Source of the DNA: Candidatus Altimarinus sp. | GTDB taxonomy: Bacteria; Patescibacteriota; Gracilibacteria; BD1-5; UBA6164 | Direction of reading: 5' to 3' | Length of the DNA: 64,000 nt | Assembly (NCBI GenBank): GCA_020724225.1 | Contig: DYHI01000003.1 | Coordinates: forward strand, 1,103 to 65,102 | In this document: in pieces, positions 1 to 64,000 of the stretch | How positions within the stretch are numbered: the first letter of the stretch is position 1 | Layout of the letters: every line of letters begins with the position of its first letter | Made by a program: the position numbers and the translations under genes | Notes under the pieces: generated by a model | Seen by the model: only the letters and a program-made list of their open reading frames with translations | What the model was told of the DNA's origin: nothing | Databases searched by the model: none

Positions 1-1797
1 ACTCTTGTTGAACTTATAGTTATAATAACTATTGTAACTATACTATGAGTTATAGCTATACTTTGACTACAATGATATACACAAAATGCTAGAGATTGAA
101 CTAGAATAAGTGATATGAAATCAATTCAAAGAGCACTTTGATTGTATATCATACAAAGATGAGTTTTTCCAGACCCATCAAATGCAGTAAATATAACTTA
201 TAGCTGAGCTACAGTTTGGACTCAATGAACTTTTTGAGATCAAACTTTTAGAAATGTTTGAACAATAAATAAAAAACCTACAGATCCTTTAAAATATGTT
301 GAATATTCATATTCAATAACAAATGATAAAAAAGATTATCAATTATCTTGAATTATGGAATCATCAGATTTAACAGTTTTTAGAGATTCTATATCAAACA
401 AAGCAAATGCTCAATCAAACTTCATAAGGTCATACCAAATTTGACCTTATAATTGACTTGCTACAAGAGTAAATACATGATGATTGGATTATGTTTTAGC
501 AATCCCTTCTATAACTACAAATAACTCAAATCATACTACTATAGAACAAGTTTATGCAAATAAATCATTTGTATATAACAATTATGGAAATCTTCCTGGA
601 AATTTTACAGAAACATTCAAAACAAGTTTTAGATTTGATTTTGTGCCAAATAAATTAGTATTATTTAGTTGAACTCTTACAGAATTATCAGAATTATCAA
701 ATCAACTAATATTAATGCAAAATATTCAAGATTCATATGCATGAGCAATGATTTTAAATGAAGATGAGCAAATTAAGAAAATAGTAGAAACAAATATAGA
801 TCCCCAAAATCCATCAAGTAAAACAAAAATTTTAGCATGTACTCTTATAAATTTTACTGTAAAACACTTTGTTGAATGTAATGATATAGATTATGTAACT
901 TTTTATATAATAAATGTTCTGCATATAGATATAACAAACTTACCTTGAGATACAATAAGTTCAGTTATACAAACATGAGATTGAGAACTTTGGTTTTGAA
1001 CAAATTGATGAGTATGACATTATGACTGAACAACATGGACAATATATAACACTTGAAATTCTGGATTAGTAAGTAATACTATACTTGCCATGGCTGAAGC
1101 TACAAATTGAGATATGTGGTTTTGAACAAACTTGTGAGTAAGTATTTTTAATTGAACAAGTTGGACAACTTATAATCAACAAAACAGCTGACTTAGACAA
1201 AATCATATCATATCAATAACAACTTGAGCTAGTTGAACTATGTGGATATGAACAAATGCATGAGTTAGCACTTACGATTCTTGAGTTTGGAAAGATTATA
1301 CAAGACAAAATTCTTGAATAACACATAATCATGTAAATGCTATATATGAAGATAATCAATGAAATATATGGTTTGCTACTAAACAATGATTAGATAAGTA
1401 TAAAAATTGAGTAGTAACAAAATATAAAACAGCACAAGGACTTCCTGCTAACGAAATTTTTTATATCATACAAGATACAAATAACAATATGCGGTTTTGA
1501 ACTCATAATTGAGTATCAAAATATAATTGGACTACATTTACCACAAAAAATACATCAAATACATCTTGATGATTACCTAGTAATTGGATAACTTATATAT
1601 ATCAAAACGAAACAAATTGAGATTTATGGTTTGGTACAAATAACTGAGCTGCAAAATATGTAGAGTGAACAAATACTTGGACAGTATACAATACATCAAA
1701 TCAATTAAGTTGAAATAATATTTATTCTATAAATCAAAGTACAAATTGAAGTATTGTAATTATGAATGATTGATGAGTAGATACAATTACTAATTAA
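1..1797 (+). CDS. Type IV pilin-like protein (5' end off window) fused to a C-terminal beta-propeller of Reg_prop-like repeats
   Basis: Frame 1 with TGA=Gly is open to TAA at 1795-1797. It starts TLVELIVIITIVTILGVIAILG..., the prepilin N-terminal helix with the conserved Glu. The C-terminal half holds ~8 repeats of the form G(D/N)(L/M/I)WFGTNxG(V/A)xxY. Confidence 0.75.
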
Positions 1798-1826
1798 TTT
1801 TTTTATAAAATCTTTTTGAAAAATAT

Positions 1827-1861
1827 GTCTTCTTTATATAATTAGGAAGACTTATTTTTTT
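1827..1861 (+). terminator. Putative rho-independent terminator after the pilin gene
   Basis: Stem gtcttc (1827-1832) pairs with gaagac (1846-1851), followed by ttatttttttt. Confidence 0.45.
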
Positions 1862-1961
1862 AACCAAAATTAATAATATGACAACATATTATTTTACAAA
1901 TCGAGTCGGTTAAGAATTATTATAACAAGCAATTATTTTAAATTCTAAAAACTACAAAATT

Positions 1962-4628
1962 ATGACTCAAAATAGTGAATTTCCAAAAAAATACTCACCA
2001 AAAGACTTTGAACAAAATATATATAAAAATTGGGAAGATTCAGGTAATTTTAAACCTACAAAGAGTAAAACTTGAGAAAACTTTTATATACCTATTCCTC
2101 CACCAAATGTAACTTGAATCCTTCATCTTTGACATGCTATAATGTTATCACTTGAAGATATAATGACTAGATACCATCGTATGAAAGGTGATTCAACTAT
2201 ATGGATTCCTTGAACAGACCATGCATGAATTTCTACTCAAGCAAAAGTTGAAGAAAGACTTGCTAAAAAATGAATATCAAAACATGAAATATGAAGAGAG
2301 GCTTTTATGAAAGAAGCTTGGGCTTGGAAAGAAGAACATGCTAATATAATCACAAATCAATTCAGGAAAATGGGAGCAAGTTGTGATTGGTCAAAAGAAA
2401 AATTCACACTTGATGATGATTTAAATAAAAGTGTAAAAAAAGCATTTGTTGACTTATATAACAAATGACTTATATACAAATGAGAATATATGGTAAATTA
2501 TTCTCCTAAACTTCAAACAGTACTTTCAGATCAAGAAGTAATATATAAGGAAGAAAAATGAAAACTTTATTATATAACATATTTCGTTGACTGAAGTGAT
2601 AATGAAATAATTGTTGCCACAACTCGTCCTGAAACATTACTTTGAGATGTAGCTGTTGCAGTAAATCCAAAAGATAAAAGATATAAAAAACTTCTTAAAT
2701 CTGGGAAAAAACTTATATTACCTATTCTAAATAAACCTATACCACTTATATGAGATGAGATGGTAGATATGGAATTTTGAACTTGAGCAGTTAAAATAAC
2801 TCCAGCACACGATGCAAATGACTTTGATGTTGCAAAAAGACATAATCTTCCTTTGACAGAAGTAGTAATAGACAAAAATGGGACTATGACTGAAAAAGCT
2901 GGTATTTTTGCTTGAATAGATTTTATGTCTGCAAGACAAAATGTAGTAGAACTACTTAAATCAAAATGAAATTTACTAAAAATAGAGGATTATACAAATA
3001 GAGTTGGATATTGTGAAAGAAGTGGATGCAAAGTTGAAACTATTATATCTACTCAATGGTTTGTAAAAATTTGACCTATAGTTGAAAAAGTTATAGCATG
3101 ATACAAAAAACAAGATTTCGAGATAATTCCAAAAAGATTTAACAAAACTTTTGAAGATTGGATTTTTAATTTAAGAGATTGGTGTATATCAAGACAACTT
3201 TGGTGGTGACATCAAATCCCTGTTTTTTATCATAAAACTACTGGTCAAATGATAGTTACAGAAGAAGATCTAAGTAAAAATCCTGATTATATACAAGATC
3301 CAGATGTACTTGATACTTGGTTCTCAAGTGCTCTATGGCCATTTTCTATTCTTGGATACAACATGTGGTGAAAAGAACAAGTAGATATGGTAAAACAATT
3401 TTATCCTGCTTCAGTTTTGGAAACTTGACATGATATAATATTTTTCTGGGTAATCAGAATGTTACTTTTCTGATATGAATTTACAAATCAAACTCCATTT
3501 AAAAAAATCTATTTACATTGACTTGTAAGAGATAAAATAGGGAGAAAAATGAGCAAATCTCTAGGAAATGGGATAGACCCCCTAGATATGATAGAAAAAT
3601 ACGGTACAGATCCACTTAGATTAACTTTGACTATCTGAAATACACCATGAAATGATCTGAAATTTGATGAAGATAAAGTTGAAGAACATATGCTTTTCAT
3701 GAACAAACTATGGAATGCATGTAGATTTATAAATGCTAATTTGTGAGATGAAACTATTATAGAACTATGAAATGATTTAGCAAAAACTGAAAAAACCATA
3801 ATTGATAATTATGATAAACTTTTAATATCTGAAAAATGGATTTTATCTAGAGTAAAATCACTTTCTGACTTAGTTACTACTTCTATGGAAGATTACAACT
3901 TCGCAGAAAGCTGACAAGAACTTCTTAATTTTACAAAAAATGAATTTTGTGATTACTATATAGAAGAATTTAAACTAACTAAAAATACTTCTAAATTTTG
4001 AAATCAAGTAATAGTTTATGTAATGAATACTTTGTTGAAATTATGGCATCCATACATACCGTTTATTACAGAAGAATTATATAACAAGTTATGATTTAAA
4101 GATTCTCTTATAGTTAGCGATTGGCCAAAACTGAAAATAAAAAGAGATGAAGATGTAGAAAAAGAAAAGCAGGTTATTATAGACTTGATAAAAGAAATCA
4201 GAAGACTAAGAGCAGAAAATAATGTAATTCCAAGTAATACTATAAAAGTACAGATATATGTAAGAACTAAAAATCTAGAAACTATTACAAATTCACTTGA
4301 TATCATATCTTGAATAGTAAAATCAGAAGAAACCATAATTGTTGATAAAAAACCAAAAGATATAAACCTAGCATATAGTGTTATCAAGGCTTGAATAGAA
4401 GTATATGTAGATACATCAAATGCTCTAGATTTAGATAAAGAAACTGATAGATTAAAATTGGCAATTGATGATACAAAAGAATATATTGCAATTCTTGATA
4501 AAAAACTATTAAATGAAAGTTTCGTAAGAAAAGCTCCACCAGCTCTTGTAAGAGAAGAAATGGAGAAAAAAGAACAAGCAAAACAAAAACTTGAAAAACT
4601 TGAAGAAAAATTAAAAAATCTAGGGTAA
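1962..4628 (+). CDS. valS: Valine--tRNA ligase
   Basis: 888 codons with TGA=Gly. PPPNVTGILHLGHA (HIGH region, both Gly are TGA), KMSKSLGNG near 3545, coiled-coil C-terminus, TAA at 4626. Confidence 0.95.
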
Positions 4629-4704
4629 GAAACAAAAATAAATTGACAATCCTATATATTAGTGTTATAATATATAGGATTTTATTATTTCTTTTTTTAT
4701 CAAA

Positions 4705-5796
4705 ATGTCATTAGAAGCCTCAGTAACTCAAGCAATTTGATTAATAAGTTCAAATACATTAAAGCAAGTTGATTCAAATCCTATTTATTTAAGGGTAATC
4801 AATGAAGCATTAAAAAGTACAAGCTCAAATATAGACTCAATAATCTCAAAAAGTTATGACAAACAAAAATTATTAGAAGAGGTAGATTCTTTATTTGAAA
4901 TCTGAAAAGATAGTTGAGATGTTAATTATATAGATCAAGCACTCATAATTGCATATAGTATTTTTGATGCTATTAACAAAAAAGTTAATGATTCTTTTCA
5001 TGTATCATTAGATACAGATATTGAAGATATATCAAACTCAAATAATGCATTTATAAGAAAATTGGTACGGAAAATAAATGATTTACTAATGTATAAATGT
5101 TCAATTATATTTTGAAATTGATGAGATGATAGAAAAAAGGCAGAAGAAATAGCTAATATTCAAATAGATGACTTATCAAGCTGAAATTATATTGGATATA
5201 GTACATATCTTAAGAAATGGGAAGATCTTAGAAATTGATGGTATGAATTAATGGAAGCTGAAAAAAGAGAAGAGTTAGAATGAGAAAGAGTAAGTGAAGA
5301 CAGAAGATTTGATTTTTTATGACATTGATTAAGATCATGAAATAAAGATATAAGTAGATTAAATAGATTATTACAAGAAGATGAGGATAAACAAAAAAGA
5401 TATAAGATAATATTGAATTTATGACAAATTGAACAAGCACTTGATTTATGTTTAGAAAGACTTGATTTTTTTTCACCACAACAAGAAATTGATTGAGTAT
5501 ATAACTATCTAGACTTAATAAGAAATAATTTAAAAAAATGGAAAGAAAATATCCTATTACTACTAAATGACAAGTGACTATGAATTAATGATAAATATTA
5601 TTTATGATATTTTGAGATTTTAATAAGATTAAGATCTTTTGACGAAGCTTGATTACTAGCTAAAAATAGATTTTTATATACAAAAGATCCATCATGGAAA
5701 GAAAATTTAGAATATCTTATTTGAAATAATCTACTTTCAGAAAAAGTAAAAAAAATTATATTAAGCTTTGTTAGACAATATTGAATAACAGAATAA
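4705..5796 (+). CDS. Hypothetical protein (363 aa)
   Basis: Continuous frame ATG 4705 to TAA 5794 with 17+ TGA read as Gly. No recognisable motif. Confidence 0.6.
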
Positions 5797-5874
5797 TCCA
5801 AAATTGGATTATTTTTTTGAAATTTAAAATATTTTAATATAATCTGTCAAATTAATAAATAATCTAAATTTTTT

Positions 5875-6960
5875 ATGAAAATCTGAATAGTTTGACTACC
5901 AAATGTATGAAAATCTACACTTTTTAATGCACTTACAAAAAGCTATGCAGCTGATGCACAAAACTTTCCATTTTGTACTATTGAACCAAATGTATGAATA
6001 GTAAATGTAAATGATGAAAGACTAGAAAAAATAAGTAAAATTTCTGGAAGTGAAAAAATAATTCCTGCAAATACAGAATTTATAGATATTGCTTGAATAG
6101 TAAAATGAGCTAGTCAATGAGAATGACTTGGTAATAAATTTCTAGCAAACATAAGAGAAGTAAATGTTATATTACAAGTAGTAAGAGTTTTTGAAAACAA
6201 CGATATAACTCATGTAAATTGAAATATAGATCCAAAAAGTGATATAGAAATAATCAACTCAGAACTAATACTTGCGGATATAGAAACTATTGAAAAAAGA
6301 ATTATATCAAATGCTAGAAAAGCAAGAGGGGATAAAGAAGCAGAACTTGCTCAAAAAGTATTTGAGAGTATGCTTGAATGGTTAAATAAATGAAATCTAG
6401 CTATAAGCCTAGAATTGACAGAAGAAGAAAGAGAATATTTAAAAGATTTACATCTACTTACAAACAAACAATTTGTATATGTAGCAAATGTAAACGAAGA
6501 TATGATGGATATTCAAGAAGAAAAACTTAGAGAAATTCTTTGAATCCAAGATAAAAATATACCTATTTGTCCAATTTGTGCTAAACTTGAAGCAGATATG
6601 ATAGATATGAGTTCTGTGGAAAGAAAGGCATTTTTAGAAGATATGTGACTTATAACAACTTGAATAGATAATCTGATAAAAACAGCCTACAATGCCCTAG
6701 GATTACAATACTATTTTACATCAGGGGAGAAAGAAACAAGAGCTTGGACAATTCACAAGTGAGACAAAGCTCCTCAAGCAGCTGGTGTAATACATACAGA
6801 TTTTGAGAAATGATTCATAAAAGCTGATGTAGTTAACTGGGAAGACTTTGTAAACTACTGAGGATGGCCACAAGCAAGAGAAGCATGAAAAGTAAAACTA
6901 GAAGGGAAGGATTATGTGGTACAAGATTGAGATATAATGATTTTTAAATTCAGTAATTAA
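5875..6960 (+). CDS. ychF: Ribosome-binding ATPase YchF
   Basis: [22 protein letters not shown]-terminus (P-loop Gly are TGA). 361 aa, C-terminal TGS-like end ...DGDIMIFKF. Confidence 0.92.
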
Positions 6961-6982
6961 AAAAGACCAAAAGGTCTTTTTT
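6961..6982. terminator. Bidirectional hairpin terminator between convergent genes
   Basis: aaaagacc-aaaa-ggtctttt with flanking A/T runs, directly after the ychF stop and before the stop of the minus-strand gene. Confidence 0.7.
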
Positions 6983-6985
6983 AAT

Positions 6986-7336
6986 TTAATCTATTCATTT
7001 TACAGGATTTACAATTGTTAGTATTTTATCTCTATAGAAAGGACAAGTAGGGTTATCTGCAGAAATAACTTTGCATTCTCAATTATTTCTAAAACTAGTA
7101 CAAAGAATTGTAACTCTATCTGATAATTCTTTTACAACTGCTTGAATAGTTAATCAAGTATTATCACATGCTCAATCAACAGTTTTTGTACGATCCACTG
7201 AATCCCTAACAAAAAAAACTCAATCTTCTCAACATAGTCCTACAAAATTTGGTGGATTAGTTTCTCATGATAAAGTTTCAACTAATTTTAAACCGACTTC
7301 ACTATCAGTCTTAAAAATTCAAGATTCTAACTTCAT
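6986..7336 (-). CDS. Hypothetical small Cys-containing protein (116 aa)
   Basis: ATG at 7336 to TAA (6986-6988), length divisible by 3. MKLESGIFKTDSEVGLKLVE... Confidence 0.5.
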
Positions 7337-7460
7337 ATATATTTTATTTCAATTTTAAATAATAAACTAAATATAAATACTTTTAATTATATGTCAATAT
7401 TAAATTTGACTTTTATTCATTTTTAAATATATTTTATATCTTAAAATTAAATATATAATT

Positions 7461-8759
7461 ATGACACTAAAATTAAGTCAAGTAAAAGATATTTTAAAAA
7501 ATTGATGACTTATAAGAGCTTTAGAGCTTGAAAAAGAATATATTGAAAATCTAAGATGAAATACATCTTGAAGAATAGAAAGTATTATTAGATTTTATTC
7601 TTGAACTGCCCCTATTAATTCTATAGATGATAAATGTAAATGATGCAATGATTCAATAAATAGGGAGGTTGAAGATACTCTAATTGAAGAAATAAAAGGG
7701 CTAAGAAAAAATAGATTATTAGCAATATTTTTTGAAATAATTGCTAGAAAAATAAGAAGATGAAATTTTTATTCAACAGAAAATTTACTTGAAAAAGTAG
7801 AAGATATACTAAAAAAAATATTTCCATATACAACTATAAACATATATGCTTTTATATGATGAAGAAACTGAGTAATTGATTGTGTAAATAAATCAAATAA
7901 TTGAAGAAAAGTATTTAAAAATATTTCAGAAATAAAAAATCCTGATAGCATAAAATTAGGACTTGAAAAGCATAAAATTTTTCACTTAATCAATAATAAC
8001 TCATGAATAATTTGTTACAAACCTATTCCAGAACTATGAGATGCAGTTATTTTTCACTTTGAATGATGTTGTGAAGAAGAAATGGATTTAGTAAAATATT
8101 TAATGGAGGCGATAAGCGAAATAATAATATGATGACTTGAAAAAATAAATGATAAATATATAAACGAAGTAACATGATGCAAAAATAGAAATTTTTTCAA
8201 TGAACATAGAGAAGATAGAAGCTATTCAGTAATTGCAATTGATTTAAATGATTTTAAATCAATAAACGATAAATATTGACATTCTCAATGAGATAAAGTA
8301 CTTAGAGAATTTTGAAAATTATTAAAGACTTGTGTAAGAGAAAATGAATGAGAAGTAATTCATTTTTCATGAGATGAATTTTGAATTTTAGTTAAATTAT
8401 GAAAAGATTGATGACATCTATCAATTATGGAAAAAATACTTGATAGAATTGATAAACTTTCAGAAAATTGATTTTTTTCAACACAATTAACAAACTCTGA
8501 AACATGAAAAACTGATACAGTAAAAATAAATTTTTCTATGTGAGTATGTGAAAATAGTGTTTGATTTTGAAATCAAACTTTAGAAGAATGTTATAAACAA
8601 GCAGATATGGATATGCTTAGAGAGAAAGATCCAAGTTGATTTATAAATAGACTGATATCTACTTTAAACCATTTATGAAGAAATCAAATTATTGATACTT
8701 TAAACCATATAGCAAAAAAATTTTGATTAGAAATAACTTACAAAGAAAAATCTAAGTAA
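7461..8759 (+). CDS. GGDEF-domain protein (putative diguanylate cyclase) with an N-terminal sensor-like domain
   Basis: C-terminal ...VIAIDLNDFKSINDKYGHSQGDKVLREF...VIHFSGDEFGILV. The active-site motif reads SGDEF. 432 aa. Confidence 0.8.
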
Positions 8760-8766
8760 AATTTAC

Positions 8767-9714
8767 TTAGATTTTTTTAAATTTAGCTACAAAAAATCAT
8801 TCACTTTCTATATTTGGTAATATTCTTAAACAATTAGTAATTTCACTATTATACTTTTTTCAATTAAATTTAGTTATTCATGGTCTAGAAAACATATAAT
8901 CTAGGCTTATTTTTTGAACTTCAAAATCCTTAAAATTACTTAAAATATAATCAACTATTTCTTCATTTTCCTCAGGAGCAAGTGTACAAGTGCTATAAAT
9001 TAATTCTCCTCATTTTTTCAAAAGTGGAATTATAAAATCAAGTATCTCTTTTTGTAATTTTGCATTTTTTTTGATATTTTCCTCATCCCAACTTGGCCAT
9101 ATTTTTTCCTCATTTAAATTTATTCTTCATTCTGCACTACATGGAGCATCAAAAAGTATAGAATCAAAAGTTTCATTTTTGTACTTTTTTCATAATTCTC
9201 TAGCATCTATTCATATTATTTCTACATTTGTACATCATTGTTTTTTTATAGTTGCTTTCAACTTCTCTCTTCTAATTGTATTTAATTCATTTGCTACTAC
9301 TTTTCAAGTATTGTTAAGTTTTGAACAGATTTGACTTGTTTTTCAACCAGGAGCTGCTGATACATCCAAGACTGTCATTCACTCATTTATATCCATTAAT
9401 TCAACAGGAATCTGACTTGTAATTCATTGTAAATAAAACTCTCAAGAAATAAATCATCTCAGATTTGCTACTCTATATCAATTTAAAGCATTTATTTTAT
9501 ATGCATTTGATAAAAAGCCAATCTTCTCAAAGCTAATTCAAAGCGAGTTTAAATATTTTTCTTCATTTTCGTTTGATGATTTAATAGTATTTACTCTAAA
9601 AGTTGTATTTCTTTTTTTTGTTTCAAAACCAGATTTAACTATTTCTAAATCTGGTTTTGAGTAAATTTGATTTATTCTTTCTAAAAATCTCGGATCTAAT
9701 TTTTCAAATTGCAT
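8767..9714 (-). CDS. NOL1/NOP2/Sun-family RNA m5C methyltransferase (RsmB/RsmF-like)
   Basis: DAPCSAEGRI and [12 protein letters not shown] motifs. 315 aa. The stop overlaps the hairpin shared with the GGDEF gene. Confidence 0.8.
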
Positions 9715-9715
9715 A

Positions 9716-10495
9716 TTACTTTTTTATAAATTCAATAATTTTAGTGTAAAATATTTCATCATCTTCTAAATCATTATGTCACTTTCATGAAATAGTTACA
9801 AACTCTCTATTTACAGATTTAATATTTTCAAAAAGTTTTTCTCACAACTTATATGGAACAACTTCATCTTTATCTCAATGAATTATTAAAAGACTATTTC
9901 TATAATTTTCTAGATTTAAGACATTATCATATTTTTCTGTTAATAAATATCTTATAGGATAAAATGGATATTTTAAAAATACTAATTCTTCAAAAGATGT
10001 AAAAGGGGTAGTAAGTATAATTTTATCAACTTTTCATATTTTACTATGGTATGTTGCTAATCATGTTCAAATACTTCTTGAAAAAACTACAATATTATTA
10101 TAATTTTTACTTTGAATAAATGTTTTTACATTTGAAACATCAGTATATAACAAATTTATTGATGGTTTATAATTATCATCTGAGTATCAAGCATATTCAA
10201 CAAATAAAAGTGAGTAATCAAGGTTTTCAAAATATTTTTTCATATAAGCTCTATCACAAGTAGATCAAGCATTTCAATGATAAAATACAATAATATTTTT
10301 TAGATCATTTTCTTTATAATAAAATTTTGTTCAATTGAAATTTAATTTTTGATAATCATTAAAAGCTTCACACTCATAAAAATCTTGCTTACTTGGAAAA
10401 TAAATCAATGACTTTTGATTTATATACAAATAAGATCAAAAAGATAAATAAAAAAATAATAATGTGAAAAATAATATTTTTAAAAACCTAAACAT
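9716..10495 (-). CDS. Alpha/beta hydrolase (membrane-anchored, BEM46-like)
   Basis: Hydrophobic N-terminus MFRFLKILFFTLLFF, YHGNAG, SRSIGTG nucleophile-elbow-like motif, HGDKDEVVP. 259 aa. Confidence 0.65.
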
Positions 10496-10498
10496 TTT

Positions 10499-11227
10499 TT
10501 AGTTTTTATTATTAAATTGATTATCCAATTCTTCATTTTTTTCTTTCATATATTCTAGAAATTCTTTTTTCTTGAATTTATAAATATAAAAAACAACTAT
10601 TGCTGTTATTGTAAGCATTATATAAACCATATAATCAATAATTGTTTCATAAAAACTAGCAAATAAAACTCACAAAAGAACAATTGTAGTTGCCCGAAGA
10701 ATAGATCATATGATATTATAAATCATAAATGATATACTACTCATTCACATACTTCAAGCTATAAAAGGCAGAAATGCTCTTGTTAGATTATGAAATTTTC
10801 AAAATATTATTCAAGCTGGTCACCATTTTTTTATTCATTTTTTTAAATATTTTACTTCTGTTAAGCCTATACCGAACCAACTTCAATATTTTTTAAAAAA
10901 AGTATCTCAATAAATTTTTCAAAGAATATATCATAAATAATTACTTATAATAGCTCAAATTGATGCAATTATTATTACATAAATAAGATTTGCTTGGCTT
11001 ATTTTAGCAAAAAATCATCAAACAATAAGTAATATATTTTGTCCAGGAACAACAACTCACAAGATTGGAAATGATTCAATTAATCAACTCAAAAAAACTA
11101 TTACATAATTTAGATATCAAAGTTTATATATAATTATCTCTATCCAAGCGATAAAATCTTTTACTAATTCTGGTTTAACTAAAGACAATATTCAAAGTCA
11201 TACAGTTAAAATTATAAGCAACTTCAT
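10499..11227 (-). CDS. DedA/SNARE-associated family membrane protein
   Basis: Multi-TM protein with the ...SFPILGVVVPGQNILLIVGGFFA... core. 242 aa. Confidence 0.7.
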
Positions 11228-11376
11228 TATCAAATCTACTATTTTTGCAAGCAATTTTTAAAAATGTTAAATTATAAATTTTTATATAAAATATATTACT
11301 TTCTATATTCTATTTTTCAAGTTTATTTTGATTTTTTAGATTTATTAATTATATTTATGCGGAATATAATCCTTAA

Positions 11377-11411
11377 TTATTCATTATTAATTATTAATTA
11401 TTAATTTATCT
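11377..11411 (+). repeat. Five tandem heptamers (TTATTAA-like) abutting the secF ATG
   Basis: ttattca ttattaa ttattaa ttattaa tttatct followed directly by ATG at 11412. Confidence 0.9.
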
Positions 11412-12425
11412 ATGTTAAATGTTATTAAAAACAGAAATTTATATTATGCTGTGTCTTGAATACTTACAATAATTGCTCTTGCTTTTTTATTTATATTTAA
11501 ACTAAATTTAGGTATAGATATGACATGAGGAACTCAAACTGAATATAGTTACAAAAACATAAATATAGACGAGGTTAAACAAAATATTCAAGAAATAGAA
11601 GGTACTATAACTTATAACTCAAAAAAAGTTATTAACTCAACTGAAACTTTTAAAATCACATGAGAAAATAAATTTGCAGTTATTGCATGATTTGATAATT
11701 CAATTCCTGAAAAAGATCTAGAGAATCTAAAAATAGAATTTAAAACAAAAGCATTTGAAGTTCTAAAAAAACTTGATCCAGAAATAATTGAAACTCAATA
11801 CATAAATATTGGTAAAAGTTTTTGAGATTATATAAAAAATACTGCAATTTTAACTTTGATTTTAGCTATTTTTTGAATTGCTTTATATCTAGCATGGGCC
11901 TTTTCATGAGTACTTAACTGATGGAAAATCGTATTATCGTTTTCATCTATAGTTATTATAACTTTATTTCACGATGTTATAGTTGTTACATGATTTTATG
12001 TATTTACTTCAAATTTTTTCCCAGAATTTAAAATAGATACTTTCTTCATAACTGCACTTTTAACAATATTAGGTTATAGTATAAATGATACAATAGTAGT
12101 TTTTGATAGAATTAGATCAAATCTAAAAATGTATACAAAAAAAGATAAAAAATCCCTTGATGAAATACTAAATTTATCAATAAACGAGACATTAGCAAGA
12201 AGTATTTATACTAGTTTAACTGTAATAATTGTACTTTTTTCAATTCTTTTATTTGGACCAGAAACAATAAAATGATTTGTGTTAGCTATGATTTATTGAG
12301 CACTTATTGGGACATATAGTTCAATTTTTATATCTGCACCTATGCTTTACGATTTCAATAAACATGAAAAACTTGAAGTCTACGAGAAAAAAGTTGTAAG
12401 CGATGAAGATAAAATGGTAGTTTAA
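11412..12425 (+). CDS. secF: Protein translocase subunit SecF
   Basis: [25 protein letters not shown]...LGIDMTGGT, polytopic C-terminal half, 337 aa. No adjacent secD. Confidence 0.8.
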
Positions 12426-12448
12426 ACATATAAACAATTAAGGATTAT

Positions 12449-12590
12449 GTCATTCCTGGCTAGACCAGGAATCTATTGTAAGTATAACAATTAAAAATAA
12501 CTTAAGACACATAGAATTAATCAGTTTTTTCTCAAAAGATAAGACTAAAGGGTCCGGTAATTGATAGATTCCTGTTTTCACAGGAATGAC
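12449..12590. mobile_element. MITE-like unit: two inverted copies of the GTCATTCCTG...CAGGAATCTAT hairpin module flanking ~87 nt
   Basis: gtcattcctggctagaccaggaatctat (12449-12476) and atagattcctgttttcacaggaatgac (12564-12590) give 10-nt perfect inverted termini GTCATTCCTG. Intergenic. Confidence 0.7.
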
Positions 12591-12617
12591 ACATATTTCT
12601 AAGGAAAGCAATCCCCC

Positions 12618-14366
12618 ATGAAAAAAACAATTAAAAAAATATTTAAAAATTTCAAAGAAACTATTTGAGCAAAGATGTATTATAGCATCTTTGCTTTTTG
12701 ACTATTTGCATCACTGGTATCACTATCAGAACCATTTGTTTTCGCTAAACTATTAAACTATCTTGAATGAGTTTTGAGATGAAACACTTTTTCATTTAGT
12801 GAATTATCGTTTTTTATATTTTTTTGGGTATGATTAATTATATTTACACTAATTACTTCTTATATTTACAGATACTATTTTGTTGATTTAAGTGTATTAA
12901 ATTTTTACATGCACTTAAGAAAAAAGTATTCAAATATACTTTTAAATATGACATATAACAATTACTTAAATAAAAAGCAATGAGAAATATATAGAAAATA
13001 TGAAAAGTGAACATGAGATCAATTTATGATTTTATTTTTTATACTTCAAGAAATAGTAAAAACTCTATCTTGAATTATCATAATTATAATTCTTCTTTTT
13101 ATACTTAATTGGCAAATGGCACTAGCTACAGTTTCTATGCTACCGATTATGTTATTTATGTGATTTTACTTCAATACAAAGACAATAGAATTACAAAAAG
13201 AAAATAATGACAAAGAAAATGAGTTGATGTGATATCTTTGAGACAATATATCAAATTTAGCATTAGTTAAGATATTGAATCTAGAAAATAATCTAAAAAA
13301 GTTCTTTTATACAAATTATGATAAATTGTTTAACACTCAATACAGCATATCAAAAAGATGGTCGATAGCTGATGTATATATATGAGTACTCGTTATGGCA
13401 GCTAGACTTATTACTCTACTTTTATGAGCTTACATGGTAAGTGAATGAACACTCACTCTTTGATATTTATTTTTATACTTTTCATTTATAGGTTGGGTAT
13501 ATTTCCCACTTTGAGGTATGTTTTGAAGACTTAGAGATTTACAAAAACAGATTGTTTCTATACAAGCATTTTATGATGATTTTGATAACCTAGAACTTGA
13601 GGAAGAAGAAATTTGAAAAGAAAAACTTGAAAAAGTTGCATGAGATATAGAGTTTAAAAATGTATGTTTTTCATATAATAAAGATAGAAAAATATTAAAA
13701 GACATAAATTTAAAAATAAAAAATGGTGAAAAAATTGCATTTGTATGAGATACATGAGCGGGGAAGAGTACAATCGTAAATCTACTTTTTAGATTTTGGG
13801 ATATTGCTGATTGAGAAATACTTATTGATTGAAAAAATATAAAAGACCTAAGTAAAAAATTTATAAGAAATCATATTTGAATTGTTATGCAAGACAACAC
13901 ACTTTTCAATACTTCAATCAAAGAAAACTTAAAAATCGCAAAAGATAAAGCTAAAAAGGAAGATATAATAGATGCTTTGAAAAAAGCAAAAGCAGATTTT
14001 GTGCTAGATTTAAAAGACTGAATTGATACAATCATATGAGAAAGATGACTAAAACTAAGTTGATGAGAAAAACAAAGACTTTCTATAGCTAGACTATTCT
14101 TGAAAGATCCTGAAATACTTATACTCGATGAAGCAACTTCAGCACTAGATAACAAAACAGAAAAAGAAATTCAAAAATCACTGGATAATTTGATGAAATG
14201 AAGAACAACTATAATCATAGCACATAGACTTACAACAATAAAAAAAGTCGATAGAATATATGTTATTGAAAATGGTAAAATAGTTGAAACTTGAACTTAT
14301 GATGAACTTATAAATGCTTGAGGAAAATTTTATAACCTTGCAAATCCTGATAAATTAATTGTTTAA
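12618..14366 (+). CDS. ABC transporter, fused permease/ATP-binding protein (MsbA-like exporter)
   Basis: 6-TM N-domain. Walker A GDTGAGKST, signature LSGGEKQR (GG are TGA TGA), Walker [13 protein letters not shown]. 582 aa. Confidence 0.88.
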
Positions 14367-14375
14367 AAATTTTCT

Positions 14376-15077
14376 ATGCACATTTGAATTATAATGGACT
14401 GAAATCGTAGATGGGCGAAAAAAAGATTACTACCAACTTTAGCATGACACAAAGCCTGATTCGATAATGCTATGGATATAGTAGAAAAAGCAAATGATAA
14501 ATGAATAAAATATTTGACTCTGTGGGCATTAAGTAAAGAAAATCTTGTAAAAAGAGAAAAAGAAGAATTATCTTGAATAATAAAGCTCATAGATAAATTA
14601 AATGATTTAATACCTAGATTTCAAAAAAATAATCTTAATTTTCAAACAATTTGAGATATAGAAAAACTACCTTTAGAATCTCAAAAAATTTTGGAAAAAG
14701 TAAAAAATGAGACTAAGAATAATACATGATTAACACTTATAGTTGCACTTGTTTATTCATGAGAAGACGAAATTATAAGAGCTGTTAAAAAATTTATCAA
14801 CTCTATTCCCCCTTGAGAAAGGGGGCTAGGGGGTTTTAATTCTTTAGAAAACTTAAATGAAGAATGATTTAGACAATACCTTGATACTGCTAATTTTCCA
14901 AAACCTGATTTGATTATAAGAACAGGTTGAGATATAAGACACTCTTGATTTTTACTATATGACTCAGATTATAGTGAGTACTATTTTTCAGAAAAGCTTT
15001 GGCCAGATTTCGATGAAAATGAGCTTGATAAAGCACTAAATTTTTTAAATAAATCTAAAAGAAATTTTGGAAAATAA
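14376..15077 (+). CDS. uppS: Undecaprenyl-diphosphate synthase (cis-prenyltransferase)
   Basis: MHIGIIMDGNRRWAKKR and IRTGGDIRHSGFLLY motifs. 233 aa. Confidence 0.9.
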
Positions 15078-15099
15078 AATTTAATAACAATATATTATT

Positions 15100-16203
15100 A
15101 TGCTTCCTACTTGGTACACAAATTATAAAAAATTTATAGATAATTCAATAAAATTGTTTTTAGATGAATATCTAAATCCTGCTATCATTCCTGCGAAGGC
15201 AGGAATCTATAAAAAAAAGGATTATGACAAATTAATAGATCCCCAGATCAAGTCTGAGGATGACAATATTTATTCAGAATGACAAATAATTTGTTTTTCT
15301 AAACCTCTAAACGATTTCAAAGAAATAATTTATTATGCTACTAATTCATGAAAAAGAGTTAGAGCTATTTTAGCATTGGAGGTTTATCTAAATTTAACAA
15401 ATCAAAAACTTGAAGATATAAAACAAGATAATGATATAGTAAAAGTATGTGTTGCTTTAGAATTTATACATGCATACTCACTACTTCATGATGATTTACC
15501 ATGTATGGACAATGATGAATATAGAAGAGGACAATTAACAGTTTGGAAAAAGTATGGTGAAACAAATGCTGTTTTATGTGGAGATTTATTAAATACACTT
15601 TCTTTTGAAATACTTTCTACAATTAAAGATAATGAAAAATCAAAAAAAATTATTAATTTAATTTCTAGAGCTACTTCGATTTATGGAATGATTTGATGAC
15701 AAATTGAAGATATTTATTTTGAGCATAATATAAATGAATTAGATTTATCATTGATTGAAAGCCTACACAATAAAAAAACATGAAAACTTATTGAAGCTTC
15801 AGTTTTAGCTTGAATGATACTTGCAAAAGATTATGGCATTCCTGCATCGGTGTGAATCTATAAAAAGGATTATGACAATTTAATAGATCCCCGTATCAAG
15901 TACGAGGATGACAAAATAGGGATAAGTCAGGAATGACAAATGTATCTAAATCTATCTAGTTTCTGACAAAATATATGACTAGCTTTTCAAGTAAAAGATG
16001 ATATACTTGATGTAGAATGAACTTTTGAAGAAACAGGGAAGAGTGTATGATGAGAGAAAAAATGATTTGTTCACTTTATATGACTTGAAAAATCAAAAGA
16101 TTATTTAGAAAAACTATCAATTGAAGCATTAAAAAATATATCAGATCTAAAATCAGAAAAACTAGATTTTTTAGTTGAATATATAAAAAACAGAAATTCA
16201 TAA
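15100..16203 (+). CDS. Polyprenyl (farnesyl/geranylgeranyl) diphosphate synthase carrying two in-frame repeat-element insertions
   Basis: Asp-rich motifs LLHDDLPCMDNDEYRRG and FQVKDDILD. 367 aa, ~70 aa longer than the core fold because of the inserts at 15185-15285 and 15836-15939. Confidence 0.85.
15185..15285 (+). repeat. Palindromic modular element, full copy, in frame in the polyprenyl synthase
   Basis: atcattcctgcgaaggcaggaatctat ... atagatccccagatcaagtctgaggatgac ... cagaatgacaa. Encodes IIPAKAGIYKKKDYDKLIDPQIKSEDDNIYSEGQ. Confidence 0.9.
15836..15939 (+). repeat. Palindromic modular element, second in-frame copy in the same gene
   Basis: gcattcctgcatcggtgtgaatctat ... atagatccccgtatcaagtacgaggatgac ... 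gtcaggaatgacaa. Encodes GIPASVGIYKKDYDNLIDPRIKYEDDKIGISQEGQ. Confidence 0.9.
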
Positions 16204-16223
16204 AATATGAATTTCTGTTTTTT
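16190..16223. terminator. Hairpin terminator between convergent genes
   Basis: acagaaattcata-aaa-tatgaatttctgt followed by a T run. It lies between the polyprenyl synthase stop (16203) and the OLD nuclease stop (16227). Confidence 0.8.
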
Positions 16224-16226
16224 ATA

Positions 16227-18014
16227 CTATTTGAAACGAGATACAAATGCAGAATTGGTCTCTCAAATTCCTCTATTTTGTTCAACCTTGTAAAGTATTT
16301 TTTTCAAGATATCTATAAGTCATCTTTTAAATCAATTGTTTTGACAAAGCCAAATGCAAAGATTGAAAGCTATTGTTGGTTTACCATATCATCTCAAGTA
16401 AGTTTTAAATAATTTTTCATAACTTACTGAAATTTTTTTATTAAATTTCAAATTGTCTATTTTATATATCAAATGATTAATCTCTTTTTTAGTCAAATAA
16501 TCATTTTTATATCTTTCCTTCAATACTGTTGCTAAATATTCTTTTATCTTATCTCATTTATAATAATTTTCAAACTCTCAATCTAAAACAATCCAATTAT
16601 AATTAATATACATTTCTTCTCTAACATGAACTTTATGAACTTTTTTTATTGATCTTTCAATATTTCTTTTGTCATCAACAAAATTTGCATCTCTATCAAT
16701 TATGGCAAATACATTTTTCTTTCAAAGAAGTTCTGCACAAAATTCATACCAATCACAAAGTGCTCACTTTCATCATACATCTATGACTGAAATGTTTTTT
16801 AAATTAAGATTAAAAAAATCACTTACTTTATTTTTTCATAAATCTTTCTTGCAACTATTTAAATTACAATCTTTTAAATCATCCTCGTTCCATGGCCGAT
16901 ATTCATATATATTTGGGATTGATATTTTTTCGGTTTCTCATTCTACAAGTATTACAGCATCAGAAAAGAAAACATCAGTATTTTTAAACATCAAATTTAT
17001 CATTATTTTATCATAATCTCAATATTTATTTTCTATTTGTTTAACTTTTGTTAAAGAATTTAATTTATAAACAAATCTTATACTATCAATTTCAAATTTA
17101 TCTTTTTTGAAATTTGAAACAAGCTCATTTGAATGAGTACTATAGATTATTTGAGTATTTTCTATTTCAGAAATATCTTGTAACAATTTATCAACAAGTC
17201 TTATAGAATGTGGATGTAAAAAATTTTCTGGCTCTTCTATAATAAAAATTTTAAACTTACTATTTTTTTTAACTCATCAAATGGATTTTAGATAAAGATC
17301 AAATAAAGCCATCAAAACAAAATTTTTTGTTCATATATTTAAATCATCAAAATTTCTAAGTTCTCTATTTTTTTCTTCTTTTTTAATTATTTCATCTAAA
17401 TTTTTCATAATCTCATTATCCTCATTTTTTATAATTGAGAAATTTGTATTATTTAAATGACTTAGTGAAGTTGAAAATTTTGTGTTTTCATCTTTTGGTA
17501 AAAGAGTATTTACACTTTTTAATACATTTTCTAAATTTCTAAAAACATCTTGATTTTCAATACTTTCTATTTTATTATCAATAATCAAATCAAGTATTTT
17601 TACATACCAAGAATTATCTCTATTATAAGAATTTCTATCTCATGGGATGTATATAAAATTAACATTTTTTAAAAAGTCTAAGATTTCTTTTCTCTCATTT
17701 TTATCATAATTTTCTTCATATTTTACAATTACTTTTCAATCTAAAATTGATGCTATTATTTTTAAAGATAAATTTTTATTTAGATTTAATTCAATTATAT
17801 CTACCTCGAGTATTATATCTTTATTTTTATCGTTAAAATCTTCAAAACTTATATCTTTATGCTCTCATGAAAAAAACAAAGCAATTGCTTTTAAAATATT
17901 TGATTTTCAAGCATTATTTTTTCAAACAAAAACTGTCTTGTTTTTACTAAATTTAACAATTGAATAATCAATACTTTTATAATTTAGAATTCTGATTTCT
18001 TTTAGTTGATACAT
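16227..18014 (-). CDS. OLD-family ATP-dependent endonuclease (ABC-type ATPase + TOPRIM)
   Basis: Walker A VFVGKNNAGKSNILKAI, Walker B IFIIEEPENFLHPHS, TOPRIM VILVEGETEKISIP and AIIDRDAN. 595 aa. The frame matches track ORF 17331-17588. Confidence 0.85.
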
Positions 18015-18019
18015 ATTTC

Positions 18020-18054
18020 AATTACGAATTACAAATTAAAAATTACAAATAATT
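18020..18054. repeat. Five tandem heptamers (AATTACA-like) immediately 5' of the OLD nuclease ATG
   Basis: aattacg aattaca aattaaa aattaca aataatt. On the coding strand this reads TAATTTG x4-5 ending 5 nt before the ATG at 18014. Confidence 0.85.
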
Positions 18055-18073
18055 TAAATTCCTTTATTTTTCA

Positions 18074-18916
18074 TTATATATTTTTCATATAATTCCTATT
18101 TAGCTCTTCTTTTAATATCTCTTTTTGTTTTAATAATCATGTAAGATTATTTGAAATAGATACAATCAATTTTTTATCATCATAGGTAAAACTTTTATTT
18201 TTTCAAAAAATCATAAATCATAAATCTATATTTCAAATACTAAGTTTTTGTACAAAATTATATCAACTTAGAATTATATTATCAAGTTCATTCAAAGTTG
18301 TTAAACTTCATCTTTCTATTATTTTATCCTGTAGTTTTCAGTGTTCTCTTGTATCATATTTCAAAGTTAAATAATGTGTAACAACAGGATTTATTTCAAA
18401 AAATAAAACATACTCATATCAAGTAATCAGCTTTATCTTATCAATAATAGAAAATATATTTTTATCATTTATTTTTTCTATACCTATAATAGATTTTACA
18501 ATTTCATAATTTGCTGTTATTTGTTTATTTGATTTAAGTAATCTTTTATTTGTTGCATCAACTATAAATTTCAGTAAATCAAGTCACTCTTTTGGATATT
18601 TTTCTATAAACTTTTGTAATCAATCTTTTCAATTTATATATAAAAGTTTTACATCTTCCACTACTTTTACAAGTGCTTCTTTAGATATATCACTACTATT
18701 TAAACTAGCTTCTCAGAAAAAATCAAACTCTCAAAGTATAGCTAATTCTTTTGTTTCTTTCTTCTCAACTGTTGTATATTTTTCAATTGCTACTTTTCAT
18801 GATTCTATAATATATAGATTATCATCTAAATCTCATTCATCAAAAACCAAACTTCATGATTGAAGTTCTTTATATCAAAAGAAACCTGATGATTTATAAA
18901 ATTCTATATTTAACAT
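18074..18916 (-). CDS. Cyclic-nucleotide-binding domain protein with a C-terminal GAF-like/unknown domain
   Basis: N-terminal cNMP fold ...IIESGKVAIEKY...LGEFDFFGEASL... 280 aa, with no DNA-binding HTH evident. Confidence 0.65.
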
Positions 18917-18921
18917 TTTTT

Positions 18922-18956
18922 AGTATTAAGTATTAAGTAGTAAGTAGTAAGTAAAA
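18922..18956. repeat. Five tandem heptamers (AGTATTA/AGTAGTA) immediately 5' of the cNMP-protein ATG
   Basis: agtatta agtatta agtagta agtagta agtaaaa. The ATG is at 18916 on the minus strand. Confidence 0.9.
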
Positions 18957-18964
18957 TAATTATT

Positions 18965-19009
18965 AGCACTGGCTACAATAATTATTAATTATTCACTATT
19001 AACTATTCA
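18965..19009. repeat. Conserved ~45-nt intergenic block (copy 1) ending in TTATTAA/CTATTCA heptamers
   Basis: agcactggctacaataattattaattattcactattaactattca is ~80% identical to 60187-60231. Confidence 0.75.
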
Positions 19010-20101
19010 CTAAATTAACTCCATTGAATCTTTATCTCTTGCAAAGCTTTTTAATGTATCTTTACTTATTATAGATTTATTATACAAAGCTAGTAAGTAT
19101 TTATCCATCAAAACCATTCATTCTTTTTGTCAAACTTCTAGTACACTATAAAGTTGATGAGTTTTTCATGTAACAATCAAATTTCTAACCGCATCATTTG
19201 CTATCATAACTTCTCTTGCTGCAATTCTTCATTCTTTATCAATTCTTGGAAGCAGTCTTTGACTTACTATTCAAACTAAACTCATTGCAAGTTGCATTCT
19301 GATTTGCTCTTGTTGTCAAGCAGGGAATACATCAACTATTCTATCTATAGTTTGAACAGTATCATTTGTATGTAGTGTAGAAAATACCAAGTGACCTGTT
19401 TCAGCAAGTGTAATTGCTGCTTTTATAGTTTCTGGATCTCTCATTTCTCAAACCATTATTATATTTGGATCTTCTCTAAGTGCTGCTCTTATAGCATTTG
19501 CAAAGTTATGTGTAGAATTTCAAATTTCTCTTTGATTTACCAAACTTTTTTTAGAATTAAATGCAAATTCTATAGGATCTTCTATAGTTATGATATGTTT
19601 TTTATAATTTGTATTGATATAATCAATCATTGCTGCAAGATTTGTTGATTTTCAAGATCAAGTTGGTCAAGTAACTAGTACAAGTCATTTTGATTTTTGA
19701 CACATTATTTTAATATTTTCTCAAAGTCATAACTCTTCTAGGGTAGGTATAATAACAGGTATTTTTCTCATTGCTATACTAAATCAATTTGAATCAACAT
19801 AACAATTAACCCTAAATCTATCACTATCTCTGAATTTATATGATAAATCAAGTTCGAAAGTATCTTGAAATTTTGACAATCAAATTTCTCAAGCTATTAT
19901 CTTAATTATCTCAATAATATCTTCTTTTGATAAAACTGATGATTGAAATATATTTCAATCAATTTCTAAACTCTCAACATTTTCAAGTTCTCAATAGTGA
20001 TTTCTAATAAATGGCTTATGTAGTGAGTTTAAATGTAAATCTGAATAGTTATTTTTTATACTATCAATAACTAAAGCTTCAAAAATAGATTTGATTTCCA
20101 T
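19010..20101 (-). CDS. pilT: Type IV pilus retraction ATPase PilT
   Basis: Walker A GPTGSGKST (all three Gly are TGA), [17 protein letters not shown]. 363 aa. Confidence 0.9.
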
Positions 20102-20185
20102 AAATTTTATGTTTAAATAATTTAATATTTCAATATTATTATAACATATATATTTTAAAAAAGCCAAAAAATAAAGCTAGAAAAT

Positions 20186-21703
20186 CTAGCTTTTTGTTAA
20201 ACTTACAATAGTTTCTATATGACTTGTGTGAGGAAACATATCAACTGGGATAATTTTTTCTATTTTGTAATCACTATTTTGTAATATAAATGATAAATCA
20301 CGACTTAAAGTTGCAGGATTACAACTTACATAAATAATTTGTTTTGTTCAAAATTTAAGTATATTTGGAAGTGCATCAGGATGCATACCAGTTCTTGGTG
20401 GATCTATAATCAAAAGTTCTGCTTTTTCTCATTTTTTTATATAATCATCTAAAAAATCCTCGACTTTTGCATTTATAAACTCCATATTTTTTATACCATT
20501 TTTATTTGCATTCGCTTCACCATCTTTTGAAGCATCAGTTACTAGTTCAACACTTATTACTTTTTTACTATGAGGAGCAAAAACCATACCAATAGTTCAA
20601 GTTCAACCATATAAATCTAAAACAGTTCAAAGATTTCAGTCATTATTCACTATTCACTGTTCACTATTAACTAAATTTAATACCTCGTTATATAATTTTT
20701 CTGCACCATAACTATTTGTTTGAAAAAAGCTTTTTGGGCTTATATTAAAAGTCAATCAAAGTAATTTTTCTTCTATAAATTCATTTCCATAAATAAGTTC
20801 AAGTTCTCAAATACTAGTATCAGACCTATTATCATTTAAGCTTAAGTATATTGATTTTATTTCAGAGTATTTTAAAGCTAATTTATTTAAAAAAGCTTTT
20901 ATTTTTTCCATTATGTTATCCTTATGCTCGACACGGGGATCTATTAAATTATCATTACCTTTTTTATAGATTCCTGCCTCCGCAGGAATGACATCAAGGT
21001 ATTTATGATTAATAGAAAAAATAACCATAATTTGATTTGTAAAAAATGCTTGTCTGATAACTATATGTCTAAAAAATCATTTTTGATCAAATTGATCATA
21101 AACTGGTAATCATGAAGCTTTTGCAAAGTCTTTTATTTCTTTAAATATCTTATTAGCTACTTCTGAAATAAGTATAGTTCAATCAAAATCCTGTATTTTA
21201 CTAAATTCTCATTGTTTATGAAATCACAAATTGAAATGCTCATTTTTTCACTCTTTTGCACTTATGTATTTTCAGAAACTAAATTCTATCTTGTTTCTAT
21301 ATCAATCTATAATAGGTGAGGGAACTATAGGACTCACAACTAAATCATTTTGAAACTTTTTTAAGTGAAAAATAGATTCTTCTACTTGTCATGCTTTTAT
21401 CTTTAATTGTTCATCGTAAGGTATATTTGCCCGAGCAAGTCAAGCTTGCATACCAAAAGGATTATTTGGATGTTCTTTTTCTAATGGTGATTTTTTAACT
21501 AATTCTTGTGATTGTGCTTCTATGTAATCCTTTCTAGATTTCAGAATCCTTATATTTACTACACTTCCAGGAACAACTCAACCACTTATAAAAATTGCTT
21601 TTCAATCTATATCTTTATTATCTGATTTCAATCTAGCAAATCATTTTCATCAAAATACTAGTTTTTCAACTACTACATTTTTAATTATTTCGTTTTTTTT
21701 CAT
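20186..21703 (-). CDS. 23S rRNA (uracil-5-)-methyltransferase RlmD/RumA family, with in-frame repeat insertions
   Basis: TRAM-like N-terminus, FFQTN, LDLYGGTGTIG, IIDPPRTG, YVSCNP. 505 aa. The stop TAG lies in hairpin aaagctag-aaaat-ctagcttt (20174-20194). Confidence 0.85.
20644..20671. repeat. Four tandem heptamers (TATTCAC-like) inside the rlmD coding frame
   Basis: tattcac tattcac tgttcac tattaac. Encodes VNSEQGIVNN just upstream of the SAM-binding motif. Confidence 0.85.
20915..20992 (-). repeat. Palindromic modular element, in frame and in sense in rlmD
   Basis: Reverse complement reads gtcattcctgcggaggcaggaatctat...atagatccccgtgtcgagcataaggataac. Encodes VIPAEAGIYKKGNDNLIDPRVEHKDN. 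Confidence 0.9.
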
Positions 21704-21726
21704 TGTAATTTAATATTTTTAATTAA

Positions 21727-22815
21727 CTAAAATAAAGGCTCATCAATACTTTTTCTATCTTCATCTTCTTGAATAACTTTTTTCTTCAGTTCGTATACTA
21801 CTTTATCCAAATAATTTATTATATAAAGTTTTGTTAAATTATTTATACTATTTACATTTATTTCATATCATATTTTTTTTCAATTTTCATCAAACAAATA
21901 AACACTATTTAACTCATAAATATTTATTCTAGTATTTGTGAGTTTTTTAGATAAATTATCTAGAGTTTTTATCTGTTTTCAAATAGGTTTAAATCTGATT
22001 TGTTTATATATTTTTTCTCTTACTTTTTCAAGTTTCAAAACTAAATCTTTTGTATCTAGTCATTTTCTTTCAACTATAATTGCATCAAGTAAATCTCTTC
22101 CAGGTCAAACTATATATCTTGAGTTATATATCATTGAACTAGTTTTTCATGCATCTAAATTTATAGCATCATAACAACCAAATAATGCTAAATTATAAGG
22201 TAATTCATTCATCTCTATATCACTTACATATCAAAAATATAAATACCTCTTTTCTTTATCTGAACAAATAAAATTTCTCTGTATTTTAGCCTTCATTTTT
22301 GAATCTATCAAGTTTACTTCAAAGTAATACTCAATAACATTTTTTCAATCTTTAAGTAAAAGTGGAAAATTTCAAAGTCACTTAAATATTTGATTTTCTT
22401 TATCTGGATTTATCTTATTTGTTTGAAATAAAAATGGATTATTTGTTTTATCTAATGCAAAAACAACTCTATCTCAAGTATCATCATATCATGCAATTTT
22501 TTTTCATTCTACATACCTCTCATTTATAGTAAAATCAGTTCATTTACATTCTCTATAATCTGCAGGACAAAAATAAACTCAATTAACAGCTGATATTCAA
22601 TTATTTTTCTCCATTAATTCTCTAAGTGAAGTTGCTTTTCAATCAGGATTTATTCATATTTTAAACTCAAAATCTGGTGATTTCAAATCATATTTTATCA
22701 CTCTGAACTTATATCAATTTACAATTTTATCAATAAAATTGTTTGCTGAAACCTCATTAATAAAAAAGTAACAAATAAAAGATAAAAGAAAAAGAATTTT
22801 AAAAGTTTTTTTCAT
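21727..22815 (-). CDS. Secreted phosphodiester glycosidase-like protein (DUF2233/NAGPA family)
   Basis: Signal-like N-terminus MKKTFKILFLLSFICYFF. AINLDAGKTSSM core motif. 362 aa. Confidence 0.6.
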
Positions 22816-22837
22816 AATATATAATTTAAAAATATGT

Positions 22838-22928
22838 GTCATTCCTGTGAATACAAGAATCTACTTTGTATTATTATAATATAAGTTGGTTATATATTGT
22901 AGATTTCCGGATCAAGTCCGAAGATGAC
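22838..22928 (+). repeat. Palindromic modular element, degenerate intergenic copy
   Basis: gtcattcctgtgaatacaagaatctac ... gtagatttccggatcaagtccgaagatgac. Confidence 0.8.
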
Positions 22929-22939
22929 AAATAGATATA

Positions 22940-24586
22940 TTAAACTAAATTCTTATAAATATTTTCTACATATGAATCTACATTTTTTCATTTTAATGCT
23001 CTTTCAAAATGAAATTCGTATTTTTTATAAACTAAGTCATTGTTTAAGAAATTACTTCAAAGACAAGTCCAAAATCTATAAGCACATTTTGAGTTTAATT
23101 TATGCCAAAAATTTGAATATAGTTCTTGTTTCCCATTATAAAAATCTTCTAAATCATTTGCATAATAATCTTCATCGTAAATAGGTGTTAGTGCATAGTT
23201 GTTAGTATTTAGATTATATCAAACTACATTGTCATCCTCGTGCTTGACACGGGGATCTATTAAATTGTTAGAGTCATTTTTATAGATTCCTGCATCCGCA
23301 GGAATTACAATTAGTTCTTCAAACTTTGTACTACCAAAACCATAGCTATAAAATTTCTCTATATATTTTCAATTATTTCAATAAATCACTTTTACAACAT
23401 AATCTCTCTTTTTTTCTAAAAGTATGTTTTTCATACTGTCTTCTAAGTTTGTTATTTGATATGGAAGAAATCTATTATTTAGTAAATCGAGTATTATTTC
23501 TTCTTGTCTTTTTTCATCTCTTTTTTCATCATTTAGTGGTCAATTTACATAATATCTTTTAAATTTTGCATCTAGATTTGTAGGAGATTTTACAAAGTTT
23601 AAATTGTTCAAATAATTTATTTTTCATAGTTTATTAAATTTTGCATTTTTTATTTCATAACTCACTCAAGCTTCAAAATGAGTAATAGGGAAGTGTTTAC
23701 CATATCTTTGCATCGTACTTTTTTCTATACTTACAACTTCATCTAGTCATAGTATATGTACCTTTGAAGCTTCACTATCTAACTTTGATGGATATCAAAT
23801 TCATTGTCATATAAAAGCCTTACAAAAATTTTTTGATTTTGAGTAATCAACATAGTCCACCATTCATTCTTCAAATTTAACATAGTTCCATTCTATTTCT
23901 TCTTTTCTTGTTTTTATATACTCAGATGCAAATTTTTTCCTTTTATTTACATCTTCTATATCAAGTAATTTTATATTTCACTCTAGCTCATTTCTAGTTG
24001 CCATATACAAAACTGTTTCGTATTTTTTTGAAGAAAACATATCAAATATATAATTATTTGAATTATCAATTTCGCTTGGCAAAGTATCTACTTCTGCATA
24101 AACTATTTCTTTGTCTGAGTATACAAAAAGTGTCATTACATCATCCTCATTCGTCAAATAATCATTTTCAAAAACTAATCACTTAATTTTTATTCATTTA
24201 ATAGCTATTTCTTCCTTATTTCTTAGGATTTTATAAGTAAATTTTGGTAAATATTTATCCAAAAGGGGAGTCAAGAACTTAATTGTCTCAGGAATCAGTA
24301 AAATTGGTAAATTATTTAAATTTTTATACATTTCGCTTAAAGTATAGGGATCAAAATGATCACAATGTGAATGACTTATGAAAATAGCATCAATTTCTCA
24401 AAGTTTATCATAATCAATAGTTAATGTCGGATTTCTAGCCATCAAATCTCAAAAGGCATAATTTGTAAGCCATGCATCAGACATTATTTTTACAGGTTTT
24501 CAGTCTGCATTTTCTATATTTATCAGAAATTCTGAGTGTCAAAGGTAGTCGATTTGCATATGTGAGGGGTATTAAAAATATCGTCA
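22940..24586 (-). CDS. Metallo-beta-lactamase-fold hydrolase with a C-terminal extension and an in-frame repeat insertion
   Basis: LPGHSEFLI and ISHSHCDHFD (HxHxDH). 548 aa. The only in-frame ATG (24586) lies inside a repeat copy. The ATG at 24558 is in a dead frame. Confidence 0.75.
23231..23308 (-). repeat. Palindromic modular element, in frame and in sense in the MBL-fold gene
   Basis: Reverse complement reads gtaattcctgcggatgcaggaatctat...atagatccccgtgtcaagcacgaggatgac. Encodes VIPADAGIYKNDSNNLIDPRVKHEDDN. Confidence 0.9.
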
Positions 24587-24608
24587 TTCCTGCGGATGCA
24601 GGAATCTA
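24582..24608 (+). repeat. Single hairpin module overlapping the 5' end of the MBL-fold gene
   Basis: gtcattcctgcggatgcaggaatctat. On the minus strand its GGAATGAC supplies the ATG at 24586. Confidence 0.85.
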
Positions 24609-24734
24609 TAAAAAGTAATTAAATCTTTATGTATTTTATAGATTTTTTTAAAAAAAGAAAATAAAAATATCCTATTTTTTGCTTTTAAAACTAATATATA
24701 GTACAATAATATAAATTAATTACTTAAAAGATAT

Positions 24735-24965
24735 ATGTTTTTAAGATTTTACAAAAGAAAAGAAATTCCTTTATGGAAAAAATATGCTGACTCTATTTTA
24801 GTAGCTATTTGATTAATATTTATCTGGAAAGGTATTTGGAATATAGCAGATCAGATTTTTGGTTTTATATGAAATATTTGGATTGAAAATATTGTTTCTT
24901 TTATAGTTTGAGTTAGTATTTTAGTCCTTACTGACAGATTTGTGGAACAATTTATTGATGATTAA
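24735..24965 (+). CDS. Small membrane protein (76 aa)
   Basis: MFLRFYKRKEIPLWKKYADSILVAIGLIFIWKGIWNIADQIFGF... with two hydrophobic helices. Confidence 0.55.
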
Positions 24966-24987
24966 TATAATATTTAACATAATTATT

Positions 24988-25248
24988 ATGAAAGAATTAG
25001 ATAAAAAAATAATAGAATTATTTAGAGTCATTTACGATTTAGATGAAAAAGATATAAATGATTTACAAAAAACAATAAAAGACTTAAGCGATGATGAAAA
25101 AAAGTCTACTATAATTGCATTGTACAAAAGGTATGAATCAAGAATAATTAATTCAAAACATCTTGTAGAAAAACTTCAAACTATAAAAAATAATACAGAT
25201 GAATTTTTGGATGAAATAAATTCAAAAGATATAAAATTTAATTTTTAA
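24988..25248 (+). CDS. Hypothetical small protein (86 aa)
   Basis: MKELDKKIIELFRV... from track ORF 24940-25248. The internal ATG is preferred. Charged and helical. Confidence 0.5.
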   Translation: MKELDKKIIELFRVIYDLDEKDINDLQKTIKDLSDDEKKSTIIALYKRYESRIINSKHLVEKLQTIKNNTDEFLDEINSKDIKFNF

Positions 25249-25724
25249 TGATAATTTTTATGTGATATGTGGACATAGTTAGAAATACTGATTGAGTAGA
25301 TAGTTTCAAAATAAAACATGAAAATGTTACTAACCTAAGTTATGATTTATTCATAAGCAAATTATGAAGATCACTAGATGAATTTAATAAAAATATCTCA
25401 AAAGCAAAATGATTAACTGATTCGTTTAAGTGACTTTTTTGAGCTGATAAAGATTTTTGAACAAAAAAAGAAAAAAATTGAAATATAATATTATCAAAAG
25501 AAGATAAATACTTACAAGAAGTAGCTTTACCAAAAATAAATTCAGTTATTCTAGAATATGCTAAACAATGAAAAATTGAAGAACAAGAATTTAAAGAAGA
25601 ATTAACAAAAATATCTTCTGACTTTATAGGATTTATGGAAGGGAAGACACCAAAAAGCAATCCATTAGCTGATTATTATTGATGAAAAAATACAAAAAGG
25701 AGAATAGATGCAGCTTGATTATAA
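25248..25724 (+). CDS. Hypothetical protein (158 aa)
   Basis: Its ATG overlaps the preceding TAA (taATG). The frame is open with TGA=Gly to TAA at 25722. Confidence 0.5.
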
Positions 25725-25739
25725 ATTCAAAAAATATTT

Positions 25740-26237
25740 ATGACAAATATATCAGAAAGATTAAACAATACACTTACAAGCTTATTTATAGAAGATCAAT
25801 CTTGAGCATTGGAAGCAAGATTATTTGATTATGAAAGAGAAAAACAAAAAAATTGAAAAACAAAAGTTTCATTAGAAAAATTAAGAATAGATTTAGAAAG
25901 AAAACAAAAAGAAATTATTGATTTTGCTATTGATTTTGACCCTAGTCTTGAAAATATATGAATTAACCAGGAATACATTTGGAAATCAATAAAAATTAAT
26001 TCTGTAAATAAATATATATTAACATGATTAATTAAACAATTAATGCCATTTATGATAAAAGAAGAAATAGATAGATTTTATAAATTGTCCGAATTTCAAA
26101 TATATTTAACATTTTACAGAAAAGAAAAAAATTGACCTATACTAATCAAAAAAGTTGAATTAGTTGATTTAAATAAAAATAATGATAAAGAAAATTCGAA
26201 AAAATGATGAAATGATTACTTTATAGAAATTTCTTAG
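25740..26237 (+). CDS. Hypothetical protein (165 aa)
   Basis: MTNISERLNNTLTSLFIEDQSGALEARLFDYE... ends at TAG 26235. Confidence 0.5.
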
Positions 26238-26382
26238 ATTATACTAAGATTTTTTTATAATAAAAATACTTTTATAATAGTCAAGTAAAAACAATAACAA
26301 AATAACATATATTATTTGACTAAAAACTTTCATAGGTATATCATTATAGATGGTTCCAATTTATTTTTTAACTACAAAAAAT

Positions 26383-26688
26383 ATGGAAACAAAAACAAAT
26401 TTATGATTATCTAATAATGAAAGTGCTGATTTACTAAAAAAAGCTATGTTATATGATGTAAATCAAAGGCATATTGAACTACCACCAGAAGCAAATGCTT
26501 TTGCAAATAGCGAAAGAACTGATCTTGCAATAGTACAATTTTCTGAAATTATATTAAGTAAATTAGATCCAAAATCTAAACTATATGATTATCTGGCAAA
26601 TAATTCATCTTTTAATGTAAAACATCATCCAATTATTGCTAAAGCATTAAGGAATATAAATCTTAGTACTCAAAAAATTCTACATTAA
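26383..26688 (+). CDS. Hypothetical protein (101 aa)
   Basis: METKTNLGLSNNESADLLKKAMLYDVNQRH... extends track ORF 26446-26688 upstream through one TGA. Confidence 0.5.
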
Positions 26689-26710
26689 TTTCATTTTAAA
26701 TAATCTAAAT

Positions 26711-26750
26711 AAAACTTAAATTTAAAAATTAATTTAAGTTTTATTTTTTT
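26711..26750 (+). terminator. Rho-independent terminator of the small-ORF cluster
   Basis: aaaacttaaatt-N8-aatttaagtttt followed by attttttt. Confidence 0.75.
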
Positions 26751-27064
26751 ACAAAATTTAGCACTTAGGGAAGTAATTACAAAAATCTAAATTAATTAAC
26801 ATAATAACAGTTATGGATTTATTCTTAGCTATAATAAGCCATTATACTATAAAATCATAATTCAGAAATCAGTTAAAAATAAACCTCGAAAAAGTTTTTA
26901 TTTAAACTTTATTTGTGAAAATAGAAAAATCAAAAACATTATCAATAATTAAATCAGAAAAATCCAAAGTAGGGTATAAAATTAGATACTTAAAGTACTT
27001 CACATAATGTTTCTTATGTGAATATATATTTTATAAAAATAAAAGATAGTGCTAATACTACCTT

Positions 27065-27613
27065 TTAATCATAAACAACTAAATCCATTGGTATATCATG
27101 TTTTTCAACTGGAAGTTTATCATCTGATAATACCTGAACTCAGAAACAAATTCAAATTTTAAAGATATCATTATTTTTTGATAAAAATTGATCATAATAT
27201 CCTCATCATTTTCAAACTCTTTTTCAACTTAAAGAAAATGCTAGTCAAGGTATAATTGCTACATCTATTTTTCCCTTATATAAATCACTTTCTTTAGGTT
27301 CCAGTATACCAAACTTTCAATGTACTAATTTGCATTTTTGTTTAAATTTAACTATTTCCATTTTATTTCATACAACTCTTGGAACTACAACATTTTTTCA
27401 CTTTTCTATAAAATGATTAATTAAATCAAAAGTTTGAACTTCGTCTTTTAAAGATACATAAATAAATATTGTATCAGCTTTTTTTATTTCTTTTAAATCT
27501 AATAATTTGTGATAGATTTTTTTTGATTTTTCTTCTATCACTGTAAAATCCATAGAATTTAATTGTTCTCTAACTAAAAACCTTATTTTAGTTTTTTGAA
27601 AATTATGTAACAT
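27065..27613 (-). CDS. 5-formyltetrahydrofolate cyclo-ligase
   Basis: 182 aa. ...VVVPRV...GILEP...AIIPGLAFS..G.RVGKGGGYYDQF motif pattern. Confidence 0.8.
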
Positions 27614-27616
27614 ATT

Positions 27617-28666
27617 TTAATCTAATTTTATTAAATTTAATGATTTTAAGTTTTCATTATAAGTTTGTTCTGAAATTATTTTTCTATCAAATAATATTTC
27701 TAAATACTTATTCATAGTAATCATACCATCTTGACTTCAAGTTTCAATTGCACTATTAATTTGATGCGTACTTCATTTTCTTATCATATTTGCTATAGAT
27801 ATATTATTTACAAGTATTTCTATTGCAGGCACTCTTCCCTTTCCATCTGCTTTTTTTATAAGGTCTTGCCAAACAACTCATACAAGTGATTCACTTAATT
27901 GTTGTCTGATTTGATCTCTTTCATCTGCTGGAAACATATCTATTACCCTAGCTACTGTTCTAGCGGCACCAGAAGTATGAAGTGTTGCAAAAACTAAGTT
28001 TCAAGTCTCGGCAGCACGAAGAGCTAGTCTAAAAGTCTCTAAATCCCTCATTTCTCAAACCATAATAACATCTGGAGCTTGTCTAAGAGCATATTTTAAT
28101 CAATTATCAAAAGTTAATGTATTTACTCAAACTTCTCTTTGTTCCACTAATGATTTTTCACTTTGAAATACAAACTCTATAGGATCTTCTACTGTTATTA
28201 TATGTTTTTGTCTAGTTTTGTTTATATGATTTATAAGTGAAGCTAAAGTTGTACTTTTTCATGTACCTACAGCTCAAGTAACCAAAACCAAACCATTTTT
28301 TCTATTTGCAAAATTTAATATTTGAGCTGGTAAACCAAGTTTCTCAAAATTTGGTAATTCTGATTTTATAGGTCTAAAAACCAATCAATATCAATTTTTT
28401 TGACTAAATGCATTAACCCTAAATCTAGAATATCATTTTAAATCAATTGAAAAATCAAGTTCCATATTTGATTTAAATTTTTCTTTTTGAGTAGTAGACA
28501 TTATAGAAAGGATTTCATTTTCAAAGATATCTTTTTCTATAATTGGATAAGTGTTTAGATAAAAAACTTCACCATAAATTTTTAAACTAGGATAACTTCA
28601 TGTTGTGATAATTATATCAGATGCATCTTTTTCAAGAGCTTCTATAAGTATTTGTGAGATTAGCAT
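27617..28666 (-). CDS. Second PilT/PilU-family pilus retraction ATPase
   Basis: [27 protein letters not shown]. 349 aa. Confidence 0.88.
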
Positions 28667-28863
28667 ATAATAAAGTTAAATATATTACTTAAATTTTACC
28701 ACATAATCACAAATAAAACAAAAATTTTGACTAAAAATCATTTATAAATACAATACCTTTAATATTTTTTAAAAAGCACACTATGAGGCTAGCACTACTT
28801 GAAACCGTTTTAACTAACTTCTTCTACCATAAGTAGTTCTATTTTCTTTGTGCAATTTAAAAG

Positions 28864-28900
28864 AAAATCTTCTACTTAAAAGTAGAAGATTTTTTATTTT
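28864..28900 (+). promoter_or_regulatory. Terminator-like hairpin in the thrS leader (possible attenuator)
   Basis: aaaatcttctact-taaa-agtagaagatttt plus a T tract, 40 nt upstream of the thrS ATG. The 5' arm cttctac is duplicated at 28821-28827. Confidence 0.5.
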
Positions 28901-28940
28901 TAAACTTATAACTACCTATTATCCACTAACAACTAATTTT

Positions 28941-30701
28941 ATGAACATCGAAACAAAAAGACACTCTCTAGCACACATAATGGCACAAGCAGTAAAAGAA
29001 ATGTACCCAAATGCAAAAATGGCTATTGGACCAGATATAGATAACTGATTTTATTATGATTTTGATTTTTGAAATGATGAATTTAAAGAAGAAAATCTGA
29101 AAGATTTAGAAAAAAAGATGAAAAAAATTATTTCTCAAAACCAAAAATTTGAACAATATGATTTTCCATACGATGAAGCTGTTAAATTTTTGAAAGAAAA
29201 GTGAGAAGATTACAAAATAGAAATGGCTACAGAGCTGAAAAATAAATGAATAGAAAATATAAGTTTCTACAAAAACATTATGCAAAACTGAAATGAAAGT
29301 TTTGTAGATATGTGTTCATGACCTCACGTAGATAATACAAATAAAATAGATGCAAATGCTTTTACTCTTGATAAAATAGCCTGAGCTTACTGGAAATGAG
29401 ATTCAAACAATAAAATGTTAACTAGAATTTATGCATTTGCGTTTGATACAAAAGAAGAATTAGATAATCACATAAAAATGATTGAAGAAGCTAAAAGAAG
29501 AGATCATAGAGTTATTTGAGAAAAACTTAAGCTTTTTACTATTTCAAAACTTGTTTGAGCTTGACTTCCCCTTATACAACCAAATTGAATGATTATAAGA
29601 AAAGAAGTAGAAGATTATTTATGGGATTTACATAAAGGTAAATGATATTCTAGAGTTTGGACTCCACACTTAGCAAAAGAAGATTTATACAAAACATCAG
29701 GTCATGCGGAAAAATTTGGTGATGAGATATTTAAAGTACAAGGGCTTGATGACAATTTCTTCTTAAAGCCTATGAATTGTCCTCATCATATGCAAATATT
29801 TGCTGACAATTTTTTCTCTTACCGCGATATGCCAATCAGATATTTTGAACCAGCAACAGTTTATAGAGATGAAAAAACAGGACAATTATCAGGACTTACA
29901 AGAGTTAGATCTATAACTCAAGATGATTGACATCTTTTCTGTAGAGTAAATCAAATATCCGATGAGGTATGAGTAATAGTTTCTATTATAAAAGAATTTT
30001 ACTGAACAATGGGGATGCTTGACTGATATTGGGTTAGATTATCTATAAGATGACCCGAGTGAAAATACTTATGAGGAGATGATGTATGGAAAAAAGCAGA
30101 ATGAGCACTTAGAAGTGCAGCAGAAAAATATGAACTTCCTTACAAAGTTTGAATCTGAGAAGCAGCATTTTACTGACCAAAACTAGACTTTATGTTTAAA
30201 GATGCAATTGGTAGAGAATGGCAACTTGCTACAATACAATGTGATTTCAATCTACCAGAAAGATTTGATTTAAGTTATATAAACGAACAAAATGAAAAAG
30301 AAAGACCAGTAGTTATTCATAGAGCTATTTCTTGAAGTTTGGAAAGATTTATGTGAGTTATGATAGAGCACTTTGCTTGAGTATTCCCTCTTTGGTTAGC
30401 TCCAAAACAAGTTATAATTGTTCCTGTTTCAGATAAATTTGATTCGTATGCAAAAAAAGTTGAAGATAGTTTTAAATCAGAATGAGTAAGAGTTAGTACA
30501 GATTATAGTTCAGATTGATTGAATAAAAAAGTAAGAAATGCAGAAAAAATGCATATAAACTATATACTTGTAGTTTGAGAACAAGAAGAGGCAAATAATA
30601 CTGTTTCAATAAGAAATTATAAAACAAAAGAACAAAAAGTAACTTCATTAAACGATTTTATAAAAGAAGTAGTTTCTGAAATAAATGAAAGAAAATTATA
30701 A
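28941..30701 (+). CDS. thrS: Threonine--tRNA ligase (lacks the N-terminal TGS domain)
   Basis: Starts [18 protein letters not shown]. Class II core [29 protein letters not shown]. 586 aa. Confidence 0.92.
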
Positions 30702-30717
30702 TGAGATTGAATACTAT

Positions 30718-30795
30718 GTTATTCCAGACTTTATCCAGAATCATTAAATATATTTTACCTTTTTATAATCCTAAATCACAAGTTCAGGATGAAAA
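30718..30795 (+). repeat. Palindromic modular element, strongly degenerate intergenic copy
   Basis: gttattccagactttatccagaatcat ... ataatcctaaatcacaagttcaggatgaaaa. Confidence 0.6.
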
Positions 30796-30832
30796 AATTT
30801 AAATATTTACTTTTTAATCTTTTTATCAATTT

Positions 30833-31522
30833 ATGAAAATATTTTTCCTAATATTAGTGCCAATATTTTTACTTACATCATGTTTTACAGATAAAAAAGA
30901 AGAAGTTAAAAATGAAACAATAAAAAAACATCTTGAAACTAAAGCTCTAGAAGAAAAAAATAAATTTGAAGAAACAAAAAAACGGGAAAAAGTTGAAGGA
31001 TTTACTTGATTTTTATGTTTTAGTGAAGAGTTAACTTGAACTTGATTTATAGAGAAAATTGAAACAAAAAATTGTAAAAATGAAACCTGAAAATGAGAAA
31101 TATATTTTAAACTAGAATGAGAGAATCTAGTTAAATACAACGAATTACAAGAAAAGGAATTTATAATAAAATATATTGAAAAAAAAGAAAAAGAATTTAT
31201 ATGAATTTCAATAAAAAAGGAAATAATTTGAAATTTTAAAAATGTTTTAGATAAACAATCATGCCTTCATAAACAAGAAAAAAAGAAAACAATATTAAAA
31301 GATGATGATAACATTGTGATTTATAGCATATCAGCATTTTGATATTACAAAAAAGAAGCAGATGATCATTTAAAAATAGATAATACAATACAAGTATGTG
31401 AATGATATTATCCAAGTTGAAAATTTATTGTATTTAATAAAAATAATCAGAAATGATTTCGGTCAATAAAAGAAGATAAACTAGTTAATATAGATACTTT
31501 AAAAGTAAAAACTAAAAAATAA
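30833..31522 (+). CDS. Lipoprotein, hypothetical (229 aa)
   Basis: MKIFFLILVPIFLLTSC lipobox followed by a Lys/Glu-rich region. Confidence 0.65.
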
Positions 31523-31538
31523 AATATTAAATATGAAA

Positions 31539-31576
31539 AATACTCTTTTATAAATTTGTAAAAGAGTATTTTTGTT
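31539..31576. terminator. Hairpin terminator (overlaps the apbE stop on the other strand)
   Basis: aatactctttta-taaattt-gtaaaagagtatt followed by tttgttt. Confidence 0.7.
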
Positions 31577-32519
31577 TAAAATTTTGGGTTAAAAATATAT
31601 TTTTATTACTTCAAAGAAGTATTCAATCAATTCAATTTTTTATCATGAATTCTTTTCATTTATCCATTCACATTGCAAAAATTGCTGTTGCAAGAGAATC
31701 ACTTATATAACATTTTGGAGCAATTATAGTTATCCCAACCAAAGATTTTTCATTTTCTCAAGTATTTGGATTAACTATATGATGATATTTTTTTCAATCA
31801 ATAGTCCAATGTCTTTTATATGATCACGAACTTGATATAGAAATATTTGTTAGCTTTATACTTCAAACATGTCATGAATTATAAGGATTTTCTACTCATA
31901 TTACCCATTTTTTTCATTCGTTATTAAATCATTTAATAAATATATCACCTCAAGCATTAACTAAAAAATTTTTATATCAAAATTCTTCAAGCTTTTTTGA
32001 AATTAAATCTACTAAATATCATTTTGCAATTCACCCAAAATCTAGATTTTGGTTATATTTTAACTTTAATTCATTTCAATTAATTATTACTTTTTCTAAA
32101 TCTAAGTTTTCTTCTTGTTTAACTATCTCAAAATTGTTATCATTAAAACTATTTGTATATCATATATTTTTCAAATTTAAAAGTGGATTGAAAAATCATT
32201 TTGTAAATCTATATATAAGTAAAGATTTATTAAATATATCCAAAAAAGTATCTGAAACTTCCAAAGTTTTTTCTAAATTTAATTTATTTAATGATGAATT
32301 ATTTATAAATCTAGAAAATTCATTTTCATATTGATCTATAAATTTCCACAAAAAAGAGATATTTTTATTTATTTCTATCTCTTTTTCTTCATCTTCAATG
32401 ATTACAACTTCAATTACTGTTCAAAGTTTTTTTCAACTAAAATTATATTTCACTAAAATTATATTTTTAAAATAATCTATATTATTCAGGTTTAGGTAAA
32501 CTTGCTCAAGTTGTCGCAT
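31548..32519 (-). CDS. apbE: FAD:protein FMN transferase (ApbE family), with no signal peptide in this frame
   Basis: FNPLL, LDFGGIAKGYLVD, NAGGDI, SSSGSYKRHW..YHHIVNPNTG, DSLATAIFAMG. ATG at 32519. 323 aa, checked codon by codon. Confidence 0.8.
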
Positions 32520-32790
32520 CTATGTATTTATTAGCCTCAACATTAGATTCTATTGCTTCCTCATTATTTTTTTCACCTAATTTATTGTTTTCTATTCAAT
32601 CATTACCTCATACAGATTCTTCTATTTTTTTACTTTCTTCAAGTTTAGAATTTTCTACTTCTACTCATAAGTTATTTTGTTCTTCTAAATCATTTGGAAT
32701 TTCATTTTCTATTTTTATTTCTTCAACTTCTTTATTTGTACATGAAACCAAAAATACAGATACTAATAATGCATAAAAAAATTTTTTCAT
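32482..32790 (-). CDS. Lipoprotein signal peptide plus acidic linker ORF (102 aa), overlapping apbE by 38 nt in another frame
   Basis: MKKFFYALLVSVFLVSC lipobox, then a Glu/Asn-rich tract. TAA at 32482-32484. Confidence 0.5.
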
Positions 32791-32883
32791 TTTATTAAAA
32801 AATAATGATATAAAATACAAAATAATATTACTAAATATACAATATTTTACAAATAAAAAATATATTTAAACTTTAAAATAAGT

Positions 32884-33456
32884 TTAAGAAAATATTTTTT
32901 TTATTGTGTCATATGTAAATCATTTTCTTAACAACCTCTCTATTATCTTATTTTTTTCATATTTTCATTTTATTTTTTCATATTCCAATCTAATATTTTC
33001 AAGTTCACTATCTGTTGAAAAAAATTCATCTAAATTTTGATTTATTATGTTTTTATCTTCATTTCTTTCAAATAATTTTTGAAAAATATAATTTCTACTT
33101 TTTCATTTATTTTTATAATCAATTATCTTTCTTTTTATGTAATCATTATTGAGTAAAGTTTCATCTAAATTAAACTTATTTTTCAAAATTTCTTCATAAT
33201 CTGATTTCTCAAATCATTTTTCAAAAAGTTTTGACTTGATATAAGATAAATTTTTATTTCTACCAATATAAAATCTGATTTTTGCTTCAATAACTTGTTT
33301 TTCAGCAATTATACTATCCATACTTTTTAAAACGGATAAAACTTGTTTTTCATCTCAAGAAGTTTTTTTCAAAAGTTTTTCACTTAGCTTTTTTACAGAT
33401 GGATAATATTTAAGATAATAATTTAAAGCATAATTTCTAAGGTATTCAAAATTCAT
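32884..33456 (-). CDS. recX: RecX-like regulatory protein
   Basis: 190 aa with repeated three-helix pattern (...KVLSVLKSMD..., ...RNKNLSYIKSKLFEKGF..., ...KGKSRNYIFQKLFERN...). The assignment is from the pattern only. Confidence 0.5.
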
Positions 33457-33581
33457 AATAGTATTTTAAAAAATACTTTTTTATTATATAAACTTTTCCA
33501 CTTTTAACAAGCCAATATTTTTGCAAAATTGGTATCAAAAAGATATAATAAAACCACTAAATTATTTTTTAAAATACTTTT

Positions 33582-35213
33582 ATGTCTCTATGACTTATTT
33601 CAACACTGACTATGTGACTTTTGTCAGCATTTGTCTTTGTAATTATATTTTTTGTTAACTTTTTTGGATGAATTGATGCATGAATCTGACCTATGTTAAT
33701 ATTTATAGTTTGATTTAACTTAATATTGTGGCTTATATCCCCTACTATATCAGATATAATGTACAAATGGTTATACAAAGTGTCTTGGATTTCTATTGAT
33801 GATATCGCTCTAGAATCACCAAAAACTGCAGAAATAATCAAAAAAATATGTAGTGAAAACAATATAAAAATCCCAAAATTCTGAATGATACCAGATGAAA
33901 ATCCTACAGCATTTACTTATGGATCAGGAAAATGGAATGCAAGGATAATTATCTCTCACGGTATAATAAGCTTCCTAAATGATGAAGAAAGATGAGCCGT
34001 TTACGCACATGAACTAGGACATATAAAAAACAATGATTTTATCATAATGACAATAGCTTCTACTCTTCTTCAAATACTTTATGAAATCTACGTAATATTT
34101 GCAAAAAATTCAAAATGAAATAAAAATAAAGAAAAATTAGCTATAGTATGACTTGTATCATATGCTTTCTATTTTATCTGACAATATGTACTTTTATATC
34201 TTTCTCGTACAAGAGAATATTTTGCTGACGAATTTGGTGCAAAGTATGCAGATCCAAACAGACTTGCAGATGCACTTATAAAAATAGCTTATGGTATACT
34301 TACAACTCCATCAAACAATAGACTTGTAGAATCAACAAAATTTATAGGTATTGCAAATGATAAAATGGCTAAATGAATTTGAATGCTTTATTATAATGTA
34401 TGACAAGATGATACAAATGATTTGATAGAAAAATCATTTTTGTATGATTTGAAAAGTCCATGGGCATTCATAACTGAGTTTACGTCTACTCACCCACTAA
34501 CTTGAAAAAGAATTGATAGACTTATGACATTAACTTCAGCTCCAAAATATGATATAAAAGCAATTGAAGAGAAATTTCCAGTTGATAAACAAAAACTTTA
34601 TTCTTGATTTGGGATGGATTTAGCATTCTTATTATCTACAACTTTGATGCCATTTTTATTTGCATTTATATGATTGGTAGTATTTTTTAGTAGCGAATCA
34701 GTTCCATTAATGGCTCTTGCTTGACTTATAATGGGTTATTGAGTTGCAACTTTGGTTAGAACATTTTGGGCATTTCCAAACACTAATTGAGAACCTACAA
34801 AAACTACAGTTTTGGAACTTATGTCAGATGTATATGCTTCACCAGTAAAATGAAAAACAGTAACTCTAACAGGAACAATAATTGGTAAATGAAATCCTTG
34901 ATATATATTTTCTGAAGATGTTATGTTCAAAGATGAAACATGATTAATGCATCTTGATTATCAAAGTAAAATTCCTTTGATTTGAAATCTAATATTTTCG
35001 CTTACAAAAGTACAAAAATTTATCTGACAAGCTGTAGTAACTACTTGATGGTTTTTCAGATGAGTTTCACACTATACAGTAGTAAATGAATTAAACTCAA
35101 CTGACGGAACACTTAAAGCATCAGGATGAGTAAAATTTTGGTGAGTTATTATATGATTTGTACTTGTATGAGTTTGAGTATGATTATGAATAATGTGACT
35201 TAGTCCAATGTAA
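33582..35213 (+). CDS. M48-family (HtpX-like) zinc metallopeptidase with a long polytopic C-terminal extension
   Basis: HELGHIKNND zinc motif, N-terminal TM helices, ...STHPLTGKRI. 543 aa. Confidence 0.8.
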
Positions 35214-35218
35214 AAAAT

Positions 35219-35253
35219 AAAAGAGTTAAAATGATTTAACTCTTTTATTTTTT
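35219..35253. terminator. Hairpin terminator between convergent genes
   Basis: aaaagagttaaa-atga-tttaactctttt followed by atttttt. Confidence 0.75.
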
Positions 35254-35943
35254 CATATAATATTTTTTCTTTTCTATATCCAATCTCTCAATAGCATACC
35301 TAAGCATAGTTCTTGACATAGTTTTATGAAACTTTTCTAGAAAATCACACAAAACTTTTTCATCTTTTTTCCCTACTTCTCTGAGCATCCAACCACATGC
35401 TTTTTGTATCAAATCATGTTTGTCACAAAGAAGTATTTCGCAGATTTTCAAAGTATCTTGAAAATCTCAATGTCTTAAGAAATAAAATGTAGTCAAAATA
35501 GCAACTCTTCTTTCCCAAATAATATCTGAAATAGTAAGTTTATATATTATACTTCTATCTTTATCAAAAAAATATTCTCAAAAAACATAAGGTATATAGC
35601 TATCAACTAAATCCCAATTATTTATATATCATAAATTTTTAAATGAAAAATTTATAATTTTTTCTCTTTCTATTAAATCTTTAGCTTTCAAAAAATTTAG
35701 TTTCAAAATTGCCAGTGATAGATACCTTTCTTCATGTATTTTGGAACAGAATAATTTTTGTATATCTTCAAATTTTAAGTCAATGTATTTTTTTGCTATT
35801 TTTTTAAGTTCAGGAACAGTGATTCATAAAAAAACATCTCATTCTCAGTATTCTCAAGGTCAAGTTTTGAAAAATCTTTGCAAAGTTTGAGCTTTGTAAG
35901 GATTTTTGAGAGAGTTTAGGTCTTGGAGTAAATAGTTTAACAT
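35245..35943 (-). CDS. DNA alkylation repair enzyme (AlkD-like HEAT-repeat protein)
   Basis: [30 protein letters not shown] and ACGWMLREVGKKD. 232 aa. Extends track ORF 35245-35451. Confidence 0.75.
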
Positions 35944-35955
35944 AAAAAATATTAA

Positions 35956-36747
35956 TTATTTTTTTAAATCTAAAGCAACTTCTTTCAAAAATCATATATC
36001 TAAAAATCAAGTAAATCTTCTTTTATCAAAAGGATTATCAAAACCATTAATAATAAATGATAAATATATATATAAAAATGAAATTAAAAATAGCATCACT
36101 GATTCCTCAAGAATAACAAAAACATCTGTTGATCAAGTTCAAATATCTAGAAAAAGTAATATTGCAATAACTATAAAAGTTATAAAATTTTTCAATGAAT
36201 ATACTATTGATGGTAAGGCACTTTTATCTTTAATATCTGAAATTCTTAAAAATCATTTTTTTACTATAGAAATTTCTTGTTTTAAACGAATTATATGATT
36301 TGCTGTTATTCATAATTTTTCTCAATTTGAAATAATTATCATCATATTATGAAATAATTCATCATTATTATATTGTATATCATCTGCTATAAAGTTATAA
36401 AAATTCATAAGTATTTTTGAAAAATCTTCTCATAATCATTTTTCGTCAAAATCATTTTTTAGTATTTTAAAATATTTTATATCATCTTTTATATTATTAA
36501 TAGAATTTTTAATATCAGTTAAAATTCTTTCACTTTCTTTATATTCTGAAATAAGAGGTGCTAAAATAAATCAATAAATAAAAATAACCGATGATAATAT
36601 AGATCAATAAATTGATATCGGTTCAATAAATTGATAATGATCTGGAATATATAATTTTAGTATCACTAATAAACTTGATAATAAAAATGCTGATAAAAAT
36701 ACTCATCTTATAAATATTTTTCTAAATTTTTTATTTACTTTTTTCAT
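35956..36747 (-). CDS. Hypothetical membrane protein (263 aa)
   Basis: Hydrophobic helices at both ends (…GVFLSAFLLSSLLVILKLYI…, …FITFIVIAILLFLDIG…). Confidence 0.55.
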
Positions 36748-36764
36748 ATGTTATTAATTATTAT

Positions 36765-38993
<2,229 letters not shown>

Positions 38994-39323
38994 AATTATA
39001 ACAATTACTACCTAGGATTTTTGCTAAGGTAAAATAAAATATAAATAAATTTTAATCAATATAAATTCATTTTCAATTCTATTTTATTTTTTACAACTTT
39101 TTAACTATTTGAAATTTATTAACTTTTCTTGTTTACATTTTTTATACAAAAACCAATTTTTAAAACAAAAAATCATATATTTTTATCGAAAAAATAGTAG
39201 AAAAATCATGTATTTCCTGTAAAATAATAAAAGTTTATCGAAAATTATTTTCGCTATATTAAGCCAGAATTACAATACATATATTTTAAACAACATAATA
39301 TTATATTTCGTCAAGCTTATTTT

Positions 39324-39353
39324 TTGGCAATTAAAATTAATTCCAGGTATAAT
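39324..39353 (+). promoter_or_regulatory. Near-consensus sigma-70-type promoter
   Basis: TTGGCA (39324-39329), 18-nt spacer, TATAAT (39348-39353). It faces a region with no ORF. Confidence 0.55.
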
Positions 39354-39359
39354 ATATAT

Positions 39360-39862
39360 GTATTAAGTTAAGTTCTTTTACATTTTCTTACTCTCCTAGA
39401 TGGGAAATACAAAACCTAGTATCACTCCCTAGTAAACATAAGTTTACTCAACCAAACCAAAAAAACACAAAAATAAAAACAAAAACAAGGTGTTAGCGGT
39501 AAGATAAATTATGTCCGTCTTTCTCAAATTAATTTTTGACAGAAAGTTGGTTTTATAAGACGGATATTATTTATCTTCAAACATACCTTCAAAAAAATAA
39601 AAAATTAAAAAATTTTTTAAAACAAAAAACAAAAGAGCATGGTGAATAGCTCTTAAATAATTACCCAAGGATAGTAAGAAAGGTGTAGGATAAAGTTCTA
39701 ATGAATCTTTACCTATACCAAACCGTAATAAAGGTTATTACAAAAACTAAATCCTTTTTCCCCTGGACAACTAAACATATTTATATAGTCCAGGCATGTG
39801 AAACTGGATTATATAAAAAAGCTAAGTCCCTTCTACCAAGAATACTTAGCTAATTTTTTTGT
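39360..39862 (+). ncRNA. Candidate ~500-nt structured non-coding RNA of unknown class
   Basis: No ORF over 30 codons in any frame under code 25. Nested long hairpin aagataaattatgtccgtctt...aagacggatattatttatctt (39501-39577). Further hairpins 39766-39815. A-rich linkers. Terminal hairpin agctaagt...acttagct (39820-39851) followed by a T7 run. Confidence 0.45.
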
Positions 39863-39874
39863 TTAAATTTTTAA

Positions 39875-39909
39875 ACAAAAAAAATACCAATATCAGTATA
39901 TTGGTATTT
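39875..39909 (-). terminator. efp terminator
   Basis: The minus strand reads aataccaatata-ctg-atattggtatt followed by tttttttt. Confidence 0.8.
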
Positions 39910-39921
39910 AAATAATTTAGA

Positions 39922-40470
39922 TTATTTAACTTTCTCCATAAAATCTCCTGTAGAAGTATTTACAACTATTTCATCTCAAACTTCAATATTTCAAGGAACT
40001 CCTATTTTCAATCAAGTATCTGTAACTGCATCTTTCATATAATTTCATGATGAAGTTAAATCAACTTCTGCAATTTTTAATTTTACATAAGTAGGCAATA
40101 TAATTCAAACAAATTTTCATTCATATTGTTGTATATCAATTGTACTTCATTCTACTAAGTAAAATTTCATATCTCCTATATCATCATCATTTAGTTCTAT
40201 TTGTTCATAAGTTTCTTGATTCATAAATACAAACATTCAAGACGATTCATACAAAAATTCAAAAGTTGTTCTTTCTAAAATAACATCATTTAATTTATCC
40301 TCACCTGAAAAAACTCTATCAGTAGATCATCAATTTGATATATTTTTTAATCTCATTTTTATCGTTGTTGCTCATCTACCTGCTCTATGGAACTCCCATT
40401 TATTTACAAAGAATAAATCTCAATCTATATCAAGTACTGTACCTGGTTTTGCATCAAATGCTGTTTTCAT
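39922..40470 (-). CDS. efp: Elongation factor P
   Basis: MKTAFDAKPGTVLDIDGDLFFVNKWEFHRAGRGATTIKMRLKN... 182 aa. Confidence 0.9.
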
Positions 40471-40491
40471 AAGTGTTATTTAAAAAATAAA

Positions 40492-41289
40492 TTATATATT
40501 TAGTCTAAAATTGGCCTCCTCATACCCTTTCTCAGTTATCTCATCAATCTTTCCAAAGTCATAATATTCATAACTACTTATATCTGGACTAAGTAAAATT
40601 ATATCTTTTCATCTTGCTTTTGCAAGTTCTATACTTAAATCTTCATTTGTTCACATCAAAATAGTAATAGTTTTTTTCAATATTTGATAATTGTATCAAA
40701 AAAATCATTTTTTAAATTCAAAATTTCAAATTTTTCTTTTTGTTACTATTTCTTTTCACTTATCCCTAATAGCAGAAACTGCAATTATATCTTTTCATTC
40801 AAGATCTAATATTGGTAAATTTGCTTTTAATCAACCATCTATAAAATTATTTCAAAGATATTCAAATGAAGTAAATATCATTGGCAAACTGATACTTGCT
40901 CTCACAGCATCAACTATTCTTCACTTTAGAAAAACAATTTTATCTCAAGTATTTATATCTGTTGCAATTATTTTTAATTTAATTTTTGCATCTTCGATTT
41001 TTATTTCTCAGAAAATTTTTTCGAGTACTTTATAAACTTTATTTCCTGAAACAACTCATTTTTTTAAATCTAAATCAATCATTTTTAGGAAATTTATACT
41101 TTTTGCAATTTCTTTTATCTCATCAGTTGTCTTTCATATAGCAAAACATGCTCAAATAATTGCTCACATACTTGTTCAAGCAATTTCACTTATTTTAATA
41201 TCATTTTCTTCTATATATTTCAAAACTCATATGTGACAAAGTCATCTTGCAGCTCATCAACCAAGAGCTAGGGAGTAGGATTTTTTCAT
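40492..41289 (-). CDS. Patatin-like phospholipase
   Basis: LGGGAARG oxyanion motif, GTSMGAI nucleophile, IDGG. 265 aa. Confidence 0.85.
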
Positions 41290-41296
41290 AGGTATT

Positions 41297-43972
41297 TTAT
41301 TTAATCATATTTTTTAAAATTTTATAATCAGTCTTCCCTGTTCCAAGAACTGGAATACTTTCCACAATTATATTTTCTGTAATTTTTACAAGATTACTAA
41401 CTCATCTTTTTCTCAGGTAATCATTTACTTCTTCAATTTCTATCTTTTCAATAGAAAACAAAACTATTTTTGCATTTCCATCTTTTTCAAGAGCTTCAAT
41501 TGCTATTCTCAATTCTTTATCACTACCATATTTTTCTAGCAATATATTTTCCACAAATGGAAGTGAAATCATCTCTCAAGCTATTTTTATAAATCTTTTA
41601 AGTCTACCAGTAATTGATAAAAATCAATCATTATCTACAAATCATAAATCTCAAGTTTTATAATACAATTTTCAATCAATTTCTTCAAAAGGACTTTCGA
41701 GTTTTTCATCTAGGTATCAGCTAAATATAGAACTTCAAGATACATAAATCATTCATTGAGATCAAATTGGAAGTTCTTTATAATAGATTCCTGCCTCCGC
41801 AGGAATGACAGAAGGTATTGTATTTATATCTATTATTTTATATTCCAAATTTGGGAGAATTTTTCAGACAGTTCATGGTTTACTTCAAACTATAGGATTT
41901 ATAGAAACAACAGGACTACACTCAGTTATTCCATATCATTCCAAAATTACTCAATTTGGTGATAATTCTTTAAATCTTTCAAATACTTCTTTTGAACATT
42001 TTTCAGCTCAAACTACTGCATATTTTACATTTTTTAAATAATCTCAACTTGCAAGAGCCATTATCATTTTCAAGAAAGTTGGAGTAGAAGTGATGGCTGA
42101 CACTTTTGTATGTTTAATTATTTCCAAAATAGTTTTTGCATCATTTGGATCTGGAGTATTTGCAACTCTTAAGGATGTAATAAGAGGCATAATAGAATTT
42201 ATAGTGAATCAAAAACTATGAAATGGTGGAAGAAATCCTAGAAGTATATCATCAGATTTTAATTCAAAAATATTTAATGCTCATTTAATATTTTCTATCA
42301 AATTTGTATGTGTAAGTGGAACTGCTTTTGGTAAACTTTCAGATCATGAAGTAAAAAGTATAACTGCATTTTCTTGAAGTTTTGGAATTGGTAGATAAAA
42401 ACTTTTTAAAAGTGCATAAATTTTTTCTGAAACTTTTCATCATTTAAGTAAATCTTCCAAAAATAGAAATCTTCAATTATTTTTATGTTCTTCTAAAAAA
42501 TCATTTTTAACTCTATCATAAAAACTTGAAACTGTTATTATTTTATCAACTTTTGAAAATTTTACACAGTGATCAAATGCTTCTTTCCCTAGAGTCCAAT
42601 TAAACATCACTGGGGTTTTTCCTGCTAAGTAAGTTGCAATTATAAGTAAACTAGCTCATGATACAGCAGGCATCATAATTCCTATATATTCTCAATCTAT
42701 TTTTTTAATTCTTTTCGATATAAAATAAGCTTTTAAAATGAAATCTTTTTTTGTTTGAAGTCAAAGGATATTGTCCCAAATAAAAGTTTCATTTTTATTT
42801 TCCCTAAAGTTTTGTTTCTACAAATCAAGAATTGTTTTATATTTTCTATTATTAATTTTTTCAAACAAATTAGTTACAATTGCATTTTGTTTTCCCCACT
42901 CACACTCTTTCAACTTCTCATAACTTTTACTTTTTCAAACTGCCATTACATACAAATCTCAAACTGTTTTTAAATCAGTTATTGGAGGATTTGAAGCTCA
43001 AGGAAAATTTGCTTGAACAAATGATTTTATTTCAGCAGCATCTAGGCTATCGAAAAATAAATCTAAAATAAGTTTTGAATTATCATCTATTTTTGTTTTA
43101 TCAATTCATTTAATAATTGATATTTTTTCATTAATCTTCACTTTTACATCTTCTGGGATCTGTGATAAATCATAATTATTAGTAATATTTAATTCTTTTT
43201 CCGAACCTGTAATAATACTCGGTTCTTTTTTATCTTTTACATCGTTATAGAAAAAATAATGTGGGATGTATCTTAATTCTTCTAGTGGTTCAACATTATA
43301 AAAATCTTCTAAAAATTTATTGAACTCATTAAGAGATTTTGTTTTATTTTCATTTATTTCTTTTGTGATATCAAAAATTTCTATATTTACATCTCTTTTT
43401 GGAACAAAAAATAGTAAATTAGCAAAAGTAAATTTTATGCTTTGAATATATGCTTTAATAAAAGTTGTTTCACCATTATCCCAAGCTTTTGACCAAATAC
43501 TTCCCCAAAGTCATCTTTGTCTCAATCAAATAACTTTTGTATTTTCAGGCATATTATTTGCAATAAAATATGCTGATTGTTTTCACTTAATACTTTCAAA
43601 ATTTTGTCTATAGATTTGACCAGATGGATAAATGAGTATATTTTTTCATTCTTTTAATCACTCTACAATTGAAGTAAATACTTTTTTTACATCTTCCGCT
43701 GATGCTCAAGCAGTCATTTCTCAAATAGGTACAGCTCAAACCAAATTCATAGCCTGTTTCAAAACTGGAAGTTTATAATATTTCTCAGAAGCAACAGGTG
43801 AAGCAATTATATATTTTCACAAAAAAGCTATAAGAATACGAGGATCAACCAAAGCGACATGATTTGGTAAAACCAAAATTGGTCAATTGTGTTTCAGATT
43901 TTCTACTCATTTTAGTGTTACTTTGTAACGGATAGAAAGGATTAGACGAACGATGAAAAGAATTAGTTTCAT
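41297..43972 (-). CDS. Aas-like trifunctional protein: lysophospholipid acyltransferase, acyl-carrier domain, acyl-AMP ligase. Interrupted by one in-frame TAG.
   Basis: LPNHVALVDP acyltransferase motif. LFFDSLDAAEI carrier motif. AMP-binding motifs LFTSGSESLPKAVPLTH, EGYGITE, YYKTGDLG, GTGKTDY. One frame of 891 codons from start to stop, with TAG at 42818-42820. Confidence 0.75.
41783..41809 (-). repeat. Single hairpin module in frame in the AMP-ligase domain
   Basis: Reverse complement gtcattcctgcggaggcaggaatctat encodes VIPAEAGIY, between ...KIIDINTIPS and YKELPIGSQGMIYV. Confidence 0.9.
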
Positions 43973-43988
43973 AAGTATTGGTTAAGAG

Positions 43989-45197
43989 TTATTTTATTTT
44001 TATTTGTTTTCTATAAAGTAAACCTCAAATTATCATCATAATAATTCAAAGTAATATCATCAAAATTCAATATCAAAGTTTTTCCAAAATAAAACTACTA
44101 GTAAACATCATAGAAAATAAGATCATACTAAAAACAAGTCAAAAAGTACTTGCTCAATACTCCTTTTTATCTTCATCTCAGATAGTTTTTAATAAAAATG
44201 AGTCTACCAGATTTGAACTAACTCAGAAAAATAATCAAAGTATTACTGCCAAAATTTTCATAGCAATAAATGTAGTAGCTAAAAATGAAAATGAAATTAT
44301 AACAAATGAAAACAATACATTAAAAATAATAAAATATTTCCATCTATTTTTATTCATTTTAACTGAAAGTAGATTTCAGACTATTGCTCAAATAGCAGAA
44401 TAAAAAAGAATAAAAGTAGCCACTGATGTCTCAATGTTAAAAGTCTTAGTACTATATTCAACTGAAGATTGTGCTACAATTGTAGAAACTGTCCATAGAA
44501 AAGAAGATGTAATTATTATAAAACTATAATTTTTCAATATATATTTTAAGTCCGGAATATATGCTTTTATTGCTTGTTTTAAACTTTCTTTTCTTTCAAA
44601 AAGATATTTTCACCAACCATGAGAAACAAGTGAAGTAAAACTAACTTTATCATAATCTAAATTAAATGAAGCAATTGAAGCAAATGCTAAAAGTCACATA
44701 ATTACAAGATATCCTTCTTTTCATAATTTTTCAAATAATAAACTTCAAACAACAGATCAAATGATGATAAATACAACAAATGTAATTCAAACTAGTGCAT
44801 TTACAAGTGTTTCTGGCAATCATGTTTTTTTGATTTCTATTGCTATAATTACACTTTTCACAACATTCCAAAGTCAGTATAAAAATCACAAAAGTGTTAC
44901 AACTAAAGCAAATGAAAAACTATTTTCAAATCAAAAGAAGTATCATATACTTACAAAAAGTAATGATAAAACAGAAATTACAAACAGATAATATTTTTTC
45001 AAAAAAGTTGAAGCAAAAGCTCATCAAACCAAAAATGCAAATACTGATCAAAGACTTAGGTATCAAGCAACTTTTTGTAAATCCATATCTAAAGTAACTC
45101 AATTTACTCACCACATATAAAATTTAATAGTTGCAAAAAATGTTGCCCATACAGCAACCAAAATTATAAAAATAATAAATGTTTTAAATTTGTTCAT
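43989..45197 (-). CDS. MFS transporter, LplT-like (lysophospholipid transporter)
   Basis: ~12 TM, 402 aa, immediately upstream of the aas-like gene, as in the lplT-aas arrangement of proteobacteria. The assignment comes from context and topology. Confidence 0.6.
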
Positions 45198-45227
45198 AAA
45201 AAATAATTAATAAATACTTATCTTATT

Positions 45228-45818
45228 TTACTCGAAATCAACACAAACACTGTAAAAAACATCATCTTTTCTTCCAAAAAACACTTGCCTATTTTGTCAT
45301 TTATAGTTTAGTGATAGAAATAATGTAAAATCTAATCAAGTAATAGTTTTTTTACTATCTTTTACTGATTTCAATATAATATTTTTCATATCATCTAAAC
45401 TTCCAAAAATATATTTTATTACACTTTCTTTTGCAGTCCAAAGTATGAAAAAGTTTTCAAAGTTCTTTCATCAAAGTACAATATATTCTTCATCATCAAA
45501 TTGATTTAAAACTGATATATCTCTTTCTTTGTATACTTCTATATCAATTCATATTTTTTTGTCACTAACTCAAACAAAAACTAAATCATCTTTATGTGAT
45601 ATAGTCCAAAAAAGCCAATTATCAAAAATAGGCTTTCAAGTTTTATCAATCTGTGGAAAATAGTTTTTAATTCAAAATTCTCTCTCAATTTCTTTTGAAA
45701 TCAGATATCTAGCAACTAGAGATTCTTTTGAATTAAAATTATTTATGTAATTTTTTGGGAAATAGTTTAATGTATCTTGATATAATGAATCAATATTATT
45801 TTGTATTTGTAAGTTCAT
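45228..45818 (-). CDS. 4'-phosphopantetheinyl transferase (Sfp-type)
   Basis: WTISHKDDLVFVGVS, IGIDIE, WTAKESVIKY. 196 aa. The ATG is 1 nt after the radical SAM stop. Confidence 0.8.
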
Positions 45819-45819
45819 T

Positions 45820-47202
45820 TTAATTATTATAAAACATATTATAAGTTGAAAATGGATAAACCTTCCCTGGCTCAATTATAAAATTACATTCTCTTTTTAT
45901 ATTTGTAGAATCAAAATTATACATATCACTAAATTCCATAATAACTATTCTAAAAACATTTTTATAACTCATATATTCTGGGGCTATAAAATCTGGCCAA
46001 CAACAAAAAAGTTTTCTTTTAATTCTATCCTTTAAGATATTTTCTCACATAGCAGTATCTAAACTTACTGTTTCTATAACTGTTTTTATAAAATCTCTAT
46101 CTTGTTCAAATGCAACTGTTCATTTTTGATGAGTTATAACTTCTCTTGGGATTTTTCAAGTAACAGGAAGTATATTTATATTTCAATCTTTAATAGTTTT
46201 TATAGCATATCAAACACTTATTTTATGTGGATCACAAGGAAGTGGAATCATATCATCACTGGTAAATCAATTTTTATTTGTATCTATTACTTTTTGTCTT
46301 ATTTCAGATAATGTTATCTTATAATCATTCTCTGAATCGTTTCTTCATACATCACTTATAGGTTGAAAAACTATTCATCTGACACAGTCTTCTCGAGTTG
46401 CAAAATTAATTAATTCTCAAATTTCTTCATCATTTACTCATCTTGAAACTACACAAACAAGTGTTGTAGAAATATCATATTTATTTAACATTGCTAAAGC
46501 TTTTTTTCTTGTTTGTAGCATATCTTGATTTCTTAGAATTTTTAGAGTTTCTTCTTTTAGAGAATCAAATTGTAAATACACTTCAAATCAAGGTCATAAA
46601 TCTTTTAATGATGCAACAAAATTTTCATCATTTGCGATTTTAATTCCGTTTGTATTTAGCATTAGGTGTCTAACTGGTCATGATTTTAAATATTTCAAAA
46701 TACCCAAAATTTCTGGATGAAGAGTTGGTTCTCATCATGTTACTTGTATGAGATCAGGTTTTGATTCAACTTTTAAAAGAGTTAAATGCATAATTTTTAT
46801 ATCAGCTAAACTTTTATAATTTCATTTTCAAGGTTCTGCTTTATGATAACAAATATTACATTTCATATTACATTCATCAGTTACATTAAAAAGAGCTAAG
46901 CAAGGATGATTTTGATGTTGAGGACAAACTCAACAATCCCAAGGGCATCAATGTTTTACTTCTGTCAAAGCAGTTTCTGGAAGATCAGGAAGTTTTAAGT
47001 AGTTTTCACACTTTTTATAATATTCAAGATCCGTTGATATTTTTACAAAAGTTTCTCCACAATCAGGACAAAATTTTCTCAAAAAAACTTCATTATCTTT
47101 TGAAACTATATGAGTATCAATGAGTTTTTTTGTTTTACAAAGATGACAAAAACTTTGTGTAGTAGATAGAAATATATCATAGTTTCTGTTGTATTGTGCC
47201 AT
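45820..47202 (-). CDS. Radical SAM protein with an N-terminal Cys4 zinc ribbon (MJ0619/Tes-like architecture)
   Basis: CHLC...CPDCG ribbon, GCPWDCGVCPQHQNHPC, CNMKCNICY (CX3CX2C), VTGGEPT, C-terminal ...ECNFIIEPGKVYPFSTYN. 460 aa. Confidence 0.75.
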
Positions 47203-47206
47203 AATT

Positions 47207-47668
47207 TTATTTATAAAATAATCACATTTTTCAATTTAATTTATTATAAATTAAATATAATGAAATTAATCAAGTTATAATCAAAAATATTCAAAAAAAT
47301 TTATCTTTATAATAATTATCTTCAAATAATATTATTCATCAAAAGACTAATAATCAAACTCAAACAAAAAATAATGACAACCATCAAATAAATTTAAGAA
47401 TTTTTCACAATAAATCTTTTATAGTTATTCAATTATTTATTATGTATAATATTAATCAAAATCAATATTTTAATATAAGATAAATTAAATAAAATCAAAA
47501 AATTACTATTGGATAAAACAGTAAATTTGATAATCTATAATATTCATATGAAGTCATATATATCAAAAAAGTTCATCAACATAAAACTCAAAAAATTCAT
47601 AATAAAATAAATAAAACTAATAATATAATTAATAATATTTGTTTTGTGGTAAGTTTATTATTTTCCAT
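47207..47668 (-). CDS. Small polytopic membrane protein (153 aa)
   Basis: MENNKLTTKQILLIILLVLFILLGIFGVLCGG... Its ATG overlaps the lgt 3' end and it stops 4 nt before the radical SAM ATG. Confidence 0.55.
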
Positions 47669-48400
47669 AATTATATTTATTTAATTTATAAATTACATAA
47701 ATTATCATCCCAATAGAAACTATTTGAATAGTATTTAATCCTATCCATAAGTGACTATAAGGCATAATAAATCAAGCTAAAAATCTGTATAAAAATACAC
47801 AAGACAAAAAATAAAAAATCAATTTTTTATCCAGTATTCTTTTTTATATTTCAATCATATAATTAATAATACTCAAATAAATAATAACACAAGTATTTCA
47901 TAAATTTGAGTTGGATGTCTAAATATTCCATCTCAATAATCATATCACCAAAATAGACTTGTTTCAATTCAGTGAGTATTATCTCTTAGTCATATATTAA
48001 AAGCTCAAATTCTTCATACTATAATTCAAACTATTAAGCTAGGAACAAAAACTACTCAAGTATTAAATTTTAAATTATATATTTTTTTAACTATTTCAGA
48101 AGCTATTACTCAACCTGCAATTGCTCATGCAATTGTTTTTGATAAAACAATTCAATCTCAAAAGTTTTCTTGAAAATATCCTGAAACATAATTATCAAAA
48201 GTTGAAACTAATATTGCAAAAAATATAGCTAAACCAAGTATTCATAAATAATAAAAAAGTTTTTGTTCAAAATTTGAAAAAATATTTGAATTTATATTGT
48301 GTTTAAAATAATATTTATAGCTTAAATATCAAGCTATTCATCCAGATAAATAACCTAAAAAATCACCTAATATTTTTATTTTATAATAATCAAAATCCAT
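47658..48400 (-). pseudogene. lgt: Prolipoprotein diacylglyceryl transferase (Lgt-like) with an apparent 1-nt frameshift
   Basis: VGRIGAFN and RHPTQIYE lie in the start frame, which hits TAG at 47777-47779. The Lgt-like C-terminus YRFLAGFIMPY...IQIVSIGMI continues in another frame to TAA 47658-47660. The break is at a T5/A5 run (47791-47795). Total length is 743 nt, not a multiple of 3. Confidence 0.7.
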
Positions 48401-48416
48401 AAAACATAATTTATTA

Positions 48417-51400
48417 TTAAACAACCTCAACACTACCCCCATCCTTCACAAATTTTTCTACAATTTCAACTATTTTATCATAGTCTCTTTTATTTAATTC
48501 TGATTTATAATTTGCTTTTATATAATCAAATGTTGTTTTTAATTCTCACTTCTCAAAAGTTGTTTTTCAAGATTGCTCTATAACTATTTTTCACATTTTT
48601 ACTAAATTTTTTGCTCTAATTTTTATATTTTTTCAATCATTGAATTTAAAAATTATTGCAGTTTTTTCTCATAAATCTATCTTTTCCAAATCGGTATTTA
48701 TAGTAGATGATTGAGATTTTTCAGGATTAACTATTGTAGAAGTTTCTTCACTCGCAAAATCATCGCTCAATTTTAAATTATTTTTTTTATATAAACTTGA
48801 TATATAAATCATTATTGATCATACAAACATAAAAGCTACAATTCTTACAATTGCATTATCCGTTATATTCCAGATATCATACAATCACATTTTAACCAAT
48901 GTAATAATAAGTAAATATAATCAAGCTGATCTGATATTTTTATTTAAATTAAATATTCAAATATGAACCGCAATCAAAGATAAAATTCACCAATAAATTG
49001 TTAATGAAAAATAATCATTTGTAAAATTAAATAAATAGATTGAAGAAATAATGAAAAAATAAATTCCTGAAATTATATTCATATATTTATACTTAATTTC
49101 AAAAAATCTTGATTGAAGATAAACAATAGATAATGATAAAATAGTAAAAATATAATTTAAATTATAATTATCAAAGAAATTAGTTGAAATTATGTGCACC
49201 AACAACAATCATACTAATAAAGCTTGAGAAAAATATGATAGAATTTTATCTTTAAATAAATCGTAAATAACTCAGATAAAAGTTGTAAAAAATAAAGTGA
49301 AAATCAAGAAATTTCAATAATCTTTAAAATCAAATATTGTAACGAGATTTACAAAAACTATAAAAATTCAAAAAATATGTAAAACTTTTGTAAATATTGC
49401 ATCTTTTGAAGGCAATTTTATATTTAAAAACAATAATATTGAAATAATTCAAATAGAAACTAAATCAGAATAATTTAAAGATATTCAATTCAGACTTGCA
49501 TCCATGTATTTTACAAGTCAGATTATAAAAAGAATAATTCAAGCCAAATAAATTTTTTCTTTATTTAATTTATTTGCAAAATAAAATAATATAGTTGATT
49601 CAAATAACCAAATTATAGAAATTACAAGTGGTAATTTAGAAAAAACTAAAGCAACTGAAATAGAGAATAAAGAAACAGCTATAGCTAAAAATGCATACAG
49701 TAAATTTAGGTTTGAATCATTTTTTATTTCTTCTTTATCCAACCTAGAAAAAATCAAAAATCATCAAATGAAATATAAAATAGCAAGTCATAAAAATGCA
49801 ATACCTAAACTTACTCCTGGAAAATATTCATTTCAAAATCTAAATAAATTTCATCATACAAAAAGCACTCAAAGTATAATTCAAAAGATCAAATTTGTTG
49901 AATCATTTTTTATAAGATTTTTATTTACAAAAGGAAGTAAATAATTTGAAATTCAAAAAAGTGTAATTCAAATAATTGATAAAAATGAAAATTCTCATTT
50001 TACTTCAATTATTGATAACAATAAAACAATAGTTGAAAATGTTCATAATGTATATAAATAGCTCAAATCTTTTTTCGTAGACAAAAAATATGTAGTAAAA
50101 AAGTATATAAATGATGTAATAAAAATAGTTAAAAAACTTGCTTTATCTATTCAAAAATCTATATTTAAATGTAGATTTGCAAGAAATAAAAATACTCCCA
50201 AAATAACAAAAAATATATATTTAAAAATCGATGAAACTATACTTCAAATTCAAAATGCAAATACTAGTAAATATGCAAGTAAAAAAAGTGGAATCAAAAT
50301 TATTCAAGTTCAAGAAGCTCATAAAAACAAGAAGAAAAGTACAAATAATAATGGTAAAAATATTAAATTTAATAGTCAAACTCAAATAGATGTAATTATA
50401 AAGAATGAATTAATTATTAATAATCAAAGAGTAGCAATTATAAACATTATCATTACTCATAAACCTGTAAGAGCATAACCTGAAAACATTATAAATGCTA
50501 AAAATATATATGTGATAATAAATGATAACATTATATTTTTTACCTGCTTATTTTTATAAAGTAGGAAAATTGATGCAAAATTAATTACATTAAATCAAAT
50601 CATTTTTGATACAAAATATGAAGAATCGTTTCAAAAAGGTGCTATCAAAAAAAGTATATTTCATCAAATAAGAGTTGTATAAAATAATTGAATCGAAGTT
50701 AAATTATCTCATACTTTGTAAAAATAATTACTTAAAAATAATCATCAAATACTCAAAATCAAACTATATCAAACAAGCAAAAATGGAGTATTATAATTTT
50801 CTCAAATTATAAATGGAATTATATATGAAAATATAATAGAAAATAAAAGTAGATTTTTTGAACTGTAAACAAATGATGTAACTACAGAAAAAATAGTATT
50901 TAATATAAGTAAAATAAATGTAAGATAACTATCTAAAAATCAATTTCAAATAATAAATTTTCAACTTAAAATAACTATATAATTTATCAAGATTCAAGTT
51001 CAAATAAGTATAGTTCATTCTGTATCATATCATTTATTATGAACAAATACTCATACAAAATAAACTGTAAATCAAATTACAAATCATATAAGTATTTTTG
51101 CTACTGGTCAGACATAAGTATAAACTAAACTCATCAAAAATATAACTCAAAGTGCAAGTAAAATTCATCCTATTTTTGCCATAAGATTTTCAGCAAAAAA
51201 ATCAGATAAAAATTTTGCAATTTTTGAAGGTTCTTCAAGTTTTTCTTCCCTTATTTCATTTATTGAATCATTTTTATTTTCTATTTTATCAATATTTCCT
51301 TGAAGTAATATATTATTGTTTTTTTCTTTTTCCAATCTAGTATAATAATCTTCATCATAAAAATCATCATCTATTTTTTTTACTCATACTATTTCTGATT

Positions 51401-51695
51401 TTGTTTCATTTAAAACTGATTCTAAAATTTCTTTTTTTTCATTTTCTTTAATTATATTTTCACTTATTTTTTTTGGAATTTTTACTCATGATAATTTGAG
51501 TTTTTCAATTATTTCATTTGATATATTTTCTTTGAATTTAGATAAACTATTTTCTATAAAAGTTTTATTAAATAAAACTTTTATTATAACAAATACTATT
51601 AATCAGAATAAAAATAAATCATCATCAACTAAAAAAATAATTAAAAAAGCCAAAATAGCTAAAATCCAAGATATACGATTAAAAATAGAATACAT
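48417..51695 (-). CDS. Very large polytopic membrane protein (DUF2339-like, ~1092 aa)
   Basis: N-terminal TM helix, charged coiled region, then ...FFAENLMAKIGGILLALGVIFLMSL and dozens of hydrophobic helices. The start, the stop and track ORFs 48987-49208 and 49539-49757 share one frame. The interior was not fully checked. Confidence 0.65.
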
Positions 51696-51717
51696 AAAAG
51701 AAAAAATTAAATAATAA

Positions 51718-53397
51718 TTATTTAGAAACTTTGTTAATTTTTCATAGCATCATAAAAATTCACCCTAAAAATAATAAAACTATAAATACTATCAATCATA
51801 TAAAAAATCATTTATTTGATTCTATAAATCTATCATCTTTTTCATCACAAATATCTCAGATAGAGTCATTATCAATATCTTTTTGATCTGGATTATAATC
51901 ATACGGACAATTATCTTTTCAATTAATTATATTATCTCTATCTGTATCTTCACAAACATTTCCTATACCATTATTATCACTGTCTTTTTGATCATTATTT
52001 GCATCATTAATACAATTATCAAGATATCAAATAATTCAATCTTTATCACTATCTTCACACATATCTCAAACTCAATTTTTATCTAAATCTAACTGATCAA
52101 AATTCTTTATATTTATGCAATTATCACAGACATCTCAAACTAAATCTCTATCATTATCTTTTTGATCTGGATTATATACATTTACACAATTATCTTGACT
52201 ATCAATTACAGAGTCTTTATCTCTATCATTATCTATTTTATATCTTTCAGTTTCTTCACATACATCTCAAATACCATTATCATTTTTATCTAATTGGTTT
52301 GGATTATATAATTTACAATTATCACAAGCATTTCAAATACCATCCCTATCATCATCTAATTGATCTGGATTATATATATTTATACAATTATCTTGACTAT
52401 CAAAAATAGCATCTCCATCTTTATCAAACTCACAAACATCTCAGATTCAATTGTTATTTATATCTTTTTGATCTCTATTTGATATATATGGACAATTATC
52501 ATTTTTTCAAACTAATCAATCTTTATCATCATCATCACAAAGATCTCAGATTCAATTTGTATTTGTATCTAACTGATTTGGATTATAGTCATTTTTACAG
52601 TTATCATCACTATCAGTAACTCAATCTAAATCCACATCATTTCATATATCAACTTGATAATCTATATTTTTTATTAAATTAACAGAAAAAATATCTAAAC
52701 TAGAATTAAATACATAAGATTTAACCGATTTAAAATTTTTTGATTGGTAATCTCTCAAATCATCATAATCTTTTCAATTTGAACAAAAAAAGTTTGAAAA
52801 TAATTTTATTTTTCAGTTTGTGTCAGATTTAACTAAATAAATATAATTATTTTTTTTGAAGTCTAATTCTCTGATTTTAATATTTTCAATAATCCTATCT
52901 CTATTATAAGAAAAAAAACTTAACTTTAAATATCTAAAAGAAAATGTATCTAAATTATATAAAGAAACTTTTTTATAACTTATATTATCATCTGAAATAA
53001 ATATATTATAAGTATAATTTATAGAATCAATAAGTATTTTAGGTGAAATTCAAGGTCAAACACTTTTTCAAAAATCAAGTATCAAATCATTACTATTTTC
53101 TCAAAGTGTTTTTGTAAAATATGTATCATACTTTCAATCTTTTAAATACAATAACTCGTTTTGTTTAATATCAACTAAATAATCCAATTTATCCACTGAA
53201 CTTTTATAAAGTTTAAGATAAATATCATTATTTTCAGTTTTGGCATAATCTATATTTCTATCAATATTCAATAAAAAAATCTTATTTTGAGGAACTTCCA
53301 AAGTTCATAAATACTCAAAACAAGACTCATTAAGTGCAAAAGTTGAAAAATAAAAAAATGTAAAAAATATACTTAAAAATAAACGAAATGATTTCAT
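51718..53397 (-). CDS. Secreted thrombospondin type-3 (Ca-binding) repeat protein with a C-terminal TM anchor
   Basis: Signal-like MKSFRLFLSIFFTFFYFSTFA. About 10 repeats of D.D.DG..D..DNC....N..Q.D. C-terminal FFIGLIVFIVLLFLGGIFMML. 559 aa. Confidence 0.8.
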
Positions 53398-53490
53398 GAA
53401 AATTAATTTTATAAAATAATTTAAAATATTTTATTTTTTTCTTTTAAAAAAGCCAAGTAAATTATATTTTTTCACTTGACTAAATTATGT

Positions 53491-54093
53491 CTACTTTTTT
53501 AAATATTCAGGAATTTCATAATTTTCAAATTCAGTTAATAATTTTCTTCCATAAATAGTTCTAGATACAACCTCTGCAGCACATTTTGCTCACATAAGTG
53601 CATTGTGTGGATTTGGTTCTCATCATGGAACTCAAACAAAACTTAGAGATTCATCTAGATTAATTTTATACTTACCTTTTTCTATCAAAATCTTTTTTCA
53701 AAGTTCAAGATGTTTTGTAAAAACTATTGTATGTGTATCCAAACTTCTATGTCAAAGTGAATATTCAAGTCATGCTTTTTTGTAACTTTCAACCAAAAAA
53801 TCTATATCACTTTTTGGATTTTGTCATATTAATATCTGAGGATAAGAACATGTTTTTAACCAAGCATCAAATTTTTTTATAAGTTGTTCTAAACTAAGTT
53901 TATTTGGGTCTTTTATTTCCTGAACTGAAAATCAATTTATTTTCAATGCTTCTTCTTCCCAAGTTGCTCACTCCCATATCCTACACTCAGCATAAAATTG
54001 ATTAGTAGGATTATAAAAATCAACTGCTCCTAAACTGACAAGTGAATGTTTTTTATGATCAAGTCAAGTAAATTCTCAATCAATTGAAATCAT
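53491..54093 (-). CDS. DEDD-family 3'-5' exonuclease (DnaQ/RNase T-like)
   Basis: MISIDGEFTGLD (DxE), ...SDIDFL..., ...PHNALMGAKCAAEV. 200 aa. Confidence 0.65.
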
Positions 54094-54099
54094 TTTAAA

Positions 54100-54134
54100 A
54101 GTATTAAGTATTAAGTACTAAGTATTAAGATAAT
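54100..54134. repeat. Five tandem heptamers (AGTATTA-like) immediately 5' of the exonuclease ATG
   Basis: agtatta agtatta agtacta agtatta agataat. The same unit occurs at 18922-18956. Confidence 0.9.
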
Positions 54135-54157
54135 TGAAAAAGGGAAAAATGCAAAAA

Positions 54158-54190
54158 ATAAAAACTTACATTTGTAAGCTTTTATTTTTA
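54158..54190 (-). terminator. Hairpin terminator
   Basis: The minus strand reads aaaagcttacaaatgtaagttttt followed by a T run. Confidence 0.65.
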
Positions 54191-54373
54191 ATCGTTCCAA
54201 AAAGTTTCTTTTTCTTTCAATGTTGGATCTAAAATTACTTCTACTCAGTCTCTTACTCTATTTATCTCTGATTCAGACACAGATAACTCTCAAGAATAAC
54301 TCCTTAACTCCCAAGGTTTTAAAGATTTTGAAAAACTTTTTCAAGGAAAACTATTTGAATTTCATAAATTCAT
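54188..54373 (-). CDS. Hypothetical small protein (61 aa)
   Basis: MNLGNSNSFPGKSFSKSLKPWELRSYSGELSVSESEINRVRDG... Confidence 0.45.
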
Positions 54374-54400
54374 AGTTGAAAAATTAAAAAATAAATAATA

Positions 54401-54910
54401 TTAATTAAAAGAAATAAATTCTGGTATATGATTTGTCATATATCATGATATTATTGTTACTATTGTTTTTAACTCGCTTGGAGTTAATTTATTTGTTCTT
54501 AAATATGTAAATCTATTTTCATATTCAAGAAGATATACTAATATATGGTTATATCATGATTTTAAAAATTTCTCTACTTCTAAATCATCTACTTTATATA
54601 TTTCTGGCAATCAAAGGATTTTTCATACTTCATTTAGTGACTTTAATCTAACATCATTATTTGCTTTATCTAAATTTCATAATAAAAATCTAATCCTTTT
54701 TATATCCTCTAAATCAAGTACTCACTCTGGTAAATCAAGTAAATTTCAAACTTGTATCTTTGAATCATCTACTCTACTTATGGTATGTGGTGAAGTTAAT
54801 CAACTTGTTCATTCATATCAAAATTCTGGTACATCTCTTAACCATCATTTACTATCACTTGGAATATTTTTTTCCACACTTGATCCCCATCAACCTTCTG
54901 GTACTGGCAT
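54401..54910 (-). CDS. Hypothetical protein (169 aa)
   Basis: MPVPEGGWGSSVEKNIPSDSKGWLRDVPEFGYEGTSG... The frame checks out from ATG 54910 to TAA 54401. Confidence 0.5.
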
Positions 54911-54927
54911 AATTTTATTGATTAAAA

Positions 54928-54962
54928 AAATAAACTCATCATAATTTAACGAGTTTATTTAA
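54928..54962 (-). terminator. Terminator after the RND gene
   Basis: The minus strand reads aaataaactc-N13-gagtttattt followed by ttttttaat. Confidence 0.6.
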
Positions 54963-54986
54963 TATGTCAATAAGATTTTTAAATTT

Positions 54987-57900
54987 CTATTTCACATACC
55001 TTTTATAATAAAAAGTATAATAAATTGATGGAATTATAAAAAGAGTCATAAATGATCAGGCTACTAGTCAAAATACGATTGTAAATCAAAGTCCAGCCCA
55101 AAACTCATCTTGCAGTGCAAGAGGAAGTATTCATATAACTGTTGTAAGTGTAGTTACTATAATTGGCTGAAGTCTATTTTTTCAAGCCATAAGTATACTT
55201 TCAAGCAAATCATTTTCAGATAACTGAGTCTCTCAATGTTCCATAAATCTAGATATATTATTATTTATTGTACTGATAAGTATTATAGCATCATTTACAA
55301 CAACTCAAGTCAATGCTATAAATCAAATAGCAAATGGCATACTATAAGGATTTCATGTAACAAATAATCAAATATTTACTCAAAGTAAAGCTAAAACTAC
55401 AGTATACAAAATCATCAATGATTGAGAGTAAGACCCAAATTGCAAAACTAAAATAGCAAAAATCAAAAACACTGCAATTACAAATGATTTAACAGTTGAC
55501 ATAATCAAATCTGCATTTTCTGCATTTTCTCATCACTCTATATATGAAACTCAATCTGGAAAATTGTATTTTGATGCAAATGAAACAAGTTTTGGTTGAA
55601 TTGAAGTTGGTAAATATCAAGTTTCTAAATCTGAATTTACAGAAATAGTTATGTTTCAATCTTCTCTATTTATAGATGATAAAGCAGGTTCAAAAATATA
55701 TGTAGCTACATCTCAAACTCTTATTTTTCAAACTCTAGTATTTATAAGTAAATTTGATATATCAACAGGAGAAAGTGATTTATCAAAATCAGAAATTTTT
55801 AAAATTATATCATTATCATACTCTCATTTTATCGTTCAAGATTTTATTCAATTAGTATAAAAATAAACTTCTCAAAGTATATCATTTGGGGTTAATCATA
55901 GAAAGCTTAACTTTTCTTTATCAAATCTAAATATAAACTGCCCTGGATTATCACTTGAAGACATTCAAACATTTTTTGTTCAAGGAATAGTTTTTAAATA
56001 ATTTTCAAATTCCTTAGCAACATCTCTTAATATTCATATTTTTTTATTGTCATCAACTATCAACTTTATTCATACTGGACTTGTTGTTGGTGGTCATCAT
56101 TTAAGAGCTTCAACAGAAACTTTTAAACCTATTGATTCAAAATATTTCAAATCTTTTGTTATCATTTTTTCTATTTCAAATACAGATTTTTTTCAATCTC
56201 TTTGCCTTTCTTTTGCATCAGTCAATTCTATAGATAAATTTATTTTATTTCATGATATACTTGTATAAAAAACTTTCATCTCCTCATATTTACTCAAAAA
56301 CTCATCTATTTTTGATAAATGTCATTTTAATGAGTCTTTATCAGTTCAAGTTTTTGCTTCTATAGTAATATCTATTGCTCATTCATCAGTTGTTGGAAAT
56401 AAAGTAAATCCAATTTTTGGAGATAAAAAAATAAAAGTAAGTATAAGTAGAATCGTAGGTAAAAATATAGAAATTATTCTTAATTTTTTATGTACCATAT
56501 ACCACTTCAATGTATTATAATACCATTTTCTAAGTTTTGATAGTAAAGATAAACGGATTCATTCTGTTTCTAAATTTACTTCTTTCTTTCAAAGTCTCTC
56601 AAAAATCAGTAATTCTTTTTCTTCATCACTAAGTCTTTTTTCATAGTCTTCATCTATATGAAATATACGAGATCTTTTAGCTAATTTTGTAAAAAATGGT
56701 GATGATAATGTAAGAGATAAAATCAATGCTGCAAGTAATACACAAAAAACAGTTATTGGAATATAAGCTAAAAATTTTCAAATCAATCAAGGAAGAAAAA
56801 TCATAGGTATAAAAGCCACTAATGTAGTTGCTGTTCAAGATATAAGTGGAGATTTTAAATCTCTGATAGCTAAAAGTACAGCTGATTCCCTACCATATCA
56901 AAGTTTTTGTCTTTCATCAGCTCATTCTATAATTACAATTATAGTATCAATTGCAATTCAAAGACTTAATACCAAAGAAAAATTTGTCAAAAAATTCATT
57001 GAAAGTCAAAGCATATCAATAACCATAAATGTTATTAGAAAAGCTAGTGGCAAAAGAATTGAAGTAATTATTGATTCTCTTATTCAAACAAAAAAAGTAA
57101 TTATCAAAAAAACTAATACTAGTGTAGTCAATCAACTTTTTCATAAATCTTTATAATCTTGTTTAATTATCTCTGATAAATCATTTGAATATTTTATTTT
57201 TAATCACTCAAATTCTGGATTTCACTTTAGTAAATTTTCAAGTAATTCTTTTGCATCTTTTGAAACCTTAAAAATACTATCTCAAGCTTTCTTATTAAAT
57301 GATAAAGATACATAGTTATATCAAGAATCTTTGTAAAATCATAAATTATTTATACTTTTTCATGGAAATTCTTTTTTAAATTCAGCAATATCTTTAAGTA
57401 ATAATTTTGAGTATCAATTATCTTTTATTATAACATTTTCTAATTCTTCCAATTTACTAAACTCACCTTCAAATCTGAAATCATAATTTAAGTCTCAAAT
57501 AGTATAATTTCAAATTGGCATATTTTTATTGTATGCTTTTATTTTTGAGGATATTTCATTTATACTAAGTCCAAGTAATTCCATTTTTTCTTTTGAAATA
57601 AGTACTTTTATTTCATAATTATTTTCACTTGAACTTCAAATTCACATTCTTCTATCTATACTAGATCATATATCTATAGATACAATTCATTTTTTTCATG
57701 CTAATTGTTTTTCTATTTTTTGAGCTAGTGTATTTATAGTAAAATCATCAAACTTATTTTTATCTCAATATATAAGTGCTTGAAACATTAACTCATTCAT
57801 TGTACTTATTTCCTTTACTATTGGATCTAGTGCATCGTCAGGTAAATCAAGACTATCAATAGCATCTTTTATATCTACCAAAGCTATTCTCGTATCTACT

Positions 57901-58208
57901 CAGTTAAATAATTCTACTGTAGTTTGAGATATTCATACACCTGAAACTTGTGTTACTTTTTTGATTCAGTCAATATCTTTTATGGCATTATCAACTTTTT
58001 CTGAAATAAGATTGTCTATATCTGTTGGACTAACTCATGTATATGGAACTGAAATAAGAATCATTCAAAATTTTATATCTGGACTTGATTCTTTCGGAAT
58101 AGTATAAGCTGAAAATATTCAAGTAAACAAAAGCAAGAAAAAAACCAAAAAAGATAATTTATAGTTTCTTGTCCAAAATCAAAAAAATCATTTTTTTAAA
58201 TCTAGCAT
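54987..58208 (-). CDS. RND-family efflux transporter permease (AcrB-like)
   Basis: 1073 aa. N-terminal TM plus large loop ...PDIKFGMILISVPYTGVSPTDID... C-terminal ...FMTLFIIPSIYYTFYYKRYVK. The ATG is 6 nt after the adaptor stop. Confidence 0.8.
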
Positions 58209-58214
58209 ATTTTA

Positions 58215-60140
58215 TTATTGTTTTATCTTTAAATTAAATTTATTTGCATCAAAATTTGTTATATCTGTAAGTATTACATTTGTATTATCATAGATAATTC
58301 AAGTTCAAGTAATTACTTCAACAAAATTTCAATATACATTTCATAATTTTATATTAACAGTATCAATATCATTTCAGTTTTTCAAAATTTTTATATTTCA
58401 TGCATTATTTGATCAAATTTCAACTGCATTTATAGGTAATAATGGATACTTCGTTGATATATCAATAAATAAATCTACAATTCATCAAATCAAATTAATA
58501 TTTTCATCAAATATAACATTTGCTTTATAATTTAGATTTGTATCTGCTACAGAAGAAATAGAATAAATTTTTCAAATAAAAGTTTTTTCTCAAATACTCA
58601 TTTTTACTTCAGTTCAAACTTCTACATATTGCAATTCTTTATCTTTAAAAGATATTTCAACTTCTGAGTTGTTTGTTCAAATCATAGTTAAAAGTAGAGT
58701 TCAATTATTTACATCAACTCATAAATCTATATTTATATCAGAAATCACTCATGATACAGGGGCTTTTATAGACAATTTACTGTACTCCTTTCTAGCCGAT
58801 TCTAGAGCTATTTCAGATTCCCTAATAATATTTTCTAGTCACATAAGTGTTAAATTTCTTGACTCAATAGAATTTGATAAATTATTTTCTATCTGTTTCA
58901 ACTGAAGTTCTAAACTATTTAATGTATCATTTGTAGAAATTTTAATTTTATCAAGATTATTCTTTGTTTGTGTAGATGATAAATCATAGTTTTTAAGCAA
59001 TATATCTTTTTCTTTATTCAAGATTTCCAATTGTTTTGATAAAGATGATTCATTATTTTTGTATGTATTCAAAAATGTATTTACAGAATTTTTAAAAGAA
59101 ACAAAAATAGAATTATTTGAAGAATAAAGAGATTGATAAGTGTTAATTGTAGTTGCATATGCATCAATTTGTGATTGAGATAATTGTCATATACTTATTA
59201 CAGAATTTTGAATAGTTTTTTCTAACTCATCTAAGTAAATAGATATTTTTTCATATCAATTATTAACTATTTCTATTGAATCTTTTATAGACTGATCATC
59301 AGAAAATACTAAATCAATTTTTTCTATATTATTTGTTTTATATGAAACTAGATCATTCAATAAAGTTTTTGAATTTGATTTTTGCATAAGATCTTTTGCT
59401 CATAAAAAATCCTTAAAAATCTTAACACTATCCTCATATTTTCAAGTTATATCAAAAAGTTTATCACCAAAAACAACTAAATCTTCTATAAATATTTTTT
59501 GATTATTAACTTCCTTAACTAAACTTTTTTTAAAAGTATTTATATTTTCTAGATTAGACTTCTTCATATTATCTAAATCTAGCTCAAATTTAGAAATAGA
59601 ATTATTTAGTTTATCTAGTTCCAAAGATGACTTAGTATCTATTTGACTATAATCTAGGTTAGATAAACTATCCTCAACCTGAATAATATCAATTGAAGAA
59701 TTAAGTCTTGCTGTCTCCAAACTTGATTTAATTTTTTCTAATGCTATTTCATTATCAAAAATCTGTTTATCCAAAGAGAGTTTTGTTGAATCATAATTGA
59801 TTTTTGCTTTTTCAAGTCAATTAATAGCTCTATCAAGGTTTATAGAATAATTTGCAATATTGTCAGATAAAACAATTAATGTTTGTCATTCTATAACCTT
59901 TTGTCATTCTTTTACATATATTTTTGAAACTCTTCAATTTGCTTGAGATGTTAATTTAATATCTTGACTTCACTCAAGTTTTCCTACTTTTTTTATTGTT
60001 GTTTTATTTTCAAAAGTTTGAAAAGGTAAAGCACTTATAAAAAAATCAGTTTTTCAATTTTTTTCTACAATTTCTTCAGTTTTCCCACAAGAAGATAGTA
60101 TTAGCAATAAAATTAAAGTTATTGAAATTATTTTTTTCAT
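58215..60140 (-). CDS. Efflux adaptor (membrane-fusion) lipoprotein with an unusually long coiled-coil hairpin
   Basis: LILSSCG lipobox, lipoyl-like ...GRVSKIYVKEGQKVIEGQTLIVL and ...IKAPVSGVISDINIDLG flanking ~330 aa of coiled coil. 641 aa. Track ORFs 58839-59072 and 59442-59774 are in frame. Confidence 0.8.
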
Positions 60141-60168
60141 AGATTAGAGGTTATAGATTAGAATTAAC
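60141..60168. repeat. Tandem heptamers (14-nt unit x2) directly 5' of the adaptor ATG
   Basis: agattag aggttat agattag aattaac. Confidence 0.8.
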
Positions 60169-60186
60169 TTTACAGAAAATATATTT

Positions 60187-60231
60187 AGCATTGAATACAA
60201 TAATTATTAACTATTCATTACTCATTATTCA
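60187..60231. repeat. Conserved ~45-nt intergenic block (copy 2), overlapping the abrB-like stop
   Basis: agcattgaatacaataattattaactattcattactcattattca. Compare 18965-19009. Confidence 0.75.
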
Positions 60232-60433
60232 TTTTTATATATTCCATAAGTTCACTTATATCTTGATTTCTTACAAGTCCTATAAATTTATCATTTTTGA
60301 GAAGTATAGTCATACTATCCCCAGGATTTAATCATAATTTATCTCTTATGTCTTTTGGTATTACTATCTGTCCTTTAGGTCAAATAGTTGTAGTCCCATA
60401 TAATTTCATTTCTGACACATCACAATTTTTCAT
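60218..60433 (-). CDS. AbrB/MazE/SpoVT-family DNA-binding protein
   Basis: ...TTTIGPKGQIVIPKDIRDKLGLNPGDSMTILL... looped-hinge-helix signature. 71 aa. Confidence 0.7.
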
Positions 60434-60580
60434 TCTTGTATAATTAGTTAGAAAAGTAAGAAAAGTTATACTTGGAGTATATATCTATTTTATTATTTTT
60501 CAAAAGTTTGCAAAATTATCTATTGACTTTTATGGTTTTATTTTTATATTATATATATTATTCATAATAAAATATTTGAT

Positions 60581-61191
60581 ATGACATACAATTTAAGTTT
60601 TAATCCGCTTATTGAAAGTGATACTTTTGATAATACAGAATCTAGAAGATCTTTTGAAGAATCTCACTATACAGCAAAAAAGTTATATTTGACTGAAGTT
60701 CAGTGACTAGCAAATAAAATGAACATTGAAAGAATTTTAGAAAATGATCACCCAAGAGCACAAGCTTTATATGATTGGATTATAAGTGATGATAAAATAA
60801 CAGAATGGTATTTAAAAAATAACGATAAAATAAGACTAGTTCCAGGTTGAATTGAAATACTTTGAGATATTTACGATTTAGAAGATACAATAGAAAATAA
60901 AGTAATCTATTATGGTTTATTTACAATGAATTATGCTGAAAAATTGCATCTGACTGATGAAAATCAGTACCAGACTTTTCAAAAGTACTAGAAATTTTAC
61001 CTAGTTTTCCAAAAGATTGTTGGGTAAATTTTTTCAACTATGTTATGAAAATGAAATGATATTACTTATCAAGCTGAGAATATTCAGTATGTTCTAAATC
61101 ATATTCTGACTGAAGAGGTATTGCTTTTTGAGGTGTTAAAGATGTAGAAAATGGTATTTGATGAAAATTAAGATTAGTAAGATTAAAATAA
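60581..61191 (+). pseudogene. Hypothetical protein with a DUF1566-like C-terminus, split by an apparent -1 frameshift
   Basis: Frame A runs ATG 60581 to TAG 60989-60991 (136 aa). Frame B is open 60895-61191 and encodes ...PKDCWVNFFNYVMKMKGYYLSSGEYSVCSKSYSDGRGIAFGGVKDVENGIGGKLRLVRLK with no upstream ATG. Confidence 0.45.
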
Positions 61192-61201
61192 TTTTAAATT
61201 A

Positions 61202-61249
61202 ATAAAAAACTATTTTCAAACAAAAATTGAAAATAGTTTTTTTATTTTT
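61202..61249 (+). terminator. Terminator hairpin, copy 1 of a 48-nt direct repeat
   Basis: taaaaaactattttcaaacaaaaattgaaaatagtttttttatttttt. Confidence 0.8.
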
Positions 61250-61319
61250 TAGTATACAAAAAATTTGATTTTTACACAAATAGTATACAATTAAAATAAT
61301 ATAAATTAATTTTAAAAAT

Positions 61320-61490
61320 ATGCTATCAAAAGATGCAATGGAAGATTTAAAAAAAGATTATACTTTTGAAGAAATTCAAAAAATAAGTATTAGTTTGAGA
61401 AAAGTTAGAGAATGAAAAGTTTTATCAAAAAAACAAGTCAAAAATTTTATTGATAACGATCTATTTTCTAAATATTCAATTAATGTTTAA
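61320..61490 (+). CDS. Putative antitoxin (56 aa)
   Basis: MLSKDAMEDLKKDYTFEEIQKISISLRKVREGKVLSKKQVKNF... The stop overlaps the toxin ATG (aATGtttaa). Confidence 0.55.
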
Positions 61491-61761
61491 TGTTTTTTAT
61501 TCTGAAGATTCACTTATAGATTTAAAAGAAATTGCTGATTTTATATCACAAGATAACCCATTTTATGCAAACAAAGTAATTGATATTATTTATGACAGCA
61601 TTGAAAAATTAGAAATCTTTCCATTATTATGAAAAGAGAGAAAAGAAAATTTGAGAGAAATAATTGACCCTAAATACTGATTTAGAATAATTTATGAGTT
61701 AAATACAGAAAGTAAAATAATTAACATAATCTCAATTTTTAAATATAAAAATAACTGGTAA
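61483..61761 (+). CDS. RelE/ParE-family type II toxin
   Basis: MFNVFYSEDSLIDLKEIADFISQDNPFYANKVIDIIYDSIEKLEIFPLLGKER...YGFRIIYELN...INIISIFKY pattern. 92 aa. Confidence 0.7.
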
Positions 61762-61770
61762 AAATTTTCT

Positions 61771-61818
61771 TAAAAAACTATTTTCAACTAAAAATTGAAA
61801 ATAGTTTTTTTATTTTTA
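61771..61818 (+). terminator. Terminator hairpin, copy 2 of the 48-nt direct repeat
   Basis: taaaaaactattttcaactaaaaattgaaaatagtttttttattttta. Differs from copy 1 at 2-3 positions. Confidence 0.8.
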
Positions 61819-61843
61819 TAATCATTAAGAATTAACATTATTT

Positions 61844-61870
61844 ATAGATTCCTGCCTTCGCAGGAATGAC
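61844..61870 (-). repeat. Single hairpin module just upstream of elp3
   Basis: atagattcctgccttcgcaggaatgac. Its ATG (61866) is in frame with elp3. Confidence 0.85.
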
Positions 61871-61904
61871 GAATATATATATTTTTAAAATATTTAACTT
61901 TGCC

Positions 61905-63578
61905 ATGACTGATAAAATCCAAATAATAGATGAAATAATAAATCTAGCTTTAGAAAGAAAAATTACTACTAAAGAAGATTTTCATAAAACCCAAAATGAA
62001 GTTTATAAAAAGTACAAACTCCCTGAAGCTATCCAATCAGTAGAAATACTTGAAAGATATAATGAACTTGTTAAAAATTGAAGTGTAGTTGATAGTTCAT
62101 ATTTTAGAAAAGTTCTTAGAAAAAGATGAGTTAGAAGCTTATCTGGAGTAACTGTTATTTCCCTTCTTACAGAGTTTTTTGGTTGTCCTTGAAAGTGTAT
62201 TTATTGTCCAACTTTTGAATGACTTCCAAAATCATACATACCAAATGAACCAGCAGTACAAAGAGCAAAGCTTAATTTATTTAATCCGATTAAACAAATT
62301 CACAATAGACTTAGAGCACTTGAAATCACAGGTCACAAAATAGAAAAAAATGATGTAAGAATCATAGGTTGAACATGGAGTTTTTATCCTAAAGCATATC
62401 AAGAAAGTTTCATCAAGTGAATTTATGATGCTTTCAATACATATGATGAGATGAAAGAACATATAGAAGAAACAAATACTTCAAATGATAAATTTGCAAG
62501 TTTTAAGATGAAAGAATGATATAAATTGAAATTATCAGAAAATCTTGAAGAAGCAAAAAAAATAAATGAAACTGCAAGATGTAGAGTTATATGAATTGCA
62601 ATTGAAACTCGTCCAGATTGGATAAATCCAGAAGAAATTGCAAGGCTTAGAAAATACTGAATAACAAGAGTTGAAATAGGTTACCAAACTACAATTGATG
62701 AAATAAATATATTAAATAAAAGATGACATACAAACAAAGAAAGTATAGAAGCTACTAAACTTTTAAAAGATGCTTGATTTAAAGTAGTTGCTCACATGAT
62801 GCCAAATTTACTTGGAAGTAATCCAGAACTAGATAAAAAAGCTATGAAAGAAGTTTGGGATAATCCAGATTTCAGGCCTGATGAGATAAAAATCTATCCA
62901 ATGGTAGTTACTGATAAAGCAGAACTTACAAAAATCTGGAGAGAATGATGATTTAAAGCATATGATGATGAAACTTTGATAAATTTGATGTCAGATTTAG
63001 AAGAAATGATTCCAGAATATGTTCGTATTAATAGAACTTATAGAGATATTCCAGCTTCTGAGATACTTCATTGATCTACTCTAAGTAATCTAAGACAAAT
63101 AGTTGAAGAAAAATTAGCTAAAAAATGAATTAATTTACTTGATATAAGACATAGAGAAATAAAAGCAAAACTAAATAATCCAGAAAATACAGTTTTGCAT
63201 ACATATTCATACGAAGCAAGTGAATGAACTGAATATTTTTTAACTTTTGAAGACCCAAAAGATAGAACAATTTTTTCTCTTTTGAGATTAAGATTACCTT
63301 GAAAAAATAATGAAATTATTGAAGTATTACCAGAATTAAAATGATCTGCATTAATTCGTGAAATTCATACTTTTTGAGATCAATTATCTATATGAGAAGC
63401 ATGAAGTACTTTCGGGCAACATATAGGTTTCTGAAAAAAACTTATTACAGAAGCAGAGGAAATCGCTAAAAAAAATCATTACAAAAAAATGGCAGTTATA
63501 GCATGAGTTGGGGTAAGAGAATATTACAAAAAAAGATGATATATTTTTGAAGGAGAATATATGGTTAAGGAATTATAA
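61905..63578 (+). CDS. Elp3-family radical SAM/GNAT tRNA-modification enzyme homolog
   Basis: SGVTVISLLTEFFGCPGKCIYCP radical-SAM cluster motif. ...IGYQT..., MMPNLLGS. C-terminal GNAT ...QHIGFGKKLITEAEEIAKK. 557 aa. An alternative in-frame ATG lies at 61866. Confidence 0.85.
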
Positions 63579-63659
63579 TTTTATTAAAAAAATTAGACTT
63601 AAAAAATATTTTTTATATAATCCGTAAATCACAAAAAAATATTTTTTAAAAACAAAAAT

Positions 63660-64000
63660 ATGAAAAGATTAGCAAGATGTATACTAAAAAATAAAGATTG
63701 AAAAATTATGTTAGTTAGACATAAATGAAAAAATATTTGGACAATGCCAGGCTGACATATAGAAGATAAAGAAAATATTTATGATGCTATAAAAAGAGAA
63801 ATAAAAGAAGAACTATGAATTGATATAAAAATACTTTGAAAAAAACTTTGATTAGAAGTTGATAATGTTAAAGAAATGCCTCTTCCGATATCTATATACA
63901 AAATAGATTATATAAATAAAAAAGGTAAAAAAGAAAAAAGACTAGAATATATATTTCTAGCCAAAATTAAAAGTGATATCATAAAAACTCAAATAGAGGA
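63660..64000 (+). CDS. NUDIX hydrolase (3' end off window)
   Basis: NUDIX box GGHIEDKENIYDAIKREIKEELG (GG are GGC/TGA). Confidence 0.8.

What the first reader, a model, noticed from the sequence alone, without database searches (positions are those of the whole stretch)
39324..39867. Promoter-to-terminator unit of ~500 nt with no ORF: a candidate novel structured RNA
The 930-nt gap between ligA and efp is the longest non-coding stretch in the window.

Elements on the strand opposite to both neighbours:
- a near-consensus TTGGCA-N18-TATAAT promoter
- several strong nested hairpins, for example 39501-39577 with an inner ctttct/agaaag stem, and gtaaac-ataa-gtttac at 39432-39447
- alternative pairings cctggac/gtccagg and tatatagtccag/ctggattatata around 39762-39815
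- long A-rich single-stranded linkers
- a terminal hairpin plus a T7 run

I could not recognise RNase P, tmRNA, SRP or 6S signature sequences.
Basis: seen in the sequence. Interest (0 to 1): 0.6.

Follow-up and report, generated by a model that had tools for sequence, protein, structure and literature searches.

The report
New large structured RNA in Gracilibacteria
The gap between ligA and efp holds a stand-alone gene for a ~500-nt, intricately folded non-coding RNA that matches no known RNA family, is present in nearly every genome of one family of Gracilibacteria, and has an unknown function.

Summary
Window 39360-39860 (+) is a promoter-to-terminator unit with no conserved ORF. It folds far better than shuffles (z = -8.6).

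- **Not a known RNA.** It matches none of the 4227 Rfam families. RNase P RNA and tmRNA lie on other contigs. Ffh and FtsY are absent from the whole order, so it is not an SRP RNA.
- **Conservation.** Full-length homologues of 410-579 nt occur in 64 of 65 sampled genomes of the same family, in 1-3 copies. They were found in 0 of about 140 genomes from 33 other families of the class, with one diverged relative in a sister family. None was found on viral contigs.
- **Position.** The primary copy lies divergently upstream of ligA across genera.
- **Structure.** Covariation supports about 12 helices, a 13-17-bp closing stem and a 5-bp long-range kissing loop. An H-type pseudoknot is probable.
- **Invariant bases.** About 45 positions are invariant. 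Most are unpaired, including two (A5Y)3 linkers.

The most likely role is a compactly folded trans-acting scaffold RNA, working as an RNP or an RNA-only assembly in the manner of OLE, ROOL and GOLLD. This role is inferred, not shown. Earlier notes of this scan hold nothing similar on other DNA.

The parts
39310..39315 (+). GTCAAG box, about 50 nt upstream of the 5' end. Possible upstream promoter element or regulator site.
   Evidence: Invariant in the genus alignment. GTCAA recurs near -50 in several other genera. Its function was not tested.
39324..39353 (+). Sigma-70-type promoter TTGGCA-N18-TATAAT
   Evidence: 11/12 match. A -10 box is conserved in 36/37 homologues, 6 nt upstream of the conserved 5' G, with a TTG-type -35 at 17-18 nt spacing in most.
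39360..39383 (+). Inferred 5' end (G39360) and P1 hairpin. It overlaps the conserved J1/2 motif GNUCNUUAAA (GUUCUUUUAC here).
   Evidence: The 5' end GUAAGUU is conserved across genera. The P1 region folds with z < -1.5 in 28/35 homologues.
39385..39397 (+). P2, 5' strand (UUCUUACUCUCCU) of the long-range closing stem
   Evidence: Alignment-free test: cognate duplex -14.6 kcal/mol against -6.5 for non-cognate; the cognate partner is in the top 10% for 35/37 RNAs.
39402..39429 (+). P3 hairpin: P3a GGG/CCC, P3b AUAC/GUAU. Its loop AACCU (39413-39417) is the 5' half of the kissing loop.
   Evidence: P3a 95.5% and P3b 93.5% paired; all 5 P3b pairs show compensatory changes.
39432..39447 (+). P4, a variable hairpin (GUAAAC-AUAA-GUUUAC)
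   Evidence: In the MFE fold. A hairpin is present at this position in 29/37 homologues despite unrelated sequence.
39467..39485 (+). Linker 1, ACAAAAAUAAAAACAAAAA, of (A5Y)3 form and near-invariant
   Evidence: Ten invariant A positions across 37 sequences that are only 51-85% identical overall.
39487..39591 (+). P5, a long hairpin of variable length (20-146 nt in the family) with a conserved inner stem at 39510-39521 / 39557-39568
   Evidence: All 9 inner-stem pairs show compensatory changes, 89.4% paired. The region folds with z < -1.5 in 37/37.
39599..39619 (+). P6, a small variable hairpin inside the A-rich spacer
   Evidence: Hairpin at this position in 31/37 homologues. Weak A-U pairing in this copy.
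39617..39633 (+). Linker 2, the second copy of the A-rich motif (family consensus AAAAUAAAAAYAAAA)
   Evidence: Invariant A positions 262-274 of the transcript.
39634..39653 (+). P7 hairpin AGAGC/GCUCU with the invariant loop AUGGUGAAU
   Evidence: 98.4% paired, pair types AU/GC/UA, 3 of 5 pairs with compensatory changes.
39661..39665 (+). UUACC, the proposed 3' partner of loop GGUGA (39641-39645), giving H-type pseudoknot PK1. Part of the invariant UUACCCAAG.
   Evidence: 99.5% pairable, but only a one-sided change (G-U 29, G-C 8). The G125 relative has GGCG:UGCC, a compensated pair read by eye. Probable, not proven.
39668..39680 (+). P2, 3' strand (AGGAUAGUAAGAA)
   Evidence: See P2 5' strand.
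39682..39719 (+). P8 hairpin of variable length, with a conserved apical GUUC-N4-GAAUC in many members
   Evidence: In the MFE fold. Folds with z < -1.5 in 35/37. Apical motif seen.
39725..39741 (+). P9 hairpin GUAAU/AUUAC. Its loop AGGUU (39732-39736) is the 3' half of the kissing loop.
   Evidence: All 7 P9 pairs show compensatory changes. Kissing loop 97.3% paired, with two covarying pairs: U-A 21 / C-G 14 and C-G 22 / U-A 11.
39750..39810 (+). P10 (39750-39760 / 39800-39810) enclosing P11 (39762-39768 / 39788-39794). It has a conserved UUCCCCU and an asymmetric internal loop AUGUGAA.
   Evidence: P10 83.2% and P11 88.0% paired; all 16 pairs show compensatory changes. A competing pairing of 39777-39788 with 39803-39814 is not excluded.
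39820..39860 (+). P12 terminal hairpin (P12a 39820-39827 / 39844-39851; P12b 39831-39834 / 39839-39842; conserved loop ACCA) plus the U7 tract at 39854-39860: an intrinsic terminator that also carries a conserved motif
   Evidence: P12a 93.0% and P12b 97.5% paired, with many pair types. A U-run follows in all homologues.

Best explanation
**Shown.** Window 39360-39860 (+) is an independent gene for a non-coding RNA of about 500 nt that belongs to a previously undescribed RNA family.
- It has its own conserved sigma-70-type promoter and an intrinsic terminator.
- It folds into about 12 helices. A 13-17-bp stem (P2) closes a multi-helix 5' domain (P3-P7). A 3' domain follows (P8-P12).
- A 5-bp kissing interaction joins the P3 and P9 loops.
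- The family is nearly universal in one family of Gracilibacteria. The primary copy is divergent from ligA. Independent duplications have occurred in at least three lineages.

**Inferred.** Four features point to a compactly folded RNA acting in trans as a structural scaffold, either the RNA part of an RNP or an RNA-only assembly in the manner of OLE, ROOL and GOLLD:
- about 45 invariant, mostly unpaired nucleotides;
- two repeated motif pairs, (A5Y)3 twice and UUACCMAA twice;
- a probable pseudoknot;
- a variable peripheral hairpin (P5).
In this reading the invariant adenosines make A-minor or partner contacts, and the loop-loop pairing clamps the two domains together or bridges separate molecules. 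A base-pairing regulator or a cis element fits these features less well.

My confidence that it is a real, novel, structured, independently transcribed RNA is about 0.9. My confidence in the scaffold mechanism is about 0.45. The figure below is for the whole statement.
For: - **Fold.** z = -8.64 on the + strand against -3.96 on the - strand.
- **No known family.** No Rfam match for the window, 12 homologues or the G125 relative.
- **Homologues.** Full-length copies in all 7 other genomes of the genus and a second copy in this genome. 41 further contigs came from a scan of about 185,000 species genomes.
- **Covariation, 3' domain (model-fitted alignment).** 88.3% paired against 68.6% in shuffles; 34/35 pairs compensatory; score 0.585 against at most 0.152 when slid.
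- **Covariation, full length (structure-blind alignment).** 93.2% against 77.7%; 323 compensatory cells against 94.
- **P2.** Cognate -14.6 against non-cognate -6.5 kcal/mol.
- **Kissing loop.** Two covarying pairs, and a fully compensated version, CCUCA:UGAGG, in G125.
- **Distribution.** f1 64/65, f2 1/66, f3 0/19. At class level only f1 has hits.
- **Synteny.** Divergent from ligA across genera.
- **Promoter.** Conserved across the family.
- **Non-coding.** The 50-aa ORF is not conserved.
- **Precedent.** In ROOL and GOLLD, covarying kissing loops and A-minor contacts build RNA-only assemblies (PMC12286853).
Against: - There is no expression data.
- No partner protein or ligand is identified, and no gene other than ligA is conserved next to it.
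- PK1 has no compensatory change within family f1.
- Whether the kissing loop is intra- or intermolecular is unknown. Paralogues within one genome mostly share the same loop code, which does not discriminate.
- The scaffold reading rests on analogy with other large ornate RNAs, whose own functions are largely unknown.
- A competing pairing in the P10/P11 region could mean a conformational switch instead of a rigid scaffold.
Confidence: 0.6

Rival explanations
1. It is a protein-sequestering sponge RNA, working like 6S, CsrB/RsmZ or CrcZ. The repeated invariant single-stranded motifs would be multiple binding sites that titrate an RNA-binding protein.
For: - There are two near-invariant linkers of form AAA-AAU-AAA-AAC-AAA-AAC, i.e. 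six A-R-N triplets each. From my own knowledge, that is the motif bound by the Hfq distal face and used by CrcZ.
- There are two copies of UUACCMAA.
- The RNA has a U-rich 3' tail and occurs in 1-3 copies, including tandem copies, which fits an abundant RNA.
Against: - The genome has no Hfq.
- CsrA and ProQ were not tested.
- The closing stem, kissing loop and pseudoknot go well beyond what known sponge RNAs need.
- Each motif occurs only twice.
Confidence: 0.15
2. It is a ribozyme: a catalytic RNA whose invariant unpaired nucleotides form an active site.
For: - Its size, pseudoknotted architecture, long-range tertiary contact and about 45 invariant, mostly unpaired positions resemble large ribozymes.
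- It is nearly universal within a lineage, which suggests a housekeeping role.
Against: - No substrate or reaction can be proposed.
- There is no similarity to RNase P, group I or II introns or any small ribozyme in Rfam.
- It is not found in sister families, and one family member lacks it (G047), so it is not essential chemistry for the order.
Confidence: 0.1
3. It is a mobile-element or phage-derived RNA of the ROOL/GOLLD kind that has settled in these genomes.
For: The extra copies lie in island-like contexts: HTH-Fic/DOC, an excisionase-like HTH next to tRNA-Arg and three further tRNAs, a KilAC antirepressor, HNH-WYL and AAA_14-DUF4143. ROOL and GOLLD are often near tRNA islands in prophages (PMC12286853).
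Against: - The primary copy is syntenic with ligA across genera.
- The tree of copies follows the genera, and the extra copies are lineage-specific duplicates.
- There are 0 matches in 2.9 million viral contigs.
- There are no Rfam hits to ROOL or GOLLD.
Confidence: 0.07
4. It is a highly diverged version of a known housekeeping RNA (6S, SRP RNA, RNase P RNA or tmRNA).
For: Neither 6S nor SRP RNA is detected anywhere in this genome, so two slots are formally empty.
Against: - RNase P RNA (147.9 bits) and tmRNA (45.4 bits) are on other contigs.
- Ffh and FtsY are absent from this genome and from 40 relatives, so no SRP RNA is expected. Loss of SRP subunits is known in CPR bacteria (PMC8080830).
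- At about 500 nt and multi-domain, with no long rod and central bubble, it does not look like 6S.
- Multiple diverged paralogues are unusual for these RNAs.
Confidence: 0.05
5. It is a cis-acting leader or riboswitch, an antisense RNA for ligA or efp, or the mRNA of a small protein.
For: - It is always next to ligA.
- The window has a 50-aa ORF at 39701-39853.
- The alternative pairings around 39762-39815 resemble an expression platform.
Against: - It is transcribed away from ligA and ends at its own terminator before efp, which is convergent.
- The gene on the 3' side differs between genomes.
- The ORF loses its ATG and stops after 5 codons in all relatives.
- Extra copies sit next to unrelated genes.
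Confidence: 0.03

Closest known systems
ROOL and GOLLD RNAs (large ornate bacterial and phage ncRNAs that form RNA-only nanocages; PMC12286853)
   Same: - Size class (roughly 500-800 nt) and many helices with pseudoknots.
- Covarying loop-loop (kissing) interactions and conserved adenosine-rich junctions.
- A variable linker or peripheral region.
- No identified protein partner, and unknown function.
- Some copies lie near tRNA genes.
   Different: - No sequence or structure match by Rfam.
- The primary copy is chromosomal and syntenic, not in a prophage.
- Absent from viral contigs.
- Restricted to one family of Gracilibacteria.
- Oligomerisation was not tested.
OLE RNA (ornate, large, extremophilic; an abundant RNP-forming RNA of anaerobic Firmicutes)
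   Same: - About 600 nt and a lineage-restricted chromosomal gene.
- Highly conserved unpaired nucleotides and a complex fold.
- Thought to act as an RNP scaffold (PMC12286853, PMC3413148, as listed).
   Different: - No Rfam match.
- No OLE-associated-protein-like gene is conserved next to it; only ligA is conserved, and it is divergent.
- It occurs in a different phylum with genetic code 25.
6S RNA and CrcZ/CsrB-type sponge RNAs
   Same: - Stand-alone, probably abundant, trans-acting RNA with a strong promoter and terminator.
- Repeated single-stranded motifs, here (A-R-N)6 twice.
- Paralogous copies occur in some genomes.
   Different: - Much larger and multi-domain, with long-range tertiary pairing.
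- No 6S-like rod with a central bubble.
- No Hfq in the genome.
- No Rfam 6S match.
RNase P RNA
   Same: - Similar size (about 400 nt).
- Helices closed by long-range pairing, a pseudoknot, invariant unpaired nucleotides and variable peripheral hairpins.
- Lineage-wide presence.
   Different: The real RNase P RNA is on contig C40 at 147.9 bits. This RNA has none of its signatures and is confined to one family.

Membership tests
Any Rfam 15 family (4227 models; to my knowledge these include OLE, GOLLD, ROOL, HEARO and raiA) | Covariance-model score at or above the family's gathering threshold | tested here: not met
   0 hits in the whole window at gathering thresholds. At E up to 10 on 38900-40000 only chance hairpin matches of at most 22 bits appear. 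Nothing but flanking tRNAs in 12 homologous loci. Nothing in the GC-richer G125 relative.
RNase P RNA (RF00010) | Match to the bacterial type A model; one gene per genome | tested here: not met
   The genome's RNase P RNA is at G000:C40:29125-29533 with 147.9 bits. No match in the candidate.
tmRNA (RF00023) | tRNA-like ends plus a tag reading frame; model match | tested here: not met
   The best tmRNA candidate is at C13:8852-9306 with 45.4 bits. ARAGORN finds no tRNA or tmRNA in the window.
SRP RNA (RF00169, RF01854) | Helix 8 motif bound by the Ffh M domain, with the Ffh and FtsY partners present | tested here: not met
   No model match in the genome or in 41 genomes of the order. No Ffh M domain and no SRP54-type GTPase. 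SRP subunit loss is reported for CPR bacteria (PMC8080830).
6S RNA (RF00013) | A rod of about 180 nt with a large central bubble that mimics an open promoter; model match | tested here: not met
   No model match. The supported structure is multi-domain, not a single rod. RNA polymerase binding cannot be tested here.
ROOL / GOLLD-type RNA-only assemblies | Homo-oligomerisation through intermolecular kissing loops and A-minor contacts | not testable with these tools
   A covarying kissing loop exists, but whether it is intra- or intermolecular needs biophysics. In ROOL and GOLLD such loops proved to be intermolecular.
ROOL / GOLLD-type RNA-only assemblies | Encoded in phages or prophages, often near tRNA islands | tested here: inconclusive
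   Extra copies lie in island-like contexts, one beside four tRNAs. The primary copy is syntenic with ligA, and there are 0 hits on viral contigs.
Hfq-binding sponge RNA (CrcZ-like) | A-R-N repeat motifs, plus Hfq encoded in the genome | tested here: not met
   The (A-R-N)6 motifs are present twice, but no Hfq is found in this 94.6%-complete genome.

The most novel reading that the evidence does not exclude
This is a new class of large ornate RNA specific to a CPR lineage. It would work either as an RNA-only homo-oligomer, with the covarying P3-P9 loop pairing and the duplicated UUACCMAA and GGUGAA/GUGAA motifs acting as bridges between molecules, or as the core of a new RNP or ribozyme that is close to indispensable in one family of Gracilibacteria, organisms with ~1-Mb genomes that have even lost the SRP pathway.
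Probability: 0.25. Interest if true: 0.9.

Novelty: categorically new. Interest (0 to 1): 0.78.

Why it matters
Only about a dozen large (over 400 nt) structured bacterial RNA classes of unknown function are known (my own estimate). Each has so far led to unexpected biology, such as RNA nanocages or membrane RNPs.

This one is the first I could find that is specific to CPR/Patescibacteria. It is kept in 64 of 65 genomes of a family whose genomes are only about 1 Mb, and it has been duplicated independently several times. That argues for an important and probably abundant cellular role.

It also comes with a ready-made, covariation-supported structural model: helices, a closing stem and a kissing loop. 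The model makes the RNA directly testable by in vitro transcription, chemical probing and cryo-EM, without needing to culture the organism.

Tried and rejected
1. **Known RNA families.** Rfam at gathering and permissive thresholds on the window, 12 homologues and the G125 relative gave nothing.
2. **SRP RNA.** Rejected, because Ffh and FtsY are absent from the whole order.
3. **Hfq sponge.** The motif fits, but there is no Hfq.
4. **Pseudoknot between J1/2 (GNUCNUUAAA) and the P9 loop.** No cognate preference was found. It is replaced by the P3-P9 kissing loop.
5. **P12 loop pairing with the P7 loop or with the P10/P11 internal loop.** No cognate preference.
6. **Coding reading.** The 50-aa ORF is not conserved.
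7. **Diverged copy upstream of ligA in f2, f3 or G047.** There is no non-coding gap there and no profile hit.
8. **BLAST of the G125 element across 67 f2 genomes.** Only low-complexity hits.
9. **Viral contigs.** 0 matches.
10. **rRNA mimicry.** From memory, the P7 loop ACGGUGAAUA and the P9 loop GGAUUAG resemble conserved 16S segments. This could not be tested because the assembly has no rRNA genes, and it is probably chance.
11. **DNA alignment as a query for the genome search.** Not accepted by the tool.
12. **Not done.** Covariance models for the 5' domain and the core were not built. The metagenome collection was not scanned.
Full report
**Setting.** The window has 24% G+C. Its ORFs close only when TGA is read as a sense codon, and TGA then takes about 5% of codon positions. 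That fits glycine (code 25), not tryptophan. Under code 25 the neighbours are an NAD-dependent DNA ligase (36765-38993, -) and EF-P (39922-40470, -). The genome is a 1.17-Mb MAG of 54 contigs, 94.6% complete. Public records of homologous contigs are labelled Candidatus Gracilibacteria or Patescibacteria.

**The observation.**
- The 928-nt gap 38994-39921 is the longest stretch of the window without an ORF of at least 100 aa.
- The + strand folds at -128.9 kcal/mol, z = -8.64. The - strand gives z = -3.96.
- The 330 nt between ligA and the promoter are unstructured.

**It is not a known RNA.**
- Rfam 15 (4227 models) gives no hit in the window at gathering thresholds. At E up to 10 it gives only chance hairpin matches.
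- The same holds for 12 homologous loci and for a GC-richer relative.
- The genome's RNase P RNA is on contig C40 (147.9 bits). A tmRNA candidate is on C13 (45.4 bits).
- No SRP RNA or 6S is detected. This genome and 40 relatives also lack Ffh and FtsY altogether; only P-loop fragments match. That is a loss already reported for related CPR bacteria (PMC8080830). An SRP RNA is therefore not expected.

**It is not coding.** The longest ORFs in 37 homologues have a median of 49 aa and are not positionally conserved. The window's 50-aa ORF (39701-39853) has TTG instead of ATG, and a stop after 5 codons, in every other member of the genus.

**Conservation.**
- BLAST finds the whole unit at 75-86% identity in all 7 other genomes of the genus. 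It also finds a second copy in this genome (C53, 72%), three copies in G006, and core matches in every other genus of the family.
- A profile search of the whole genome finds exactly two copies.
- I scanned one genome per species (about 185,000) for the invariant core, which is GGUGAAY-N-GC followed at fixed spacing by TYACCNAA. This returned 42 contigs.
- 41 of them hold a full-length homologue, and four hold tandem pairs. All but two contigs carry Gracilibacteria, Patescibacteria or 'Peribacteria' labels. One exception (L051) is a chance match. The other (L074) is a 5.3-kb contig in a Campylobacterales bin and is probably mis-binned.
- After removing near-duplicates, 37 representatives remain. 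They are 410-579 nt long and 51-85% identical to the window copy.

**Structure.** I read helices from the alignments and tested them in three ways.
1. *3' domain, model-fitted alignment.* A covariance model of the 3' domain (R1; 140 positions, 35 pairs) realigned 67 hits, 50 of them distinct. On that alignment 88.3% of cells pair, against 68.6 +/- 0.6% in shuffles. 34 of 35 pairs have compensatory changes. There are 365 compensatory cells against 108 +/- 9. The covariation score is 0.585, against at most 0.152 when partners are slid by 1-3 columns. This alignment is fitted to the model, so it leans towards the structure.
2. *Full length, structure-blind alignment.* On the MAFFT alignment A1 I tested 51 pairs: P3, P5, P7, P10, P12, the pseudoknot PK1 and the kissing loop. 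They give 93.2% paired against 77.7%, 323 compensatory cells against 94 +/- 8, and slid controls of at most 0.123.
3. *Closing stem P2, alignment-free.* MAFFT mis-registers P2 between genera, so I compared duplex energies. Each RNA's own 5' and 3' strands pair at a mean of -14.6 kcal/mol. Strands from different RNAs pair at -6.5. The cognate partner is in the top 10% for 35 of 37 RNAs. A control region shows no such effect.

The variable regions P1, P4, P5, P6 and P8 fold as hairpins in 28/35 to 37/37 homologues although their sequences are unrelated.

**Tertiary contacts.**
- *Kissing loop.* The P3 loop (AACCU here; AAUCC, AACUC or AAUCU elsewhere) and the P9 loop (AGGUU; GGAUU, GGGUU, AGAUU) change together. 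Pair counts are U-A 21 / C-G 14 at one position and C-G 22 / U-A 11 at another. The other three pairs are near-invariant and canonical. This 5-bp interaction links the 5' and 3' domains.
- *Pseudoknot PK1.* The invariant P7 loop GGUGA can pair with the downstream UYACC. Within the family only a one-sided change is seen (G-U 29, G-C 8), so PK1 is probable but not proven.
- *The f2 relative.* One diverged relative in a sister family (G125; 38.5 bits with R1) has the same overall architecture. Read by eye, its kissing loop is fully compensated (CCUCA:UGAGG) and its PK1 has a compensated pair (GGCG:UGCC).
It shows some cognate preference (16/37 in the top 10%, against 23/37 for P11). The strands involved are not independent of P10/P11, so a conformational alternative is neither shown nor excluded.

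**Invariant positions.** 44 columns are invariant across the 37 representatives. Most are unpaired. They include:
- ten A's in linker 1 (ACAAAAAUAAAAACAAAAA) and a similar run in linker 2;
- GG.GAA in the P7 loop;
- U.ACC.AA after P7;
- the G and UU of the P9 loop;
- a C in the UUCCCCU motif;
- a C and an A in the ACCMA loop of the terminator hairpin.

Two motifs occur twice: the (A5Y)3 linker and UUACCMAA.

**Distribution and genomic context.**
- With R1, 64 of 65 sampled genomes of family f1 have 1-3 copies, against 1 of 66 in f2 (G125) and 0 of 19 in f3.
- In a class-wide sample only f1 has hits (9/10), with 0 of about 140 genomes from 33 other families. These searches used strict filters, so weak relatives could be missed.
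- The one f1 genome without a hit (G047) also has none under lax filters.
- The primary copy is divergent from the 5' end of ligA, 275-380 nt away, in nearly all genomes and genera. The gene on the other side varies.
- In f2, f3 and G047, ligA abuts another gene with no non-coding gap.
- Extra copies lie in island-like neighbourhoods: Fic/DOC, an excisionase-like HTH beside tRNA-Arg and three more tRNAs, KilAC, HNH-WYL and AAA_14-DUF4143.
- A tree of all copies nevertheless follows the genera. It shows at least three independent lineage-specific duplications, not transfers between genera.
- No copy is found in 2.9 million viral contigs.
- A TATAAT-like -10 box lies 6 nt upstream of the conserved 5' G in 36 of 37 representatives.

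**Mechanism.**
- *What is shown.* This is an independent, conserved, non-coding gene whose product has an elaborate structure maintained by selection.
- *What is inferred.* Such architecture is typical of compactly folded RNAs that act in trans as scaffolds or catalysts. The relevant features are the closing stem around a multi-helix junction, the long-range loop-loop contact, the probable pseudoknot, the many invariant unpaired adenosines, the variable peripheral hairpin, and a terminator hairpin that also carries a conserved loop. It is not typical of base-pairing regulators or cis elements.
- *Closest parallels.* These are OLE, ROOL and GOLLD. In those RNAs, A-minor contacts and kissing loops (some first seen only as covariation) build dimers or nanocages (PMC12286853).
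- *My reading.* I take a scaffold role, as an RNP or an RNA-only assembly, as most likely at about 0.45. A protein sponge comes next at about 0.15; the A-R-N repeats fit Hfq binding, but there is no Hfq. A ribozyme is at about 0.1. The remaining rivals are less likely.

**Novelty.** No Rfam family matches. Three full-text searches returned nothing that links Gracilibacteria or CPR bacteria with such an RNA. Earlier notes of this scan hold no look-alike. I rate it a new RNA class. It belongs only loosely with the 'large ornate' bacterial RNAs, which are a descriptive grouping and not a homologous family.

**Limits.**
- There is no expression data.
- R-scape was not available. The shuffle control ignores phylogeny, although the slid controls keep it.
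- Only the 3' domain was realigned with a covariance model.
- PK1, and the intra- versus intermolecular nature of the kissing loop, remain open.
- The G125 comparison was done by eye on a single sequence.

Noticed in passing
whole genome G000 and 40 relatives of the order: The SRP pathway is not detectable. There is no Ffh M domain, no SRP54-type GTPase (Ffh or FtsY; only P-loop fragments match) and no SRP RNA, even in single-contig genomes. Loss of the two SRP subunits is already reported for Vampirococcus and 'many other CPR bacteria' (PMC8080830).
   Followed up: partly
window 39310-39315: A GTCAAG box about 50 nt upstream of the RNA's 5' end is invariant in the genus. GTCAA recurs near -50 in several other genera. 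It may be a regulator site or an upstream promoter element.
   Followed up: partly
L092:1203-1685:- (G125:C71, sister family f2); second weak hit at G125:C85:18531-18643: A GC-richer, strongly diverged homologue of about 480 nt with the same architecture. It is not next to ligA and has no detectable relatives in 66 other f2 genomes. Either ancestral loss elsewhere or transfer could explain it.
   Followed up: partly
window 60992-61865: This is the second-longest 'gap' without a 100-aa ORF. By eye it holds two short ORFs (about 60 and 95 aa, with TGA read as Gly) that look like an antitoxin plus RelE/ParE-type toxin pair. Two nearly identical terminator-like hairpins (AAAAACUAUUUUCAA...UUGAAAAUAGUUUUUUU) flank them. 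No family search was run.
   Followed up: no
window 24560-25247: The third-longest stretch without a 100-aa ORF (688 nt). It shows no marked folding signal (z = -1.2 and -1.7). It was not examined further.
   Followed up: no
G000:C13:8852-9306: The genome's tmRNA candidate scores 45.4 bits, just under Rfam's gathering score of 47. Standard annotation of this lineage would miss it.
   Followed up: no
whole genome G000: None of five universal 16S/23S motifs is found in the assembly, so the rRNA operon is probably unassembled. There is also no Hfq.
   Followed up: no
L049, L055, L061, L070 (other genera of the family): Two diverged copies of the RNA lie in tandem, about 600-800 nt apart, each with its own promoter and terminator. 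In the tree the second copies of L049, L055 and L070 form their own clade. So this is an old duplication with both copies kept.
   Followed up: partly
window 39639-39648 and 39731-39737: In several relatives the P7 loop reads ACGGUGAAUA, and the P9 loop GGAUUAG. From memory, both resemble universally conserved 16S rRNA segments (around positions 1375-1384 and 785-791). This is probably chance. It could not be checked against this organism's own rRNA.
   Followed up: no

Follow-up and report, generated by a model that had tools for sequence, protein, structure and literature searches.

The gene cluster at positions 40492–48400 of the window, by which we mean the whole 64,000-nt stretch of Candidatus Altimarinus sp. 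analysed here (contig DYHI01000003.1, assembly GCA_020724225.1), is probably, if by no means certainly, a composite of two independently conserved membrane-lipid modules that adjoin by chance. Module A is an undescribed trio, present in at least three phyla, in which an Lgt-like transferase and a Tes-like radical SAM enzyme accompany a small membrane protein whose Cys lies in a lipobox-like motif. The first enzyme would be dedicated to lipidating this Cys, after which the second would act on the lipid tails by radical chemistry. Module B, whose domain set and cluster conservation are observed directly, would act as a self-contained re-acylation cassette of the Aas/LplT type. The features are listed in Table 1.

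Translation with table 11 splits the cluster into short ORFs; treating UGA as a sense codon gives a coding capacity of 84 kb in place of 11.6 kb. The radical SAM gene contains 19 UGA codons, of which 15 fall at positions of invariant Gly in standard-code homologs and none at Trp; on this alignment evidence UGA is Gly (code 25) in the Gracilibacteria genome of the window. Read in this way, the gene content and all eight family assignments of the preliminary description hold, that of the embedded carrier domain among them. The gaps along the minus-strand genes are, in order, 16, 108, 4, 1, 30, 16, 0, 7 and 21 nt. Several fit the spacing of 1–25 nt given previously, but those of 0, 30 and 108 nt do not; the longest disappears once a 1-nt frameshift in the Lgt-like gene is corrected, the gene then overlapping the next start by 11 nt. 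The efp gene is a neighbour outside the system, and it is not found downstream of the patatin gene in the closest syntenic relative (L089).

Table 1. Features of the gene cluster and its flanks, in window coordinates.
Feature	Positions	Strand	Profile match or content
DUF2339 polytopic membrane protein, 1092 aa (context)	48417..51695	-	Pfam DUF2339 2e-26
Module A, span	45820-48400	-	Lgt paralog, small membrane protein, Tes-like radical SAM
Lgt paralog, module A, 247 aa corrected	48400..47658	-	Pfam LGT 1e-7; 1e-12 corrected
Small polytopic membrane protein, module A, 153 aa	47668..47207	-	no family match
Tes-like (GDGT-MAS-like) radical SAM, module A, 460 aa	47202..45820	-	Pfam Radical_SAM + Zn_ribbon_HMPTM
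Module B, span	40492-45818	-	Sfp-type PPTase, MFS, Aas-like acyltransferase–ACP–ligase, cytoplasmic patatin
Sfp-type 4'-phosphopantetheinyl transferase, module B, 196 aa	45818..45228	-	Pfam ACPS 4e-8
MFS transporter, module B, LplT position, 402 aa	45197..43989	-	Pfam MFS_1
Aas-like first part, module B: PlsC-type acyltransferase + carrier	43972..42818	-	PF01553 3e-12
Aas-like second part, module B: acyl-AMP/acyl-ACP ligase	42817..41297	-	PF00501 5e-51
Patatin-like phospholipase, module B, 265 aa	41289..40492	-	Pfam Patatin 1e-30
efp (elongation factor P)	40470..39922	-	NCBIfam EF-P 6e-48, above cut-off

The cluster had been described as an eight-gene operon for the salvage and remodelling of host lipids; taken as a single pathway, it would have all eight genes act on host lysophospholipids, with the Lgt-like and radical SAM enzymes obligatory. 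The common strand and tight spacing of the genes agree with such a pathway, and it is these two features that suggest co-transcription. Both modules also occur together on one JGI contig and partly so in L005, where the PPTase and MFS genes flank module A, and at 7 of 27 non-Gracilibacteria (Campylobacterota-type) loci the gene immediately upstream of the Lgt-like/radical SAM pair is a fused LplT-Aas. However, an Lgt-like or radical SAM gene was found within 10 kb of the acyltransferase-carrier gene at none of 44 loci, and L089 has the same flanks with an unrelated gene in place of the module A trio. Module B thus recurs in Gracilibacteria without module A. Module A in turn is found without module B in many Gracilibacteria, and it stands alone at most Gracilibacteria, Campylobacterota and Planctomycetes loci as an independent system; free-living Campylobacterota, moreover, have no need of host-lipid salvage. 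The cluster is not conserved as a whole, and a single obligatory pathway is quite improbable. Under the two-module reading, the recurring neighbourhood of Aas and module A is compatible with the recycling of lysolipid by-products of protein lipidation, the link being facultative.

Within module A, no more than 2.2 kb separates the Lgt-like and radical SAM genes at 44 of 45 close loci, and the linkage extends to Myxococcales, Planctomycetes and Marinimicrobia. The third gene of the trio had been assigned correctly to the radical SAM family, but its specifically Tes-like nature had gone unrecognised. The protein scores 263 bits with the NCBIfam model TrsS and 236 bits with Tes, both below cut-offs; it matches PDB 7TOL (2.5e-56), and a model of an 89%-identical proxy superposes on 7TOL over the full length (TM 0.78/0.73). 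In common with archaeal Tes/GDGT-MAS (7TOL; PMC9433317, PMC8941075) it has the full-length four-domain fold, the radical SAM motif, the N-terminal metal site and an N-terminal auxiliary cluster (three Cys and His). All members of the family keep a rubredoxin-like Cys4, this cluster and the CX3CX2C motif. The enzyme differs from Tes in its bacterial host, in sequence (about 29% identity, below the Tes equivalog cut-off), in the Cys4 rather than Cys3His composition of the N-terminal site, in a C-terminal pattern of PFSTYN instead of PFCTYN, and in its other invariant Cys residues (323, 400/401 and 439). It is also paired with an Lgt-like partner, which was present at neither of the two archaeal Tes loci inspected. 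Tes/GDGT-MAS, the only characterised relative, joins the ends of two lipid tails (PMC9433317, PMC8941075), and none of the bacterial Tes homologs has been assigned a function experimentally (PMC8941075, PMC13159169). A functional analogy is offered by Mss, a bacterial membrane-spanning lipid synthase that is likewise a radical SAM enzyme acting on the acyl-chain ends of bacterial phospholipids, although it belongs to a separate radical SAM family, remotely related to Tes, and an Lgt-like or lipobox partner is not reported for Mss (PMC13159169).

The profile of the Lgt-like family matches E. coli Lgt over its full length (PDB code: 5AZB; E = 3e-15), consistent with a shared seven-TM fold, and Pfam LGT matches 16 of 16 family members. 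The equivalents of the catalytic Arg residues R143 and R239 are invariant in the family, and those of Y235 and E202 are also kept. Unlike Lgt (PMC4728403), however, the protein is missed by the NCBIfam lgt equivalog models. Neither H103 nor N146 has a conserved equivalent; other residues stand in place of the HGGL His and of the signature Asn, and the family has invariant Lys, Glu and Lys residues of its own. The Gracilibacteria proteins have in addition lost the equivalents of E243 and R246. The HGGL His is essential in E. coli Lgt and is the proposed peptide-substrate binder, and Cys lipidation by the paralog is therefore not assured. Other points of difference from Lgt are its pairing with a radical SAM enzyme and its putative dedication to one adjacent substrate gene; as with Lgt, a lipobox-like Cys marks the proteins concerned, here encoded next door.

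That putative substrate is the small membrane protein, which has a K-rich N-terminal region and a TM helix followed by the lipobox-like 'GIFGVLC30GGTF' (Cys codon 47579–47581). This combination of TM helix and CGG is unique to it among the 554 ORFs of the window. Motif definitions were drawn up after the data had been seen, and p-values for the following counts are inflated by the phylogenetic relatedness of the loci: between the Lgt-like and radical SAM genes the TM-plus-CGG motif occurs in 19 ORFs, covering 11 of 11 Gracilibacteria loci, as against none of 1848 other ORFs; lipobox ORFs in Campylobacterota number 28/446 at the locus versus 9/2105, and Cys-motif proteins are found at 10/11 Campylobacterota loci with abutting enzyme genes versus 51/710; Planctomycetes have the motif at six of eight loci versus 0/306 background ORFs. 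It was not found in Marinimicrobia. The partners take the form of 'CGG' proteins in Gracilibacteria, of canonical lipoproteins or C-terminal-Cys proteins in Campylobacterota, and of 'TC(L/S)G' proteins in Planctomycetes, and those of different lineages are not homologous. An Lgt paralog, a TM-then-Cys protein and a Tes-like radical SAM enzyme are thus associated across three phyla.

In the mechanism that we propose for module A, the Lgt paralog would move a diacylglyceryl group from a phospholipid to the lipobox-like Cys, and the radical SAM enzyme would then alter the lipid tails, possibly by cross-linking the two chains of the anchor or by joining the anchor to a lipid of the opposite leaflet. 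Alternatively, module A could make modified free lipids (macrocyclic or membrane-spanning diacyl lipids), the Lgt-like protein doing no more than handle or present phospholipid and the Cys proteins being accessory or unrelated. The full-length Tes fold and the loss from the paralog of the His proposed to bind peptide would suit such a role, as would the finding that GDGT-MAS acts on free phospholipids and was purified from E. coli with E. coli phospholipids bound (PMC9433317); the same role has already been hypothesised for bacterial Tes homologs (PMC8941075). We nevertheless hold it to be distinctly unlikely, given that a TM-plus-Cys protein is very strongly enriched at the locus in three phyla and three architectures, and that confirmed bacterial producers of membrane-spanning lipids are without Tes homologs (PMC13159169).

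A RiPP-like maturation appears very improbable; here the Cys of the small protein would itself be the target of the radical SAM enzyme, with a thioether as one conceivable product, and the Lgt-like protein would serve some different purpose. Radical SAM enzymes are frequent modifiers of Cys-containing peptides encoded alongside, and SkfB, SuiB and anSME are among the second-tier fold matches. These, however, cover the core only (TM at most 0.39), whereas the Tes four-domain architecture matches with TM 0.78, and the enzyme has neither SPASM nor RRE; the Campylobacterota partners, moreover, are lipoproteins of 200–245 aa with canonical lipoboxes.

The Aas-like enzyme of module B is encoded in two parts. 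The first, with its acyltransferase HX4D at N37-H38...D43, matches PRK08633 positions 414–617, and the ligase best fits Aas-type models (PRK08633, 1e-114; Chlamydia-type AasC, 4e-104). The embedded carrier domain lies at about 42923–43165, with the phosphopantetheine Ser309 at codon 43046–43048. Its profile matches 118 solved ACPs, the strongest match having E = 8e-11, all 26 of 26 family members share the DSL serine, and the best NCBIfam matches of the adjacent PPTase are Sfp-type (AusB, HetI, AcpT and EntD); a carrier domain with a PPTase of its own, as put forward in the preliminary description, is in this way confirmed by profile comparison.

Relatives usually have the tri-domain enzyme as a single fused ORF of about 880 codons. 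Full-length homologs with 40–52% identity and the same domain order are found in Vampirococcus lugosii (Absconditabacteria) and in Bacteroidota (e.g. Breznakibacter xylanolyticus), one cultured Bacteroidota species included. In contrast to the split gene of the window these are intact single ORFs, and neither PPTase nor patatin was adjacent in the two loci inspected. The V. lugosii and B. xylanolyticus proteins are annotated merely as 'AMP-binding protein'. The tri-domain enzyme is accordingly not CPR-specific. Bacteroidota are generally held to possess their own ACP, and the occurrence of the enzyme there weakens the case for the carrier domain as a substitute for an ACP missing from CPR.

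The reference mechanism is that of E. coli LplT-Aas (PMC11416262), with which module B has in common an MFS gene beside a bifunctional enzyme that has a PlsC-type acyltransferase at its N-terminus and an acyl-ACP synthetase (ANL) domain at its C-terminus. The E. coli enzyme uses free holo-ACP, whereas module B has its carrier built in between the catalytic domains and an adjacent Sfp-type PPTase; it also adds a cytoplasmic patatin gene, its MFS is distantly LplT-like, and in the window a TAG interrupts its Aas gene. Fused LplT-Aas proteins of about 1150 aa (PRK08633 type; e.g. Campylobacterota L019 and L020) have the same activities in the order MFS, acyltransferase, ligase, with a linker of about 35 aa and no carrier, in place of which module B has an insertion of about 90 aa and a separate MFS gene. 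The name 'LplT-like' for the MFS is weakly suggested by position and by a profile match to the MFS domains of the fused proteins (hhalign, 94% probability, E = 9e-8); the MFS is also homologous (2e-63) to the one directly upstream of the tri-domain Aas in Vampirococcus, where the MFS-Aas order is the same.

The order PPTase-MFS-Aas-patatin recurs in Gracilibacteria, and the cassette of MFS, acyltransferase, carrier, ligase, PPTase and patatin is conserved there (L086, L088, L089, L091, L098/99, L102 and L108). PPTase homologs adjoin the MFS/Aas genes in L086, L088, L089, L091, L102 and L108, and a patatin gene follows the ligase in L086, L088, L089, L091, L095 and L099. The patatin of the window has the motifs GGGAARG, GTSMG and DGG and is RssA-like (1e-27). 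It has no signal peptide; the protein is cytoplasmic and therefore cannot attack host membranes from outside. Lysophospholipid salvage as previously suggested gains partial support, confined to module B with its conserved cassette and Aas-type matches and not extending to the independent module A. In this cassette, the MFS would flip lysophospholipid to the inner leaflet; the ligase domain would adenylate a free fatty acid and load its own carrier domain, made holo beforehand by the adjacent PPTase; the PlsC-type domain would pass the acyl group to the lysolipid; and the patatin would deacylate phospholipids, yielding lysolipid and fatty acid for remodelling.

It is also conceivable, though rather unlikely, that the tri-domain enzyme acylates not imported lysophospholipids but glycerol-3-phosphate or lysophosphatidic acid (PlsB/PlsC-like, with scavenged free fatty acids), or a non-phospholipid acceptor. 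The acyltransferase domain is a member of PF01553, the broad PlsC family, with a further match to TIGR00530, its acceptor specificity is not readable from sequence, and Bacteroidota family members have no adjacent homologous MFS. Both enzyme domains, however, find their best profile matches in Aas-type models (PRK08633 and PRK08043), and in Gracilibacteria and Vampirococcus the MFS gene lies immediately upstream, as in lplT-aas.

Two genes of the cluster are damaged, and the function of the Lgt-like and Aas proteins may be impaired in the window genome. In the Lgt-like gene one T is missing from a T-run (47784–47800), so that the frame-0 ORF ends at 47777 and lacks both the R239-equivalent Arg and the two final TM helices. 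No shift of frame occurs between the acyltransferase/carrier and ligase ORFs, which are parted only by a TAG (42818–42820) at a conserved Trp of separate and fused homologs. PRK08633 homology of the ligase part begins at residue 3 past this TAG, the first ATG beyond it (42676) is 47 codons on, within the conserved ligase N-terminus, and TAG is a normal stop of the genome, ending 10 of 47 genes. The cluster could accordingly be partly decayed, with both genes as pseudogenes or assembly errors and no working system as sequenced. This is an unlikely reading, if one of real weight: the frameshift falls in a homopolymer, a frequent spot for assembly error or slippage, the TAG falls in an interdomain linker at which the gene is naturally split in the relatives L086, L087 and L088, and every other gene in the two modules is well conserved and free of damage.

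In the window the upstream flank of both modules is the DUF2339 gene; L009 has it upstream of module A, and L089 upstream of module B. The C-terminal soluble domain of its product resembles the N-terminal domain of some CGG proteins.

With translation table 11, ORF calling returned nothing but short ORFs across the cluster region. All ORFs were re-called with UGA read as glycine; once UGA is read as sense, coding capacity rises from 11.6 to 84 kb, and the G+C content of the window is ~24%. Within the radical SAM gene, 15 of the 19 UGA codons lie opposite glycines that are invariant in standard-code bacterial homologs and none lies opposite tryptophan, from which genetic code 25 is assigned to this organism; its closest homologs carry the database name Candidatus Gracilibacteria. 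The resulting gene series is listed in the table below, and every family named in the preliminary description was borne out by profile searches. A promoter scan (139 sites versus 137 expected) neither favours nor disfavours an operon structure, and a terminator scan gave two terminator-like sites, neither of them convincing. No tRNA genes or Rfam families were detected anywhere in the window.

Positions of the features discussed in the text (window coordinates, or coordinates within the related locus named)
Feature	Sequence	Position	Strand	Remark
Gene series	window	51695 to 39922	-	DUF2339, Lgt-like, small polytopic, radical SAM, PPTase, MFS, acyltransferase with C-terminal extension, AMP-dependent ligase, patatin, EF-P
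Module A	window	45820-48400	-	Lgt-like, small transmembrane protein, radical SAM
Module B	window	40492-45818	-	PPTase, MFS, acyltransferase-carrier-ligase, patatin
TSP3-repeat protein	window	51718-53397		upstream of DUF2339
DUF2339 protein	window	48417-51695	-	
Lgt-like gene	window	47658-48400	-	
T-run with frameshift	window	47784-47800		
Stop of Lgt-like frame 0	window	47777		
Small transmembrane protein	window	47207-47668	-	
In-frame TAG	window	42818-42820	-	
efp-ligA interval	window	39012-39921		~900 nt
Lipobox protein	window	30818-31522		'LLTSC/FTD'
Lipobox protein	window	58215-60143		'LILSSC/GKTEE'
Palindromic repeat	window	~15187-15290		in-frame insertion in gene
Palindromic repeat	window	~15838-15940		in-frame insertion in gene
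Palindromic repeat	window	~20900-20990		in-frame insertion in gene
Palindromic repeat	window	~23220-23305		in-frame insertion in gene
Palindromic repeat	window	~38480-38585		in-frame insertion in gene
Palindromic repeat	window	~41780-41806		in-frame insertion in gene
Palindromic repeat	window	~24586		intergenic
Palindromic repeat	window	~61860		intergenic
CGG protein	L005	6920-7474		DUF2339-like N-terminal domain
CGG protein	L023	9264-9995		DUF2339-like N-terminal domain
CGG protein	L046	8786-9676		DUF2339-like N-terminal domain
Second Lgt-like/radical SAM copy	L026	14493-16395		fragmented
Second Lgt-like/radical SAM copy	L030	~5630-5773		fragmented
TSP3-repeat protein	L087	542-2239		syntenic with window
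TSP3-repeat protein	L089	1731-3494		syntenic with window

The cluster is confirmed with corrections, the functions of its genes being predicted from homology and conserved gene neighbourhoods. It had been taken for a single eight-gene operon for lysophospholipid scavenging and re-acylation. This interpretation is supported for five of the eight genes (the Sfp-type PPTase, MFS, Aas-like acyltransferase-carrier and ligase, and patatin genes; module B), while the other three (Lgt-like, small transmembrane protein and radical SAM; module A) belong to a different and more surprising system. The radical SAM homologs of Gracilibacteria and of the sulfur-oxidising Campylobacterota (Sulfuricurvum, Sulfurovum, Sulfurospirillum, Nitratifractor and Arcobacteraceae) are 64–72% identical and form a very tight family, with remoter tiers in Myxococcales, Planctomycetes, Marinimicrobia and archaea. 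Of the 45 close loci with enough flanking sequence, 44 have an Lgt-like gene no more than 2.2 kb away; the two genes are also linked in 4/9 and 12/17 loci of the two distant bacterial tiers, and in neither of two archaeal loci. Most of these loci are without a PPTase, MFS, Aas or patatin gene, and around the pair no further lipid-synthesis genes were seen in Myxococcales, Planctomycetes or Marinimicrobia.

A metagenome scan seeded on the acyltransferase-carrier family gave 44 loci, many of them ordered PPTase-MFS-Aas-patatin, and in none was an Lgt-like or radical SAM gene found within 10 kb of the acyltransferase-carrier gene. The closest relative of the window, locus L089 on an 834-kb contig, keeps the window order of TSP3-repeat protein, DUF2339, X, PPTase, MFS, Aas, patatin and, later, LigA, where X is an unrelated 345-aa protein in L089 and the trio in the window. 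Since that order is kept without the trio, module A is a separable cassette, and its inclusion in one integrated eight-gene unit is contradicted both by L089 and by the 44 acyltransferase-carrier loci. The two modules are neighbours more often than chance would suggest. Both occur on one JGI contig, module A is flanked by PPTase and MFS genes in the related locus L005, and a fused LplT-Aas gene lies directly upstream of the Lgt-like/radical SAM genes in 7 of 27 Campylobacterota-type loci.

The radical SAM enzyme (PF04055, 3e-22) carries a CX3CX2C motif (C111, C115 and C118) that is invariant in the family, as are the residues of an N-terminal [4Fe-4S] cluster (C86, C90, C93 and H96). A rubredoxin-type N-terminal site (C19, C22, C45 and C48; Pfam Zn_ribbon_HMPTM, 5e-9) is likewise invariant and is formed by four cysteines, in contrast to the C,C,C,H of GDGT-MAS, the closest solved structure. 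The full-length four-domain fold was compared using a model of P0002, an 89%-identical family member taken as proxy, with low confidence across residues 380–438. The model superposes on PDB entry 7TOL (GDGT-MAS) with TM 0.78/0.73 across 487 columns; no further structure exceeds 0.39, and other radical SAM structures superpose over the core only. The C-terminal region aligns weakly to GDGT-MAS, with M422 (compare the labile Met ligand of the C-terminal auxiliary cluster) kept in 18 of 20 sequences. The cysteine pattern of this region is different: the Cys of 'PFCTYN' is Ser in the window enzyme, and the other invariant cysteines (323, 400/401 and 439) could be cluster ligands. On this comparison of sequence and predicted fold the enzyme is classed as specifically Tes-like, with scores below the curated equivalog cut-offs for Tes (236 versus 450 bits) and TrsS (263 versus 490 bits). 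TrsS, the top NCBIfam match, was set aside as an assignment; it is catalogued solely as a selenoprotein, with no function attached.

GDGT-MAS removes hydrogen from the terminal carbon of a lipid, and C-C bond formation proceeds via a cluster-sulfur intermediate (PMC9433317; PMC13459092). The bacterial Tes homologs are known from sequence surveys only. Synthesis of branched tetraethers has been hypothesised as their role (PMC8941075), and bacteria confirmed to produce membrane-spanning lipids do not have them (PMC13159169).

Between Gracilibacteria and Campylobacterota the identity of 64–72% for the radical SAM enzyme compares with 32–37% for its Lgt-like partner, reflecting either very strong constraint on the former or differing histories of the two genes. 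The trio of Lgt-like protein, lipoprotein and radical SAM enzyme is also encoded on OZ223240.1 (loci L033 and L003), which is labelled as 'chromosome: 1' of an Arcobacteraceae MAG and is unusually small for the family (953,870 bp, 29% G+C). In L026 and L030 a second, fragmented copy of the two enzyme genes lies ~3 kb downstream of the intact pair and looks like a decayed tandem duplicate.

The Lgt-like protein is a relative of the prolipoprotein diacylglyceryl transferase. All 16 family members match Pfam LGT, the window protein with 48 bits once its frameshift is corrected, and the family profile aligns full length to E. coli Lgt (5AZB, 3e-15), so that the seven-TM Lgt fold is kept; the single sequence gave no match in the PDB. 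Equivalents of the catalytic Arg143 and Arg239 are invariant in the family, and those of Tyr235 and Glu202 are also kept. In contrast to Lgt, the essential His103 of the HGGL motif is replaced by Leu or Ala, and only GR(I/L)G is retained from the signature G142RLGNFINGELWG154, the equivalent of Asn146 being Ala or Cys. Against the lgt equivalog models the window protein has no NCBIfam match, and a Campylobacterota member scores 47.5 versus a cut-off of 334 and 32.7 versus 118.9. Two proteins elsewhere in the window have canonical lipoprotein signal peptides and lipoboxes, so a housekeeping lipoprotein pathway is presumably encoded elsewhere in the genome.

Two genes of the cluster carry lesions. 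The Lgt-like gene has a one-base frameshift in a T-run, in which T5 is present and T6 is needed. Frame 0 ends with 'VYFYTDF' and a stop, while the -1 frame carries the C-terminus matching all homologs, with the counterpart of Arg239, a residue essential in E. coli Lgt, and terminates 11 nt within the next gene; the apparent 108-nt gap is thus a consequence of the frameshift. The second lesion is a TAG that forms the sole break between the acyltransferase-carrier and ligase ORFs, which are in the same frame and constitute a single ~880-codon gene in most relatives. Ligase homology begins directly past this codon, with the first ATG 47 codons further on, and the TAG lies opposite a conserved Trp (TGG) in relatives with separate genes (L086 and L087) as well as in those with a single ORF (the database homolog P0202, and L089). 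TAG is an ordinary stop in this genome, where it terminates 10 of 47 genes, and its occurrence here could mean that the gene carries a nonsense mutation, that its split is tolerated or that the codon is read through. Two database proteins, P0001 and P0121, appeared to be 96%-identical relatives and were rejected as such, being the same contig's own proteins translated with UGA as Trp; they therefore do not confirm either lesion independently. Each of the two may stem from an error of assembly, from damage of recent date or from a split that is tolerated, and a loss of function in this genome is one of the rivals to the model proposed below for module A.

The ORFs beside the enzyme pair cannot be aligned across lineages and share a common design, which is a new observation. 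Every Gracilibacteria locus encodes between one and three small membrane proteins whose hydrophobic helix terminates in x-x-C-G-G (CGG proteins); the 19 such ORFs all lie between the Lgt-like and radical SAM genes, compared with none among 1848 other ORFs, and within the window the combination of helix and motif is found in 1 of 554 ORFs. This ORF, the small transmembrane protein, has no Pfam match and no phmmer match to its positional counterparts, with which it shares the motif and no alignable sequence. It appears to contain an internal duplication of two two-helix halves, with 'GVLCGGTFLI' in the first and 'GLLVFGGIILF' in the second, Cys being changed to Phe. For Campylobacterota, ~24 loci with a gap between the enzyme genes encode there an uncharacterised family of 200–245 aa with a typical lipoprotein signal peptide and lipobox (S-L/M-G-C) and no Pfam or NCBIfam match; lipobox ORFs make up 28/446 at these loci versus 9/2105 elsewhere. 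Where the enzyme genes abut, as in all Aas-linked Campylobacterota loci, a conserved three-helix protein of ~100 aa lies just upstream and ends in a helix followed by a small residue and Cys (10 of 11 loci, versus 51 of 710 background ORFs). In Planctomycetes the radical SAM gene is closely preceded by a gene for a small protein containing 'FF(L/F)TC(L/S)G' (6/8 loci versus 0/306). The nominal Fisher p-values (Gracilibacteria 2e-23, gapped Campylobacterota 8e-15, abutting Campylobacterota 9e-11, Planctomycetes 9e-4) are inflated by the relatedness of the loci and by the post hoc definition of the motifs. A similar helix and Cys motif in Marinimicrobia was suggestive by eye, was absent under a strict filter and is not claimed.

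In the Lgt reaction phosphatidylglycerol donates diacylglycerol, and the acceptor is a Cys located where the signal-peptide helix has its outer end (PMC4728403). As the proteins beside the enzyme pair place a Cys exactly where Lgt acts, the Lgt paralog is proposed to lipidate one cognate substrate; it would attach a diacylglyceryl group to the lipobox-like Cys of that membrane protein. The Tes-like enzyme would then act on the lipid tails of the anchor and could cross-link the two chains or attach the anchor to an opposite-leaflet lipid. It is conceivable, and put forward here only tentatively, that module A represents an unrecognised form of protein lipidation found in at least three phyla, in which a dedicated Lgt paralog is combined with Tes-like C-C (or C-S) bond formation at the lipid tails to give a cross-linked or membrane-spanning anchor. 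A competing explanation is bulk lipid modification with no protein substrate, in line with the lipid chemistry of GDGT-MAS and the tetraether role hypothesised for the bacterial homologs. The almost constant pairing of the Tes homologs with an Lgt paralog and a lipobox-type Cys protein points away from bulk lipid synthesis and towards modification of lipid-anchored proteins. The recurrent Cys next to a radical SAM gene would also be compatible with direct RiPP-type chemistry on that residue, against which stand the GDGT-MAS-like four-domain fold of the enzyme and the lipobox lipoproteins that are its partners in Campylobacterota.

A literature search gave nothing linking bacterial Tes homologs, or this radical SAM enzyme, to Lgt paralogs or lipobox proteins. 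The arrangement of these two known enzyme families has not been described before, and the chemistry would be new if it is as proposed. If true, the proposed lipidation system would give the bacterial Tes homologs their first assigned function; there are hundreds of them, and their function has been a question since 2022, with a bearing on branched tetraether lipids as palaeoclimate proxies. The three-gene set is directly testable in E. coli. Lipoprotein maturation in E. coli is a constitutive source of lyso-PE, which is recycled by LplT/Aas (PMC11416262), and this provides a rationale for the recurrent, facultative neighbourhood of Aas.

Both enzymatic domains of the Aas-like protein of module B match Aas-type models best. 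The PlsC-type acyltransferase domain (PF01553, 3e-12) has an HX4D motif, with N37, H38 and D43 invariant in the family alignment. The ligase has its best NCBIfam matches to PRK08633 (1e-114), the Chlamydia-type AasC PRK06334 (4e-104) and the E. coli-type Aas PRK08043 (5e-77), and the ANL motifs TSGSESLPK, YGITE, TGDLG and GTGK can be read in its sequence. The curated Aas equivalog cut-offs were missed (384 versus 1221, 349 versus 847 and 260 versus 886 bits), a shortfall due partly to the scoring of the gene as two pieces against models that cover more domains.

The embedded carrier domain suggested in the preliminary description is well supported: the family profile matches 118 solved ACPs (best E = 8e-11), with the DSL Ser falling on the attachment Ser. 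This residue is invariant in 26 of 26 family members, consistent with a four-helix carrier signature, and PF00550 is passed by 5 of 10 members; taken singly, the window sequence stays below the Pfam threshold, and the family profile is needed. Whereas the acyl carrier of E. coli Aas is free cellular holo-ACP, the window enzyme contains a carrier domain of its own, and an Sfp-type PPTase is encoded next to it. The acyltransferase-ligase joint of the Campylobacterota LplT-Aas fusions is ~35 residues long, compared with the ~180 residues, carrier included, inserted in the window. The single-ORF tri-domain form (~880 residues) is the common state and occurs in Gracilibacteria, Candidatus Vampirococcus lugosii and Bacteroidota, where the protein of the cultured Breznakibacter xylanolyticus is annotated merely as 'AMP-binding protein'. 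As judged from these homologs, the architecture is no CPR invention. The idea of a CPR-specific adaptation to ACP loss was rejected as stated, Bacteroidota sharing the tri-domain form.

An MFS gene lies immediately upstream of the Aas-like gene in the window, in the related loci L086–L089, L091, L098–L100, L102 and L108, and in Vampirococcus, where it directly precedes the tri-domain gene and is homologous to the window MFS (2e-63). Its sequence appears weakly LplT-like. A phmmer comparison with the LplT domains of fused Aas proteins gave no match, and hhalign gave 94% probability (E = 9e-8), a level that MFS families commonly reach among themselves; there was no NCBIfam match, and the MFS profile had no match in the PDB. 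The PPTase (196 aa; PF01648, 4e-8) has (I)GIDIE and WTAKES motifs, and its best NCBIfam matches are AusB, HetI, AcpT and EntD, all below the equivalog cut-offs. The patatin (PF01734, 1e-30) contains the motifs GGGAARG (oxyanion), GTSMG (GxSxG) and DGG, begins straight with the oxyanion motif and lacks a signal peptide. Its expected targets are therefore inner-leaflet lipids of the cell itself, not host membranes attacked from outside. Patatin and Aas may together run a cycle of deacylation and re-acylation on that leaflet.

LplT of E. coli flips lysophospholipids, and Aas makes acyl-ACP from holo-ACP and a fatty acid and then acylates the lysolipid (PMC11416262). Module B would perform the same chemistry on a carrier present in cis and activated by an Sfp-type PPTase dedicated to it, and is regarded as a new version of a known system. 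CPR bacteria are described as being without lipid synthesis and having lysolipid-rich membranes (Probst 2020, as cited in PMC8080830). Among the ways in which organisms held to lack phospholipid synthesis could rebuild diacyl lipids, module B is the most plausible. A literature search returned nothing on an Aas-type cassette or Aas/LplT in CPR, Gracilibacteria or Absconditabacteria. For the question of how CPR membranes are built, module B offers a concrete, clonable candidate; it is conserved throughout Gracilibacteria, and Vampirococcus, a cultured-host system, has it as well.

The surroundings of the cluster show several further features. The last ~70 aa of the DUF2339 protein form a soluble C-terminal domain ('...FDYIKANYKSELNKRDYDKIVEIVEKFVKDGGSVEVV') resembling the N-terminal domain of the CGG proteins of some relatives (phmmer 1e-10 to 4e-12); DUF2339 lies upstream of module A in locus L009 and of module B in L089. 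Upstream of DUF2339 in the window is a surface protein with calcium-binding thrombospondin type-3 repeats and a C-terminal transmembrane anchor, an arrangement that is syntenic in relatives. In the interval between efp and ligA neither code gives an ORF of at least 60 aa, and the stretch has no tRNA and matches no Rfam family at gathering thresholds. The window contains eight copies of a GC-rich palindromic repeat, GTCATTCCTGCGRAGGCAGGAATCTATAAAAA, in many cases accompanied by a second part ...GATCCCCGTGTCAAGCACGAGGATGACAA; six of them are in-frame insertions in unrelated protein-coding genes. A short copy sits in the ligase of the cluster, the orthologs of which are without it. We take the repeat to be reminiscent of the Rickettsia palindromic elements.

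Follow-up and report, generated by a model that had tools for sequence, protein, structure and literature searches.

The radical SAM protein MJ0619 is, according to the report on its structure (PMC9433317), the GDGT-MAS, an identity based on both structure and assay, and a pterin activity was not corroborated by the authors. The same paper gives the metal-ligand set of GDGT-MAS, including a rubredoxin-like site and an N-terminal [4Fe-4S] cluster, describes the binding of bacterial phosphatidic acid and the formation of a C-S intermediate on the C-terminal cluster, and lists Met439 and Tyr459 as completely conserved across 1,000 archaeal homologues. Bacterial Tes homologues have been proposed as makers of brGDGT-type lipids (PMC8941075). 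The tails of two ester-linked fatty acids are coupled in bacteria by the radical SAM membrane-spanning lipid synthase Mss (Thermotoga maritima Tmari_0825; Sahonero-Canavesi et al. 2022, PMC13159169), and radical SAM coupling of ester-linked lipid tails is also the type of chemistry proposed below; according to the literature Mss is not a BLAST-level homologue of Tes and no link to Lgt has been reported for it, and it is set apart here on its published description.

Two further systems bear on the locus described here. Sactisynthases and other thioether-forming radical SAM enzymes (AlbA, SkfB) have an auxiliary cluster near the active site and form a bond from Cys sulfur to carbon on a small, genetically linked peptide, as the enzyme under study might. 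They differ in carrying SPASM or twitch domains instead of the Tes C-terminal domain and in acting on soluble peptide substrates, and lipid-binding pockets are not known in them. Lgt (E. coli b2828; PDB 5AZB/5AZC; PF01790, TIGR00544) is the closest known relative of the gene that partners the enzyme. Both genes were analysed within the window, i.e. the whole stretch of 64,000 nucleotides from Candidatus Altimarinus sp. that was presented for analysis.

Results

Under translation table 25, in which TGA encodes Gly, the radical SAM gene is a single frame with 19 in-frame TGA codons, which fall at sites where Gly is expected, e.g. in the radical SAM motif VTGGEPT. The table 11 reading of the same positions was discarded because it gives a longest ORF of merely 84 aa, and the ORF is confirmed as a real gene under table 25. 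Since the host contig (65 kb) carries code-25 genes and the genome is 94.6% complete and 0.56% contaminated, the gene is not a contaminant. In Pfam the protein matches Radical_SAM (PF04055) over residues 106-268 with 80.1 bits (cut-off 29.5) and Zn_ribbon_HMPTM over residues 11-55 with 36 bits (cut-off 27), and its C-terminal end carries RECNFIIEPGKVYPFSTYN. An N-terminal ribbon, the stretch G85-CPWDCGVCPQH-96, a CX3CX2C cluster and this C-terminal sequence had been listed in the first-pass annotation, and all were recovered in the table 25 translation. The gene starts 4 nt downstream of a small membrane ORF, and its stop codon (45820-45822) is followed after a gap of 1 nt by the likely ATG of a PPTase gene at 45818, the radical SAM gene being upstream.

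Table 1. Features of the radical SAM locus, in positions of the window.
Feature	Position	Strand	Basis or remark
Radical SAM enzyme, Tes/GDGT-MAS superfamily, assigned to an unnamed Lgt-linked branch	45820..47202	-	460 aa, code 25
Family-specific Cys set C323, C400, C401, C439 + M422, putative auxiliary-cluster ligands	45886..46236	-	alignments
Radical SAM cluster motif C111-x3-C115-x2-C118	46849..46872	-	invariant; inside PF04055 match
N-terminal auxiliary [4Fe-4S] motif GCPWDCGVCPQH (C86, C90, C93, H96)	46915..46950	-	invariant in alignments A1 and A2
Rubredoxin-like metal site C19-x2-C22...C45-x2-C48	47059..47148	-	alignment to 7TOL
Small polytopic membrane protein, 153 aa, ...LLGIFGVLC30GGTF; candidate substrate or partner	47207..47668	-	CGG motif, gene context
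Diverged Lgt paralogue, ~247 aa, 1-nt frameshift	47658..48400	-	Pfam LGT 31.6 bits; homologues in two frames
C-terminal soluble domain of 1092-aa DUF2339 membrane protein (tentative part)	48417..48830	-	tblastn

The best match among sequences of known structure, and the only one over the full length, was GDGT-MAS/Tes MJ0619 (PDB 7TOL, E 2.5e-56). An AF2 model of the radical SAM protein (pLDDT 80, pTM 0.84) aligned by Foldseek with 7TOM over the full-length four-domain fold (TM 0.82/0.76, E 6.8e-34); the runners-up covered the core alone at TM ~0.39, the next-best being SkfB (TM 0.39). Likeness to GDGT-MAS/Tes extends from this four-domain architecture and full-length fold, at 28-29% identity, to the rubredoxin-like site, the N-terminal motif CPxDCGxCPxH, the CX3CX2C cluster and a C-terminal domain that contains the blocks ...FxDxYNFD...PFxTYN and M422, the equivalent of Met439. 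Residues C86/C90/C93 and H96, in the context G85-CPWDCGVCPQH-96, correspond to C73, C77, C80 and a His of GDGT-MAS. The fourth rubredoxin ligand is Cys in the window's protein, whereas it is His in GDGT-MAS; members of the family all have C19, C22 and C45, with either Cys or His at position 48.

Neither named equivalog accommodates the protein. The NCBIfam model for Tes (NF045702) gave 236.1 bits against a cut-off of 450, with a match mainly over residues 15-324, and the best-scoring NCBIfam model, that of the radical SAM (seleno)protein TrsS (NF045646), gave 263.4 bits against a cut-off of 490 over residues 14-456. In a tree of the superfamily the protein lies outside both the clade of true Tes (P0307, 527 bits) and that of TrsS (representatives 515-652 bits), and the Lgt-linked Tes-like family forms a clade of its own (SH-aLRT 100). 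Identity with Tes is ruled out by the score, the separate clade and a mismatch in the C-terminal Cys residues, and identity with TrsS by the score and the separate clade. TrsS shares the superfamily and the N-terminal motifs with the window's family, which differs from the TrsS C-terminal pattern xMC..C; one TrsS member (P0251) carries a fused DUF5714 domain with an MbdU-like match and has no link to LGT. The window's family is bacterial and paired with an Lgt paralogue, of which archaeal Tes has no known need. On these comparisons the radical SAM enzyme is assigned to an unnamed bacterial branch of the Tes/GDGT-MAS superfamily. The first-pass annotation had guessed at an MJ0619/Tes-type enzyme rather than a cofactor-maturation enzyme and had proposed a phylogeny with Tes homologues. 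At superfamily level the guess holds, both in the 7TOL match and in the model comparison, and cofactor enzymes, like peptide maturases, match within the radical SAM core alone; the phylogeny did not place the protein inside the Tes clade, and at the level of the Tes equivalog the guess had to be given up.

True Tes and TrsS sequences share the C-terminal pattern xMC(C)..C. In the window's protein the GDGT-MAS C-terminal Cys columns C438/C455/C456/C470 are occupied by I421/E438/C439/S452, so that one of the four is Cys, and Ile stands in the Tyr459 column, where the family as a whole has Ile, Met or Phe, while the window's clade keeps M422. A different set of Cys residues, C101, C323, C400/C401 and C439, is invariant or nearly so in the family alignments A1 and A2 and is complete in the window's protein; within it C323, C401 and C439 are invariant and C400 is nearly so. 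C323, C400/C401 and C439, together with M422, are presumed to be the ligands of a rewired C-terminal auxiliary cluster. The AF2 model has low confidence over residues 361-411, with pLDDT ~40 around C400/C401.

A diverged Lgt paralogue is the conserved partner of the radical SAM enzyme. In the window a single small ORF separates it from the radical SAM gene, which lies downstream of it on the same strand. It adjoins the radical SAM gene in 18 of 21 CPR and Campylobacterota loci. Among 80 named loci drawn from about ten phyla, including Pseudomonadota, Bacillota, Bacteroidota, Planctomycetota, Melainabacteria and Gemmatimonadota, 76 show the same adjacency, in most cases with the paralogue on the same strand and 20-90 nt upstream. 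Both genes occur in the same 18 of the 151 genomes of the order, with none discordant, and natural LGT-Zn-ribbon-rSAM fusion proteins exist (P0163, P0281). Some neighbourhoods also hold further lipidated-Cys enzymes, namely an Lnb_N protein and an ICMT-family protein.

The window's Lgt paralogue is matched across two frames by homologues of 243-248 aa. The profile of the paralogue family matched Lgt (5AZB/5AZC) alone in PDB, with an E of 1.5e-11, and a Foldseek search of the paralogue model against PDB gave no significant match, Lgt included. The paralogue is shorter than Lgt (~245 against 291 aa). It keeps R143, G145, G154, Y235, R239 and usually E243 (E. coli Lgt numbering), as well as the RHPxQLYE block; H103 and E151 are absent, and N146 is replaced by Cys (Ala in Gracilibacteria). 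H103, N146 and E151 are reported to matter in E. coli Lgt. Since two of them are gone and the third is Cys or Ala, the paralogue may not transfer diacylglycerol. Canonical Lgt genes are present elsewhere in the host genome. The canonical identity (TIGR00544 equivalog, cut-off 118.9 bits) was rejected for the paralogue on scores below the cut-off and on the three residues that are not kept; the Paenibacillus paralogue reached 56 bits, and an NCBIfam search of a Gracilibacteria paralogue (P0121) returned no match.

The small membrane protein between the two genes has its Cys (GVLCGG) 21 residues past the last N-terminal Lys, and nowhere else in the genome does a CGG stand at the end of a hydrophobic helix. 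Normal lipoproteins of the host genome have the lipobox L(T/S)SC, whereas the microproteins carry (T/L)CGG or GGC(S/G); the geometry of the presumed acceptor Cys, at the outer end of an N-in transmembrane helix, is like that of a lipobox Cys. When all ORFs of 21 related loci were searched for CGG tripeptides, 23 of 24 lay in small ORFs adjoining the radical SAM gene (~0.3 expected). Analogous small Cys ORFs, often overlapping the rSAM stop, are found in other phyla, and matches to the Cys motif numbered 40 in 12.2k aa near rSAM genes against 24 in 137.6k aa elsewhere, the median distance from a net-positive flank to the Cys being 19 residues. All that is conserved among the microproteins is one Cys with small residues on either side, and searches of Pfam and NCBIfam assigned them to no family. 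The microprotein does not hold up as a universal third component, since a recognisable Cys microprotein occurs in about 40% of the named loci and none was found at locus L035; from the same proportion it may be an accessory or one of several substrates. Judged by their sequences, small membrane ORFs with one lipobox-like Cys are a frequent, not universal, third part of the module.

A DUF2339 membrane protein may contribute a further part. By tblastn, its residues from about 957 to 1092 match ORFs that lie between the Lgt paralogue and rSAM genes in L021, L023, L024, L027 and L032, and in other Gracilibacteria the same soluble domain is fused to Cys-motif membrane ORFs in that position. No Pfam family reached its cut-off on this C-terminal domain.

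The other side of the radical SAM module in the window is occupied by a lipid-recycling cassette of PPTase, LplT-like MFS, Aas-like and patatin genes. The first-pass annotation had described the radical SAM gene as embedded in a lipid operon and had derived its role from coupling to the PPTase and lipid-handling genes. The PPTase of relatives travels with LplT-like MFS and Aas-like genes; of 29 relatives, 24 have it beside an LplT-like MFS gene and none beside the radical SAM gene, and across ~100 related loci PPTase or lipid-handling genes never adjoin the radical SAM gene. The supposed operon is two independent modules side by side, with an adjacency specific to this genome, and a functional link between PPTase and radical SAM enzyme is rejected on synteny. 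The first-pass annotation had itself named missing synteny with lipid genes elsewhere as grounds for refutation, and on this count its argument from the PPTase and lipid-handling genes fails; a different lipid-related synteny, with the Lgt paralogue and Cys membrane proteins, is conserved. An ACP-like domain suspected, as a carrier for the PPTase, in the C-terminus of the acyltransferase ORF (DLFFDSLDAAEI...TVGDL) was discarded, Pfam being empty even at E up to 1; the genome as a whole yielded no detectable PP-binding domain.

In the tree the window's gene clusters with genes of Campylobacterota (support 100/100), which indicates that the lineage gained the radical SAM module by lateral transfer shared with Campylobacterota. 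Monophyly of the Gracilibacteria genes was neither shown nor rejected in the tree (support 35/0), and in a quick tree Campylobacterota were nested, weakly, inside Gracilibacteria. At least four or five versions of the module are placed separately within CPR lineages, which appear to have acquired the Lgt-linked Tes-like family laterally several times. More than 573 stretches with such genes, a lower bound, were found among species-representative genomes. The family is not special to CPR bacteria, being widespread in ordinary bacteria; cultured carriers include Paenibacillus harenae DSM 16969, Heyndrickxia sporothermodurans DSM 10599 and Bradyrhizobium sp. Ce-3.

Discussion

The radical SAM enzyme probably carries out a so far undescribed modification, of the lipid or lipid-protein type, since its unnamed branch travels with an Lgt paralogue and not with PPTase or lipid-recycling genes. 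The proposal favoured here, held tentatively and at somewhat less than even confidence, is that the enzyme belongs to a conserved membrane module of Lgt paralogue, Tes-like enzyme and Cys microprotein that tailors a lipid anchor. The chemistry is drawn entirely from family resemblance and gene context. The Lgt paralogue would still bind a phosphoglycerolipid and move the diacylglyceryl group onto the small protein's Cys. The radical SAM enzyme would bind that glycerolipid moiety before or after transfer, as GDGT-MAS binds lipids, and would abstract hydrogen from acyl-chain carbons, leading to a new C-C or C-S bond, with its C-terminal cluster held by the other Cys set (C323, C400/401, C439, plus Met422). 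The outcome would be a lipid anchor with covalent tailoring, macrocyclic or cross-linked for instance, and the module would merely adjoin the independent PPTase/LplT-like/Aas-like/patatin cassette in this genome. A difficulty for such a mechanism is topological: Lgt works at the outer leaflet, but a radical SAM enzyme has to be in the cytoplasm.

Several features of the module would also suit a radical S-alkylation or S-lipidation, in which the Cys thiolate of the microprotein would occupy the open site of the C-terminal cluster and be attacked by a lipid or peptide carbon radical to give a thioether, the Lgt paralogue serving as a scaffold or lipid presenter. A lone conserved Cys with small flanking residues is all that the microproteins share, the window's clade retains Met422, which corresponds to the labile ligand Met439, alongside a rewired set of Cys ligands, and the Lgt paralogue has lost H103, N146 and E151; the chemistry of GDGT-MAS passes through a C-S bond, and the sactisynthases offer an analogy. 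However, the Cys lies at the outer end of a helix, far from a cytoplasmic enzyme, the Lgt paralogue retains R143 and R239, and many loci have no detectable microprotein, and on balance a thioether product seems unlikely.

A reading in line with that of the first-pass annotation, a synthase of membrane-spanning or macrocyclic lipids that couples the tails of host-scavenged bulk phospholipids re-acylated by LplT/Aas, draws on the full-length GDGT-MAS fold, on the ester-linked bacterial lipids bound by GDGT-MAS, on the brGDGT-type lipids proposed for bacterial Tes homologues (PMC8941075) and on tight packing against the lipid-recycling genes. This last adjacency is unique to this genome, however, and the pairing with an Lgt paralogue is left unexplained. 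The protein fails to reach the Tes cut-off and does not group with the Tes clade, with Ile in place of Tyr459 and three of the four GDGT-MAS C-terminal Cys columns not Cys, and members of the family are found in cultured aerobic Paenibacillus, Neobacillus and Bradyrhizobium. We know of no reports of membrane-spanning lipids from these three genera. A bulk-lipid synthase is considered quite unlikely.

Decay of the module in this genome, leaving the radical SAM gene without a current function, is suggested by a partner broken by a one-base frameshift, by an in-frame TAG in the Aas-like gene of the same gene string, and by a patchy presence in the genus, where two of five same-genus genomes carry the family and then as a distant subtype only. 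The frameshift, however, falls in a homopolymer (T5, around positions 47791-47795 of the window), which is typical of assembly error, and once the frame is restored the end of the Lgt paralogue and the ATG of the small membrane ORF share an 11-nt overlap, such as a working operon would have. All 460 codons of the radical SAM ORF are intact, with every family-invariant residue kept, and decay is judged improbable.

A pterin methyltransferase (HMPTM), the older annotation of MJ0619, lives on in the Pfam name Zn_ribbon_HMPTM and in the JGI label '7,8-dihydro-6-hydroxymethylpterin dimethyltransferase' of homologue P0015 and is very hard to credit here, given the identity of MJ0619 as GDGT-MAS by structure and assay, the uncorroborated pterin activity and the membrane-related gene context; to our knowledge methanopterin is not made by CPR bacteria or Bacillota.

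To return to the module that would tailor a lipid anchor, a literature search for a pairing of Lgt with radical SAM or Tes proteins found no description, a 2026 review of lipid radical SAM enzymes makes no mention of Lgt, and the Lgt-paralogue/Tes-like module is named in no family library. In a bolder form, which we regard as rather unlikely, it would represent a new class of protein lipidation in which a dedicated Lgt paralogue attaches diacylglyceryl to the Cys of a microprotein and the acyl tails are then welded by the radical chemistry of the Tes-like enzyme to each other, to a second lipid or to sulfur, and would have been captured repeatedly by episymbiotic CPR bacteria, which make no lipids of their own, from sulfur-oxidising possible hosts. 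If true, the product would be a macrocyclic or membrane-spanning protein-lipid anchor, and many of the 'bacterial Tes homologues' in surveys of brGDGT producers would belong here and not among tetraether synthases.

Published surveys have accepted Tes homologues at E below 1e-50 and identity above 20%. Proteins like that of the window (E 2.5e-56, 28-29% identity to MJ0619, over 400 aa) probably pass these thresholds, and they have a separate clade, a putatively rewired catalytic cluster site and an Lgt-paralogue partner. The findings give a testable context to a large and widespread set of bacterial 'Tes homologues' that matters to membrane biology and to the brGDGT palaeoclimate proxy, and point to a possible new protein-lipid modification arising from two well-studied enzyme families; since cultured carriers exist, the function is directly testable. 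For CPR biology, what appeared to be a single 'lipid operon' is two independent modules, one of which the tree indicates came from inter-phylum transfer shared with Campylobacterota, and the separately placed versions of the module in CPR lineages hint that it may be useful to lipid-scavenging episymbionts.

Identity of the radical SAM enzyme

The G+C content of the window is 20-28%, and long ORFs are nearly absent from it under translation table 11. Read with table 25 (TGA=Gly), this region is a tightly packed string of minus-strand genes, among them a single ORF for a radical SAM enzyme in which in-frame TGA codons coincide with expected Gly residues (for example in VTGGEPT). All of the motifs that the first-pass annotation had listed for this protein are present in its translation. 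The source genome (1.17 Mb) is 94.6% complete with 0.56% contamination, and relatives of the enzyme in protein databases carry the label Candidatus Gracilibacteria.

Features of the module, its neighbours and linked proteins at related loci (L numbers)
Feature	Location or motif	Strand	Basis or context
Radical SAM enzyme, 460 aa	45820-47202	minus	table 25
Metal-site Cys of the enzyme	C19xxC22...C45xxC48		translation
N-terminal motif of the enzyme	GCPWDCGVCPQH, residues 85-96		translation
Radical SAM cluster motif of the enzyme	C111x3C115x2C118		translation
C-terminal motif of the enzyme	RECNFIIEPGKVYPFSTYN		translation
Microprotein	47207-47668	minus	membrane ORF
Lgt paralogue	47658-48400	minus	Pfam LGT family
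DUF2339 C-terminal soluble domain, ~135 aa of a 1092-aa protein	48417-48830		
Sfp-type PPTase	45228-45818	minus	Pfam/NCBIfam; downstream of radical SAM gene
LplT-like MFS protein		minus	Pfam/NCBIfam; downstream of radical SAM gene
Acyltransferase and acyl-ACP-synthetase-like ligase		minus	one Aas-like frame, 892 codons, single TAG within
Patatin phospholipase		minus	Pfam/NCBIfam; downstream of radical SAM gene
Lnb_N-domain proteins	L026:2295-3137, L027:3692-4657, L028:2688-3599		domain match
ICMT/PEMT-family methyltransferase	L033:7061-7666, L034:6173-6775		between radical SAM gene and Lgt paralogue, distant same-genus subtype

Pfam identified a Radical_SAM and a Zn_ribbon_HMPTM domain, and the top NCBIfam models were TrsS (263 bits; cut-off 490) and Tes (236 bits; cut-off 450), the remaining radical SAM families giving core-only matches of at most 78 bits. 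The sole strong PDB match was the archaeal lipid-tail-coupling enzyme GDGT-MAS, MJ0619 (7TOL, E 2.5e-56). An AlphaFold2 model (pLDDT 80, pTM 0.84) superposed over its full length on 7TOM (TM 0.82) and 7TOL (TM 0.79; query-normalised, E ~1e-33); the next matches, SkfB, viperin and MoaA, covered the core only (TM ~0.39). The earlier assignment to the Tes/MJ0619 superfamily was therefore correct.

An exhaustive HMMER search (E < 1e-30) yielded 379 cluster representatives, and a tree of 128 full-length sequences, with clades labelled by NCBIfam runs on representatives, split into four clades: true Tes (P0307, 527 bits), a large TrsS clade (515-652 bits), an 'H-type' clade and that of the window protein, representatives of the last two falling below every NCBIfam cut-off. 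With scores well short of both cut-offs and a clade separate from those of P0307 and TrsS, the enzyme is neither Tes nor TrsS. In other branches of the superfamily, fusions to a class I methyltransferase (P0227), to a MobA-like nucleotidyltransferase (P0274) and to DUF5714 with an MbdU-like match (P0251) hint at additional, distinct functions.

GDGT-MAS forms a catalytic C-S intermediate on its C-terminal [4Fe-4S] cluster, where Met439 is labile, and Met439 and Tyr459 are reported to be conserved across 1,000 archaeal homologues (PMC9433317). The window protein retains the Met (M422), whereas Tyr459 is replaced by Ile and the columns of C438, C455 and C470 are occupied by Ile, Glu and Ser. Alignments of the family instead show C101, C323, C400/C401 and C439 as invariant or near-invariant. 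Because the GDGT-MAS Tyr and three of its Cys are lost and another Cys set is conserved, the catalytic end is predicted to be rewired relative to GDGT-MAS; the model is poor at residues 361-411, the stretch holding C400/C401.

A diverged Lgt paralogue accompanies the enzyme

A 153-aa membrane ORF and an LGT-family gene precede the radical SAM gene; elsewhere the source genome encodes a canonical Lgt (133 bits) plus a further copy. Of 21 CPR and Campylobacterota loci, 18 have the paralogue next to the radical SAM gene, and so do 76 of 80 named loci, which span Campylobacterota, Gamma- and Alphaproteobacteria, Bacillota, Bacteroidota, Planctomycetota, Melainabacteria, Gemmatimonadota and others. 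It usually lies on the same strand and 20-90 nt upstream; in three of the four exceptions the upstream sequence is missing. Within the order, both genes occur in an identical set of 18 of 151 genomes, and two natural LGT-Zn-ribbon-radical SAM fusions were found (P0163 and P0281). ORF calling gave a candidate for a further LGT-radical SAM fusion, a 716-aa ORF in an alphaproteobacterial Stellaceae MAG (L058).

A profile of the paralogue matched only E. coli Lgt in PDB (E 1.5e-11), of which it keeps R143, G145, G154, Y235, R239 and usually E243, and loses H103 and E151, with N146 changed to Cys in most phyla or Ala in Gracilibacteria. It falls below the NCBIfam Lgt equivalog cut-off, and a Foldseek search with its model (pLDDT 83) did not recover Lgt.

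Cysteine microproteins and other linked proteins

Small ORFs that separate the paralogue from the radical SAM gene are mutually unalignable, yet almost all encode a hydrophobic helix followed by x-C-G-G. Among ORFs of the 21 loci (83.6k residues) there are 24 CGG tripeptides, 18 of them in this interval and five more, on truncated contigs, in ORFs that directly precede the radical SAM gene, against ~0.3 expected. The window microprotein (...LLGIFGVLC30GGTF) holds the only CGG that ends a hydrophobic helix in a whole-genome scan, and ordinary lipoproteins of the genome have an L(T/S)SC motif. Campylobacterota encode mini-lipoprotein-like ORFs at the same position (MKKGFWILLLMGVVGFASMGC... and ...LLFGITTGC...), and in other phyla small ORFs, often overlapping the radical SAM stop codon, contain motifs such as PSGLCTG, FAGGCGL, NAACFG and GGICGT. 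Such motifs are ~19-fold enriched near the radical SAM gene, though a recognisable Cys microprotein is found at only ~40% of loci. The last charged residue precedes the Cys by a median of 19 residues (IQR 17-20), a median of 7 hydrophobic residues follows it, and 88 of 107 flanks carry a net positive charge. Judged from sequence, the Cys is positioned as in a lipobox, where a predicted N-in helix has its outer end.

In three Gracilibacteria loci the module is flanked by an Lnb_N-domain protein (E 1.5e-35); the Lnb_N and ICMT families are both linked with lipidated cysteines. The DUF2339 C-terminal domain, which matches no family, recurs in other Gracilibacteria (L021, L023, L024, L027, L031, L032), fused there to Cys-motif membrane segments in the interval between Lgt paralogue and radical SAM gene.

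Neighbouring lipid genes

Coupling to the PPTase and lipid genes had been taken to suggest that the enzyme modifies acyl or alkyl chains. That argument fails, since these genes are absent from beside the radical SAM gene in the 21 CPR and Campylobacterota loci and in the 80 named loci, other phyla included. PPTase homologues occur in 30 of the order's 151 genomes; at the 29 other loci the PPTase directly adjoins the MFS gene in 24, often with a ligase or acyltransferase nearby, and the radical SAM gene in none. Six genomes hold both PPTase and radical SAM gene, on separate contigs or distant from each other. In a same-genus genome (G367), DUF2339 is followed by an unrelated secreted protein of 361 aa (L123:2086-3171), then by PPTase and MFS. 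Because the PPTase-MFS pairing is conserved without the radical SAM gene and an unrelated gene occupies the same position in G367, the module fills a variable slot, within the genus, beside a conserved lipid-recycling cassette.

A TAG at 42818-42820 divides the acyltransferase from the acyl-AMP ligase (...KTILDL*KQNFRENK...) and could reflect a genuine split, a decaying gene, read-through or a sequencing error. A carrier domain proposed at the acyltransferase ORF end (the 'DSL' stretch, ~42821-43105) found no match in Pfam, and no PP-binding domain (PF00550) was detectable in the whole genome despite the Sfp-type PPTase. The peptide VIPAKAGIY/VIPAEAGIY, within ligA (36765-38993) and the acyl-AMP ligase (41297-42676), resembles an in-frame insertion of a short repeat element.

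Evolution

The enzyme shares 64-68% identity with Campylobacterota proteins, encoded on table-11 contigs as long as 507 kb, and only 38-50% with other CPR subtypes, its own genus included. A careful tree united Gracilibacteria and Campylobacterota (support 100/100, long stem), with Campylobacterota monophyletic (99/96); Gracilibacteria monophyly received only 35/0, so transfer may have run in either direction. CPR sequences were scattered over at least 4-5 positions in a broader tree: some grouped with Campylobacterota, some with Thiotrichales and some with Bacteroidota, and others were basal to a Bacillota/Bacteroidota group or lay outside the family. Few members of the phylum sample carry the gene (2/301). 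Its 19 TGA=Gly codons mark it as adapted to its present genome.

Possible function of the module

The architecture and clade of the enzyme, its pairing, co-occurrence and fusion with the Lgt paralogue, and the linked Cys microproteins are direct observations. The whole reading that we tentatively favour is diacylglyceryl transfer combined with radical acyl-chain modification. Difficulties for it are that the two enzymes are expected on opposite sides of the membrane, that the Lgt residues H103 and E151 are lost and that some loci have no microprotein.

Thioether chemistry directly on the microprotein Cys is a rather unlikely alternative. A synthase of bulk membrane-spanning lipids is distinctly unlikely. 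Published discussion treats bacterial Tes homologues as candidate brGDGT synthases only, without experiments, and the T. maritima synthase Mss is reported as a family distinct from Tes (PMC13159169); no paper linking an Lgt paralogue to a Tes-like enzyme was found in the literature searched, and no model in NCBIfam (June 2026) or Pfam names the enzyme, the paralogue or the microprotein. A one-base frameshift at 47791-47795 (a T5 run) interrupts the Lgt paralogue and reflects either an error of assembly or genuine loss of the gene; T6 would restore ~247 aa, a homologue-like length, in a frame whose 3′ end overlaps the next ATG by 11 nt. That the module is a decaying remnant in this genome is improbable. 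A pterin methylase is hardly credible.

In the favoured combination of transfer and radical modification, the Lgt paralogue would place a diacylglyceryl group onto the microprotein Cys, and the radical SAM enzyme may modify acyl chains of the Cys-linked unit or of the donor lipid via hydrogen abstraction, forming a C-C or C-S bond at its putatively rewired auxiliary cluster.
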